DNA of 55,117 nt from an uncultured Clostridia bacterium (GTDB lineage Bacteria > Bacillota > Clostridia > TANB77 > CAG-508), in assembly GCA_947632185.1 (NCBI GenBank), contig CANROH010000002.1, positions 1-55,117 on the forward strand, in the 5' to 3' direction. This document shows, in pieces, positions 1-55,117 of the stretch. The translations under genes and the position numbers were made by a program. The stretch's first letter is position 1; each line of letters starts with the position of its first letter. The notes beneath the pieces were generated by a model. That model was not told the origin of the DNA. It saw only the letters and a program-made list of their open reading frames with translations, and searched no databases.

Positions 1-513
1 TAAAAATGAACAGCAACATAATTCTCTTCCACAGATCCCATTTCCGCCACATCTTTTTACTTCATCTCTTACTCCTATTTGACGAAGTTCTATTCTTGTC
101 TTAAAAACAGATGCTAAATCTTTTACTAATTCTCTAAAATCAATTCTTTTATCAGCTGTAAAATAGAAGATTACTTTACTTCCATCATATTTATATTCAA
201 CATCAACAAGCTTCATTGGAAGCCCATGCTTTTCTATCTTTTCTAAACATATTTTAAATGCGTCTTTTTCTTTAGCTTTATTTTGCATACGCATTTTTTT
301 ATCTTTCTCTGTAGCTATTCTAACAACCTTTTTTAGTGGTTCAGTAACTTCATTATCATCTATTTTTTTTCTTGCAATTACTACTTCTCCAAATTCTTCG
401 CCCATAGCTGTATCAACAATAATGTCCATACCTTTTTCTATTTGTAAACCTGCTGGATCAAAATAATATATTTTTCCAGGTCTTTTGAATCTAACACCTG
501 TTACTATTTTCAT
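1..513 (-). CDS. yaaT: PSP1-domain protein (YaaT/RicT-like); its 3' end is cut by the window edge
   Basis: Not in the ORF track because it runs off the edge. My translation from the ATG at 513 reads MKIVTGVRFKRPGKIYYFDPAGLQIEKGMDII...RIELRQIGVRDEVKRCGGNGICGRELCCCSFL. This is PSP1/YaaT-like, including the C-terminal Cys cluster. The gene order holB-yaaT is typical of Firmicutes. The start overlaps the holB stop. Confidence 0.8.
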   Translation of the reverse strand, partial: MKIVTGVRFKRPGKIYYFDPAGLQIEKGMDIIVDTAMGEEFGEVVIARKKIDDNEVTEPLKKVVRIATEKDKKMRMQNKAKEKDAFKICLEKIEKHGLPMKLVDVEYKYDGSKVIFYFTADKRIDFRELVKDLASVFKTRIELRQIGVRDEVKRCGGNGICGRELCCCSFL

Positions 514-1399
514 TTAATTCCTCCCACATTTCAAAAAGCAAATTATCAATACTCATATCAAAATTACTATTGCACCTAATTCTGTTAGCACATTCATTAA
601 CATATTGAATACAATCTATATATTTATTATTTTCACTTGCTTTTGAATATAAACAAATAATTATATAATCTAACACATCATAGATATTTTCTTTATCAAA
701 AATCATTTTGGCATTGTTTAAAATATCTATAATATTTTTTTTATTTAAATCCGATATCAATATATCTATATAATTATATCTTTCCCTATTATCCTTAAGT
801 TTAATAGCTTTTCCAATACTTCCATCAAATGCTTTAAGTAAATTTTCTGATATATCATTATAGCCTAAATTAATTATAGCATATTTTTTTAGTTCCTCAT
901 TTTCTATATTACGAAATTTTACAGTCATACATCTAGATTTTATTGTATTTAATATTGCATTTTCATTTGATGAAATTAAAATTATAACAATAAATTCTGG
1001 CGGTTCTTCTAATGTCTTTAATAAACAATTTTGAGCTTCTTTAGTCATTTTATCACAATCATTTATTATATATACCTTTTTTGAAGAAATAATAGGTTTT
1101 TCTATAATTTTTTCTGTCAATTCTCTTATTGTATCAATCTTAATATTTTGTCCTTCTTCATTTATACAATAAAAATCTGGATGGTTATTACTCTTAAAGC
1201 ATACACAAGATTTACAATTACATGATAAATCATTATCCTGCATACATAATATTTTTCTAGCAAATTCTTTTGCAATTAATAATTTTCCTATTCCTTCGGT
1301 ACCTAAAAATAAATAACTATGTAAAATATTTTTTTGTTTAATACTTTTGATTAGATAATCTTTAACTTCTGCATTACCAATAATATCATTAAATTCCAA
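491..1399 (-). CDS. holB: DNA polymerase III delta-prime subunit
   Basis: AAA+ clamp-loader motifs GTEGIGKLLIAKEFARKILC, a Cys module CNCKSCVCFKSNNHPDF, and KTLEEPP. TTG start preceded by AGGAGA. Confidence 0.85.
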   Translation of the reverse strand: MEFNDIIGNAEVKDYLIKSIKQKNILHSYLFLGTEGIGKLLIAKEFARKILCMQDNDLSCNCKSCVCFKSNNHPDFYCINEEGQNIKIDTIRELTEKIIEKPIISSKKVYIINDCDKMTKEAQNCLLKTLEEPPEFIVIILISSNENAILNTIKSRCMTVKFRNIENEELKKYAIINLGYNDISENLLKAFDGSIGKAIKLKDNRERYNYIDILISDLNKKNIIDILNNAKMIFDKENIYDVLDYIIICLYSKASENNKYIDCIQYVNECANRIRCNSNFDMSIDNLLFEMWEELNENSNRC

Positions 1400-1409
1400 T
1401 TATTTTCTC

Positions 1410-2039
1410 CTAATCTATATTGCCAAATTCACTAAATGGCCAAAATCTAAAACAAACAACGCCTTCTACTTTTTCTAAAGGGATACAACCAAGTACTCTA
1501 CAATCTGTACTTTTGGTTCTATTATCTCCCATTGCAAAAATATATCCATCTGGGACTATAAAATCATTAAAAACTTCTGATTCTGTAAATACATCTTCTT
1601 TTAGGTATTCTTCCTCTAATGGCTCATCATTTATATATATTACATTATCCTCTATTTTAACATGATCTCCACCTATAGCAATAACTCTTTTTATATAACT
1701 TTTTTTAGTTATCTCTAAAACGTAATAAACAAATTTTGATACAATATTTTTAGGTTCATTATCATATACCGCAACTGGATTAGTTTGATCTTTTTCCCAC
1801 TTTGAATATTCTTTAGTTGGAGCTTCAAATGTAATTATGTCACCTCTTTGAGGTGATTTTTTAGTTATTCTAAAAGTTCTATTTAATATTAATCTTTGAT
1901 TTTCTTGCAAAGTTGGGAACATTGATCTTTGTTTTACAATAGTTGGCGTTGCTATAAAATATCTAAATAATAAAGCAAGAACCAAAGCAATTACTATGCA
2001 ATATATCCATTCTATAATATCTTTTACTCTTTCGTTCAT
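1410..2039 (-). CDS. lepB: Signal peptidase I
   Basis: N-terminal TM segment, catalytic-Ser box SMFPTL, and GDNRTKSTDCR (GDNRxxSxDSR-like box). I chose the start at MNERVKD because an AGAAGG RBS lies 8 nt upstream; the ORF track extends to 2078. Confidence 0.9.
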   Translation of the reverse strand: MNERVKDIIEWIYCIVIALVLALLFRYFIATPTIVKQRSMFPTLQENQRLILNRTFRITKKSPQRGDIITFEAPTKEYSKWEKDQTNPVAVYDNEPKNIVSKFVYYVLEITKKSYIKRVIAIGGDHVKIEDNVIYINDEPLEEEYLKEDVFTESEVFNDFIVPDGYIFAMGDNRTKSTDCRVLGCIPLEKVEGVVCFRFWPFSEFGNID

Positions 2040-2124
2040 TATTTTGCCTTCTTTCATATTTTCAAACGCATTATACATTACTTTACTATCTTTTTCAAGT
2101 AAATTAACTTTTTATATTCTATTA

Positions 2125-2832
2125 CTATACATTCTGTTTAGTAGATTTTTTTCCTTTTTTATATTCTTTTTCTGATTTTTCTTTTTGTTTCTTATTTGAT
2201 TTATTTTTTGTATTTATCTTAGCTTTTGCTATAGTTTTCTCAATTTCCTCTAAATCGATATCTTCTTCTGTTTTATTATTCTCACTTTTTTTATCATTAG
2301 ATGTGTTTCTCAATATTCCTGTTTTAAAAACCATTGTCATATCATCTAATTTATCATTCCTATAATTTATATTTTTTCCAATTTCTACTTTTTCACTATA
2401 ATCTTTTTTAATTGTATTAATTAGCTCAGTTTTTTGTTCTTCATTAACCTCATTTTTACTGTTTTTTGCTTTTTCTTCAACATATACTTTTTGCACATTA
2501 GTATCTAAAAATTTATTCTGGTAATAATCTTTTTTTAAATTTTCCTTATACTTATTATATGTTTCAGAATACATAGCATCAACTTCTTTAATTTTATCTT
2601 CTGATTCTAGATTCTTAGTATTTTTATTTTCTTCAGACAATTCTTTTTCATCAGCTTTATAATTTAAAAATAATACTAAAACAATTAAAGCAATTGAAAC
2701 TAAAAAGAAAAATACTTTTCCTATTTCAGAACTGTTTCTAGCTACATATGTCCCATTTGTTGCAGCAAAAGTATTATTTGCATAAAGTATAATTGTACTT
2801 AAAATAAACAAAAATTTTTTAAACATTTTCAT
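2125..2832 (-). CDS. Hypothetical K/E/N-rich secreted or membrane protein
   Basis: ORF with an N-terminal signal (FILSTIILYANNTFA), a second TM segment, and a low-complexity lysine/glutamate-rich tail. Probable start is MKMFKK after AGGGAGA. Confidence 0.5.
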   Translation of the reverse strand: MKMFKKFLFILSTIILYANNTFAATNGTYVARNSSEIGKVFFFLVSIALIVLVLFLNYKADEKELSEENKNTKNLESEDKIKEVDAMYSETYNKYKENLKKDYYQNKFLDTNVQKVYVEEKAKNSKNEVNEEQKTELINTIKKDYSEKVEIGKNINYRNDKLDDMTMVFKTGILRNTSNDKKSENNKTEEDIDLEEIEKTIAKAKINTKNKSNKKQKEKSEKEYKKGKKSTKQNV

Positions 2833-2842
2833 ATATTTCTCC

Positions 2843-4303
2843 CTATTCTTCTGTATTTTTTTCTTTAACATTTTTTGTTTGTTTTGTTGGTATCCTTATA
2901 ACAACTTCTGTTCCTTTTCCAAGTTCACTTTTTATATCAATCATACTATTATTTTGATCTAATATCTCTTTTGCTATAGAAAGCCCTAGACCGGTTCCTC
3001 CCATTTCTCTAGTACGAGCTTTATCTACTCTATAAAATCTTTCAAAAATTTTATCTAAATCTTCTTTTGGAATTCCAATACCTGTATCTATTATTTTAAT
3101 ATATGCATCATTATAAACAAATCCTACATATCCTTTTATAGAACCTTTTTCAGGAGTATATTTTATTGCATTTGAAAGTATATTAATTATAACTCTTTCT
3201 ATTCCATTTTTATCAGCATATACAAGAGGCACATTAGCAGTAACAAAACATTCTGCATTTTGCTCTTTTTTCTTCATTTCTATTTCCATGCCATCAAAAA
3301 CATATTTTACAAGTTCTCCCAAATCAAATTCTGTTTTTTCAATCTTAGCTTTTGAAGTATCATATCTAGAAAGTGTTAATAAATCACTAACTAAACGTGA
3401 CATTCTTTCTGCCTCACTTGAAATTCTCTCTAAAAACTTTTTGCTTGTTTCTCCATCTACTTCGTTTTCAAGTAATGTATCTGCATATCCCATTATTGAA
3501 GTTATTGGTGTTTTTAATTCATGAGAAACATCTGCTACAAATCTTTTTCTCATAGTATCTAGTTTTACATGTTCTGTAATATCCTGTATAACAACTATTA
3601 CACCTGCTGGTCTATCATTTTCATTTTTAAAAGGTGCAAAAAATAAATTTATTGTTCTATCCTCTACATTTATTTTTTGTTCTGATGATGTCCAATTTTC
3701 CAAATATATAATTTTCTCTAAATTTATATCAACATTATACTTTTCAAATATTTGTTCAAAGCTTTCAGCATTTTCAATATTCAAAAATGTTTTTGCCGCA
3801 GGATTAATATGAATGATTTTTCCACTTATATCAAAAGCTATAATACCATCTGTTATATTAAGTAGAATTGTTTCCATTTGCTTACTCTGTCTTATTGCTT
3901 CATTAAGATTTTCTTTAAGTTCATTATTCATAACATCAAAAGCATAAACTAAATCATTTATTTTTCTTTTTTTATTATTTTCATATTTTGTTTTTTCATT
4001 TCTAGTAGCATTTTCTACCGTTCTAATTAAATTTGATATTGGCAAAAAAATTGATTTTGACATTATAATTCCAATTATTATCGCCAAAATAACAAATATT
4101 ATTAAAAATAAGCATATCATCATTTTCATTTGATAAACTTGTGAAGCTATAATATTATTCATTTCTGTAGTTTGTGAAATTTGTATAACACCATTACTTA
4201 TATTTTGCAAATTATAAATAGCAACTATTCCTAAAGTCGAAATAGTAATTATACCAATTATTGTAAAAACGAGAACTATTTTAATTTGTATACCTTTTAA
4301 CAT
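2843..4303 (-). CDS. Sensor histidine kinase (TM-HAMP-PAS-HisKA-HATPase)
   Basis: Two TM segments, H-box SHELKTPITSI, and G-boxes DTGIGIP and GGTGLGLSIAKEI. Confidence 0.9.
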   Translation of the reverse strand: MLKGIQIKIVLVFTIIGIITISTLGIVAIYNLQNISNGVIQISQTTEMNNIIASQVYQMKMMICLFLIIFVILAIIIGIIMSKSIFLPISNLIRTVENATRNEKTKYENNKKRKINDLVYAFDVMNNELKENLNEAIRQSKQMETILLNITDGIIAFDISGKIIHINPAAKTFLNIENAESFEQIFEKYNVDINLEKIIYLENWTSSEQKINVEDRTINLFFAPFKNENDRPAGVIVVIQDITEHVKLDTMRKRFVADVSHELKTPITSIMGYADTLLENEVDGETSKKFLERISSEAERMSRLVSDLLTLSRYDTSKAKIEKTEFDLGELVKYVFDGMEIEMKKKEQNAECFVTANVPLVYADKNGIERVIINILSNAIKYTPEKGSIKGYVGFVYNDAYIKIIDTGIGIPKEDLDKIFERFYRVDKARTREMGGTGLGLSIAKEILDQNNSMIDIKSELGKGTEVVIRIPTKQTKNVKEKNTEE

Positions 4304-4352
4304 TCTTTTCTCCTACAAAATAATTTTTACTGATACCTATTTTATTTTTTAT

Positions 4353-4381
4353 ATTATATACTTTGCCCCGCATTTATTCAA
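4353..4381 (-). promoter_or_regulatory. Putative sigma-A promoter for the histidine kinase gene
   Basis: The minus strand reads TTGAAT, a 17-nt spacer (aaatgcggggcaaagta), then TATAAT, about 50 nt upstream of the kinase ATG. Confidence 0.45.
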
Positions 4382-4496
4382 GCAATTTATAATAAAAAAT
4401 AAACGCATTACTAATTATTAATTAATTTGATATTATTTATATTTTTTAAAAAAACAATTCTTATTTTTTGATTTTTAGATGAGTCATTATAATAAC

Positions 4497-4532
4497 AAAA
4501 CTCTCAAGTATATTTACTACTTGAGAGTTTTT
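4497..4532 (-). terminator. Rho-independent terminator downstream of the response regulator
   Basis: Perfect stem ctctcaagta / tacttgagag (4501-4510 and 4518-4527) with a 7-nt loop, flanked by A and T runs. Confidence 0.7.
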
Positions 4533-4548
4533 ATTAAAATTAATTATA

Positions 4549-5301
4549 CTAATTTTTATCTGTAACGTAATATCCTACTCCTCTTTTTGTTATAAGAATT
4601 TTTGGATTTGCTTTATCTTTTTCTATTTTATCCCTAATTCTATTCATTGTAACATCTATTGTTCTAATTGCTCCTACATATTCTTCATATTCCCAAACTT
4701 CACGAAGAAGCATCTCTCTTGTTACAACTTGACCTGGTTGACTAGCCAAATATTTTAAAACATCAAATTCTTTTTTAGTTAAATTAATAACTTCACCTTT
4801 AACTCTAGCTTCAACTTTCTTAAGATCTAAAGTCAAATCTCCAACTTTTATTATATCTTTACTTTCTTCGCTTTTTTGATTATTCATTGAATCCATGTTA
4901 GCATTTAATTCAGCTTTTCTTAAATTAGCTTTAATTCTCGCCATTACTTCTCTTATTTGAAAAGGCTTTGTAATATAATCATCTGCTCCCATTTCTAAGC
5001 CAACAATTTTATCTGATTCTGTATCTTTTGCTGATATCATTAGTATTGGAATATTGGAAATATTTAAAGCATATCTTATTTTTTTACATACAGATATTCC
5101 ATCAAGTTTTGGAATCATTACATCTAATAGAATTAAGTCTGGTTTTTCGTTTATTGCCATTTCTACAGCTGTAACACCATCATAAGCTTCTAATGTATTA
5201 TATCCTTCTTTTTGTAAATTAAATACTAATAATTCCATTATACTTTGCTCATCATCAACTACAAGTATAGTTTTTTTATCTTTTTCAACTATCTCTTCCA
5301 C
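4549..5301 (-). CDS. OmpR/PhoB-family response regulator
   Basis: Receiver motifs VVDDEQ and DLILLDVMIPKLDG, and a winged-helix C-terminus (LTKKEFDVLKYL...GVGYYV). GTG start after AGGCGG. The linker is unusually long. Confidence 0.9.
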   Translation of the reverse strand: MEEIVEKDKKTILVVDDEQSIMELLVFNLQKEGYNTLEAYDGVTAVEMAINEKPDLILLDVMIPKLDGISVCKKIRYALNISNIPILMISAKDTESDKIVGLEMGADDYITKPFQIREVMARIKANLRKAELNANMDSMNNQKSEESKDIIKVGDLTLDLKKVEARVKGEVINLTKKEFDVLKYLASQPGQVVTREMLLREVWEYEEYVGAIRTIDVTMNRIRDKIEKDKANPKILITKRGVGYYVTDKN

Positions 5302-5446
5302 AAAATTACCGCCTTTCTAAAAGAAATTATTAATTTATAGTATCTTTATATCATATTTAACAATTTTGTACAAGTTTTTTTGCAAATTTATTACAAAAAA
5401 TATTATATATTACATAATTTATTACATTGTAACTAATTAAAATTAA

Positions 5447-8400
5447 TTACATAAAAATTTCAATATTATATATTCTTCCATTATCCTGAAGTAATATTTT
5501 CTTATCCTCTATTTCTTCACCATTTATAAGAAACTTATCAACTCCAGTATTTTTACTATTATTATTTCTTACCTTTATCTTGTATAGTGTAGTTTTATAT
5601 TTGTATTGAATTTCATATTCTTTCCAATCTCTTTTAATGCATGGCTCAATTTTTAAAAATCCATCTTCAATTTTTAATCCTAAAATAAATTCCAAAATAG
5701 CCTTGTAGTACCAACTACTAGAACCTGTATACCAGTTCCAACCGCCTCTTCCAACTAAATCTTTATTACTGTATAAATCAGCTTCTAAGATATATGGTTC
5801 TAATTTAAATCTTTTGGCTTCTTCTTTATTTTTTGAATGTTCAATTGGATTAATAATTTCTGCTATTTCTACAGCTTTATCACCAAATCCCAACATTGCT
5901 TCTGCTATTAAAAGCCAACAACTACTATGAGTATATTGACCACCATTTTCTCTAATTCCAGGTGGATATGACTTTATATATCCTGGATTTATATTTGATT
6001 TTTCAAATGGTGGATCAAAAAGTTTTATAATTTTATTTTCCTTATCAATTAAATAATTCTCAGCTTCATTAATGGCTATAAATTTCTTGTCATTATCTGC
6101 TGCCCCAGAAATTACAGCCCAACTTTGAGATATACTGTCTATCCTACATTCTTCAGAATTAATACTTCCGATTTCTTCTCCATCATCTGTAATTGCTCTT
6201 TTAAACCATCTTCCATCCCAACCTTTGCTATTTACATTCCTTTTTAATTTCTCCTTACATTCAGTATATTTTTCTACCAAATCTTTTCTATTTCTCTCTT
6301 CACAAATAGGAATAAATTTATTTAAAATATCATATAGAAAAAATGCTAGCCATACACTTTCACCTTTTCCTTTTATTCCAACTTTGTTAAATCCATCATT
6401 CCAATCTCCTACACCAATTTTAGGAAATGTATCAATTCCTTTGTCTAAAACATTTTCTATAGCCCTTATACAATGATTAAATAAGCTTTCTTTTATTTGG
6501 CCTCCATAATACAGATTGTATCTTTCATCCTCATATTCCTTTAAATTTTCTCCATTTAAATATTCAATATTTTCATCTAAAATACTTTTATCATTTTCAA
6601 ATTTAATATAATCAATTGTTGCATATACAAGCCATAGCATATCATCTGAAAATCTAGTTCGTATTCCTCTTTTAGTTTCATTATGCCACCAATGAAGAAC
6701 ATCACCCTCATAAAATTGGTGTCTTGCACAATTTATTATTTGCTCTCTTAAATATTTTGAATCAATATATTTAATTCCTAAACAATCTTGTAATTGGTCT
6801 CTAAATCCATATGCTCCACCTGATTGATAATATCCTGTTCTACCAATTACTCTACTTGCCAAAGTTTGATAAACTAGCCAACCATTCATCATTATATTTA
6901 AACTTTCAGAAGGTGTCTTTACTTTTATAATATTTAATATATCTTTCCATTTTGTTTTTGTCCTATCAAGTTCGGATTCCACCATATTTGGTTCATCATA
7001 TTTTTGTTTTACATCTAAAATATTATTATTACTATTTTCTTCACCTATTATTATATAAAACTCTTTATCTTCAAATTTTTCAAACTTTAGTAAAAATTCG
7101 ATTCCAACACATGAGTTTTTACCAAATCCAGATTCATTATTTAAAACTGTATAAAGTCCATCAGGATCCAAAATATTTCCATTTCCAAAGAAATTTTCTT
7201 TTTCTCCTGTAAATGAATTTATTTTAATATTACTTGTTACATACATAATTCTATTTTTAAAATTTTCTTCTGTAAAAACATTTTTAATTTTTAAAATATT
7301 TTGTTGTTTTTCTACATATAGATTACCATTACTAATATATTCGTCCTCACCAAGTACAGTTTTTATATAAACTAATAATTTAATATTTCTTTCTTCATTT
7401 ATAAGATTTTTTACTTTGAATTTTAATATCTTAAGTGACTCTTCATTCGGTACAAATATTTCCAATTCTTGTTTTAAATTATCATTTAAATTTTTTACTT
7501 CTGTATATCCAAATCCATGAGTTATATAATAATAATTTTCATTTGGAATCACTCCAGAGTTTAAAGTCCAAATAGATTTATTATCCTCATCTTTCAAATA
7601 AAATATTTCTGACGGAATATCTAAAACCCTATCGTTATTCCATGCTGTAAGTCTATTTAATCTACTATTTCTACTCCAAGTATATCCACCTAAGTTATCA
7701 GTAACCACTGTACCAAAAAAGTTATTACATAGTATATTACACCACACTGATGGTAAAATATTTTCCATATTTTTGTAAATTAAATATTCTTTTCCATCTG
7801 CAATAAACCCTCCATATGAATTATCATATTTCATATCTTCTTTTTTTAGAGGATAAATCTCTTCATTTAGTGTCATAGCTTTTTCTCTTTTTACTTTTAT
7901 TTCGTTTAATTCTTGCTCTTCAAATTCTTTTATATGTGACTCTATGCCACCATTTGCTGAATTAATTATTATTCTTGCTTTAAATTCAATTACATCTAAA
8001 TCTTCTTTTAAAATCTCATCTTTATTTAAAATAAAAATACCTGTATTTATATCTTTTAAATATGCTAATTGTTTATTTGAAATCACTTCATTTATAGAAT
8101 CTTTAACAAATCTTTCATAAACATCTATTTCTTCATTTAAAATAATTAAATCTGTAAATATTTTTTTAGCACGGTAATATTCAAAAGCATTTATAATTTC
8201 TTCAACAACATATATATCTTCGATATTTTTTATTTTTACTAGTATAATTGGATTATCTCCTGAAATTCCAAATTTCCATAAACTATCTATTTGGGCATTT
8301 TCTAAAATTTTATTATTTTTCAAATAATTCAAATTTAGTATATATTTTAATAACCTTACATATAAATCTATTTTTTCTCCGTCTACCTGTAAATATTTAC

Positions 8401-9541
8401 TCTCTTCTTCCACTCTTGCTCTTGCTATATTTAAAATTCTAATAATTTCCTCATCACTTTTGATATTTTCCAAATTTTCAATTGCCTCTTGTTTTGTATC
8501 TGAAACTGAAATTAAGAAATTTACATTTGCAACTTCTTTTGCTCTAATTTTTATAGTTCTTTTCATTGCTATAATAGGATCAGTAACTTGTAAAATTTCT
8601 TTTGAAAAATTTTTTGGCTCTTTAACCATTTTAGAAATTCCTAAATTTTCTCTTCCCAAATATTTTTCTTTATCAATTTCATATTCAAAATTAACAATCT
8701 GTTCATTTTCTGTGTATAAAGTAGTAGCTAGATACTTATTTTCATACAAATCCCTATCTTTTTTTTCAAAAATAATATTTTCATTTGATTCTTCAAATTT
8801 CATAAAAAGTTTATTAAAAGCAGGATGTGAATACTCTTGCATTTTTTTTGATAACGAAGGTTCAAAGTCAACTATAACTTCTAAAAATTCTTCTTGATTT
8901 CCTAAATTTTCAATTTCAATTCTTCTAATTTCAATTGCTTTATTGGGGTCTAAACTTACTATTTCTTCTATTTTCAAATTATTTTCTTGCTTTATAAATT
9001 TAGCTTTATCTGGAGAAAAAACAACTTTCGCATTCTCTTTTGTATCTATAATTTTTTTGCTCTTAACATTTTTTATATAACAATTCATTCTCTGTTTTAA
9101 TTCTGATGTTCCTTTATAATTATTTACCATTAAATTCTCATATTCACTAATACTATCTCCAAAATCATCTATAGTAATTTTATATTTTTCATTAGATATA
9201 ACATTTACATTTCTATAAATTTTATTTGCATTTTCAATTACTCTTTCAACATAAGAACTAACATTTAAATTCTTACTTTTTGTAACTTTTTCTTTTTTCT
9301 CCTTTGTAATTATCATTTGGATTGGCATTCTCTCTTGCAAAAGAATATTTGTAGCTTCTATTTCAGAATTTTTATTAAACCTTTTTTTCAATATATTGTT
9401 ATTTAAAATATTATTTATTGATAATAATATTAAACCTTGATGATGTGCCATGTATGTTTTTACTGGTACTCTCTTTTGATTTCCTACTCTTGAAATAGTA
9501 TAATCTATTGACTCATAAAAACCATATTTACCGTGTTGCAC
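5447..9541 (-). CDS. Cyclic beta-1,2-glucan synthase-like protein, C-terminal part (GH94 glycosyl phosphorylase-like)
   Basis: Opens at a GTG as QHGKYGFYESIDYT. Also has GGYTWSRNSRLNRLTAWNND, YQSGGAYGFRDQLQD and ENGGQYTHSSCW. Overlaps the upstream ORF by 14 nt in another frame. Confidence 0.75.
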   Translation of the reverse strand: MQHGKYGFYESIDYTISRVGNQKRVPVKTYMAHHQGLILLSINNILNNNILKKRFNKNSEIEATNILLQERMPIQMIITKEKKEKVTKSKNLNVSSYVERVIENANKIYRNVNVISNEKYKITIDDFGDSISEYENLMVNNYKGTSELKQRMNCYIKNVKSKKIIDTKENAKVVFSPDKAKFIKQENNLKIEEIVSLDPNKAIEIRRIEIENLGNQEEFLEVIVDFEPSLSKKMQEYSHPAFNKLFMKFEESNENIIFEKKDRDLYENKYLATTLYTENEQIVNFEYEIDKEKYLGRENLGISKMVKEPKNFSKEILQVTDPIIAMKRTIKIRAKEVANVNFLISVSDTKQEAIENLENIKSDEEIIRILNIARARVEEESKYLQVDGEKIDLYVRLLKYILNLNYLKNNKILENAQIDSLWKFGISGDNPIILVKIKNIEDIYVVEEIINAFEYYRAKKIFTDLIILNEEIDVYERFVKDSINEVISNKQLAYLKDINTGIFILNKDEILKEDLDVIEFKARIIINSANGGIESHIKEFEEQELNEIKVKREKAMTLNEEIYPLKKEDMKYDNSYGGFIADGKEYLIYKNMENILPSVWCNILCNNFFGTVVTDNLGGYTWSRNSRLNRLTAWNNDRVLDIPSEIFYLKDEDNKSIWTLNSGVIPNENYYYITHGFGYTEVKNLNDNLKQELEIFVPNEESLKILKFKVKNLINEERNIKLLVYIKTVLGEDEYISNGNLYVEKQQNILKIKNVFTEENFKNRIMYVTSNIKINSFTGEKENFFGNGNILDPDGLYTVLNNESGFGKNSCVGIEFLLKFEKFEDKEFYIIIGEENSNNNILDVKQKYDEPNMVESELDRTKTKWKDILNIIKVKTPSESLNIMMNGWLVYQTLASRVIGRTGYYQSGGAYGFRDQLQDCLGIKYIDSKYLREQIINCARHQFYEGDVLHWWHNETKRGIRTRFSDDMLWLVYATIDYIKFENDKSILDENIEYLNGENLKEYEDERYNLYYGGQIKESLFNHCIRAIENVLDKGIDTFPKIGVGDWNDGFNKVGIKGKGESVWLAFFLYDILNKFIPICEERNRKDLVEKYTECKEKLKRNVNSKGWDGRWFKRAITDDGEEIGSINSEECRIDSISQSWAVISGAADNDKKFIAINEAENYLIDKENKIIKLFDPPFEKSNINPGYIKSYPPGIRENGGQYTHSSCWLLIAEAMLGFGDKAVEIAEIINPIEHSKNKEEAKRFKLEPYILEADLYSNKDLVGRGGWNWYTGSSSWYYKAILEFILGLKIEDGFLKIEPCIKRDWKEYEIQYKYKTTLYKIKVRNNNSKNTGVDKFLINGEEIEDKKILLQDNGRIYNIEIFM

Positions 9542-12500
9542 CTTGCTTTTCTAACTCTTTTAAGTTTTTTACTCCATTTTCTGATTCATCTTCCAATGAT
9601 AGAAATGTACTATATGGTGAAACTACGATATCTTCATCTAATCCTCTCTTTAGTCCAAGCCAAGGAATTCCAAACGCCTTATATTGATAATTATTATTTA
9701 AATCTCTAAGATTAAAGGCTGATTCTGATATTCCCCATGGTACACCTAATTTTTTACAATATTCAATTTGGCTCATTATAGCAAATTTGCATGCTTCATC
9801 TAACAGGCTTCCCTTATATCTTTTTAAATTAACATTTGGCATCAAATATTCAAAAGCTGTTCCTGTCCAAGATACCAATCCCTTATATCCATTTAAACTC
9901 GTAAGAGTCCTACTTAAACTATTCCAATGTTTTACTGGAACATCACCTTTTGCAATTGCAATAATACTTGCTTGTCTTGCTTCAGATGCTAAAAAATCAT
10001 AATAAGAATCTGTTAATTTATTTTCTTCTAAATTATATCCTATAGATAGTAATTTATTTTTTTCACTATATAATTTAGTAAAATCAGTATTATTGATTAA
10101 ATCTGTTATTGTATTTATAATATTTTCAAAATCACCCTTGTTTCTGTTTTCTATAAAAAATTCTTTTACTATATATAAATATCCGACAAAATTTCCACTA
10201 TCCACAGTTGAAATATATCTAGGAATTAATGGCATTAATGTTTTTGTATTATACCAATTATATAAATGTCCATTCCATTTACTAAGACCACTTATTGTTG
10301 CTAAAATCTTATTTAAATATTCTGCTGTTTTCTTAAAATTTATATATCCTAAATCATATGCAGAAATAATGGCTAAAAGTTCTAATCCAATATTAGTTGC
10401 AGATGTTCTATTTACAATTTTTTTATTTCTATCTTCCTGATAATTATCAGGCATTAAATAATTATTTTCTTCATTTACATAGTCTTCAAAAAAGTTCCAC
10501 GTCCTTTTACCAATCTCATTTAAATATCTTTTATCTGGTTCGGACAACTCTTGTTTTTTATAATTATCTAGACTTATATACCAAGCAAATATTGGGCCTA
10601 TTATCCATAAAATTCCCAAAACTTTAGAAATTGCTGAAGGCAATAATAAAAATATGATACCTAAAATTGGATTAATAGCCATTTCTTTATAATGATAATT
10701 TAAATCTGTTTTTGCTTTTTTCTCTCCATCTTCTGCAGTAACCCATTCTAACATTTTAGTTTTATAAGTCATTCTATATAAACTTCTAATTATAGCATCT
10801 AAATTTTTAAAGGTCTCATAAGGTAATAAAATTATCTGCAAAACTATTCTAATAATACTTATTTTTATACTATTTAATTCTTTAGAAAACTTTTTATATG
10901 CATAAACACTACCTGTTATATTACTCTCTTTAAAAATAATATAATTTATAATATCTATTAAATACGGAATTGTTACTCCTATAATTGATAAGGAAATTAA
11001 TGCCATGTTTACAGAATTATTTTTAATTATATTTAAAACACTTATAAAAATTAATACAAAACAAAAAACTTGAAGCAAACTTCTTCTCAAATTATCAAAA
11101 ATTTTAAATTTTGAAATTTCATTTAGTCTACTATTATTTAGCCATCTTATAATCTGCCAATCTCCTCTTGTCCATCTATGGTTTCTTAAAATATATGGTA
11201 TATAGCGTGTTGGATAACCATCTAAAAGCATAACATCTGTTAAAAGTCCACAACGCAAAAAATTTCCTTCTAACAGATCATGGCTTAAAATTGTATTTTC
11301 AGGAAATTCTGTTTTTAAAATTTTGTTATAAATTTCTACATTGTAAATTCCTTTACCTGTAAAAATTCCTTCCTCAAAATAATCCTGATAAATATCTGAA
11401 ATTGCATTTGTATAAAAATCTATTCCACCTTTCATGCTAAAAAGTTCTATAAATAAACTTTTCTGTGAAAGTGATAAATCCATTCCTATTCTTGGTTGCA
11501 TAATTCCATATCCGTCAATTACTCTATCATCTTTAATAATTGGAATATTTAAAATATGGCTCATAGCACCTATAAGTTTTGACGCTGTATTTAAATTTAA
11601 ATTTGTGTCACTATCAAGAGTTATAATATATTTAATATTTGGAAGTTTTTGTCTTTCTTTCTCTATAGTATTTTCTAAAAAATCATTTTCAATTTGTTTC
11701 TTTATATATTTATTAAAAGTAGATAACAAACCTCTTTTTCTTTCCCAACCAATATATGCCTCTTCTCCTGAATTCCACACTCTTTGCCTATATAGAAAAT
11801 GAAATTTACTAAATTTATCAGTTCTATATTTATCATTAAGTTTTTGACAAATTTCAATACCACTTGCTACGACTTCACTATCAAAATCTTTTACTTTTGT
11901 ATTTTCTTGTGAACAATCTCCTAAAAGAGCAAAATATAAATTTTCAGATTTATTTGCTAAATAATATACCTCTAGTTTTTCAAACATTTCTTTTACTTTA
12001 TCTTTTGACTTTAAAATTGTTGGAATTACTACAAAGGTACTATTATATTCTGGAATTCCCTTATCGTAATCCATTTTGGGAAGCATTGTTGGAGATTTAA
12101 ATTTGCTCATAATATAATTTTCTATTCTAATAAAAATTTCTGATATTGGAATATATGATAAAATCGATACAATAGTTGATATATAATAATTATGTGTTTT
12201 TGCAAATATCATAACATATTCTATAAAACAAAAATATAAAGGAATTAATATGTTTGATGCAATATATAATCTAGATTTTTGATTAGTTGTTAATTTCTTA
12301 TAACTTTTAATTTCTAATGCTTCATTTAATTCTTTTATTCCATCATATTTTAATAAATAGTAACCAACATGTGATTTTTTTAATTCTGTTAATTCCTTTG
12401 CATCTTTATATCTCTGACAAAGCTCAATTATTTTTTCTGATATATATATTTCTGATATTTTGGTTTTTCTTGCTTTATTTTCTATTAATCTTCTATAATA

Positions 12501-13460
12501 GCTTTTACTTTCTTCATCTTGTTTTGGATAAATTCCTGAAGGATCTAATTTTAATATTTCTTCAGATGCATTCATATAGCTAAACAATTCTGAAAAGTCG
12601 ATTCTATTAATTTCTTTTATACTTGTTATACAATTTCCCATTGTTATTTTAATATTAGCAATATTAAAATGCTCTTTTTGTATTACTTCTGAAATAGAAA
12701 GTCCTGTTTTTTGTACTTCTTTTTCCAAAATATTTTGATATACAATTGCCTTTTTACCATATTTTTTTAATTTATAAGACAAATATTCTATAAAAGGGTA
12801 TTTTATAGTTTCCTCTGTAACTCTCAAATGTTTATTATTATTTGTAAATTCCAAATTTGATCCGTTTTTTCTTTCTACTAATCTTTCTATAATGCTTTCT
12901 GCTTTATACTTTTGAATTTGAGAAGAATATATTTTTTCACATAGTTCTCTAATTTTAGCAATTATAGATATCTTAATAAAAACTCCAACATTTGAAAGTT
13001 CCTCCATACTAAGTAATTTTTTCTTTTGATAATTTTTAAGTGCTATGTCTATAAGTTCTCTATCAACCTTGCAATCTGAAAAAGCAACTATTTCTTCCGC
13101 TAAAACATAAATTCTAGCAAATCCAAAATATCTGTCATTTGATAATCCTATCATTTTTTTATACTTTTTTAAAGGTAATTCTTTTTGAATCACCTTTACA
13201 GTTTCTTCTATTATATAAAAATTATCTAATATCCACTCACCAGCTGCATGTATTTTTATTCCTAACTTTAGATGTTTAGTAAGCAAATTATAAGTTTCTA
13301 AGATAAAATTATAATCATCTAACAAACGACGAATTGGGTAAGTATTTTTACTTGAAAAACTTCTTATACTATGTTCTGATGCCACTTTCTCTATATGTTT
13401 TGCAAACTGATTTTTATCTAAAAGAGTTCCATTCATGTTTAATTTTTTATTCTTATTCAT
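9528..13460 (-). CDS. Cyclic beta-1,2-glucan synthase-like protein, N-terminal part (membrane GT84-type glycosyltransferase plus glucoamylase-like region)
   Basis: Motifs FVVIPTIL...YFALLGD, ITLDSDTNL, HRWTRGDWQ and TSATNIGLELLA, as in Cgs/NdvB-type enzymes. The ORF ends at ...LKELEKQGATR*, inside a conserved block. Confidence 0.75.
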   Translation of the reverse strand: MNKNKKLNMNGTLLDKNQFAKHIEKVASEHSIRSFSSKNTYPIRRLLDDYNFILETYNLLTKHLKLGIKIHAAGEWILDNFYIIEETVKVIQKELPLKKYKKMIGLSNDRYFGFARIYVLAEEIVAFSDCKVDRELIDIALKNYQKKKLLSMEELSNVGVFIKISIIAKIRELCEKIYSSQIQKYKAESIIERLVERKNGSNLEFTNNNKHLRVTEETIKYPFIEYLSYKLKKYGKKAIVYQNILEKEVQKTGLSISEVIQKEHFNIANIKITMGNCITSIKEINRIDFSELFSYMNASEEILKLDPSGIYPKQDEESKSYYRRLIENKARKTKISEIYISEKIIELCQRYKDAKELTELKKSHVGYYLLKYDGIKELNEALEIKSYKKLTTNQKSRLYIASNILIPLYFCFIEYVMIFAKTHNYYISTIVSILSYIPISEIFIRIENYIMSKFKSPTMLPKMDYDKGIPEYNSTFVVIPTILKSKDKVKEMFEKLEVYYLANKSENLYFALLGDCSQENTKVKDFDSEVVASGIEICQKLNDKYRTDKFSKFHFLYRQRVWNSGEEAYIGWERKRGLLSTFNKYIKKQIENDFLENTIEKERQKLPNIKYIITLDSDTNLNLNTASKLIGAMSHILNIPIIKDDRVIDGYGIMQPRIGMDLSLSQKSLFIELFSMKGGIDFYTNAISDIYQDYFEEGIFTGKGIYNVEIYNKILKTEFPENTILSHDLLEGNFLRCGLLTDVMLLDGYPTRYIPYILRNHRWTRGDWQIIRWLNNSRLNEISKFKIFDNLRRSLLQVFCFVLIFISVLNIIKNNSVNMALISLSIIGVTIPYLIDIINYIIFKESNITGSVYAYKKFSKELNSIKISIIRIVLQIILLPYETFKNLDAIIRSLYRMTYKTKMLEWVTAEDGEKKAKTDLNYHYKEMAINPILGIIFLLLPSAISKVLGILWIIGPIFAWYISLDNYKKQELSEPDKRYLNEIGKRTWNFFEDYVNEENNYLMPDNYQEDRNKKIVNRTSATNIGLELLAIISAYDLGYINFKKTAEYLNKILATISGLSKWNGHLYNWYNTKTLMPLIPRYISTVDSGNFVGYLYIVKEFFIENRNKGDFENIINTITDLINNTDFTKLYSEKNKLLSIGYNLEENKLTDSYYDFLASEARQASIIAIAKGDVPVKHWNSLSRTLTSLNGYKGLVSWTGTAFEYLMPNVNLKRYKGSLLDEACKFAIMSQIEYCKKLGVPWGISESAFNLRDLNNNYQYKAFGIPWLGLKRGLDEDIVVSPYSTFLSLEDESENGVKNLKELEKQGATR

Positions 13461-13641
13461 AAAATTCCCCTTATGCTATTTTTACGTATTTTTTCCACTT
13501 TTTTATAAAATATGCAAATGATTAATATGTTTTGTAATCTATCTTTTATAATTTTGTTATATATTTTTTTATTTTTCATAAAATTTATTGTAAATATTAT
13601 TATTCATGTATAAAATATGTAAATTTATAAGGAGTTTAGCT

Positions 13642-14352
13642 ATGATTGTTTTAAATAAAAAAAGAATAATTTTTATAAATTTAAGTATTATTATTTCAAT
13701 TTTTATTTATAGTATAAATTCAAAAAATATTGACTTAGATGCACAAATGGCATCATCAACACCTGTTTCAAATCATACTATTATTTTAGATGCTGGTCAT
13801 GGATATCCAGATGGAGGAGCAAGTGGAGAAGATGGATCTATAGAATCAGATCTTAATTTAGACATAGTCCTTAAACTACAAAATTTATTAGAAAGCTCTA
13901 ACTGTAGAGTTATACTTACTCGATCAAATGAAAATGGAATTTATGAAAGCAGTGCAGATACTATTAGGAAACAAAAAATATCAGATATGAAAAATCGTGT
14001 AGATATAGCAAATAATTCAAATGCAGAAATATTTGTGTCAATACATATGAATACATTACCTCAAAAACAGTATAGTGGATGGCAAACTTTTTACAAAAAT
14101 GATGATGAGGAAAGTAAAAAAATTGCCCAAAGCATTCAAACAAACTTAGATAATTATATTGAAAATAACAGTTCTAGAACTATAAAATCTATATCAGGAA
14201 TTTATCTAACAAAAAATGTTACAATTCCTTTAGCTTTAGTAGAATGTGGATTTCTTTCAAATTCAGCAGAAAATAAACTTTTACAATCAGATTCATATCA
14301 AGATAAACTTGCTTGGAGTATTTATGTTGGTATAATGGACTACTTTAAATAA
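13642..14352 (+). CDS. cwlD: N-acetylmuramoyl-L-alanine amidase, CwlD-like
   Basis: Amidase_3 motifs ILDAGHGYPDGGASG, IFVSIHMN and LVECGFLSN, after one N-terminal TM segment. Start MIVLNKK follows AAGGAG; the ORF track starts at 13606. Confidence 0.8.
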   Translation: MIVLNKKRIIFINLSIIISIFIYSINSKNIDLDAQMASSTPVSNHTIILDAGHGYPDGGASGEDGSIESDLNLDIVLKLQNLLESSNCRVILTRSNENGIYESSADTIRKQKISDMKNRVDIANNSNAEIFVSIHMNTLPQKQYSGWQTFYKNDDEESKKIAQSIQTNLDNYIENNSSRTIKSISGIYLTKNVTIPLALVECGFLSNSAENKLLQSDSYQDKLAWSIYVGIMDYFK

Positions 14353-14376
14353 AAGATTAATATATAAAATTTAAAT

Positions 14377-14412
14377 AAAGGCACTAATTAAAATTAGTGT
14401 CTTTATTTTTTT
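14377..14412 (+). terminator. Rho-independent terminator after cwlD
   Basis: Stem aaaggcactaatt / aattagtgtcttt (one G-U pair) followed by a T run. Confidence 0.65.
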
Positions 14413-14493
14413 TATATCTTATATTATAATCTCTATAAACATATAACTTTCTAATATAGACTTACAACCAAAACTAATTGTAAAGGAAAAAAT

Positions 14494-15715
14494 ATGAAAA
14501 AAACTTTTATTAAAATTATATTTGTCTTTATTTTTATATGTATTGCATTAGATTTAATGTTAATTTTATCTAATTATAAAGCCAATTTTAACCATAACTC
14601 TAATATAAACCAAATTGCAAATCAAAATATTAATGAACAAAAAAAATTATCAGAAGAACAGATAGTATCAATTCCTAACGATGTCACAATAAATTTATCT
14701 GTAATAGGTGATATAATGTGTCATAATACACAATATCAAGATGCATATGATGCAAGTGTAAATAATTATGATTTTTCATATGTTTTTGAAGATATAAAAA
14801 AATATATTGAACCGTCTGATTTAGCTATTGGAAATCTTGAAACAACTCTGGCTGGAAAAGAAATAGGATATTCTAGCTACCCAACTTTTAATACTCCAGA
14901 GCACTTAGCTACCGATTTAAAAGAGTTAGGAATTGATGTCTTGTCAACAGCAAATAATCATTCTTTAGATAAAGGATTTTTAGGAATAGAAAATACAATA
15001 AATGAATTAGATAAAGTTGAAATCCTACACACAGGAACTTTCAAATCAGAAGAAGATTCTTTAAAACCATTAATAGTTGAAGTAAAACGGTATAAAAATA
15101 GGTTTTATATCATATACCTATGGAACAAATGGGATATCAATTCCTGAAGATAAAAAATTTTGTATTAATTTAATTGACAATGAGAAAATTATTTCTGATT
15201 TAGAAAATTTAAAAAATGAAAATGTGGACTTAACTATAGCTATAATGCACTGGGGGACAGAATATCAGACAACACCTAACTCAAGTCAAACAGAACTTGC
15301 AAATTTATTAATAGAAAATGGAGTTGACATTATACTAGGAAGTCATCCTCATGTTCTTCAAAAAATGGAACAAAAAGAAGTGTCTTTCGAAAACGGTTCT
15401 CAAAAAGATACTTTTATAATATATTCATTGGGAAACTTTATTTCTGGACAAGTAAAAAATTATACTAAGCAATCCATTATTTTAAATTTACAAATAACAA
15501 AGCACTATGGAAAAAATAAAAAAATCAGTATTGATTCTGTTAGTTATAAACCAATTTATATGTTTGATAAAAATGGACAAAAAAAATATAAACTTCTAGA
15601 TATTGAAAATGAAATAATTAAATATGAAGCAGGCAATCAAAATATAACTGCAAATTTATATAATACTTTAAAATCTGAATTAGAACATATATATACTATT
15701 TTTAGCAATAATTAG
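14494..15715 (+). pseudogene. CapA/PgsA-family (poly-gamma-glutamate capsule-type metallophosphatase) gene with a frameshift
   Basis: Motifs VIGDIMCH, GNLETTL, STANNHSLDKG (first ORF) and HWGTEYQ (second ORF). Reading the +1 frame from 15086 gives NGIKIGFISYTYGTNGISIPEDKK..., continuous with the second ORF. The frame break is at the A4 run 15084-15087. Confidence 0.75.
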
Positions 15716-15744
15716 TATATATAAAATTTATTATAGAGGTGTAT

Positions 15745-15972
15745 ATGGGATTATATAATAGTAAAAAAGATTATGAGGAACTTGTAAAAGAAAATATTAA
15801 TAAAGCTAAACTTCTATATGATCTTCAAGAAGAAGATAAAAAATTAGTAATTGAGCTTCTTAACAAAAAAGAAAAAGTTATAGAAAAAAATGGACTTTTT
15901 GCAAACTTAGAATTAAAAAGAATTGATAAAAAAATTCAAAAAATTCAACATAAATATAAAAAAATTAACTAA
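15745..15972 (+). CDS. Small hypothetical coiled-coil protein
   Basis: 75-aa K/E-rich ORF after AGAGG, followed by a terminator. Confidence 0.4.
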   Translation: MGLYNSKKDYEELVKENINKAKLLYDLQEEDKKLVIELLNKKEKVIEKNGLFANLELKRIDKKIQKIQHKYKKIN

Positions 15973-16004
15973 TTTGCTTATAAAATTTATAAATTAAATA
16001 AAAT

Positions 16005-16036
16005 GGCAAATCAATAAAATTACTCATTGATTTGCC
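16005..16036. terminator. Bidirectional terminator between convergent genes
   Basis: Perfect 11-bp stem ggcaaatcaat / attgatttgcc, flanked by A runs on the left and T runs on the right. Confidence 0.7.
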
Positions 16037-16063
16037 AAAATATTTTTTCATTTATTAATATTT

Positions 16064-17017
16064 TTATCTCATCAAATATGAAAATATAATTGAACTTAAT
16101 TTCAAACTATTATGTCTTATTGTACCATCAGTAGTTGTTAACAAATCATCTTCAATAAGCTCATATCTTGCTTTTCTAATATTTTCATAATCTATTGGAA
16201 CTTGATCTTTTTGTTCTTCTATTTCATATTTTTTTAACATTTCTTTTGGAACTTTTGTATTACTTGCAATAACAACATCTATTGAATCTTTACCTAAATA
16301 CTGCTCTAATACATTAACATGATCACTAACACCAAATCCATCCGTTTCTCCAGGTTGTGTCATTGCATTAGCTATATACATAAGCTTAGCTTTTGCTTTA
16401 TTTATAGCTTCTACAATATCTTTACATATTATGTGTGGCATAACACTTGTATAAAGACTTCCCATACTTAGTATAATTAAATCAGCTTCTCCAATTGCTT
16501 CTATAACTTCTGGTAAAACATGTGGATCTTCTTTATAGAAAAATTTTTTGTATTTCTTATTTGCTTTGGTAATTTCTTCTTCTCCTTCTATCACTTCTCC
16601 ATCAATGGTTTCTCCCATTAATGTTAAACAATCCTCTGAAAGCGGTAATACTTTATGTTTTACAGCTAATATTTTACTTAAATATTCTATACTTGTTTTC
16701 AAACTTCCAGTTTCTCTAATTAAAGATGTTAAAATTAAATTTCCAAGTGCATGACCATTTAAATCACTATATGTAGATAATCTATATTCCATAACATCTC
16801 TTACTTCATCTGGCAAAGTTGATAAATTACTTAAAACTTTTCTTATGTCACCAACAGCTGGAGTAGAAAATTCTTTTCTTAACCTTCCTGTACTTGAACC
16901 ATCATCTGATACTGTAATGACGGCAGTTATATCTACTGGAAAATATTTTAACCCTTTAAGTACAAAAGAAGTTCCTGTTCCTCCACCTAAAATTACTATT
17001 TTTTTATTCTGTTGCAT
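16064..17017 (-). CDS. yvcK: YvcK-like gluconeogenesis factor (CofD/UPF0052 family)
   Basis: ILGGGTGTSFVLKGLK and ITVSDDGSSTGRLR, which are characteristic of YvcK. Confidence 0.85.
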   Translation of the reverse strand: MQQNKKIVILGGGTGTSFVLKGLKYFPVDITAVITVSDDGSSTGRLRKEFSTPAVGDIRKVLSNLSTLPDEVRDVMEYRLSTYSDLNGHALGNLILTSLIRETGSLKTSIEYLSKILAVKHKVLPLSEDCLTLMGETIDGEVIEGEEEITKANKKYKKFFYKEDPHVLPEVIEAIGEADLIILSMGSLYTSVMPHIICKDIVEAINKAKAKLMYIANAMTQPGETDGFGVSDHVNVLEQYLGKDSIDVVIASNTKVPKEMLKKYEIEEQKDQVPIDYENIRKARYELIEDDLLTTTDGTIRHNSLKLSSIIFSYLMR

Positions 17018-17080
17018 ATCAAATTATCTCCTTAAAAAGTATATTCTATTTTATTATATTCTCAAAAATCGTAATTGATA

Positions 17081-17680
17081 CTATATTTCACTTCTTCCTT
17101 CTAAAGCTTTTGTAAGAGTAATTTCATCTGTATATTCCAAATCGCCTCCAACAGGAATTCCTCTAGCAATTCTAGTTGTTTTTACCCCTAATGGTTTGAC
17201 AATCTTTGAAATATACATTGATGTTGCTTCACCCTCAACTCTTGGATTTGTAGCAAGAATTATTTCTTTAACTTGCCCATCCATAATTCTACTAAGCAAT
17301 TCTTTAATTTTTATATCATCTGGTCCTATCCCATTCATTGGAGATATTGAACCATGTAAAACATGATATACGCCATTAAATTCATGTGTTCTTTCCATAG
17401 CAATTACATCTCTAACATCTTCTACAACGCAAATTATAGATTGATCTCTTTTAGGGTTTGAACATATATTACATGGATCAGTATCAGATATATTAAAGCA
17501 TTTTGAACAAAAATGCAAATTTTTCTTTGCACTCAATATAGAATTTGTAAATTCTTCTACATCTTCTAATGGTAAATCTAACATATAAAATGCTAATCTT
17601 TGTGCTGTTTTATGACCAATGGTTGGTAATTTTTCAAAACTTTCTATTAACTTTTCGATTGAAGGTGAATAATATGACAT
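17081..17680 (-). CDS. recR: Recombination protein RecR
   Basis: N-terminal Hh[17 protein letters not shown]4 zinc finger [16 protein letters not shown], and a Toprim region VVEDVRDV. Confidence 0.95.
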
Positions 17681-17704
17681 TTTATTTTCCTTTACTTACT
17701 TTAA

Positions 17705-18049
17705 TTACATTAATCCTGGTATATTATACTTTCCAAGTGAAGCAGCTTGTGCCTCATCAACTTTTCTTAATGCTTCATTTACACAAGTTATAATTAAATC
17801 TTGTAACATTTCTACATCATCTGGATCGACTACATCCTTTTGTATTGTTATTTCTTTTATTTGTTTATTTCCATTTACCTTAACATATACTGCTCCTCCC
17901 CCAGCTGTAGCATCAAATTCGCTTGAACCTAATTCTTCCTGTGTTTTTTCCATGTCAGCTTGCATTTTTTTAGCTTCTTTCATAAGTTGATTTATATTCA
18001 TTCCTCCAAAGCCTCCCATGCCTCCAGGAAATCCTCCTCTTTTTCCCAT
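17705..18049 (-). CDS. ybaB: Nucleoid-associated protein YbaB/EbfC
   Basis: MGKRGGFPGGMGGFGGMNINQLMKEAKKMQ...GGGAVYVKVNG...I, in the position between dnaX and recR. Start follows AAGGAGGA; the ORF track starts at 18076. Confidence 0.9.
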   Translation of the reverse strand: MGKRGGFPGGMGGFGGMNINQLMKEAKKMQADMEKTQEELGSSEFDATAGGGAVYVKVNGNKQIKEITIQKDVVDPDDVEMLQDLIITCVNEALRKVDEAQAASLGKYNIPGLM

Positions 18050-18121
18050 TTTATAATCCTCCTTTATTTTATTCATAAACTAAATTTAAAAAATTATATG
18101 AATAATTTTATTAATTTAGTA

Positions 18122-19714
18122 TCAGTTATCAATAATATTAATATCTATTCCTAATCCACCTATATCTGATGCTGAATTAGTATCCTGTGGGTTTGAAATT
18201 TTTTTCCCATCTTTATATTTTAAATGCATTTCTTTACCTGTAATATTAAAAATTTCCTTAATTAATTCACTTTTATTATTTGGATCTTCCAATATCTTTT
18301 GATTAAATCCTGTTAGTCCATTTGGAAATTCTATTTCCCATACTAAATCATTTAATTCATTTATTTTTGTATTTATTAAAGATGTATATAATCTTATTTT
18401 ACCTTTTCTTTTTAATGCATCAATGACTTTTTTCCATATATCTGATATATTACCCACATTTTGTTCTTTAGATATTGTTTGTTTTTTTACAGTTTCAAAA
18501 GAATTTTTTTCATTTTCTATTTTAACTGTTTGATTTTTTTCAAATTTCATATTTGATATTTTATTTTCTAGATTTTCTAATCTTTTTTCTAAATTAGAAT
18601 TATTACTATTATCAGAATTATTACTATCAAAAGTATATTCTTTTCTACAAGCTTTTATAATTCCTGTTTGAAACATTATAGTCTTTTGTGAAGACCATTT
18701 TAAATCATTTTCTAAATCAGACAATTGATAAATTATATTTAAAAGTCGTTGTTCCTCAGTAATATCAGCTAATTTCTTTATTTCTTCTATTTCATTTTCA
18801 GAATATAATTTTAAATTACTCGTTGCTTTATACACTAATATATCTTTAAAATATTTTATTATTTCCCATAAAAAATTGTATAAATCTTTTCCATCATTAA
18901 CTACATCATCTATCACTTCTAAAGATTCTATAACATTATATTCCAAAATTCCTTTTGCAATTTTATTTATATATTCTAAACTTGGCAATCCCACTAACTG
19001 TTTTACTTCATTTACTGTAATATTTTCTGCATTTTCTTGGCTACATCTTTCTAAAATACTTATAGCATCTCTCATATGTCCTTCAGAAAGAACTGCTATA
19101 ATTTCTAAAGCTTCTTCATCTATCTTTATGTTAGATTCAGTACAAATAATCTTTAATCTTTTTATTATATCTTGTTCAGATATTCTTTTAAAATCAAACC
19201 TTTGACATCTTGAAAGTATTGTAGTTGGCAACTTCTGAGGTTCTGTAGTAGCTAATATAAATTTAACATGCTCTGGTGGTTCCTCAAGAGTTTTTAATAA
19301 AGCATTAAATGCACCTGCTGAAAGCATATGAACCTCATCTATAATATAAACTCTATATTTAGCTTTTGTTGGCAAAAAATTTACTTCATCTCTAATTAAT
19401 CTAATATCTTCTACACTATTATTTGATGCAGCATCCATTTCTACAACATCTGTTAAAGATCCATCTAATATTTCTTTACAAATTTCACAATTATTGCATG
19501 GCTCTCCATCTTGTGGATTTAAACAATTTACTGCTCTTGCAAGTATTTTAGCAGAAGTTGTTTTTCCTGTTCCTCTACCACCACTAAAAAGATAAGCATG
19601 TCCTACTCTATCTGATATTAGTTGATTTCTTAATGTTCTTGTTATATGTTCTTGTCCAACCATATCAGAAAATTTTAAAGGTCTAAAATTTCTATAAAGA
19701 GCTGTATATGACAT
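18122..19714 (-). CDS. dnaX: DNA polymerase III subunit tau/gamma
   Basis: Walker A GGRGTGKTTSAKILA, zinc module CLNPQDGEPCNNCEIC, Walker B IIDEVHMLS, and KTLEEPP. Confidence 0.95.
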   Translation of the reverse strand: MSYTALYRNFRPLKFSDMVGQEHITRTLRNQLISDRVGHAYLFSGGRGTGKTTSAKILARAVNCLNPQDGEPCNNCEICKEILDGSLTDVVEMDAASNNSVEDIRLIRDEVNFLPTKAKYRVYIIDEVHMLSAGAFNALLKTLEEPPEHVKFILATTEPQKLPTTILSRCQRFDFKRISEQDIIKRLKIICTESNIKIDEEALEIIAVLSEGHMRDAISILERCSQENAENITVNEVKQLVGLPSLEYINKIAKGILEYNVIESLEVIDDVVNDGKDLYNFLWEIIKYFKDILVYKATSNLKLYSENEIEEIKKLADITEEQRLLNIIYQLSDLENDLKWSSQKTIMFQTGIIKACRKEYTFDSNNSDNSNNSNLEKRLENLENKISNMKFEKNQTVKIENEKNSFETVKKQTISKEQNVGNISDIWKKVIDALKRKGKIRLYTSLINTKINELNDLVWEIEFPNGLTGFNQKILEDPNNKSELIKEIFNITGKEMHLKYKDGKKISNPQDTNSASDIGGLGIDINIIDN

Positions 19715-19774
19715 TATTACCTCCTTTAGACTTTGTCTTTAAATTTTTTTATAAAACTTTCTAAATATAGACAT

Positions 19775-19899
19775 AGCTTTCCTTAAGGAAGGCATGCGAA
19801 TCACATAAATACACTACTTATCGCTGCTTTCTTCCGAACCTGACGAGATTCATAGCTTTTTATTGAAGCATACCTTCCTTAAGAAAAGCCACATTAATT
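19775..19899 (-). ncRNA. ffs: Signal recognition particle RNA, short 4.5S-like form
   Basis: The minus strand contains CGUCAGGUUCGGAAGAAAGCAGCG. This matches the conserved SRP domain IV GUCAGGUCCGGAAGGAAGCAGC, including the GGAA tetraloop. It is closed by a long helix, cttaaggaaggtatgc / gcatgccttccttaagg. The position upstream of dnaX is conserved in Firmicutes. Confidence 0.8.
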
Positions 19900-19905
19900 T
19901 AAAAG

Positions 19906-19934
19906 ATTATATAATGGATTTTCTTATTTTGCAA
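19906..19934 (-). promoter_or_regulatory. Putative sigma-A promoter of the SRP RNA
   Basis: The minus strand reads TTGCAA, a 17-nt spacer, then TATAAT, just upstream of the SRP helix. Confidence 0.5.
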
Positions 19935-19987
19935 TACTTTTCATTTAAAAATAATAATTCACAATGTTTTCCAAAAATTAAAAATAC

Positions 19988-20719
19988 TTATAATTGAATT
20001 CTCTTAAATACCACTTCTGAAAAGTCTGTTATTTCCTTATGTGTAGAACCTTCTTCTATTACAGTATCTAATGGCAATGATAAACCAACTGTTCCAATAT
20101 AACTAATATTTTTATTTGTTGTTATAATTATATCAAAATTAATATCGAATTCTATTTCTTCTACACTTACTCCTAAATTTGAAAGTAATTTTCCATCATA
20201 TGTTATTTCCTCATCCTCATTAGATATATATTTACCTAAATCTTCAATAGAAAGTCTAAAACCTAAAGCACCTCCATTATTTGATATTTCCAATGATTTC
20301 ATATCATCTATAATACCACCTAAAAAAGTTATTCCTTCATCTAAATAATTTTGTTCGCTATATGTATATAAATTTGGAAGATCTCCTGTAGGTCTTAACA
20401 ACTTTAAATTTCCTTTTTTAGGAGCTTTGTTTATGACAAAATTTTCTAAACTAATTTGTTTAATTGTCTGATTATCATCTGATTTTTTATCTATATATAT
20501 ATATACATCATTTACTTGAGTAACTCCGATATTCCAAATATTCTCAGTATCATCTACGGCTTTACCATCAACAGTACTTACTAGAAGAATTTTAGAAAGT
20601 GCAAATGGCATATTTTGCTCACCTTCAACATCATATTTAATCATTATTGAAATTACCAACATAATTGCAATTGATATAAATAGCATAAATAAACATTTTT
20701 TAAACAGATTTTTTCTCAT
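19988..20719 (-). CDS. Hypothetical membrane-anchored protein (P1), paralog of 22336-23199
   Basis: N-terminal TM segment. The blocks ITYDGKLLSNLGVSVEEIEFDINFDIIITTN (P1) and ISFDASILKDTGIDLNKLKTDISFSINIVNN (P2) align by eye. Overlaps the tadA stop by 20 nt. Confidence 0.55.
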   Translation of the reverse strand: MRKNLFKKCLFMLFISIAIMLVISIMIKYDVEGEQNMPFALSKILLVSTVDGKAVDDTENIWNIGVTQVNDVYIYIDKKSDDNQTIKQISLENFVINKAPKKGNLKLLRPTGDLPNLYTYSEQNYLDEGITFLGGIIDDMKSLEISNNGGALGFRLSIEDLGKYISNEDEEITYDGKLLSNLGVSVEEIEFDINFDIIITTNKNISYIGTVGLSLPLDTVIEEGSTHKEITDFSEVVFKRIQL

Positions 20720-21173
20720 TTTTATTCCTTTCTCTTAAAAATTTAAAAAAATCTTTAAGTAAACTTTCACATTCCTCTTTTAATATATATTTGTCCACTT
20801 TAATTTTATGATTAAATTTATAATCTTCTAATAAATTTAGAACAGAACCACATGCACCACTTTTATCATCATCAGTCCCAATATATAAATTTTTAATTCT
20901 GGAATTTATTAATGCACCTGCACACATAGGACATGGCTCTAAAGTAACATACATATCACAATCTAACAATCTCCAAGAATCTAACTTTTTACAGGCTTTT
21001 TTGATAGCAAGAATTTCTGCATGACACGTAGCATCTTTTGATGTTTCCTTTGTATTATGCGCTCTTGCAATTATTTTTCCATTCTTTACTATTACTGCAC
21101 CAACAGGAACCTCCTCTTCTTCAAGAGCTTTCTTTGCTTCTTTTAGTGCTTCTTTCATAAATTTTTCTTCCAC
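20700..21173 (-). CDS. tadA: tRNA-specific adenosine deaminase
   Basis: CDA zinc motifs CHAEILAI and PCPMCAGAL. Confidence 0.95.
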   Translation of the reverse strand: MEEKFMKEALKEAKKALEEEEVPVGAVIVKNGKIIARAHNTKETSKDATCHAEILAIKKACKKLDSWRLLDCDMYVTLEPCPMCAGALINSRIKNLYIGTDDDKSGACGSVLNLLEDYKFNHKIKVDKYILKEECESLLKDFFKFLRERNKNEKKSV

Positions 21174-21281
21174 TATCTTTGCCTTTCATATATTTAATAG
21201 CATAATAAATTATAACTTAATTTTGCATTTCTGTCAAAAAATACTTATAGTTAGTTTTTACATAATTTTAACTCTGTAATA

Positions 21282-21310
21282 TTGATATTGTTAACATAAT
21301 GTGATATAAT
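21282..21310 (+). promoter_or_regulatory. Putative sigma-A promoter of the orphan ORF
   Basis: TTGATA (21282-21287), 17-nt spacer, TGaTATAAT extended -10 (TATAAT at 21305-21310). Confidence 0.5.
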
Positions 21311-21398
21311 TTTATTGTAAACTCCGTAGGAGTTACCGTATCTCTCAGAGATATGAAATAATTTTATCGCCACGAATTGTGGCAGAAAGAGGTACACT

Positions 21399-22082
21399 AT
21401 GTTTGGAAACCCTATGAAACACACCCGGCTCTCTTCAATGGAGGAACTGCTAAAATTCTCTTACTCAACTGACCGGCACTCCAAGTATCCATTCCAAGTA
21501 ACTGCATGCAATGGAAATATTGCATTTTCAGATGTTAATTGCAATATTTGGGCAACCCCGTATCGACCTGAAGTTTTTGACATTTTGAATGGCAATGGAT
21601 ACTGCATTGATAAATGCAAGGAAACTTTATCAGTCCCATCTTTTAGAGCAGGAAATTGCCCTGCAGCTTATGAGTGGTTAATTCAAATTGCTCATGAAGA
21701 AAATTGGGCATTAACATATGCCAACTCTTTTAAGATTGCGACTGAAAAAGGACTCAAACCTGTATGCATTGACCAGAGTAAGTACATGTTTAAAATAATG
21801 GAAATCTCATGCTATTATAAAGACATGGAAACACACGCATCCTATTTGCCCCTCGTCTCATGTTTTCACCATAATTCAAGTGAAAATAATATTGGAACCT
21901 ATATTGTAATCAACCCAAAAAGCCTTGTTATTTGTGATGAATATGGACGCACTTGGTTGCTTAAAATCAAAACATCAATCAATGATATTGTTAATTCTTT
22001 GATTGATGCGGGTTATAAGAGAACAGCTCATCCCGAATTTTATATCACCAAGCAGTTACCTACCCCCAAACCTACAATTTAG
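21399..22082 (+). CDS. Orphan Cys-rich hypothetical protein with foreign base composition
   Basis: 227-aa ORF after AAGAGG. Hand-counted 60-mers give about 40-43% GC, against low-20s% in neighbouring genes. I recognise no family motif. It has its own promoter and terminator. Confidence 0.6.
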   Translation: MFGNPMKHTRLSSMEELLKFSYSTDRHSKYPFQVTACNGNIAFSDVNCNIWATPYRPEVFDILNGNGYCIDKCKETLSVPSFRAGNCPAAYEWLIQIAHEENWALTYANSFKIATEKGLKPVCIDQSKYMFKIMEISCYYKDMETHASYLPLVSCFHHNSSENNIGTYIVINPKSLVICDEYGRTWLLKIKTSINDIVNSLIDAGYKRTAHPEFYITKQLPTPKPTI

Positions 22083-22136
22083 CACTTCTTTCTCTCCAAA
22101 AAGATATACGTAATTTCAATTATCTGAGTAGGAAAC

Positions 22137-22172
22137 AAAACCGTAGATTCAAAAAATCTACGGTTTTCTTTT
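22137..22172 (+). terminator. Rho-independent terminator of the orphan ORF
   Basis: Stem aaaaccgtagatt / aatctacggtttt with a 5-nt loop, followed by ttttctttt. Confidence 0.75.
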
Positions 22173-22195
22173 ATTTTTATAATTAAATAATTTCA

Positions 22196-22271
<76 letters not shown>

Positions 22272-22280
22272 ATTAGATAT

Positions 22281-22309
22281 ATTATAACTGTATTTATAAT
22301 AAAAATCAA
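22281..22309 (-). promoter_or_regulatory. Putative sigma-A promoter of tRNA-Arg(CCU)
   Basis: The minus strand reads TTGATT, a 17-nt spacer, then TATAAT, ending 9 nt before the mature tRNA 5' end. Confidence 0.5.
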
Positions 22310-22335
22310 GCCTGCAAATAATTTGCAAGCCTAAT

Positions 22336-23199
22336 CTAATCTGATATTTTTATAAACTTAAATTCATCTCCTTTAGGATGCAATACTTTCATTAAGTATC
22401 CTGAATAAATTTCATTATTTTCAGTTACCAAATCATTATCTAGATTAACATTACATATAAATTTTTCATTATAATTATTAACTATATTTATTGAAAAACT
22501 TATATCCGTTTTTAACTTGTTTAAATCTATACCTGTATCCTTTAATATTGAAGCATCAAAAGAAATTACACCATCTCCACCAGTAAGCTGACAACCAGTT
22601 AAAATATTTTTATTTATATAACTTAATGAAATAGGATTAGAACAATCTGTATAAAAAACATTTTCGTCATAATTTGCCTTCTCATTTTTTTCATTTGTAT
22701 TTATTACATTAAATAAAATTTTGTCATCCTTAAAGTTTTCTAATTCAACATATTTTCCCATATTTAGTGGATTTTTATAATTTAATATTTTTTCGCCATC
22801 TTCATACTCAGTATTAATTTTAATATTATTTATAAATAATTGATTTATTGTATTTTCAGCCGTAATTTCCTGTAGTTTAGCTTTGTTATTTATAAAAATA
22901 GCAATATCTGTAAATTGACTAATATCTATATCTTTTAATTCTCCATCACTATTATCTACTGCATTAGCACTATTATATAAAATGATCTCACTTATTGTAA
23001 AAATAGGATTTTGATTTTCCTCAATAAATTGTACAGTTTCACGTTCATAAATTTTTCTAGTCATTTGCACTTGAAAAATATACCTATATGTAAAAATAGA
23101 AATTACTAATAAAATAAATTCTATTATTATTAATTTTAAATTTCCATTTTTATCTGTTTTCAAAATATTCTCATTCCTTTTCAATTTATAATTTTGCAT
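22336..23199 (-). CDS. Hypothetical membrane-anchored protein (P2), paralog of 19988-20719
   Basis: One TM segment (LIIIEFILLVISIFTY) followed by an Asn-rich extracytoplasmic region. Overlaps the hydrolase stop by 14 nt. Confidence 0.55.
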   Translation of the reverse strand: MQNYKLKRNENILKTDKNGNLKLIIIEFILLVISIFTYRYIFQVQMTRKIYERETVQFIEENQNPIFTISEIILYNSANAVDNSDGELKDIDISQFTDIAIFINNKAKLQEITAENTINQLFINNIKINTEYEDGEKILNYKNPLNMGKYVELENFKDDKILFNVINTNEKNEKANYDENVFYTDCSNPISLSYINKNILTGCQLTGGDGVISFDASILKDTGIDLNKLKTDISFSINIVNNYNEKFICNVNLDNDLVTENNEIYSGYLMKVLHPKGDEFKFIKISD

Positions 23200-24538
23200 A
23201 TAATGAAGCCATTATATTATATACTCTTGTTGACCAGTTTGTATCACTTGCATACCTTATATTTACCCCTGCAATTGTAGGTCCATTATAATAACTTCCA
23301 ACTGCTGTTTCATTATCAAAAATTGGTGTTCCTGGTTCATTCAAATAATACTTAGAAAGGACTTTGGCTAATAACCTTATGCCATATTCATAACTTTCAA
23401 ATTCATAAGAAGATGAATATGCAGATGAATCATAAGAGCCATATCCAAATAAATTTTTCTTTTGAGAAGCTATGTTTGATGTGCCCCAATTACTTTCATG
23501 TATTCCTATTGCTGCCAAAAATAAACCATTTACATTATATTCCTGTTCAATTTCATAAAAAACTTCGGCATTCTGTTCAAATATATGATTTTTATCACTT
23601 GAATTTCCAGATAATACTTTTACAAAATCATCTTTTGTAAGTCCACTTGGTGTATTTACATTCATATCAGGATTTACTTCAATCATTATTCTTTTTATTC
23701 TACTTTTTTCAGCAATTCCAGGTGTTACAAGTTCAGAAGTAAGTTTGCTTGAATCTACATATCCTTTAATATCATCAATTTCTATATTTGCCCATCCATC
23801 TTTTTCAGATAAAATTTTTACATCTATGTATTGATATACATTTCCAATTTCCATGTTATCTTCTAATGATTCATATATAGGAGTTTCTTCTATTATATAC
23901 ATTGTATCACCAATATGTACTTTATTATTAAATAAAAATTCTGATGTTCCAACTTCTATTATTTCTTCAACTGCATCACTTTTTACAACTTCTCCTATAA
24001 TCGTTTCATCTATTAATTCATCATTTTCATAAGTCAAAATAGATGTCCTATCAACAAATCCTAGCTGGCCAGCTTGAATTAAATTTTGTTCATCCTTTGG
24101 CAATAAATCAGTCTCTATATATTTAGTTTCATATGGAATTTCTATTTCCTTAGTTAAAATTTCCTTTACAGTTACATCACTTATATTTGTTGAAATTGTT
24201 TCCATTATATTTATGGAATTTTCATTTTCTTCAAACTGACCTATTGCTACTTTCTGTTTTTCTGTTGTAGCAAATATGTAATTGCTATTTATACTAGAAA
24301 AAAATAGGATTACAAATAAAATACCTATAATTGCTCCAATAGCATTAAATTTTTTATTAGTATATTTTATCTTTCTATATTTTATTTTATCCCTAAGTTC
24401 ATTTGGGGATTCCATATGTTTAGGTTTTGCTCTTCCATATCTAATATCTTGTAATTCCTTAAAAAGGTCGGGAAGTTTACTCATATCATCTGAATTATAT
24501 TTTTTTATATTATTCAAATATTCTCTCCCTCCCTTCAA
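23186..24538 (-). CDS. Membrane-anchored peptidoglycan hydrolase (G5-like, SH3b-like and GH73 N-acetylglucosaminidase domains)
   Basis: TM segment AIGAIIGILFVILFF, a G5-like segment (IEIPYETKYIETDLLPKDEQNLIQAGQLGF...IIEVGT), an SH3b-like segment (DGWANIEIDDIKGYVDSSKL), and the glucosaminidase motif AAIGIHESNWGTSNIASQKKNLFGYG. The start is uncertain: TTG 24538, TTG 24517 or ATG 24484. Confidence 0.75.
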   Translation of the reverse strand: MKGGREYLNNIKKYNSDDMSKLPDLFKELQDIRYGRAKPKHMESPNELRDKIKYRKIKYTNKKFNAIGAIIGILFVILFFSSINSNYIFATTEKQKVAIGQFEENENSINIMETISTNISDVTVKEILTKEIEIPYETKYIETDLLPKDEQNLIQAGQLGFVDRTSILTYENDELIDETIIGEVVKSDAVEEIIEVGTSEFLFNNKVHIGDTMYIIEETPIYESLEDNMEIGNVYQYIDVKILSEKDGWANIEIDDIKGYVDSSKLTSELVTPGIAEKSRIKRIMIEVNPDMNVNTPSGLTKDDFVKVLSGNSSDKNHIFEQNAEVFYEIEQEYNVNGLFLAAIGIHESNWGTSNIASQKKNLFGYGSYDSSAYSSSYEFESYEYGIRLLAKVLSKYYLNEPGTPIFDNETAVGSYYNGPTIAGVNIRYASDTNWSTRVYNIMASLYAKL

Positions 24539-24717
24539 AATTGTTTCATTAAATATATTTATACAATTATATTGTATATCATTTGATTTTTCTTATCAAT
24601 AGTTTTTTCTGGTAAAACGATTACATTTTCATTACAATAATTGTTAATAAATATATTGATTTTAATTTATTTAAAAGATATAATAATAAAAAATAATTTA
24701 TATGTGAGGAATTAATA

Positions 24718-24900
24718 ATGGATATTAATAAATTTTGGATAAATCTTTGTATTGGTATTTTAGTTTTCTTAGGTTTCTTTATATATTGGGGACGTGTATC
24801 TGGATGGTATAAAGAAGGAGGTCTAATATACGAACTTTGGCATGAATGGCGTAACAAAAAGAAAGAAGAAAAATCTAAAAAGGAAAATAGTGATAAATAA
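24718..24900 (+). CDS. Small single-TM protein with a basic tail, on the opposite strand to the cluster
   Basis: 60-aa ORF after a GAGGAA RBS, with TM segment WINLCIGILVFLGFFIYW and a KKKEEKSKKE tail, followed directly by a strong terminator. Confidence 0.5.
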   Translation: MDINKFWINLCIGILVFLGFFIYWGRVSGWYKEGGLIYELWHEWRNKKKEEKSKKENSDK

Positions 24901-24906
24901 AATATA

Positions 24907-24953
24907 AAAAGAAGCAAAAAGTAATAATATTAATTTACTTTTTGCTTCTTTTA
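24907..24953. terminator. Bidirectional terminator ending the long machinery operon and the small plus-strand ORF
   Basis: 17-bp stem aaaagaagcaaaaagta / tactttttgcttctttt. Confidence 0.7.
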
Positions 24954-24997
24954 TTAGAATAATCTTATTATATAACTTTTCCAGCTGCTACAGCACT

Positions 24998-25969
24998 TTA
25001 CTCTGTTACTTTTACTTCCATGCTAAATTTTGCAATTGCATTATCAATTTCTGACTGAATTGTTTCTTCAGGAACATCTTCTGTTCCTGAATATTGTTCC
25101 ATTACTCTTATAGCAGAAAAAAGTATAGATTGTGATTCATCTCCATCATCAACAAATTTTGGAAATGTAAAACTAACTTTATAAGCTTCTTGTGGTTTCA
25201 AAACTATATCATTTACTTCAGAACGATTTCTTACTTCATTTGGTAAGACAAGAACAATTTCTCCACTTTCTTGCTGATCTGAAATTACTATAGTATAATT
25301 AGATCTATTTGTAAGTTGTAACTCATATGTTTCTATACTATAATTTACAATTTTATCAACAACATCTATTTTTAAATATTCATTTTCAGAAATATTTTTT
25401 ATATCAGAATGATATATATAATTTCCAACATTCATTTGTAAACCATCATCATCTTCATAAAAAGTCATTTGCTCAGATGTATAAGAATATGATGAATTTG
25501 TTAAACCTGTAGCAAGAAAATCATCTGTATATTTTATTTCATAAATATATAATCTTTTATCACCATATTTCATATTTGAATAGTCTTGAATAGAATATTT
25601 TTTTGGAGTTGGCATTTTTATTAAAACATGTTCCATAAAAAGCTCAACATCATCATCAAATTCATATTTTCTACAATCTTCAGATAGCATATTAAATGCT
25701 TTTTGATAATTACCTTCATTACAATAACCTACATATTCTTCTATCATATCTTCAATCGGATTTCTTAAAGATGTTGGTGTTGAAGCTGTTGAATCCATAA
25801 CAGAAGTATGAGCTTCATATGTTGTTTCCGGTACAAGAGATACTGGAACATTTTTTAGAATCATATTAATGAAAAATATTATTCCCCATATTATAAAAGC
25901 AATTATTAATATTTTTTTGTTTTTTCTAAAAAAATGTCTAATTTTTAATCGCAAATTTGTAAAATTCAT
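24998..25969 (-). CDS. Hypothetical membrane-anchored protein, possibly with an NTF2-like N-domain
   Basis: TM segment ILIIAFIIWGIIFFINMIL, then EEYVGYCNEGNYQKAFNMLSEDCRKYEF (a helix motif seen in DUF4878/SnoaL-like folds, recalled from memory), then a beta-rich C-terminal half. Start MNFTNL follows AAGGAGAG. Confidence 0.5.
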   Translation of the reverse strand: MNFTNLRLKIRHFFRKNKKILIIAFIIWGIIFFINMILKNVPVSLVPETTYEAHTSVMDSTASTPTSLRNPIEDMIEEYVGYCNEGNYQKAFNMLSEDCRKYEFDDDVELFMEHVLIKMPTPKKYSIQDYSNMKYGDKRLYIYEIKYTDDFLATGLTNSSYSYTSEQMTFYEDDDGLQMNVGNYIYHSDIKNISENEYLKIDVVDKIVNYSIETYELQLTNRSNYTIVISDQQESGEIVLVLPNEVRNRSEVNDIVLKPQEAYKVSFTFPKFVDDGDESQSILFSAIRVMEQYSGTEDVPEETIQSEIDNAIAKFSMEVKVTE

Positions 25970-26044
25970 TTTATTTCTCTCCTTAACAAATACCACTTCA
26001 AAATTATTTTATATCTTAAAATTAACCACATTTATCATAATTTA

Positions 26045-26561
26045 TTATATTACTGTAAAAGATATAACAAAGTCATTTAAAGCATTTTCTTGTATTACAA
26101 AATTCATCTCAACTCCTGAATCTTTACTTGCTAACGGATCATTTAAAGTAACCCATAATACATATACATCACCATTTCTTTCAATATTTGTATGCTCCAA
26201 TGATATCATTTTAGGGAATTTTGTTCCGTGCATATTCTTCAAAACTAGATAACGTTGGGAAGAAATTTTTCTTGAAATCACTATATAACATTTCATATGC
26301 ATCTTCATATTCATCATTTTCTATTGCCTTAATAAAAGTAGCTACATAATATTCCATTCTATCTCTTTCTTCCATTTCTGATAAGTCAGAAAGCTCTATA
26401 TTTTCTAATTTTTCTTGTATAGCAATTGAAACTTCTTCATCTGTCATTTTATCATAATCAATTGTAATTTCCTTTTTTCTAGTAGCAAAAGCTATTATCG
26501 CAAGAACAATAAGAATTGAAATTCCAATAATTAATAGATTATTTCTCTTTTTAACTTTCAT
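26045..26561 (-). pseudogene. Small membrane-anchored, possibly NTF2-like protein gene with a frameshift
   Basis: ORF 26211-26561 ends at ...SSFEEYARNKIP*. The next frame continues FPKMISLEHTNIERNGDVYVLWVTLNDPL...FVISFTVI. The frame break is at the T4 run (A4 on the coding strand) at 26219-26222. Confidence 0.6.
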
Positions 26562-26601
26562 AATGATGCATTTCTCCTTGTAAAAATATATTTAATTTTA
26601 T

Positions 26602-29001
26602 CTAAGTAGACTTTTTATGCAATTTATTTATGTATTTATTAAACATCAAATCCTTTTCCTCTTCATCTTGAGTTAATGATGCAACATTGTTGATGGATTG
26701 TTCCATATCTGCAGCTCTTACCATTTGTTCATATTCACGTAAAAGTATTGCCATTTCATCATTTTGTCCGCCAATTTCCTCTTTTAAAACTTTATCTATA
26801 TTTATAGATCCAGCTCCTCTTTTAACATCTCCTTCGATTTTTCCAATAAGATTATTAGTCATATTATGTGCTTGTTTTTTATCTTTTGGAGTTAAATCAT
26901 AATCTTCATTTACATCATTTGTAGCTTTTTGTTTTGCCTTAATTTTACAAATAGCTTCAAATATTTGATTTGCTTTTCTATTTAATTCTCCCTTATCATG
27001 TGGAATTGCCATTGCTTTCTGTACACCTTCGATAGAATTACGTTCATTCATAAATTTTTGTTTTGCATTTTCTCTAATTTCATTATTTTCACTTGTTAAT
27101 TCTAAATCTTCTAATAGTCTTTGAGCTTTAGCTTCTTCTTCTGTAAAAGGATTATTATCATTTTTACGACTTAATATTTCACGTGCATTTGTTTCTGCTT
27201 CAGCCCTATTATTAGATTTTATGTTATTTGCCTCTAAATTTTGTTTTGCCTCTCTTACTCTTAAATCATAATCTCCCTCTGCGCCAGCATTAAAAGTTTG
27301 CGAACCATTATCTACAGCTGTACTAAAGGTAGAATCAAAATATTCTTCAGTAGCCCCCTCCAATTTATCTGCAATACCAATAGCAGCAATTGCATTTTGT
27401 CCTGCAGCAAGTGACATTGCAAATCCCATCAGTTTCATAGCACCAGGTATTGATCTTTTCATAAGTCTTAAAGCTTTTTTACCTGGGCCTTTTAGAAATT
27501 TTTTAGCAGCTCCACCAATTTTCTTTGCCCCACTTTTTGCCATACTAGAAATCTTTTTACCACCTGCGCTTGTCCATTTTTTACCAGTTTTATGTTTACC
27601 TTTTCCCATTCCATTGGTTGCCGCTTTTCCTGCTGCTTTTCCCGCTTTTCCTGCTGCCTTTCCTGCTGCTTTTCCAACCTTTCCTGCTGTTTTCCCCGCT
27701 GCTTTTCCTACTTTTGAACCCACTTTGCCAATGGTATTTTTTAACTTTGCTCCTGATTTTTTAAGAGCTGCTCCAGCTTTTCCACCTGTTAATTTATTTA
27801 CTTTAGTTGCAATTCCCTTTCCTACATTCTTTGCGCCATTTATTTTTGAAACTGCGGCAACTCCTAAAGCTGCGCCTGCAGCCAATGATGTTGAACTATT
27901 ATCATCTTGGAAATTAAATATTTTTCTTATTGCATCTTCTCCTTGATTAATAAATAAGAAACAAAGTATTGCTAAAAAACCATTTGCTAATTGATTAAAA
28001 TCATTATCAAATACTTCTATCAAACTTGTAAATGTACCCGTTCCACCTGATGTTAATATTTCCACAGCAGCATTAGCAAATGCTAAATACAATATACAGT
28101 GAAAAGGTTGTATTAATATTGTATATACAAATTCCTTTAGCCATGTATTTAATGCCTGTGCCTTACCATCTCCTATTTTATCTATTGAATATGTAATAGA
28201 AATTAAAGGAGATATTATTATAAGAAATCCTACTTTTAGCATACGTTTTAAATATGAAATTATAAATGATATCGTTTGGAATACAATTATCACATAAATA
28301 ACAGTAGCAACTATGCTTCCTATTCCCATTCCTAATGTTGCTTTTACTGCTATTTTTGTAAGTGCATCATTTAAGTCTTTCATTGCTGAAGCTCGTAAAA
28401 AATTAACTATAACTTTATTAATATTTATTACAAAAATTGCTATATATTGAAGTACAAATACTAATATTAAACTGCATACCCAATCAAATAACATTTGTTT
28501 ATATTTTGCTTTATCTTCTGCAATAGTAGAAAGAGCCATTCTTATTCCCACATATATTAAAATACATAGTAATATTGCTACTGATAATAATCTCAACACA
28601 TAAAACCATGTCGCAACAGATGTTCTTATAGTATTCAACAACCCCTCTTCAGGAGGTATATCAAAAAAATCTACATCAAGTAATTTATATTTACCAAAAA
28701 ATATATCAGCAGGAGTAGCTGAACCTTTACCTTTAAAATAATTATCTATACCGAAAGGATTCAACAAAGAACCAGTTATAATTGTATCAAATATCCAAGC
28801 TATTCCAACAGCCATTATTCGTTTAATCCATAAAGCAATTGATACGATACCACCTATCAAGTTTGTTATTGAATTTACAACTTCATATGTATCGATTTTA
28901 CCATCATCTTTAGCAGCATAACTAACAGTGCTTAAGCAAAACTCAAACAACATTATAATTATTATTAAAATTACTAATATTCTACTTGTAATTTTTCTCA
29001 C
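26602..29001 (-). CDS. VirB6/TrbL/TcpH-like polytopic membrane protein, paralog D, with a long basic/acidic C-terminal tail
   Basis: Signal-like N-terminus (..STVSYA/AKDD). Shared blocks IRMALSTIAEDKAKYKQMLFDWVCSLILVFVLQYI and SPLISITYSIDKIGDGKAQALNTWLKEFVYTILIQPFHCILYL align with paralogs A, B and C. Confidence 0.7.
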   Translation of the reverse strand: MRKITSRILVILIIIIMLFEFCLSTVSYAAKDDGKIDTYEVVNSITNLIGGIVSIALWIKRIMAVGIAWIFDTIITGSLLNPFGIDNYFKGKGSATPADIFFGKYKLLDVDFFDIPPEEGLLNTIRTSVATWFYVLRLLSVAILLCILIYVGIRMALSTIAEDKAKYKQMLFDWVCSLILVFVLQYIAIFVININKVIVNFLRASAMKDLNDALTKIAVKATLGMGIGSIVATVIYVIIVFQTISFIISYLKRMLKVGFLIIISPLISITYSIDKIGDGKAQALNTWLKEFVYTILIQPFHCILYLAFANAAVEILTSGGTGTFTSLIEVFDNDFNQLANGFLAILCFLFINQGEDAIRKIFNFQDDNSSTSLAAGAALGVAAVSKINGAKNVGKGIATKVNKLTGGKAGAALKKSGAKLKNTIGKVGSKVGKAAGKTAGKVGKAAGKAAGKAGKAAGKAATNGMGKGKHKTGKKWTSAGGKKISSMAKSGAKKIGGAAKKFLKGPGKKALRLMKRSIPGAMKLMGFAMSLAAGQNAIAAIGIADKLEGATEEYFDSTFSTAVDNGSQTFNAGAEGDYDLRVREAKQNLEANNIKSNNRAEAETNAREILSRKNDNNPFTEEEAKAQRLLEDLELTSENNEIRENAKQKFMNERNSIEGVQKAMAIPHDKGELNRKANQIFEAICKIKAKQKATNDVNEDYDLTPKDKKQAHNMTNNLIGKIEGDVKRGAGSINIDKVLKEEIGGQNDEMAILLREYEQMVRAADMEQSINNVASLTQDEEEKDLMFNKYINKLHKKST
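27618..27715 (-). repeat. Degenerate in-frame tandem repeat encoding (G/A)KAAGK-type basic low-complexity sequence
   Basis: The plus strand shows reiterated gcttttcctgct-like units. The protein reads GKVGSKVGKAAGKTAGKVGKAAGKAAGKAGKAAGKAAT. Confidence 0.8.
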
Positions 29002-29040
29002 TAATTTCTCCTCCGATAGGATATCTATTTCCGTCTATTA

Positions 29041-31698
29041 CTAAAAATCTTTTTTATGATCATTTAAAACTTCCTTACTTCCTATTAATCTTTCAATTTT
29101 TGTTTCAAGTGATTGGTGTTTTTCTGAATCCTCTTCACCATTGTTAATCAAATCAAGTTCTTGTTCAGAAAATTTCTTTATTTCTTTTTCTATTTCTTTT
29201 ATAGCTTTTCTAGTTTCTTCTTCTGTCAATTTTTCAATAATTTCAGGTGTCAATTCTTCTCCAGCTTCAGCTTTTCCTAGTGCCGTATTTACAACCTCAC
29301 TTACATTTGCCTTTGTTTCTTCCTTGCTCGTTTTTTCTTCCTTGCTCGTTTTTTCTTCCTTGATCTTTTTTTCTTCACTAATAGCATTAGAAGAGTCCAT
29401 ATCATCAACAGTACGTTCAAATTGTTTTAAAGTACTTGCTACAAATGCATCTGATGAAAGTCCATAGCTATTTGCATCTTTCATATTATTATAAATTGTA
29501 GCATCACGCTGAAGACTGCACATGTTTTTAATTGTATCTTCAATTTTTTTATTATTTGGATTATTTGGATCATCATTTTTAATGTTGTTTAAAATACCTG
29601 TACTATTAAGTTTTTCTAGAATTTGGTCATTTGTACTATTAGGATTTTTTAATATCTCACTTTGTACAACATTTTTTATTGATGATTTTAACGTTTTTTT
29701 ATCGCTTTCATCTAATCCTTGTAAAGCAGAATCTAATTGTTTAAATAAATCATCTAAATACTTTTCAGCATTCTCATAAACATCGCTATTTGCCATGATG
29801 TTATTCATATGTAATGCAGCTTCAGTTCCTGTTTTATCACCAGAAGCCAAACACATCTGTGCTGAACTGTTAGATAGATTTTTTGTAGTTGAGCCACTTT
29901 TCATAAATTCATTTAAAGCTTTACCTGCTGCTACACCTGACGCTCCTGATTCAAACTCTTTACCAGTTGCTCCATAGATAGTTGCACCAGTGGCTAATCC
30001 AACGCCAGCTGATACCATTCCTCTAATTGCTTCATTTTGAAAAATTTTTTGTTTAGCTTTACTAATTGTACCTGTAGCTTTTTTTACTGTTCGTTTCGCC
30101 TTACGATATGCTTTACGTGCTTTATCTGTACCCTTTGGATTGCTATTTATTCTTTGATCTCTTATTTTTTTAGCAATGTCTGCTCTCGCTTTAGCATGTG
30201 CTAACCTTGGATCCATTCCTTGATTTTCATAAGATGATGCTAACTCATTTACTGCATCATTATATTTTTTCTTTTCTTTTTTTCCATCAGGCCCGACAGT
30301 TTCTACTTCTTCTTTGTCAATATCTTTATTATATTTTGCCTTATATTTTTTTGCAACTTTCTTAGTTTTTTTATCCTCTTTTTTAGCCTTATCTTCTGCA
30401 ACCTTATCCTGTGCCAATTGCATAGCTTTTTCTTTGTCATTTCCTGTTATTCTATTTTTCGCATATAATGCTTTAGTTTTTATAGCATCTTTTTTACCTT
30501 TTAATCCGGAAGCCCTATTTTTTAAGCCATTTAAACCTTTTCTAGCTCCACTTCCTATATTTTTTGCTTTACTTAACGCCATTGCTGAAGCACCTAAACC
30601 AAAAGCTAAAGAAGTATCTGATGTAGCCTCTCCAAATTTAAAGATTTTTCCAAGTAATTTTTCACCATCTTTAGTAAATTTGATACATAGCATAGCAATT
30701 ATCACACCAGCTAATTGGCTTTCACTGTCGCCTTTTAATATTTCCAATGCCATATTAATAAATACTAAAAATATTATACAATGAAATGGTTGTATTAGCA
30801 CAGTGTATACAAACTCTTTTAACCATGTTTGTAAAGCTTGAGCTTTACCATCTCCCATTTTGTCTATTGAATATGTTAATGTGATTAAAGGAGAAATAAT
30901 TACTAAAAATGCCAATTTTAGCATACGATTAAAATATGTAAAAAATAATCCTAATGTTTGTCCTACAATCATACAATATACAATTGTAGCCCCAATTGCA
31001 TTAGCAGTCACGCCGAATGACATTCCAGCAATCTTGCCAATGGATTCAGATAACGCTTCTCCGGTTCCCATGCCTTTACCAATTTCATATAATGAATTTA
31101 CTATTACACTATTAACATTAAGTGTAAATATCATTATATATTGTAATACAAATATTATAGCCAAACTACAAACCCAATCAACAAGCATTTTTTTATAATT
31201 TGCCTTTTCAGAAGCAACTGTTGATATTGCCATTCTTATACCAACATATATAAATATACATAATAGTATAGCAGCAGCAAGATTTCTCATAACATAATAC
31301 CAACTTGCAATTGATGTCCTTATTGTATATATTACATCACCATGATTACTCCAATTAATATTAAAGAAATTAATATCTACTAATGCAACTTTATTAAATA
31401 ATATTTCAAATGGAGTTATTATATCAAATCCGCTTTTATTATACTGTCCTGTATCAGTAACTGATCCCTCGGAATATGCAATTACTGATGTAAGTGATTG
31501 TATTGCAAAACCAACAGCTATAGCAATTACTCTTATAGGCCAAGATAAAAGTCCAACAACTGTGCCTAACATATCTGAGATAAATCCTTCAACTTCTGAA
31601 AGACCATCATCTGCAAATGATATATTTCCTACTATAAAGTTATTTACTATAACAAAGATTAATATGCATATCAGTAATTTTTTTAATGTTTTTTTCAA
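29041..31698 (-). CDS. VirB6/TrbL/TcpH-like polytopic membrane protein, paralog C, with a long charged C-terminal tail
   Basis: Signal-like N-terminus (..GNISFA/DDG). Blocks IRMAISTVASEKANYKKMLVDWVCSLAIIFVLQYI and SPLITLTYSIDKMGDGKAQALQTWLKEFVYTVLIQPFHCIIFL. Confidence 0.7.
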   Translation of the reverse strand: MKKTLKKLLICILIFVIVNNFIVGNISFADDGLSEVEGFISDMLGTVVGLLSWPIRVIAIAVGFAIQSLTSVIAYSEGSVTDTGQYNKSGFDIITPFEILFNKVALVDINFFNINWSNHGDVIYTIRTSIASWYYVMRNLAAAILLCIFIYVGIRMAISTVASEKANYKKMLVDWVCSLAIIFVLQYIMIFTLNVNSVIVNSLYEIGKGMGTGEALSESIGKIAGMSFGVTANAIGATIVYCMIVGQTLGLFFTYFNRMLKLAFLVIISPLITLTYSIDKMGDGKAQALQTWLKEFVYTVLIQPFHCIIFLVFINMALEILKGDSESQLAGVIIAMLCIKFTKDGEKLLGKIFKFGEATSDTSLAFGLGASAMALSKAKNIGSGARKGLNGLKNRASGLKGKKDAIKTKALYAKNRITGNDKEKAMQLAQDKVAEDKAKKEDKKTKKVAKKYKAKYNKDIDKEEVETVGPDGKKEKKKYNDAVNELASSYENQGMDPRLAHAKARADIAKKIRDQRINSNPKGTDKARKAYRKAKRTVKKATGTISKAKQKIFQNEAIRGMVSAGVGLATGATIYGATGKEFESGASGVAAGKALNEFMKSGSTTKNLSNSSAQMCLASGDKTGTEAALHMNNIMANSDVYENAEKYLDDLFKQLDSALQGLDESDKKTLKSSIKNVVQSEILKNPNSTNDQILEKLNSTGILNNIKNDDPNNPNNKKIEDTIKNMCSLQRDATIYNNMKDANSYGLSSDAFVASTLKQFERTVDDMDSSNAISEEKKIKEEKTSKEEKTSKEETKANVSEVVNTALGKAEAGEELTPEIIEKLTEEETRKAIKEIEKEIKKFSEQELDLINNGEEDSEKHQSLETKIERLIGSKEVLNDHKKDF
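29317..29363 (-). repeat. 18-nt in-frame tandem duplication (about 2.5 copies) encoding EEKTSK repeats
   Basis: The plus strand reads ttcttccttgctcgtttt ttcttccttgctcgtttt ttcttccttga. The protein reads KEEKTSKEEKTSKEE. Confidence 0.85.
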
Positions 31699-31703
31699 CT
31701 ATT

Positions 31704-34700
31704 TCACCTTCTTCCATTTGATTGTTTTAAATACTCGTCTATATCGAAAACAGGTCCTTGTCGTGATATTAACTGTGATATTTTTTCTAATTGTTGCATT
31801 CTATTTTTAATTTCTAACCTTATTGTACTATCATCACTATCAATAAGCTGCTTTTGTAATTCAAGCATCTCTTCGCTTATTTGGCTATGTTCCTGTATCG
31901 CCTTTAAATAAGCCTTAGATGCACTTCTTTCTGGTGGATTATTTGCTATTTCTAAATTCTCATCTTTGTACTTTAACAATTTTTTTAGCATATCTCTAGC
32001 AATATCTGCTTCTGTTTCTGATAATGTAATACTAGATTCACCATCTTTTTTGCTTTCTAAAAGCCTTGTTATAACATCATTGCTATTTTTTGATTTTTTT
32101 GTCTCAGTTTGAGTATTTTCTTCAGTTTCTAATAAACCTAAACTAACCGCTTGCTTAATTTTTTCAAGTTTATCTTTTCTACTATATTTTTCAACAGCCT
32201 TTCTGACTGTCTCTTGAGACTCTGAATTAAGTTTATCAATAACATCATTAATATCTTTAGGTTTTTCTGAATTCTCTAAAGCAGGCTCTGCCTCGCCCTC
32301 TGGTGGTGTTACTTCACCTACAGATTTTTTCCTCTTTATTTTATCTAAATCTACTGCCTTTTTCTTGATCGCTTTTTTGAAACCAGATTTTCCGTTTCTA
32401 AACAATTCTTCCGGATTTTGATTTCTTTTTAAAATACCTTCTCTATAAAGAAAATTTCCTAACCTTCTTGATATTTCACTTTCGATTTTTGATGAATTGA
32501 AATTTATTGTACCATCTGTAGATTCTGTTATATCAATCATTATATCGTCTAATTTATCATTAATAAAGTTAATATCAACATTACTTATTTTTTGATGTTC
32601 TTCACCTGTAGTATTTTCAAGTACTATATCTTCATCTGTTAATTTGCTTGAATTATCACTTTCTTTAATATCATCAGATTCCTCTTGTTCTGATAATGGT
32701 ACAATACTTCCAGTTTTTGGGTCAATCTGTAAACCTAGAAAAGCTAATATCTGATTTTTTTGTTTTTGTTCAATTTCTGATTCTTCCAAATCTTTAACTA
32801 ATTCTTTTCTACTATCTAGCTCTATACGTTCTTCTACCCCATATATTTCTGCATTAGCAACACTTGATTCTTCTAATATTGTTTCTTCTCTAAATTCTTT
32901 TTCTTCTCTTCTTTGTCTTTGAATAGTATTTTCATCTATTTCACGTAATCTATCACCTACAACAGTTTTTGAAGCAATATATCTAACTGGAGCACTTCCT
33001 AAATCAGCTACTTTTAAAGCCCCTGAATATAATTTTGCTATCCAACGTGGATGTGTTTTTTGAAAAGCAGCTAATTTTATTCTTCTACGCTCCTTTCTAG
33101 CTTGTTCTATAGCAGAATCCCTAATATTATTCAAAGCTTGAATACCATATCGTGCAAATGTATATTTACCTTTATAAGTACGTGCACCATTTATTTTTCC
33201 AACAGAAGCATGTACATTAGATTTACCATTTGCTAATAATCCCATTCCTATAATAGGATGTGTTGCTATAGTACCCATTCCAACAAACATACTAACCATA
33301 CCAAGGCAAGTATTTTTAACCATTGACCATGATTTCTTAAATGATTCTCTATCTTCTTTAGAACCAAGTAAAAAGCTAAACTGATTATATGCAGCATCTT
33401 TTTGTTTTTCAAATCTCATTGTTCTATTATTCCAAACTGTTGAGCCAAAAGTTCCATTATAAATAGCTAGAATATTTTTCAACATTGATTTATTTTTACT
33501 TAATTTAAATACATTTGCATTAAGTGCTTTATTTAATTTTCCTAACATTATATCTTTATTGGTTGGAGATATAAAAGCTATATATGCATCTTGTGCTTCA
33601 TCATATTTTCTTTTATTTTCTATAGTACGATTAGCTTCATATTCTTTTTTTGCTTCATCTCTTTTTTCCTGTAATTTTTGTTCTACAAGTTGTGTTTCCT
33701 CTTCTTTTGCTTTTACATCTGCTTCAGCTTTAGCTCTTCTATCCTCATATTGTTCTACTGTCTCTGCATTAGAACCATCTTCTTTTAGCTTAAATTCTGA
33801 ACCTCCATATTTTTTATCCATTCTTTTTCTTACAGCTTTTTCAAATTTTTTACCAGCTTTTCGTTCATCTGTATCTTTATTTTTTATTTTAGATGTTATT
33901 GCATAAGCTGCTGCAAATGTAGCTTTTCCAGCAGCACCTAAAGCTTTACCTGGAGGACTTTTAATTAGTGCTTTAGCAGCTGCTTTTCCTCCTATTGCAA
34001 CACTAGCAGCTGTTTTTATATTTTCTTTTAATGCATCCTGTGCATTTTCTGTATCTCCTACTAAACTATTTTCTCCTCCAAAATGGAATATCTTTTTAAA
34101 CAATTTGTCCGCTTTAGAAACATAATTCATTAGTACTAAAGCTATTATCATACCTGCTATTGATTCCAAAGATAACATTAATGCTTGAGTAATAAATATT
34201 GCATATAATAAAGCATGTATTACTTGTATAAGCAAGTTCATTATATACTCTCTAACCCATGTTGCTAAAGCAGCACTTTTTCCAGTCAAAACTTTTTGCA
34301 ATGCATATGCAACACCAATTGCAGGAGCCATTAATGTTAATACTATTATAGTTAATAACCTCTTCAGATAAATAATTGTATATTTAATGGCCATGAATAC
34401 TAATGCTATATACATTACCATTCCAACCATTCCATTAGTTAATCTTGGGTCATATGCTCTAGTTCTAACTTCTTCATATATTTTTAATTCTGTTTCTGAA
34501 CTTGAAACTTTTTTATCCTTCAAACTTGATGAACTTATTGTATTAGATGTATTGCTAATTAAATCAACAAGAACATTCGTAATACGTATTGCAGCAATCA
34601 TAAAATAATGTATTGTAAAAACTATTATTATTCCTACAAGCCAATCTGTAAGCATTCTCTTATAAGTAGCTTTATCAGAGGCAATAGTTGAAATTGCCAT

Positions 34701-35453
34701 TTTTATTCCAATTGCTATCAAAGCAATTAACATAGCAGCAATCGTCAATAATCTTATTAAATAATACCATGTAGCAATTGCTTTTCTTATGATTATAATT
34801 ATTGGTTCTTCTGAAGCTAATTGTTGAACATATTTTAAACATTCATCACATCCATTGCATCCGCAACTACATATTTCGTTTCCAGATAAATTATTTATAT
34901 CAATTGTTTTAGCAGTAGCTTCATTTAATGTAACGCATTCTGATGAAGGCTCACCGCATTTTTTACATACTATTTTTGCACCAGTTCCTGAAAATGATTT
35001 ATCTAAAGATAAAGTAAATATATCTACATTTAAAGCTGGTACTCTATTATATACAATTGCTTCAACAGTTAGATTGTTTGAAGAATCATTTATATTTGAT
35101 AAATCATTTGAATTATCTATAATAGATCCATCTACTTTAACCTCTGATGTTGCTTCTAAAGACCATGTTAATAATTTTTCTATTAACGCAGTCCAACCAA
35201 CAAATACCATTCTATATGATAATGTCATAATTCCTAATAACCAATCTGCAATTGCGCCTATGGTTTTTAGTAGCCATTCAAAAATTCCTTCTTTAGGAAC
35301 ATATGTACCTTTTGTTGTTCCTGAATAATAAAACTCGCCTTCTTTTAAATCAAGCTTTGCATAAGAAAAAGGAGTAGAAAAAAATGTTATTAGTATTGAA
35401 AAAATTATTATTAACATTATTACTTTTTTTATTATATTACTTAATAATTTCAT
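31704..35453 (-). CDS. VirB6/TrbL/TcpH-like polytopic membrane protein, paralog B (1,249 aa), with a Cys-rich loop insertion and a very long coiled-coil/charged tail
   Basis: Signal-like N-terminus (..TPFSYA/KLD). Blocks IKMAISTIASDKATYKRMLTDWLVGIIIVFTIHYF and LMAPAIGVAYALQKVLTGKSAALATWVREYIMNLLIQVIHALLYA. It is the most divergent of the four. Confidence 0.65.
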   Translation of the reverse strand: MKLLSNIIKKVIMLIIIFSILITFFSTPFSYAKLDLKEGEFYYSGTTKGTYVPKEGIFEWLLKTIGAIADWLLGIMTLSYRMVFVGWTALIEKLLTWSLEATSEVKVDGSIIDNSNDLSNINDSSNNLTVEAIVYNRVPALNVDIFTLSLDKSFSGTGAKIVCKKCGEPSSECVTLNEATAKTIDINNLSGNEICSCGCNGCDECLKYVQQLASEEPIIIIIRKAIATWYYLIRLLTIAAMLIALIAIGIKMAISTIASDKATYKRMLTDWLVGIIIVFTIHYFMIAAIRITNVLVDLISNTSNTISSSSLKDKKVSSSETELKIYEEVRTRAYDPRLTNGMVGMVMYIALVFMAIKYTIIYLKRLLTIIVLTLMAPAIGVAYALQKVLTGKSAALATWVREYIMNLLIQVIHALLYAIFITQALMLSLESIAGMIIALVLMNYVSKADKLFKKIFHFGGENSLVGDTENAQDALKENIKTAASVAIGGKAAAKALIKSPPGKALGAAGKATFAAAYAITSKIKNKDTDERKAGKKFEKAVRKRMDKKYGGSEFKLKEDGSNAETVEQYEDRRAKAEADVKAKEEETQLVEQKLQEKRDEAKKEYEANRTIENKRKYDEAQDAYIAFISPTNKDIMLGKLNKALNANVFKLSKNKSMLKNILAIYNGTFGSTVWNNRTMRFEKQKDAAYNQFSFLLGSKEDRESFKKSWSMVKNTCLGMVSMFVGMGTIATHPIIGMGLLANGKSNVHASVGKINGARTYKGKYTFARYGIQALNNIRDSAIEQARKERRRIKLAAFQKTHPRWIAKLYSGALKVADLGSAPVRYIASKTVVGDRLREIDENTIQRQRREEKEFREETILEESSVANAEIYGVEERIELDSRKELVKDLEESEIEQKQKNQILAFLGLQIDPKTGSIVPLSEQEESDDIKESDNSSKLTDEDIVLENTTGEEHQKISNVDINFINDKLDDIMIDITESTDGTINFNSSKIESEISRRLGNFLYREGILKRNQNPEELFRNGKSGFKKAIKKKAVDLDKIKRKKSVGEVTPPEGEAEPALENSEKPKDINDVIDKLNSESQETVRKAVEKYSRKDKLEKIKQAVSLGLLETEENTQTETKKSKNSNDVITRLLESKKDGESSITLSETEADIARDMLKKLLKYKDENLEIANNPPERSASKAYLKAIQEHSQISEEMLELQKQLIDSDDSTIRLEIKNRMQQLEKISQLISRQGPVFDIDEYLKQSNGRR

Positions 35454-35467
35454 TTTTCCTCTCCTTA

Positions 35468-37006
35468 CTAAAAATTAATCTGCATTTCTGTTTCATCATA
35501 TTTTAATAATCCATCTTCAATTCCTTTTAAATCGTATTCTTCTGAACCAGAAATTATTCTTTTAACCTTTCCGTCATTTAAACTATAAAGATATATTCCT
35601 TTCCCAGCTTTTGAATATAAAAATCTATCATTTGATAACCACAAATATGAAGTTATAGCATCATTTAATTCTCTATTTGGTTCTTCATTAAATTTAGAAA
35701 TAAATTTCATCGAATATATAGCTCCATTACTATCTGTTTCTGGATATATATCATAATCTAAACTTTCCCCAATTATTTTTATATCATCTTGACTTAAAGT
35801 TTCTTTATATTCTTTACATTTTTCTAAAAGATTTTCTTCACCTTTAACTCTTCTTTTTTCAGTTTCATAAATTAAATCTATTTGAAGTCTTGCAACAAAA
35901 TTTGTATTATCTAAATATTTACTAATCTTTGTCAAATTACTCTTAACATTATTATACAACATAATTCCATTTAAGTCATCATAATTTAGCCTGATTTCTA
36001 TACCTTTAATTGGATATGAAATAAAAACATAAGTAGCATCATACTCATAATCACTATAATCTGGCCACATATATGTAAGCTTATTCATAAACTCAAGTAA
36101 ATCTAATTCTTCATTTAAAAATTTATCTGCTAAATCAAAAAAATCATCTGCTGATTCTTTACTATTTCTATATATCGAAATTTCATTTGGTGTAAAAAAT
36201 ACATATATATCTTCTCCCTTATATCCTATAACATTTGTATCCGTTTCTTTAAATGTTGCCTCTCCTAATGTTAACTCTATATAATCGAAGTCAACTCCAG
36301 GAAATATTCCATTTACAACGTTTTCGTCATATTTTTTATCAAACACTATATTATATATTTTTTCACCAATTGTTCTTACCTTTATTCCTTCATCAAAATA
36401 TATATAATACTCATCAAAAATGCTATCTCTTTCGCCAATATATGTGTCTGAATTCCAATTATTATCTATACAAGCTTGTAATGTTTTTGATTGAATATCA
36501 AAAGTAGTAATTGGTATTTCTTTATACTTTTCTAAACTTAATTGTGAATCCATATATATAAAATAATCTTCTATATCATTAATTATTATAGAATTTATTT
36601 TTGAATTATCACATTTAACTTGAACCGTAATATCATTTTCTTCGTCAAACATTCTAAAACTTCTATAATTTAATATTTTAGCTGAATCTTCCAATAATTT
36701 ATTATAATATTCTTCGTTGCTTTCATTATTTTCATATGGAAGTACTTTAAATTTTAAAAATACATCTAAATAAAAATTTGAATCAGTTGATTCCTCTTCC
36801 GAAATATAAATAGATTTATAATATTCTATTACTTCTTTTATAGTACTTAAATTATCATAAGAAATTTCTGTGGTTGTTTCTTTAGAGGTTAAATATTTTA
36901 ATACCGTTGATAATATTACTAATATAACTAGCATAATAGATAAAAGTATTAAAATTTTTAAACTACTTTTATTATTTTCATTATTTTTGTATTTTGGTTT
37001 TTCCAT
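35468..37006 (-). CDS. Hypothetical membrane-anchored extracytoplasmic protein F, paralog of 37033-38211
   Basis: One N-terminal TM segment. The C-terminal blocks ISIYRNSKESADDFFDL...YMWPDYSDYEYDATYVFISYPIKGIEIRLNYDDLNGIMLYNN align with E. Start MEKPKY follows GGGGAG. Confidence 0.55.
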   Translation of the reverse strand: MEKPKYKNNENNKSSLKILILLSIMLVILVILSTVLKYLTSKETTTEISYDNLSTIKEVIEYYKSIYISEEESTDSNFYLDVFLKFKVLPYENNESNEEYYNKLLEDSAKILNYRSFRMFDEENDITVQVKCDNSKINSIIINDIEDYFIYMDSQLSLEKYKEIPITTFDIQSKTLQACIDNNWNSDTYIGERDSIFDEYYIYFDEGIKVRTIGEKIYNIVFDKKYDENVVNGIFPGVDFDYIELTLGEATFKETDTNVIGYKGEDIYVFFTPNEISIYRNSKESADDFFDLADKFLNEELDLLEFMNKLTYMWPDYSDYEYDATYVFISYPIKGIEIRLNYDDLNGIMLYNNVKSNLTKISKYLDNTNFVARLQIDLIYETEKRRVKGEENLLEKCKEYKETLSQDDIKIIGESLDYDIYPETDSNGAIYSMKFISKFNEEPNRELNDAITSYLWLSNDRFLYSKAGKGIYLYSLNDGKVKRIISGSEEYDLKGIEDGLLKYDETEMQINF

Positions 37007-37032
37007 ATAAACTCCCCACATAAATTTAGCAA

Positions 37033-38211
37033 TTACTTTACTATTTTTTCCCTTCTATCCATTTCGATTTTGTGTACCAAATCTACATTATTATTAAAAC
37101 TTACTATCCCGTTTTTTACTAATGACTTTGAATAATCAGTAAAATAATAATTTTGATAAAATGTTATTCCTTTAAAATCATTTTCTTTTATATTTATTTC
37201 AACTCCTCTAGTTGAATATAATACATGTAATGTAGCTTTTCCTTCATCATATTCAAACAAATCGTATGCTTGCCATCTATTTTTTAATCTTTTTGAAAAA
37301 ATATCTAAATCTCCTGTCTCAATATATTCTTCTAGTATATCCTCAAAAGTAGAATTATTTTTATATGAATATGTATATATAGAAATCTCATCATCATAGA
37401 AAAAATAATAGTATGAATCGTTTCTATATCCCAAATATCCTTCTTTAACACTTCCAAAATTATATGTTGGTTCTATTTCAGCTATTTGTTTTAAATCCAT
37501 ATCAGTATTTATTGTACTTGTTATATCTCCATCATATTTATCTGTAAAAATGATATTTTTTACAGCGCCAGTAGGTACAGTTCTTATTCTTATTGAATCA
37601 TCAAGATATGAAACATATCCATCTTTTAAATCAATTCCCTCTCCTAAATCTTCTTCTATTGATGAAAAAAAATCATCGTAAATATTTAATTTTCTTAAAT
37701 ATTTATTATTTTCATATAAATTTGTATATTTAGCAATTTGAGTATTTTCAACATTTATATAATTATTTCCATCTGTTTTTTCAAAAAAATTTTCTATATC
37801 ATTTATAATTATGTTATATTTATTATTTATATCATCATATACCACATTAATATTAATATTTTTATCTTCATCAATTAATATAAAGTTTTCTCTTTCAAAA
37901 AATTTTGTTAATTCATCTATCAAATTTTTAAAAAATTCTTCATTACTAGTTCCATTTTCATTGTATAAATCTTTACTAAATGTTAAATAAATTGTATTAT
38001 TTTCTTCTTTTATATATGTACATTCATACTTTTCAATTATTTCCTGAACAATTGGTGATTGTGGTTGTGAAGTAATTGAAACTATATTACTTGATTCTTG
38101 GCTACCATTTACAATTGCAAAAATCAATAAAGTTACTAATATACATAATAAGCAAAATAACAAAATTAAAAAAATAAAAATAAACTTTATTTTAATTTTA
38201 TCTTTTCCCAT
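37033..38211 (-). CDS. Hypothetical membrane-anchored extracytoplasmic protein E, paralog of 35468-37006
   Basis: One N-terminal TM segment. Blocks ISIYTYSYKNNSTFEDI...NRWQAYDLFEYDEGKATLHVLYSTRGVEINIKENDFKGITFYQN. The start abuts the stop of the upstream gene. Confidence 0.55.
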   Translation of the reverse strand: MGKDKIKIKFIFIFLILLFCLLCILVTLLIFAIVNGSQESSNIVSITSQPQSPIVQEIIEKYECTYIKEENNTIYLTFSKDLYNENGTSNEEFFKNLIDELTKFFERENFILIDEDKNININVVYDDINNKYNIIINDIENFFEKTDGNNYINVENTQIAKYTNLYENNKYLRKLNIYDDFFSSIEEDLGEGIDLKDGYVSYLDDSIRIRTVPTGAVKNIIFTDKYDGDITSTINTDMDLKQIAEIEPTYNFGSVKEGYLGYRNDSYYYFFYDDEISIYTYSYKNNSTFEDILEEYIETGDLDIFSKRLKNRWQAYDLFEYDEGKATLHVLYSTRGVEINIKENDFKGITFYQNYYFTDYSKSLVKNGIVSFNNNVDLVHKIEMDRREKIVK

Positions 38212-39432
38212 CTATTTTCCCTTCTTCATAAAACCATCAACACCTTTTAAAGTTGTTATATTCATATTAAACACAACTTTTACCATTTTTTCTACTGTTC
38301 CCATAGATAAAAGTAGAGCTACAGCAACAAGTGGTGCTCTTATTGCAATAGTATTAGCAGTAAGAACAAACACTAAATATATTAGTGCATGAAGCGGTTG
38401 TATAAAAACATTAATCAAAAATTCCTGCATCCAATTTGAAAATGCTTGGGCTTTTCCATCTCCTATTTTATCTATAGGATATGTTATTGTAATTAAAGGC
38501 GAAACTATTATTAGCAAGCCTACCATTAAAAACCTTTTAGCATACAAGAATAAGAATTTTGCTTCCATAAATAATAAACACCAATAAACCATTGACCACA
38601 TAGTTAATTTTAATCCAAAAAAACTTAATGTATTTTTTAACAATTGTAAACGAACTGTATCTTCAAAAACATTTCCATCTCCAACAAGAGAATTACGAAT
38701 TGTGTAAAAAACAGATGTAAGTACATTTCCAACCCCTATTAATGCAGTCATTATGTAAGGCATTAAGAATATTAACAGTATACTTTCTAGCCAACTTAAA
38801 AACATCTTTTTATATTTTGCTTGGTCAGAAGCAACCGTAGATAATGCCATTCTTATACCAATATAGATTAAAACCATTAAAGATATTACTATAGCGAGTA
38901 TCCTACAAATATAGTAAACAGGTCGTATGCTTTCTTTAATTTTATTATTACTTTCATTACTTGTAATAACAGTTTTATCTCCTATATCATACTCAACACC
39001 TGTATCAAAATAATTAATATTAAATAAACTTACTCTATTAAAAACTATTCTATCTATTGTAAGCCAAAACGGACTTTTTTCATTTCCATCAATTTTTTCT
39101 CCAGTTATAGTAATAGAGCTAATAATAACATCAAATAATAGTGCAAGTATATTTACAATTCTTGCTAAGATTCCTGTAACAAATCCAACTGCAGAAACTC
39201 CTATACTATTGAACTCTAATGATTTTTTATTTGATGAATCTTGCTCAGTAGAAACAATTCCATTTTGAATAATATCTTCGGGCGCAGTGTTACTTATTTT
39301 TGCTTCATCTTTCGTATAAACCTGTTCCTGCTTACTTTTTGCTTTATCTTCATCAGCATACACAAAATTATTACAAAATATGAAATTAAAAAGTATTGTT
39401 ATCACTAATAACAATGTTATAACTTTTTTCAT
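38212..39432 (-). CDS. VirB6/TrbL-like polytopic membrane protein, paralog A (short form, no tail)
   Basis: Signal-like N-terminus (..NNFVYA/DEDK). Blocks IRMALSTVASDQAKYKKMFLSWLESILLIFLMPYI and SPLITITYPIDKIGDGKAQAFSNWMQEFLINVFIQPLHALIYL. Confidence 0.7.
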   Translation of the reverse strand: MKKVITLLLVITILFNFIFCNNFVYADEDKAKSKQEQVYTKDEAKISNTAPEDIIQNGIVSTEQDSSNKKSLEFNSIGVSAVGFVTGILARIVNILALLFDVIISSITITGEKIDGNEKSPFWLTIDRIVFNRVSLFNINYFDTGVEYDIGDKTVITSNESNNKIKESIRPVYYICRILAIVISLMVLIYIGIRMALSTVASDQAKYKKMFLSWLESILLIFLMPYIMTALIGVGNVLTSVFYTIRNSLVGDGNVFEDTVRLQLLKNTLSFFGLKLTMWSMVYWCLLFMEAKFLFLYAKRFLMVGLLIIVSPLITITYPIDKIGDGKAQAFSNWMQEFLINVFIQPLHALIYLVFVLTANTIAIRAPLVAVALLLSMGTVEKMVKVVFNMNITTLKGVDGFMKKGK

Positions 39433-39469
39433 ATATTCCTCTTTTTTTCTTTTTTCTATTATAGTTTAA

Positions 39470-41458
39470 TTAATATCCTTCTGCTTCTTTTCTTGCTTTT
39501 TCTAATGCTGCCTGCTTTGAAAGATTAGTTTCAACAAAATCAAATTCTTTCTTAGTAGGTTGAATTGATAAAATTGCTGAATCTCCTCCAACTTTCAACA
39601 ATCCTTCTCCTCTACCACAAGTAATTAAAAATCCTGCTTCACCTTCACTTAATTTAAATACTTCTTTTAAGTATTGAATTTCTGATTTGTCTTGTGCTAG
39701 AAATAGCTTTGTTTCAGAAGATGTCAAAACTGCTTGAACCTCTTGTTTTTCATAAAAATCTTGAAATTTCTGTGAAATAACTGCTAAAGAAACATTTCTT
39801 TTCCTTGCACGTCTAGCCATTGTATTTAAGAAGTCTACGGCTTCTGGATAAGGAAGAAGCATCCATGCCTCATCAACTAAAACTCTTTTTTTAGCAGCCT
39901 TTTCCTTATCTTCACTATTTTTCTTAACATATTTTTCCCAAACCCAAGAAAGCATTATTTGTTGCGCAAGAGGTCTTGCAAATCTTTCCTCAAGCTGAGA
40001 AATATCTATATTTATAAAAGGAACGCCATCTAAAAGTTCAAAAGTAGACTGTCCATCAAAATAAGCCATTTGTCCTTGGTATTCCCTAACATATTGCTTC
40101 ATAACCTTTACTAAATAACTGTAATGAAAACGATAATCTGGATTTTCATTTTCTTCTGCTTTTCTACAAATTCTTTTATACCATGATCCTATTGTAGGCA
40201 TATTTTTCTTTGTTCTGCCTAAGTAGTTTTCAGACATATTAATTTTTGAAGAATTTTCATCTCTTGTATATAAGCTTTCAATATTATTTGTGATTCCTAA
40301 AGCTGCGTACTCTTCTGCAACAGCCTCTGATATAATCTGTTTAGTAAGCTCGTTTACTTCTGGACTTCTAGTACTTCCTCTAGCCATAGTAAGTAATCCA
40401 TTTGTTACATCTTCAACTTTATTTTCAACACTCAAAACAGTTCTTTCTTTTCCTGTTATCTCATCCTTTACAGTTTCTGGTTCTATATCAAATAAATTTA
40501 TAATTGTTTTTGAATTTGGACTTAATGTTACATTTACTCCACCAAGAGCTTCTGCGACAACACTATACTCACCCTCAGCATCTAATGCTAAACTTTCGAT
40601 TCCCATAAGAACAGCTGATCTTGCTGTTATAGTTTTTATAGTAACAGATTTACCAGCACCAGATTTACCAAATATTACCATATTATAGTTAGTTAATTTT
40701 GGACTAAAATTGTCATATAATATTGGCAACCCCGTTTGTTTATTAAATCCTAAAGGAATTCCATTTTCATGTCCAACTTCAGAAGTGAAGAAAGGAAATA
40801 CGGTAGACATGGCTCTTCTATCAAAAGTATGTGATTTTGTTATTTTATTATCACAATATGGCATATTACTTCTAAAAGCTTCATCTTGCATTGCCCAAGC
40901 CGGTTTAATATCTATAAGATTTTTTGACATTTCACTTGATAATAACTCTGTATATTTATCAAGTTCTTCCATACTATAAGCAAATATAGTAGCAATAATA
41001 GACGAATCAAATAACTTATTAAATCCAGCTGCTATCTCATCACGTAGGTCTTCTGCTTCCATTCTTTTTTGGGCTATGATTCTTTCTCTATTTATATCTC
41101 CTCTATCCAATGCAACAATTCTTTCTGATTCCAATTCATTTATTGTTCTATTTAAATCAGTTTGAGATGATGCTTCACTAACTGGATTTATAAATACTGA
41201 TACATTCAAATCTCCAAATGTATACATTCCTCTTAAAAACTCTGGAAATGTACACATTCTAGGTAAATTTGCAACAACCATACTTCTTGCATATCTAGTT
41301 CTAGTAGAAGATATTTCTATATGATTTGTATAGCTAGCATCAATTCCACCCGGAGCAATTAAATTTTTAATTGCTTTTTCGTTTTTCTTAAAAATACTAA
41401 CTTCTTCTTTTGTGCTTTCAATTTCATTACTATGCTCTTCTTTCTTACTTCCAAACAT
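39470..41458 (-). CDS. virB4: VirB4/TcpF/PrgJ-type T4SS ATPase
   Basis: Walker A MVIFGKSGAGKSVT, Walker B KRVLVDEAWMLLP, RKRNVSLAVISQKFQDF, and an N-terminal VirB4-type region (LIAPGGIDASYTNHIEI...RSMVVANLPR). Strong AAAGGAGG RBS. Confidence 0.9.
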   Translation of the reverse strand: MFGSKKEEHSNEIESTKEEVSIFKKNEKAIKNLIAPGGIDASYTNHIEISSTRTRYARSMVVANLPRMCTFPEFLRGMYTFGDLNVSVFINPVSEASSQTDLNRTINELESERIVALDRGDINRERIIAQKRMEAEDLRDEIAAGFNKLFDSSIIATIFAYSMEELDKYTELLSSEMSKNLIDIKPAWAMQDEAFRSNMPYCDNKITKSHTFDRRAMSTVFPFFTSEVGHENGIPLGFNKQTGLPILYDNFSPKLTNYNMVIFGKSGAGKSVTIKTITARSAVLMGIESLALDAEGEYSVVAEALGGVNVTLSPNSKTIINLFDIEPETVKDEITGKERTVLSVENKVEDVTNGLLTMARGSTRSPEVNELTKQIISEAVAEEYAALGITNNIESLYTRDENSSKINMSENYLGRTKKNMPTIGSWYKRICRKAEENENPDYRFHYSYLVKVMKQYVREYQGQMAYFDGQSTFELLDGVPFINIDISQLEERFARPLAQQIMLSWVWEKYVKKNSEDKEKAAKKRVLVDEAWMLLPYPEAVDFLNTMARRARKRNVSLAVISQKFQDFYEKQEVQAVLTSSETKLFLAQDKSEIQYLKEVFKLSEGEAGFLITCGRGEGLLKVGGDSAILSIQPTKKEFDFVETNLSKQAALEKARKEAEGY

Positions 41459-41476
41459 TTTTAATCCTCCTTTTCT

Positions 41477-42742
41477 TTAGTCTTCTAGCTTTCTTTTCTT
41501 TACTATTTTTTTCTTAACAACATTATGCTGAGGCTTAGCCGCCTCTATTTTAGGAGTTTCTTCTTTTTCCTTTAATTTTTCATTATTTTTTACTTCATCT
41601 TTAGCTAATTGATAAACTCTAGGATCTAATTGATCTTGATATGTATCTAATAATTCATTTGCTTTTTTTCTTATTTTTTCTTGTTTACTTATTTGTAAAT
41701 CTAAATCCTCAATTTGTTTTTTCCTGTCTGCCTTTAATATGCTATCTGTTGCCATATCAATTGCTGCAATATTAATTTCTTGATCTAATTTTTCTTGTTT
41801 TTTCTGTAGTACATCTTTACCTGAACTATATAAAGCATCATACTGTGCATCAAGTGCTTTTGATAATTGCAAAACTTCAGCTTCATCTCTGTTATATGCA
41901 ACATATAATAACTCAGCAAGTTCTTCGGAATCTAGTATTGTACTTGAAATTTGAGAGGATGCTAAAGCGCTTGCTATATTTTGACATCTAGTATATAATT
42001 CAGCAAAGCACATATTATATATTTCTTCTTTTGAATATCTTTCTAATCCACCACCAATTTCAGCAGAATAGTAAGACACAACGACATATGTTTTTTGCTG
42101 TAATATATTTCTATTAGAGCTTAACTTGTCTACATAGTCAGTTATATCAATTCCATATTCCAAAATATTTACTTTTCTTCTCTTCTCAAATTCTAATTTT
42201 TCTTTTAATGCCTTATTTCCTGCTGTTTGGGCCTGTGCTATTTTAGCATCTATTTTATCTATTTCAGCAGTTAAATTATCAACTCTTGCTCTATATTCTT
42301 CTATAATATCTTTTAAATTTAAAGTTCTACTTTGAATATATAATTGTATTGGAAATCTTAAAGTATTTAAGAACTGAACAAATCCTTCTTCTACTGATAT
42401 TTTTTCATCTTCAGACATTAAATCATAATTAACACCATTGCATTGTAATATCATTACATACTGTGTTCCATTTTTTCTTACAATCATATTGTCAACAATT
42501 TCGTCAAATTCCATAAATTCAAAAATTGATTCTTTTGTTAAATTTCCTGTAAATTTTCCATAATCTTGCTCAACTTTATTTTCCTTCTTAGAAGATGTAT
42601 TCTCAATCATTTCTTCTGTTTCTTTATCTGGCTTTTGAGTTTTAGGTCTCATTATATAAACATAAAGTCCTACTAAAGCAATCATTATAAAAACTATTAT
42701 CCATATTCCCATTTGAAGAAGAGGTATTATTTCACTTCCCAT
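41477..42742 (-). CDS. Membrane-anchored coiled-coil protein with a VirB4 N-terminal-domain-like segment and no NTPase motifs
   Basis: TM segment WIIVFIMIALVGLYVYIM. Then FDEIVDNMIVRKNGTQYVMILQCNGVNYDLMSEDEKISVEEGFVQFLNTLRFPIQLYIQS, a pattern typical of the N-terminal part of Gram-positive VirB4-family proteins (by eye). No Walker A or B motif. Long K/E coiled-coil C-terminus. Confidence 0.5.
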   Translation of the reverse strand: MGSEIIPLLQMGIWIIVFIMIALVGLYVYIMRPKTQKPDKETEEMIENTSSKKENKVEQDYGKFTGNLTKESIFEFMEFDEIVDNMIVRKNGTQYVMILQCNGVNYDLMSEDEKISVEEGFVQFLNTLRFPIQLYIQSRTLNLKDIIEEYRARVDNLTAEIDKIDAKIAQAQTAGNKALKEKLEFEKRRKVNILEYGIDITDYVDKLSSNRNILQQKTYVVVSYYSAEIGGGLERYSKEEIYNMCFAELYTRCQNIASALASSQISSTILDSEELAELLYVAYNRDEAEVLQLSKALDAQYDALYSSGKDVLQKKQEKLDQEINIAAIDMATDSILKADRKKQIEDLDLQISKQEKIRKKANELLDTYQDQLDPRVYQLAKDEVKNNEKLKEKEETPKIEAAKPQHNVVKKKIVKKRKLED

Positions 42743-43078
42743 TTACTTTTCCTCCTTTGTATATGTATACATTTTTCTATTCTTTTTAAATTTTATATAT
42801 CTCAAAATTATCTCTCCAATTGGCTCTCCACCAATTTTTTTCGTTATTGGCAAAGCTACAATTGTAGGAATTTTTAATGCTCCAACTGCATATCCTATAA
42901 AAGCGAAAATTGCCATAATAATTAATCCAACCAAAGTCATTCCTAAAGCTCTAAATATAAAAAAGAATAAAGCACCGATACCTGCTCCTACAGCAGTTGT
43001 TATCAATGACTTTACTGTAAAAATATATAGTATTCTTGATTCACCTCTATAATTACGTGGTATATAATAAGTTCCCAT
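42743..43078 (-). CDS. PrgI/TcpE/VirB3-like small two-TM protein
   Basis: 111 aa reading YYIPRNYRGESRILYIFTVKSLITTAVGAGIGALFFFIF..., with a second TM segment, placed immediately upstream of the VirB4-related genes as in Gram-positive T4SS loci. Confidence 0.6.
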   Translation of the reverse strand: MGTYYIPRNYRGESRILYIFTVKSLITTAVGAGIGALFFFIFRALGMTLVGLIIMAIFAFIGYAVGALKIPTIVALPITKKIGGEPIGEIILRYIKFKKNRKMYTYTKEEK

Positions 43079-43108
43079 AAAAATTTCCTCCTATGTTCTT
43101 TTTATTTT

Positions 43109-43513
43109 TTAGAAGTTTTTAGCAACACTAATGACTATTTTCCAAATAGAATAAGCACCAAAAATTACTATACCTGAAACTAAAACTCCTACTAGTTGAG
43201 TTTTTAACTTAGCCTGTGCTTCTGGTCCAGCAGTTAAATATTTTATTCCCATATATGTTGTTATAGCAACCATTACACCAGTTCCAATCAAGGTTAATAT
43301 AGATCCTAAATCAGCAAATTCTTCAACAATCTTTTCTGTTTGTATCTTACCAGTACTTTTTTCACCTTCTTCTATAAATCCACTTGCTTGCTTTTCCATT
43401 TCACTTAAAGAAATAGCTTCTACGTTATTTATAAAATTATTTGTAAAAGCCAATGCAATCAATACTGCAATTATGATTAATATCTTATTTACAAAACTTA
43501 TTTTTTTATTCAC
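43109..43513 (-). CDS. VirB2/TrbC-like pilin paralog 7 (divergent), first gene of the machinery operon
   Basis: Signal peptide (..NNVEA/ISL), a variable region, and a TM hairpin LTLIGTGVMVAITTYMGIKYLTAGPEAQAKLKTQLVGVLVSGIVIFGAY. GTG start after GGAGG. Confidence 0.55.
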   Translation of the reverse strand: MNKKISFVNKILIIIAVLIALAFTNNFINNVEAISLSEMEKQASGFIEEGEKSTGKIQTEKIVEEFADLGSILTLIGTGVMVAITTYMGIKYLTAGPEAQAKLKTQLVGVLVSGIVIFGAYSIWKIVISVAKNF

Positions 43514-43560
43514 TTATAATACCTCCGTCCATTTTGCCTAATTATACTATTATATTAATA

Positions 43561-43589
43561 ATTATACTTGAATAAATTATCTTTTTCAA
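43561..43589 (-). promoter_or_regulatory. Putative sigma-A promoter of the pilin-7/machinery operon
   Basis: The minus strand reads TTGAAA, a 17-nt spacer (aagataatttattcaag), then TATAAT. Confidence 0.5.
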
Positions 43590-43670
43590 CAATTTTATTC
43601 AATATTTGATAATTTTAACATAAATGTAATATAAGTTGTTTAACTCCAAATTTTTATGAAATTTTAATTT

Positions 43671-43707
43671 AAAATAATAAAAAGATACTAAATATACATT
43701 TAGCATC
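43671..43707 (-). terminator. Terminator after pilin paralog 6
   Basis: The minus-strand RNA stem gatgctaaat / atttagtatc (one G-U pair) is followed by tttttattatttt. Confidence 0.55.
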
Positions 43708-43757
43708 TCATTATTTTTATAAACATATTCTATTCTTGATTTTCCATGTTATGTTTA

Positions 43758-44135
43758 TTAATCTAAAACTCCAGTTAAGTCAGCTATAATTGCTACTATA
43801 TTTACAGCTCCAAATAATAATACACAACCTATAAATATTGGCATAATTGCTTTTTTAGTATCTGCTTTTTCTGATGGACTTGCTATAATATATTTAATTC
43901 CAAGCATTGTTATAACTATTAATGCAATTCCTGTACCAGCAAATTGAATTAACCCTATTACTGTGTTGATTGTTTTAATAATCCCGCTATCTGGAGCACT
44001 ACTATCTACTTTACTAGCATTTTTCATTCCACTTATAACTCCATCTAATCCTGTCTCTGTTGCATATGAAAAATTTATTCCTAATGTTAAACTAAATAAT
44101 AATACTATAATTAATAATGAAACTATCTTTTTCAT
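43758..44135 (-). CDS. VirB2/TrbC-like pilin paralog 6 (divergent)
   Basis: Signal peptide (..NFSYA/TETG) and hairpin LIQFAGTGIALIVITMLGIKYIIASPSEKADTKKAIMPIFIGCVLLFGAVNI. Start MKKIVS follows AAGGAAA; the ORF track starts at 44156. Confidence 0.6.
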   Translation of the reverse strand: MKKIVSLLIIVLLFSLTLGINFSYATETGLDGVISGMKNASKVDSSAPDSGIIKTINTVIGLIQFAGTGIALIVITMLGIKYIIASPSEKADTKKAIMPIFIGCVLLFGAVNIVAIIADLTGVLD

Positions 44136-44148
44136 AATATTTTCCTTT

Positions 44149-44625
44149 CTAATCACTACTTACAGATACATTTATTATATTCTTTATTATACTTAAAATT
44201 CCTGAAGCTCCAAATAAAATTAATGCACCTATTACATAATTCATTGCATATTTTTTTATATCAGCTCTTTCTCCTGCAGAAGCAATAAGATATTTTGCTC
44301 CAATTATCATTAATACAATTACAGCAGCTGCTGCTCCTATTAATCTTACAACATCTAATATTGCTGCCATAATCTCTTTAATATTTTGGCCAGCATCACC
44401 TTGAGTAACATCTGAACCACTAAAGTAATCTTTTACTGCTTGTGCAGATTCAGAATAAGCATCTACATCTTTAGTAGTATCTTCTGGTTTTGTACTTGTA
44501 GAATTTGTAGGTTTTGGTGGTGCTTCTATTTGTGACCTAGGTATTGCGTTAACAGTATTCATTAATGAAAACATCAAAATAAAAATAATTAATAAACATG
44601 TAAATTTAATAAAATATTTTTTCAT
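44149..44625 (-). CDS. VirB2/TrbC-like pilin paralog 5 (longest variable region)
   Basis: Signal peptide (..NTVNA/IPR), a Pro/Thr-rich variable region, and core GAKYLIASAGERADIKKYAMNYVIGALILFGASGILSII. Confidence 0.65.
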   Translation of the reverse strand: MKKYFIKFTCLLIIFILMFSLMNTVNAIPRSQIEAPPKPTNSTSTKPEDTTKDVDAYSESAQAVKDYFSGSDVTQGDAGQNIKEIMAAILDVVRLIGAAAAVIVLMIIGAKYLIASAGERADIKKYAMNYVIGALILFGASGILSIIKNIINVSVSSD

Positions 44626-44642
44626 ATAATTCCTCCAACTAA

Positions 44643-45038
44643 TTAAGAAATTGATTTAGCTATCTCATTTATTATTGATAATATTCCTGCAACACCAAAT
44701 AATATAAATGCGCCCACAACATAATTTATCGCATATTTTTTTATTTCTGCTCTTTCCCCAGGAGCAGAAATCATATATCTCATTGAAATTACTAATAGCA
44801 TAACAATTGCAATAGCTACGCATATTATTCTAAGAACAGTAATAATTTGACCTACAGAATTATTAATCATATTTTTTGCAGCTGCCATATCATTAGCAGA
44901 GTCATATGTTTCGAAATTGTTAACATCGAAATTAGAATCATCCGCTAAAACATTATTATTTGAACAATAATTTATTATAAAACTTAAGATTAAGAAAAGT
45001 ATAAAAATTATTACTATGTTTTTACAAATTTTATTCAT
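44643..45038 (-). CDS. VirB2/TrbC-like pilin paralog 4
   Basis: Signal peptide (..NNVLA/DDS) and core SMRYMISAPGERAEIKKYAINYVVGAFILFGVAGILSII. Confidence 0.65.
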   Translation of the reverse strand: MNKICKNIVIIFILFLILSFIINYCSNNNVLADDSNFDVNNFETYDSANDMAAAKNMINNSVGQIITVLRIICVAIAIVMLLVISMRYMISAPGERAEIKKYAINYVVGAFILFGVAGILSIINEIAKSIS

Positions 45039-45070
45039 TTTTATCCTCCAAGCATCTATTATTAAAATTA

Positions 45071-45451
45071 TTAAATAGCTTCAGCAAAATCACTAATTAT
45101 TCCAAGTATTGTTGTTACACCAAATAGTATTATAGCTCCTACTACATAAATTGTAGAACTTTTTTTAATATCTGCCTTTTCTCCTGGCGCTGCTACCATA
45201 TATTTTATGGCAATAACAAATAACATAAGTATAGCAACAGTAATTCCTATTATTCTAACTACAACAATAATAGTAGCCAAAGCACTCATTGTTTTACTAC
45301 TTGCTTCAGTTTTATCTTGATAATTTTTTTCTATTAAGCTTTTCATTTCAGTATCATATGTACTATCTTTAGCGTTCGCAACACTTTGTATGCTCACTAT
45401 TAAAATTAAACATATTAATATCATTATTAAAATTTTAATACATCTTTTCAT
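45071..45451 (-). CDS. VirB2/TrbC-like pilin paralog 3
   Basis: Signal peptide (..SVANA/KDS) and core AIKYMVAAPGEKADIKKSSTIYVVGAIILFGVTTILGII. Confidence 0.65.
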   Translation of the reverse strand: MKRCIKILIMILICLILIVSIQSVANAKDSTYDTEMKSLIEKNYQDKTEASSKTMSALATIIVVVRIIGITVAILMLFVIAIKYMVAAPGEKADIKKSSTIYVVGAIILFGVTTILGIISDFAEAI

Positions 45452-45475
45452 ATAAAATCCTCACATTTTTCTTAA

Positions 45476-45859
45476 TTAAAATGAAGTAGCAAATCCTTGG
45501 ATAATTGATAAAATTCCTGTAGCTGCGAACATAATAACTGCACCAACTACATAAGTTATAGCATGTTTTTTGATATCTGCTTTTTCACCTGGAGCTGATG
45601 TCATATATTTTATAGCTAATATAGTAAGCATAATAACTGCAATTCCTGCACAAATAACTTTTGCAACTGTTATTACGGTTCCAGCAATATTAGTTGCAGA
45701 ATTTACTGCTTGACTATTATTTACATTTGAATTTACTGCTTGATCAATATAATTCATCATTACACTTTCAGATGTGGCAAAAACATTTTGAATATTTATA
45801 ATTAATGACAATATACTAATAATACTAATTAATAAAAACAATTTTTTAAAGATTCTCAT
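45476..45859 (-). CDS. VirB2/TrbC-like pilin paralog 2
   Basis: Signal peptide (..QNVFA/TSE) and core AIKYMTSAPGEKADIKKHAITYVVGAVIMFAATGILSII. Confidence 0.65.
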   Translation of the reverse strand: MRIFKKLFLLISIISILSLIINIQNVFATSESVMMNYIDQAVNSNVNNSQAVNSATNIAGTVITVAKVICAGIAVIMLTILAIKYMTSAPGEKADIKKHAITYVVGAVIMFAATGILSIIQGFATSF

Positions 45860-45890
45860 GTCTCTTCCTCCATTTTATCTTATTTATTTA

Positions 45891-45919
45891 ATTATAACAT
45901 TTATATACTTTTTTTTCAA
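45891..45919 (-). promoter_or_regulatory. Putative sigma-A promoter of the pilin 2-6 operon
   Basis: The minus strand reads TTGAAA, a 17-nt spacer, then TGtTATAAT (extended -10). Confidence 0.5.
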
Positions 45920-46000
45920 TAATTTGATATTCTTACTTAAATATTAACCTATAAATTTTATTTTGTAAATATAGTTTTATTTATATTTTTTAATTTTAAA

Positions 46001-46043
46001 GCATATAAAAAAGAATGCCTTCTAGACATTCTTTTTTATATGC
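46001..46043 (-). terminator. Terminator after pilin paralog 1
   Basis: Perfect 17-bp inverted repeat gcatataaaaaagaatg / cattcttttttatatgc with a 9-nt loop. It is AU-rich and followed by a T-rich tract on the minus strand. Confidence 0.6.
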
Positions 46044-46065
46044 TTTCTTATTTTTCGCTATTAAA

Positions 46066-53178: not shown

Positions 53179-54471
53179 TTAATTAAAAATAATATCTTTC
53201 CTTCTATATACGGCCATAATAATTGCTAAACCAGTTGCATTAACTAAAAAGTATAAATTTCCTTCTGATATGAATGGCAAGTTTATATCAGAAGTCAGTA
53301 ATATATTTAAGTTCATAAGTATATGTATTATAAACTGAGCAATATATAATGTATTTAAGCCAACTATTAGAAAAATTCCATATAAATCTTTAATTTTTAG
53401 TGAATCTTTTATTAATATAATTATCATTAGTGTTATTAAGAAAAATAAAATGATTGATGGTATAATTCCTATTTTAGAAAGAATTTGTAAAAATAATGAA
53501 TTTGTATTTTTGAAAAAGGTATTTTCTGTTTCTCCAAATAATTTTAAATTATTTAATAAAGATTCTTTTTCCAGATCATATTTAAGGAAATCACTATTAT
53601 AAACATCTTCAACTATAGAATTGCCTTGCATATTAAAATATCTAGTTAACCCTATTACACTGATAGATAAAAATAAGATTAGAAATAATGTAAAAATTAT
53701 ATTTTTCATTTTATTATCTTTATTTTGAAGCATTCTAAAAGAAAACATTAATAAATAAGAAATAGCTAGTATTGCTGTATTAGTTATTGATTGTGATTGA
53801 AAAAATACTAGTAAAATAGATATCACAGACATCATAATTAACTTTAATTTTTTATTCTCAACTAAGACTCCTGCAAAAGATACAATATATAAAAATATAG
53901 AAATATACCATAATCTCATATTTAAAATTGGAGGTAAATATTTTTCATCAAACATTGTAGGATATATTGTTTTCCAAATAGTTCTATAAATATCAAAATG
54001 CCAGTCAAGCCACTGAAAAATTAAAATTCCAGTTGCAATAACAAAAATAAAATTTGAAAATCCTTTAATTTTTTGATAATTCCAGAAATATACTACTGTT
54101 CCTATCAATAATCCTATTACAATAAAAACTATATCTTTGCATATTGAACTTTTCCAACTATAAGTAGATATATATTTGTTAGCATACAAAAAAATTCTTA
54201 TTAAAATTAAAGAAATGACTAATAAAAATAGTCTCCATTCAAATTTAGGTTTATGTATTTTATTTAATTTTTTTCCTATTTCTTTTGAATCCCCCATTTC
54301 TCTAACAGCCATTTCTTCTGCTTCTTTTTCAGAAAGTCCCATACTTATTTTATCTTGCTTAATATCTTCTATATGATCCTTTAATTCTTGCGAAATAGGA
54401 ATAGTTGCAGGTTTATACTTAATTTGATTACATACATTATTTAAAAATTCATTAATGTTCAAATAAAGCAC
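53179..54471 (-). CDS. PadR-associated polytopic membrane protein (N-terminal 'permease prefix'-like helix domain)
   Basis: The N-terminus LNINEFLNNVCNQIKYKP...ISQELKDHIEDIKQDKISMGLSEKEAEEMAVREMGDSKEIGKKL is typical of membrane proteins encoded after padR. About 9 TM segments follow. Overlaps padR by 20 nt. Confidence 0.55.
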   Translation of the reverse strand: MLYLNINEFLNNVCNQIKYKPATIPISQELKDHIEDIKQDKISMGLSEKEAEEMAVREMGDSKEIGKKLNKIHKPKFEWRLFLLVISLILIRIFLYANKYISTYSWKSSICKDIVFIVIGLLIGTVVYFWNYQKIKGFSNFIFVIATGILIFQWLDWHFDIYRTIWKTIYPTMFDEKYLPPILNMRLWYISIFLYIVSFAGVLVENKKLKLIMMSVISILLVFFQSQSITNTAILAISYLLMFSFRMLQNKDNKMKNIIFTLFLILFLSISVIGLTRYFNMQGNSIVEDVYNSDFLKYDLEKESLLNNLKLFGETENTFFKNTNSLFLQILSKIGIIPSIILFFLITLMIIILIKDSLKIKDLYGIFLIVGLNTLYIAQFIIHILMNLNILLTSDINLPFISEGNLYFLVNATGLAIIMAVYRRKDIIFN

Positions 54472-54790
54472 CTCCTATTAATCCATTTATACTTAATGTA
54501 AATGTTTTCCATTCTTCTTTTTTTAATACTAACTGTTTTTTTCCTTTTTCAGTAATGTAATAATATTTTCTCTTTTTTCCATCAACTTCGTCCCAATAAG
54601 AACATATATATTTATTTTCCTCTAATCTATGAAGTATTGGATATAGCGTTCCTTCTTTAAATTCAAAAACATTTTGAGTTCTTGTTTTCAATTCCTTAAT
54701 CATTTCATATCCATACATAGGTTTAAAATCTAATATCGTTAAAATTAATAAATCCGTACTCCCTTTTAATAATTCCCTATTAATTTTCAT
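54452..54790 (-). CDS. padR: PadR-family transcriptional regulator
   Basis: LLKGSTDLLILTILDFKPMYGYEMIKEL...FKEGTLYPILHRLEENKYICSYWD...KRKYYYITEKGKK. Confidence 0.95.
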   Translation of the reverse strand: MKINRELLKGSTDLLILTILDFKPMYGYEMIKELKTRTQNVFEFKEGTLYPILHRLEENKYICSYWDEVDGKKRKYYYITEKGKKQLVLKKEEWKTFTLSINGLIGGALFEH

Positions 54791-54820
54791 ATCTTTCTCC
54801 TTCTATTTTTAATATTATTT

Positions 54821-54876
54821 ATACCTAGTGTTACTATGTATGAATACATTGTATTACTAGGTATATTTTTTGTCAA
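54821..54876 (-). promoter_or_regulatory. padR promoter overlapped by a 44-bp imperfect palindrome (candidate PadR operator)
   Basis: Palindrome atacctagtgttactatgtat-ga-atacattgtattactaggtat (54821-54864) with an ATGT...ACAT core. The minus strand reads TTGACA (54871-54876), a 17-nt spacer, then TACAAT (54848-54853), so the -10 lies inside the palindrome. Confidence 0.55.
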
Positions 54877-55000
54877 TATATTTTTATTACTACATTACAT
54901 TTTTTATGATAATACTTAATATGTTATTTATATTTAATTAATATAAAAAAATATACTTTTAATAAAATTCTACTTTTTTATTTTTCTTGCCCAATATTTA

Positions 55001-55029
55001 TTGACAAAACAACAATTCTATGTTAATAT
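55001..55029 (+). promoter_or_regulatory. Putative sigma-A promoter of tRNA-Arg(UCU)
   Basis: TTGACA, 17-nt spacer, TAATAT. The tRNA starts 15 nt downstream. Confidence 0.5.
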
Positions 55030-55043
55030 ATTAACTGTTGTAT

Positions 55044-55117
<74 letters not shown>

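What the first reader, a model, noticed from the sequence alone, without database searches (positions are those of the whole stretch)
26602..39432. Four VirB6/TcpH-like paralogs in one operon, three with long charged C-terminal extensions
ORFs of 406, 1,249, 885 and 799 aa share three features:
- a cleavable-looking signal ending in [YF]A
- a block F[NG][KR]VxLxxxN[FY]F
- two strongly conserved membrane blocks, IRMA[LI]ST[VI]A[SE][DE][KQ]AxYKxM...W and SPLI[TS][IL]TY[SP]IDK[IM]GDGKAQAxxxWxxEFxxxxxIQPxH

The 1,249-aa copy is the most divergent. The short copy (A) ends right after the membrane core. B, C and D each add 400-800 aa of K/E/A-rich, coiled-coil or low-complexity sequence, and B has extra TM segments.

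VirB6 family proteins are the inner-membrane channel and substrate-contact subunit. The clostridial TcpH is already a VirB6 domain with a large C-terminal extension. Tandem oversized VirB6 copies are otherwise a hallmark of the Rickettsiales rvh system. Four in a row in a Gram-positive is unusual. It suggests a hetero-oligomeric channel, or that the tails themselves are exposed or secreted modules.
Basis: partly seen in the sequence, partly recalled or inferred. Interest (0 to 1): 0.7.

Follow-up and report, generated by a model that had tools for sequence, protein, structure and literature searches.

The report
VirB6-like paralogs with built-in pilin hairpins
Four related membrane proteins, each carrying an embedded copy of a pilus-subunit fold, most likely form the membrane base of a chromosomal secretion and pilus machine that is conserved across an uncultured order of gut Clostridia. 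This resembles the gene expansions seen in Rickettsia and the pilin arrays seen in Patescibacteria.

Summary
The four paralogs are real: 30-44% identity over about 250-400 aa, BLASTP E 1e-34 to 1e-88. They are not adjacent, because two unrelated paralogous genes lie between A and B.

They sit directly downstream of a split VirB4 ATPase and seven tandem VirB2-like pilin genes. The surrounding genes are housekeeping (tadA-dnaX-recR), and the window holds no relaxase or coupling protein. The locus is syntenic in about 90 species-level MAGs of the gut order TANB77, with 1 to 5 copies per locus.

hhalign against the lineage's own pilins gives probability 94%, E 9e-8, and 80 of 109 family members hit PF18895.

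No member hits Pfam TrbL/VirB6, and hhalign against the PrgH family is null. VirB6-type function therefore rests on four weaker lines:
- position next to VirB4
- predicted N-out, five-TM, C-in topology
- the solved VirB6 (TrwI) as the weak top Foldseek hit
- family-wide sub-cut-off matches to the Mycoplasma ICE CDS16 and pLS20 "extended VirB6" models

The tails evolve fast. They start basic, so probably cytoplasmic, and become acidic distally.

Verdict: a new, large, unmodelled VirB6-like family, a new variant of a known kind. Interest is moderately high.

The parts
38212..39432 (-). Paralog A (406 aa), the short form. It has a signal-like N-terminus, an extracytoplasmic N-domain, a pilin-like hairpin and three further membrane helices, with no tail. 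It is the first gene after VirB4.
   Evidence: AF2 pLDDT 74.7. Foldseek top hit is TrwI/VirB6. Orthologs in 79 GTDB loci.
38698..38946 (-). VirB2-like pilin helix-loop-helix inside A (residues 163-245).
   Evidence: PF18895 E 9e-4. The lineage pilin HMM gives domain E 3.6e-7. hhalign of the family against the pilins gives probability 94.4%, E 8.8e-8. Alignment shown.
38338..38553 (-). Block 2 of A (residues 294-365): KR turn, TM, the SPLITITY.IDK.GDGKAQA loop, then the TM carrying IQP.HA. No known family matches it.
37033..38211 (-). X392, a bitopic protein (N-terminal TM plus a soluble part) and a paralog of Y517. It is present only in the Scatovivens-like clade.
35468..37021 (-). Y517, a bitopic multi-domain alpha/beta protein of unknown fold family. 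It is conserved in most loci that carry a B-type gene.
   Evidence: AF2 pLDDT 88.9. No convincing PDB fold match. No Pfam or PDB sequence match.
31704..35453 (-). Paralog B (1249 aa), the most divergent core, with a 779-aa tail.
   Evidence: B-type genes form their own clade.
34830..34976 (-). Cys-rich insert in B (residues 160-208, CxxC...C...CxCxCxxCxxC), between the FNRV-type motif and the pilin hairpin.
   Evidence: Read from the sequence.
34554..34796 (-). Pilin-like hairpin of B.
   Evidence: Lineage pilin HMM domain E 1.6e-4. Alignment.
31707..34043 (-). Tail of B: a basic proximal part, a Gly-rich hydrophobic island (33204-33320), then an acidic, helix-prone distal part.
29041..31698 (-). 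Paralog C (885 aa).
31084..31326 (-). Pilin-like hairpin of C.
   Evidence: PF18895 E 0.005. Lineage pilin HMM E 4.4e-4.
29044..30618 (-). Tail of C. It contains an 18-nt x 3.4 in-frame repeat (29316-29376, KEEKTS) and a Gly-rich island (29899-30036).
26602..29001 (-). Paralog D (799 aa), a recent duplicate of C.
   Evidence: 44% identity to C. Same subclade as C. D orthologs in L083-L090.
28390..28632 (-). Pilin-like hairpin of D.
   Evidence: PF18895 E 0.015. Alignment.
26605..27921 (-). Tail of D. It contains a 12-nt x 8 repeat (27619-27715, GKAA-type) and a Gly/Ala-rich island (27352-27489).
39470..41458 (-). VirB4-like ATPase, C-terminal part (662 aa).
   Evidence: NF045971 (CD1110 family) E 4e-62, NF045975 (Mbov_0397) E 4e-58, PF19044.
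41477..42742 (-). TrsD-like protein (421 aa): an N-terminal TM plus a region resembling the VirB4 N-domain.
   Evidence: NF041427 E 0.005. Weakly aligned to VirB4_plasma profile positions 96-280. Conserved in all loci.
43109..46458 (-). Seven tandem VirB2-like pilin genes (126-158 aa), each with a signal-like N-terminus.
   Evidence: PF18895 and/or PF04956 at or above the curated cut-off for all seven. Relatives carry arrays of 3-8.
23186..24538 (-). G5 plus glucosaminidase cell-wall hydrolase, a candidate VirB1 equivalent.
   Evidence: PF07501 and PF01832. Syntenic in relatives.
24998..26561 (-). s116 (frameshifted here) and p332, two conserved bitopic proteins of unknown family that close the cluster.

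Best explanation
A, B, C and D are paralogous VirB6-type subunits, the polytopic membrane base or translocon, of a chromosomally fixed T4SS that makes pili and derives from the MPF_FATA class. The host is an uncultured gut Clostridium of the order TANB77.

Architecture of each protein:
- a Sec-type signal
- an acidic extracytoplasmic N-domain carrying the FNRV..L..IN.F beta motif
- a VirB2-type pilin helix-loop-helix whose basic loop faces the cytoplasm
- three more membrane helices around the conserved KR...SPLIT.TY.IDK.GDGKAQA...IQP.H block
- in B, C and D, a fast-evolving C-terminal tail that begins in the cytoplasm

Inferred mechanism:
- By analogy with the pilus-on-VirB6-pentamer arrangement (proposed from the R388 structure and modelled for PrgH/PrgF of pCF10), the proteins oligomerise above the TrsD/VirB4 ATPase.
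- Their built-in pilin hairpins form the first ring onto which the seven free VirB2-like pilins dock and polymerise.
- The old A, B and C/D clades imply specialised, non-redundant subunits. They could form one hetero-oligomer or alternative bases for different pilins.
- The basic proximal tails would engage the ATPase, nucleic acid or anionic lipid on the cytoplasmic side.

Status of the steps:
- Shown: paralogy, pilin-like hairpin, gene context, conservation.
- Inferred: oligomeric state, pilin docking, tail role, and the substrate of the machine.
For: - Paralogy.
- T4SS context: seven pilins, TrsD, VirB4, A-D and a hydrolase.
- A-D are the only polytopic proteins in the cluster.
- Foldseek of the AF2 model of A: TrwI/VirB6 chains take ranks 1, 3, 5, 6 and 8.
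- Family-level charge pattern: L1 -3.7, pilin loop +2.4, L3 -2.3, KR turn +1.8, proximal tail +9.6. This gives N-out, 5 TM, C-in.
- Pilin hairpin: 80 of 109 members hit PF18895, best E 4e-8. hhalign against the lineage's pilins gives probability 94.4%, E 8.8e-8. Column-by-column motif match.
- 95 of 109 and 83 of 109 members hit the Mycoplasma ICE models NF045848 and NF045889. The second model's name places it beside the ICE VirB4 family Mbov_0397, so I infer it is CDS16, which review PMC12857230 calls 'likely the VirB6-like component'. Thirteen members hit NF045890, the model for pLS20 gene 49, the 'putative extended-VirB6' of PMC8557374.
- Homology between the N-terminus of VirB6/CedA and VirB2/CedA1 has already been reported (PMC9905601).
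- Synteny in about 90 species-level loci, with three old clades and residues W130, R216 and Q261 invariant across all clades.
Against: - No Pfam TrbL/VirB6 hit for any of the 109 members or for the family consensus.
- hhalign against the PrgH/PF04610 family gives probability 0.2%. The same tool gives 94% against the pilins, so it had power here.
- The family HMM does not find TrwI, PrgH, TcpH or pLS20 gene 49 among the ORFs of those plasmids.
- The Foldseek match is weak (E 0.06, TM below 0.4).
- All NCBIfam hits are below the curated cut-offs.
- Topology comes from hydropathy and charge only. AF2 draws residues 274-325 as one helix, which conflicts with two TM spans there.
- Nothing is known about expression or oligomeric state.
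Confidence: 0.6

Rival explanations
1. A-D are not VirB6 homologues. They are pilin-derived proteins: a VirB2 module fused to an extra membrane anchor. They would act as membrane-retained initiators, terminators or anchors of the pilus, like the minor pilins of other pilus systems, while the true VirB6 role is absent or filled by something else.
For: - The only statistically solid sequence signal is to pilins.
- Every direct test against TrbL/VirB6, PrgH, TcpH and TrwI is negative.
- Nine members also hit the 'pilin-like' Mbov_0395 model.
Against: - No other polytopic candidate for VirB6 exists in the cluster.
- The best structural match over about 270 columns is VirB6.
- Known VirB6 and CedA proteins also have a pilin-like N-terminus (PMC9905601), so the pilin signal does not exclude VirB6.
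- In practice the predicted job, a base for pilin polymerisation, largely overlaps with that of VirB6.
Confidence: 0.2
2. The long tails are surface-exposed or released modules, such as adhesins or effectors, carried by a channel subunit.
For: - Each tail has a conserved Gly-rich, moderately hydrophobic island that could cross the membrane and place the acidic distal part outside.
- The tails evolve fast and carry in-frame repeats, as surface proteins under diversifying pressure often do.
Against: - The first ~150 tail residues average +9.6 net charge, which by the positive-inside rule places them in the cytoplasm.
- The islands do not reach a standard TM hydropathy threshold.
- No known adhesin or enzyme domain is present.
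- From my own knowledge, the C-terminal domain of TcpH is reported to be cytoplasmic.
Confidence: 0.15
3. Only one copy works and the others are redundant duplicates in decay.
For: - B's block 2 is degenerate.
- Copy number varies from 1 to 5 between genomes.
- Some neighbouring genes in the window are frameshifted (s116, GH94, CapA).
Against: - All four ORFs are intact.
- The A, B and C/D types are separate old clades kept in dozens of species, with core identity of 0.5-0.9 among the closest (probably genus-level) orthologs and shared invariant residues.
- The B-type is retained at 1100-2200 aa in most loci.
Confidence: 0.03
4. The conserved core belongs to a membrane transporter family unrelated to T4SS that merely sits next to T4SS genes.
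For: Block 2 has no family assignment.
Against: - The only family hits are T4SS or conjugation models.
- Linkage to VirB4 is strict in all loci examined.
Confidence: 0.02

Closest known systems
Extended VirB6 proteins of Gram-positive conjugation systems (TcpH of pCW3, ConG of ICEBs1, Orf15 of Tn916, pLS20 gene 49)
   Same: - An N-terminal polytopic domain followed by a large hydrophilic, partly unstructured C-terminal extension, 700-1000 aa in total.
- Encoded beside VirB4 and a cell-wall hydrolase.
- Thirteen family members hit the pLS20 gene-49 model, and the pLS20 N-terminal hairpin aligns with the pilin-like hairpin.
   Different: - No detectable similarity to TcpH.
- Those systems have one copy and sit on plasmids or ICEs with a relaxase and coupling protein. 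Here there are 1-5 copies in a chromosomal locus with neither in the window.
- A short tail-less form (A) coexists with the long forms.
Rickettsiales rvh T4SS: tandem, oversized VirB6 paralogs (for example the four VirB6 paralogs of Ehrlichia; Bao et al. 2009, cited in PMC12857230)
   Same: - Several tandem VirB6-like genes with large extensions.
- The VirB2 family is also multiplied.
- A chromosomal system in a reduced-genome, host-associated bacterium.
   Different: - Rickettsiales are diderm with an MPF_T system, and their VirB6 cores are recognisable TrbL/VirB6 domains.
- Here the host is a monoderm, the system is MPF_FATA-like, the core is not recognised by TrbL models, and it carries an unusually clear pilin hairpin.
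Patescibacteria chromosomal T4SS (Southlakia epibionticum; PMC10633639, PMC12102498)
   Same: - TrsD plus VirB4, arrays of 2-11 divergent VirB2-like pilins (PF18895/PF04956), and a VirB6.
- No relaxase or coupling protein near the locus.
- Chromosomal and origin-proximal context, in a reduced-genome organism.
   Different: - A different phylum (Bacillota, TANB77).
- Patescibacterial VirB6 proteins were mostly found with the standard MPF_T VirB6 profile, which this family does not match.
- The papers read do not report multiplied VirB6 there.
- Essentiality is known there and unknown here.
Archaeal Ced/Ted DNA-import systems: CedA/TedA (VirB6-like) and CedA1/TedC (VirB2-like) (PMC9905601)
   Same: - The N-terminal region of the VirB6-like protein is homologous to the whole pilin.
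- A domesticated, relaxase-less, chromosomal T4SS derivative with VirB2-, VirB4- and VirB6-like parts. A ComEA-like gene lies next to the pilin array in this window.
   Different: - No sequence similarity was tested or seen between CedA and A-D.
- Ced has a single CedA.
- A DNA-import function here is only a possibility.
Mycoplasma ICE membrane protein CDS16 (NCBIfam Mbov_0396, NF045889) and the MMCAP2_0566 family (NF045848)
   Same: - The closest sequence relatives among named families: 83 and 95 of 109 members match, best E 7e-11 and 7e-13, and the match to A covers both hairpin and block 2 (residues 167-362).
- The neighbouring ATPase also resembles the ICE VirB4 family Mbov_0397.
   Different: - The window proteins score far below the curated cut-offs (16-24 bits against 70 and 90; best family E-values 7e-11 and 7e-13).
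- The ICE proteins are about 300 aa and belong to a mobile element that has a VirD4.
Canonical VirB6 (TrwI of R388, PrgH of pCF10; Pfam PF04610)
   Same: - Position in the cluster and polytopic helical architecture.
- Best PDB fold match.
- Presumed role as the base for VirB2 polymerisation (bioRxiv 10.64898/2025.12.18.695078).
   Different: No sequence or profile similarity. PrgH against these pilins is also not significant.

Membership tests
TrbL/VirB6 (Pfam PF04610 and relatives) | Significant match to a TrbL/VirB6 profile | tested here: not met
   No hit for A-D, for 109 family members or for consensus sequences at E<=10. hhalign against the PrgH family, whose members carry PF04610, gives probability 0.2%.
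TrbL/VirB6 (Pfam PF04610 and relatives) | Polytopic membrane protein with about 5 hydrophobic helices, N-terminus outside and C-terminus inside | tested here: met
   By prediction only. Hydropathy, AF2 helices and family-level positive-inside counts fit N-out, 5 TM, C-in. No dedicated topology predictor was available.
TrbL/VirB6 (Pfam PF04610 and relatives) | Encoded within a T4SS cluster next to VirB4 | tested here: met
   A starts 37 nt after VirB4. The linkage holds in every locus that contains VirB4.
TrbL/VirB6 (Pfam PF04610 and relatives) | Fold like the solved VirB6 (TrwI, PDB 7o3v/8rt9) | tested here: inconclusive
   TrwI chains are the best PDB hits but weak: E 0.06-0.76, probability 0.44-0.89, TM 0.27-0.39.
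TrbL/VirB6 (Pfam PF04610 and relatives) | Pentameric assembly that carries VirB5 or VirB2 | not testable with these tools
   Only monomer prediction was available.
Extended-VirB6 subfamily (TcpH, ConG, Orf15, pLS20 gene 49, RvhB6) | VirB6-type core plus a large hydrophilic C-terminal domain | tested here: met
   B, C and D have tails of 779, 525 and 439 aa with no further strong TM. A lacks a tail.
Extended-VirB6 subfamily (TcpH, ConG, Orf15, pLS20 gene 49, RvhB6) | Sequence relationship to a named member | tested here: inconclusive
   TcpH: none. pLS20 gene-49 model NF045890: 13 of 109 members, best E 1.5e-5. hhalign to pLS20 gene 49: E 0.01, hairpin only. The reverse HMM search is negative.
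Mycoplasma ICE CDS16-type (NF045889) and MMCAP2_0566 (NF045848) | Score above the NCBIfam cut-off (70 and 90 bits) | tested here: not met
   A scores 16-24 bits. Homology is still supported by 83 and 95 of 109 members matching, best E 7e-11 and 7e-13.
VirB2 / T4SS_pilin (PF18895, PF04956) | Two hydrophobic helices joined by a short charged loop, preceded by a signal peptide | tested here: met
   Met for the hairpin module only. 80 of 109 members hit PF18895. hhalign against the lineage pilins gives probability 94.4%. Alignment.
VirB2 / T4SS_pilin (PF18895, PF04956) | Small protein (about 100-160 aa) consisting of the hairpin alone and able to leave the membrane into a pilus | tested here: not met
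   A-D are 406-1249 aa, with about 100-200 aa before the hairpin and at least three membrane helices after it. They are therefore not filed as pilins.

The most novel reading that the evidence does not exclude
The TANB77 locus is a domesticated, vertically inherited pilus-T4SS of the kind so far thought special to Patescibacteria. These uncultured, reduced-genome gut Clostridia would use it for contact-dependent uptake or exchange of DNA or nutrients with neighbouring bacteria.

The A-D family would be a living intermediate between VirB2 and VirB6, a VirB6-type base that still carries a near-intact pilin. Its paralogs would assemble a hetero-pentameric or switchable base that selects among seven antigenically different pilins, with the rapidly evolving tails acting as substrate- or partner-specific adaptors.
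Probability: 0.2. Interest if true: 0.85.

Novelty: new variant of a known kind. Interest (0 to 1): 0.63.

Why it matters
1. Evolution of VirB2 and VirB6. This family gives by far the clearest sequence link between VirB2 pilins and the N-terminus of a VirB6-type base protein: hhalign probability 94% here, against non-significant for PrgH. The idea was raised only tentatively for CedA and for VirB6 of Agrobacterium. It bears on how conjugative pili arose and how pilins dock on the base.

2. Repeated expansion in reduced genomes. Joint expansion of VirB2 and VirB6, long a puzzle in Rickettsiales, has apparently arisen separately in a monoderm lineage. This suggests a general solution for host- or partner-associated bacteria with reduced genomes.

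3. Distribution of the Patescibacteria-type T4SS. A chromosomal system with a pilin array and no relaxase in the window now appears in Bacillota. That is relevant to where the Patescibacteria system came from.

4. Medical interest. TANB77 is uncultured, abundant in the human gut and linked to immunotherapy response (PMC11680825). Its envelope machines are the obvious candidates for how it interacts with other cells.

5. Annotation gap. The family has 4,255 cluster representatives and no model of its own, so it is currently annotated as 'hypothetical' everywhere.

Tried and rejected
- No DNA or protein match for the region or for A in PLSDB plasmids or INPHARED phages. It is not a known plasmid or phage.
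- Profile searches of the A-type and all-type alignments against PDB sequences gave nothing useful.
- hhalign of the family against single TrwI and TcpH sequences and against a 32-member PrgH alignment was not significant.
- I tried to widen the PrgH alignment from GTDB genomes and got only 5 loci, so the VirB6 reference profile stayed shallow.
- The family HMM against all ORFs of R388, pCW3, pCF10 and pLS20 gave no hit to their VirB6 proteins.
- Consensus sequences against Pfam at E<=10 gave only T4SS_pilin.
- Y517 and X392 were tested as possible VirB8-like parts. The AF2 model is confident, but Foldseek gives only weak beta-propeller-like noise, and there are no Pfam or PDB sequence hits. 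Their role is unknown.
- s116 and p332 profiles against PDB gave nothing.
- The promoter and terminator scan matched shuffled expectation for promoters, so it is uninformative.
- The 'conserved TANB77 pilin' paper turned out to describe a Tad (type IVc) pilus cluster, not this locus.
- The exact-sequence contig look-up for A failed.
- I rejected the idea that this is an ICE or plasmid-borne conjugation system. The flanks are housekeeping genes and are the same in relatives.

Full report
**1. What is in the sequence**

The window is about 25% G+C, and almost every gene is on the minus strand.
- A: 38212-39432, 406 aa
- B: 31704-35453, 1249 aa
- C: 29041-31698, 885 aa
- D: 26602-29001, 799 aa

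They share a core of roughly 250-400 residues at 30-44% identity, with BLASTP E-values from 3e-34 to 5e-88. The signal-like N-termini, the FNRV..L..IN.F motif and both membrane blocks can be read directly in the translations.

Three details need correction:
- The genes are not contiguous. X392 (37033-38211) and Y517 (35468-37021) lie between A and B. They are paralogs of each other and unrelated to A-D.
- Block 2 is degenerate in B.
- B's tail has no segment that passes a standard hydropathy threshold.

Intergenic gaps are 0-40 nt, which fits one operon. The promoter and terminator scan adds nothing.

**2. Gene context**

In minus-strand order the neighbourhood reads:
- a ComEA-like gene and a DUF1385 gene
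- seven tandem VirB2-like pilin genes (PF18895 and/or PF04956 at or above the curated cut-off for all seven)
- a TrsD-like protein
- a VirB4-like ATPase (CD1110 family E 4e-62; Mycoplasma ICE VirB4 family E 4e-58)
- A, X392, Y517, B, C, D
- two small bitopic proteins
- a G5-glucosaminidase cell-wall hydrolase

Everything else in the window is housekeeping: tadA, dnaX, ybaB, recR, cofD/yvcK, holB, signal peptidase, a two-component system, PBP5, LytR, FtsW-like and a GH94 glucan synthase. The window contains no relaxase, coupling protein or integrase. The region has no match in plasmid or phage collections.

**3. Distribution**

- A has 766 detectable homologues. All are unnamed, and some lie on contigs up to 514 kb.
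- A scan of one genome per GTDB species returned 79 loci, and a second scan returned 11 more. All are gut MAGs labelled Clostridia, Candidatus Scatovivens, Candidatus Merdicola or Clostridium sp. CAG:571.
- Scatovivens and Merdicola belong to family CAG-508 of the order TANB77 (PMC13106387). TANB77 is an uncultured, low-GC, reduced-genome gut clade (PMC11680825).
- Synteny is strict: pilin array (3-8 genes), TrsD, VirB4, A, (X), Y, B, C, (D), s116, p332, hydrolase. In close relatives the same tadA-dnaX flank follows.
- This is therefore a vertically inherited chromosomal locus, not an ICE.
- The number of VirB6-like genes ranges from one to five. The single-copy loci carry an 860-913-aa tailed form right after VirB4 (L091-L093), and L087 carries five.
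- A neighbour-joining tree of 109 non-redundant cores gives three old clades that follow gene position: A-type, B-type and C/D-type. The window's C and D fall in one subclade, so that duplication is recent.
- Residues W130, R216 and Q261 (core numbering) are invariant across all clades. Every clade is retained with intact ORFs, which argues against decay.
- A profile search of 1.84 billion cluster representatives finds 4,255 members at E<=1e-3 and 2,754 at E<=1e-30. Most of the listed hits are 700-1000 aa. The family has no Pfam model.

**4. What the core is**

*Negative tests*
- No Pfam TrbL/VirB6 hit for A-D, for 109 members scanned one by one, or for family consensus sequences.
- No PDB sequence hit.
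- hhalign against TrwI, against TcpH and against a PrgH alignment whose members carry PF04610 is not significant. The PrgH comparison gives probability 0.2%.
- The family HMM does not find the VirB6 proteins of R388, pCW3, pCF10 or pLS20.

*Positive tests*
1. Eighty of 109 members hit PF18895 (T4SS_pilin), best E 4e-8. The few other recurrent hits are also pilin families: TrbC/VirB2, DUF4134 and DUF2976.
2. In an alignment with the seven pilins of the window, LIYIGIRMALSTVASDQAKYKKM...W lines up with LAIKYISAAPGDKADIKKHA...Y.
3. An HMM built from 314 pilins of this lineage finds the hairpins of A, B and C, with domain E-values of 3.6e-7, 1.6e-4 and 4.4e-4.
4. hhalign of the family against a 69-pilin alignment gives probability 94.4%, E 8.8e-8 over 79 columns. 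Block 1 is therefore a VirB2-type helix-loop-helix.
5. Ninety-five and 83 of 109 members match the Mycoplasma ICE models NF045848 and NF045889 (best E 7e-13 and 7e-11). For A, the NF045889 match covers residues 167-362, spanning both hairpin and block 2. The model name Mbov_0396 places it beside the ICE VirB4 family Mbov_0397, so I infer that it is CDS16, which the 2025 nomenclature review calls 'likely the VirB6-like component' (PMC12857230).
6. Thirteen members match NF045890. In pLS20 this model annotates the 974-aa protein directly after VirD4, which is gene 49, the 'putative extended-VirB6'. Its N-terminal hairpin aligns with ours at hhalign E 0.01.
7. The AF2 model of A (pLDDT 74.7) has TrwI/VirB6 chains at ranks 1, 3, 5, 6 and 8 of the PDB Foldseek list. 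The scores are weak: E 0.06-0.76, TM 0.27-0.39.
8. Beltran et al. reported that the N-terminus of CedA is homologous to the whole CedA1 pilin, and more weakly that VirB6 of Agrobacterium resembles VirB2 (PMC9905601). A pilin-like start is therefore compatible with a VirB6-type protein.
9. A-D are the only polytopic proteins in the cluster.

I conclude that they do the VirB6 job. I do not file them as members of the TrbL/VirB6 family, because the defining profile match was tested and not met.

**5. Topology and tails**

Charge counts across the 109 cores:

| Segment | Mean net charge |
|---|---|
| FNRV region | -3.7 |
| Pilin loop | +2.4 |
| Next loop | -2.3 |
| KR turn | +1.8 |
| First 150 tail residues | +9.6 |
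| Last 200 tail residues | -3.3 |

- Combined with hydropathy and the AF2 helices, this fits N-terminus outside, five spans and C-terminus inside. From my own knowledge, that is the topology established experimentally for Agrobacterium VirB6.
- The fit is not perfect. AF2 draws residues 274-325 as one helix.
- Among the closest (probably genus-level) orthologs the cores keep 0.5-0.9 identity, but the tails keep only 0.1-0.3.
- A local rise in conservation marks a Gly-rich, moderately hydrophobic island: B 712-750, C 555-600, D 505-550.
- The tails carry short in-frame DNA repeats: 12 nt x 8 in D and 18 nt x 3.4 in C.
- No known domain is present in the tails.
- B has a Cys-rich insert before the hairpin.
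- Whether the acidic distal parts are inside or outside depends on whether the island spans the membrane. I could not settle this.

**6. The intervening genes**

- Y517 folds confidently (pLDDT 88.9) into a membrane-anchored multi-domain alpha/beta protein.
- It has no convincing PDB neighbour and no Pfam or PDB sequence match.
- X392 is its paralog and occurs only in the Scatovivens-like clade.
- Their role is unknown. They are not recognisably VirB8-like.

**7. Mechanism**

*Shown*
- A T4SS-type cluster with VirB2-like, VirB4-like and hydrolase parts.
- A-D as its polytopic paralogs.
- A pilin hairpin in each of them.

*Inferred*
- By analogy with the pilus-on-VirB6-pentamer model (proposed from the R388 structure and modelled for PrgH/PrgF of pCF10; bioRxiv 10.64898/2025.12.18.695078), A-D oligomerise above TrsD/VirB4.
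- Their built-in hairpins provide the template ring for polymerisation of the free pilins.
- The three old clades imply distinct roles, either a hetero-oligomer or alternative bases.
- The basic proximal tails act on the cytoplasmic side.

The substrate of the machine is open. The absence of a relaxase and coupling protein in the window and the nearby ComEA-like gene allow a Ced/ComB-like DNA-uptake role or a Patescibacteria-like contact role. Against the ComEA lead, that adjacency is not conserved in the closest relatives, and the rest of the genome was not available.

**8. Comparison and novelty**

- Tandem oversized VirB6 genes together with multiplied VirB2 genes recall Rickettsiales.
- TrsD plus VirB4, a pilin array, no relaxase nearby and a chromosomal position recall the Patescibacteria T4SS (PMC12102498, PMC10633639).
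- The pilin-like N-terminus recalls CedA.
- A December 2025 review still treats Patescibacteria as the only monoderms whose T4SS has VirB2.
- A preprint from the same month reports VirB2-like proteins on most Gram-positive conjugative plasmids. Pilins in a Firmicute are therefore no longer unique by themselves.
- I found no paper describing this locus. The TANB77 'pilin' paper concerns a Tad pilus cluster.

My rating is a new variant of a known kind: a large, unmodelled VirB6-like family with an overt pilin module, multiplied within a domesticated T4SS of gut Clostridia.

Noticed in passing
window 43109-46458 (-): Seven tandem, divergent VirB2-like pilin genes (126-158 aa, PF18895/PF04956), each with a signal-like N-terminus. 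Relatives carry arrays of 3-8. So far such arrays have been highlighted mainly in Patescibacteria.
   Followed up: partly
window 39470-42742 (-): VirB4 is in two genes: a TrsD-like protein (N-terminal TM plus a region resembling the VirB4 N-domain, 421 aa) followed by a 662-aa ATPase. pGO1-type and Patescibacteria systems have the same arrangement.
   Followed up: partly
window 46707-48248 (-): A ComEA-like DNA receptor gene (SLBB + HHH_3) and a DUF1385 membrane protein lie directly upstream of the pilin array. The adjacency recurs in some distant loci (L030, L037, L045, L055) but not in the closest relatives, so its meaning is unclear.
   Followed up: partly
window 35468-38211 (-): Y517 gives a confident AF2 model (pLDDT 88.9) but has no PDB fold neighbour and no Pfam family. 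It may be a new bitopic T4SS accessory protein family. X392 is its lineage-specific paralog.
   Followed up: partly
window 26045-26561 (-): s116 (116 aa) is truncated compared with its 170-200-aa orthologs. The missing C-terminal part lies in the overlapping ORF 26045-26317, so there is a frameshift here, either a pseudogene or an assembly error.
   Followed up: partly
window 5447-13460 (-): A GH94 cyclic-beta-1,2-glucan-synthase-like gene is split into two overlapping ORFs (1310 and 1364 aa). The PF10091 domain is divided between them, which suggests a frameshift near 9530.
   Followed up: no
window 14494-15715 (+): A CapA/PGA_cap gene is split into two ORFs (217 and 163 aa) that cover profile positions 2-133 and 190-255. 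It is probably disrupted.
   Followed up: no
window 34830-34976 (-): Paralog B carries a Cys-rich insert (CxxC...C...CxCxCxxCxxC) in its predicted extracytoplasmic N-domain. It could bind metal or form a disulfide knot.
   Followed up: no
L091-L093 and L087 (related loci): Some TANB77 genomes have a single tailed VirB6-like gene (860-913 aa) right after VirB4, and one has five copies. The tailed form may be ancestral and the short A-type derived.
   Followed up: partly
L099:4285-7209 (pLS20): The N-terminal hairpin of the pLS20 'putative extended VirB6' (GWKI..IVQKKTDYDKI) aligns with the pilin-like hairpin of this family. A pilin-like start may be common in Gram-positive extended VirB6 proteins.
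   Followed up: partly
window 16064-21173 (-): The T4SS locus abuts tadA, dnaX, ybaB and recR. From my own knowledge this cluster is origin-proximal in Bacillus subtilis, and the genes run with the uniform GC skew. This echoes the origin-proximal T4SS position noted for some Patescibacteria.
   Followed up: no
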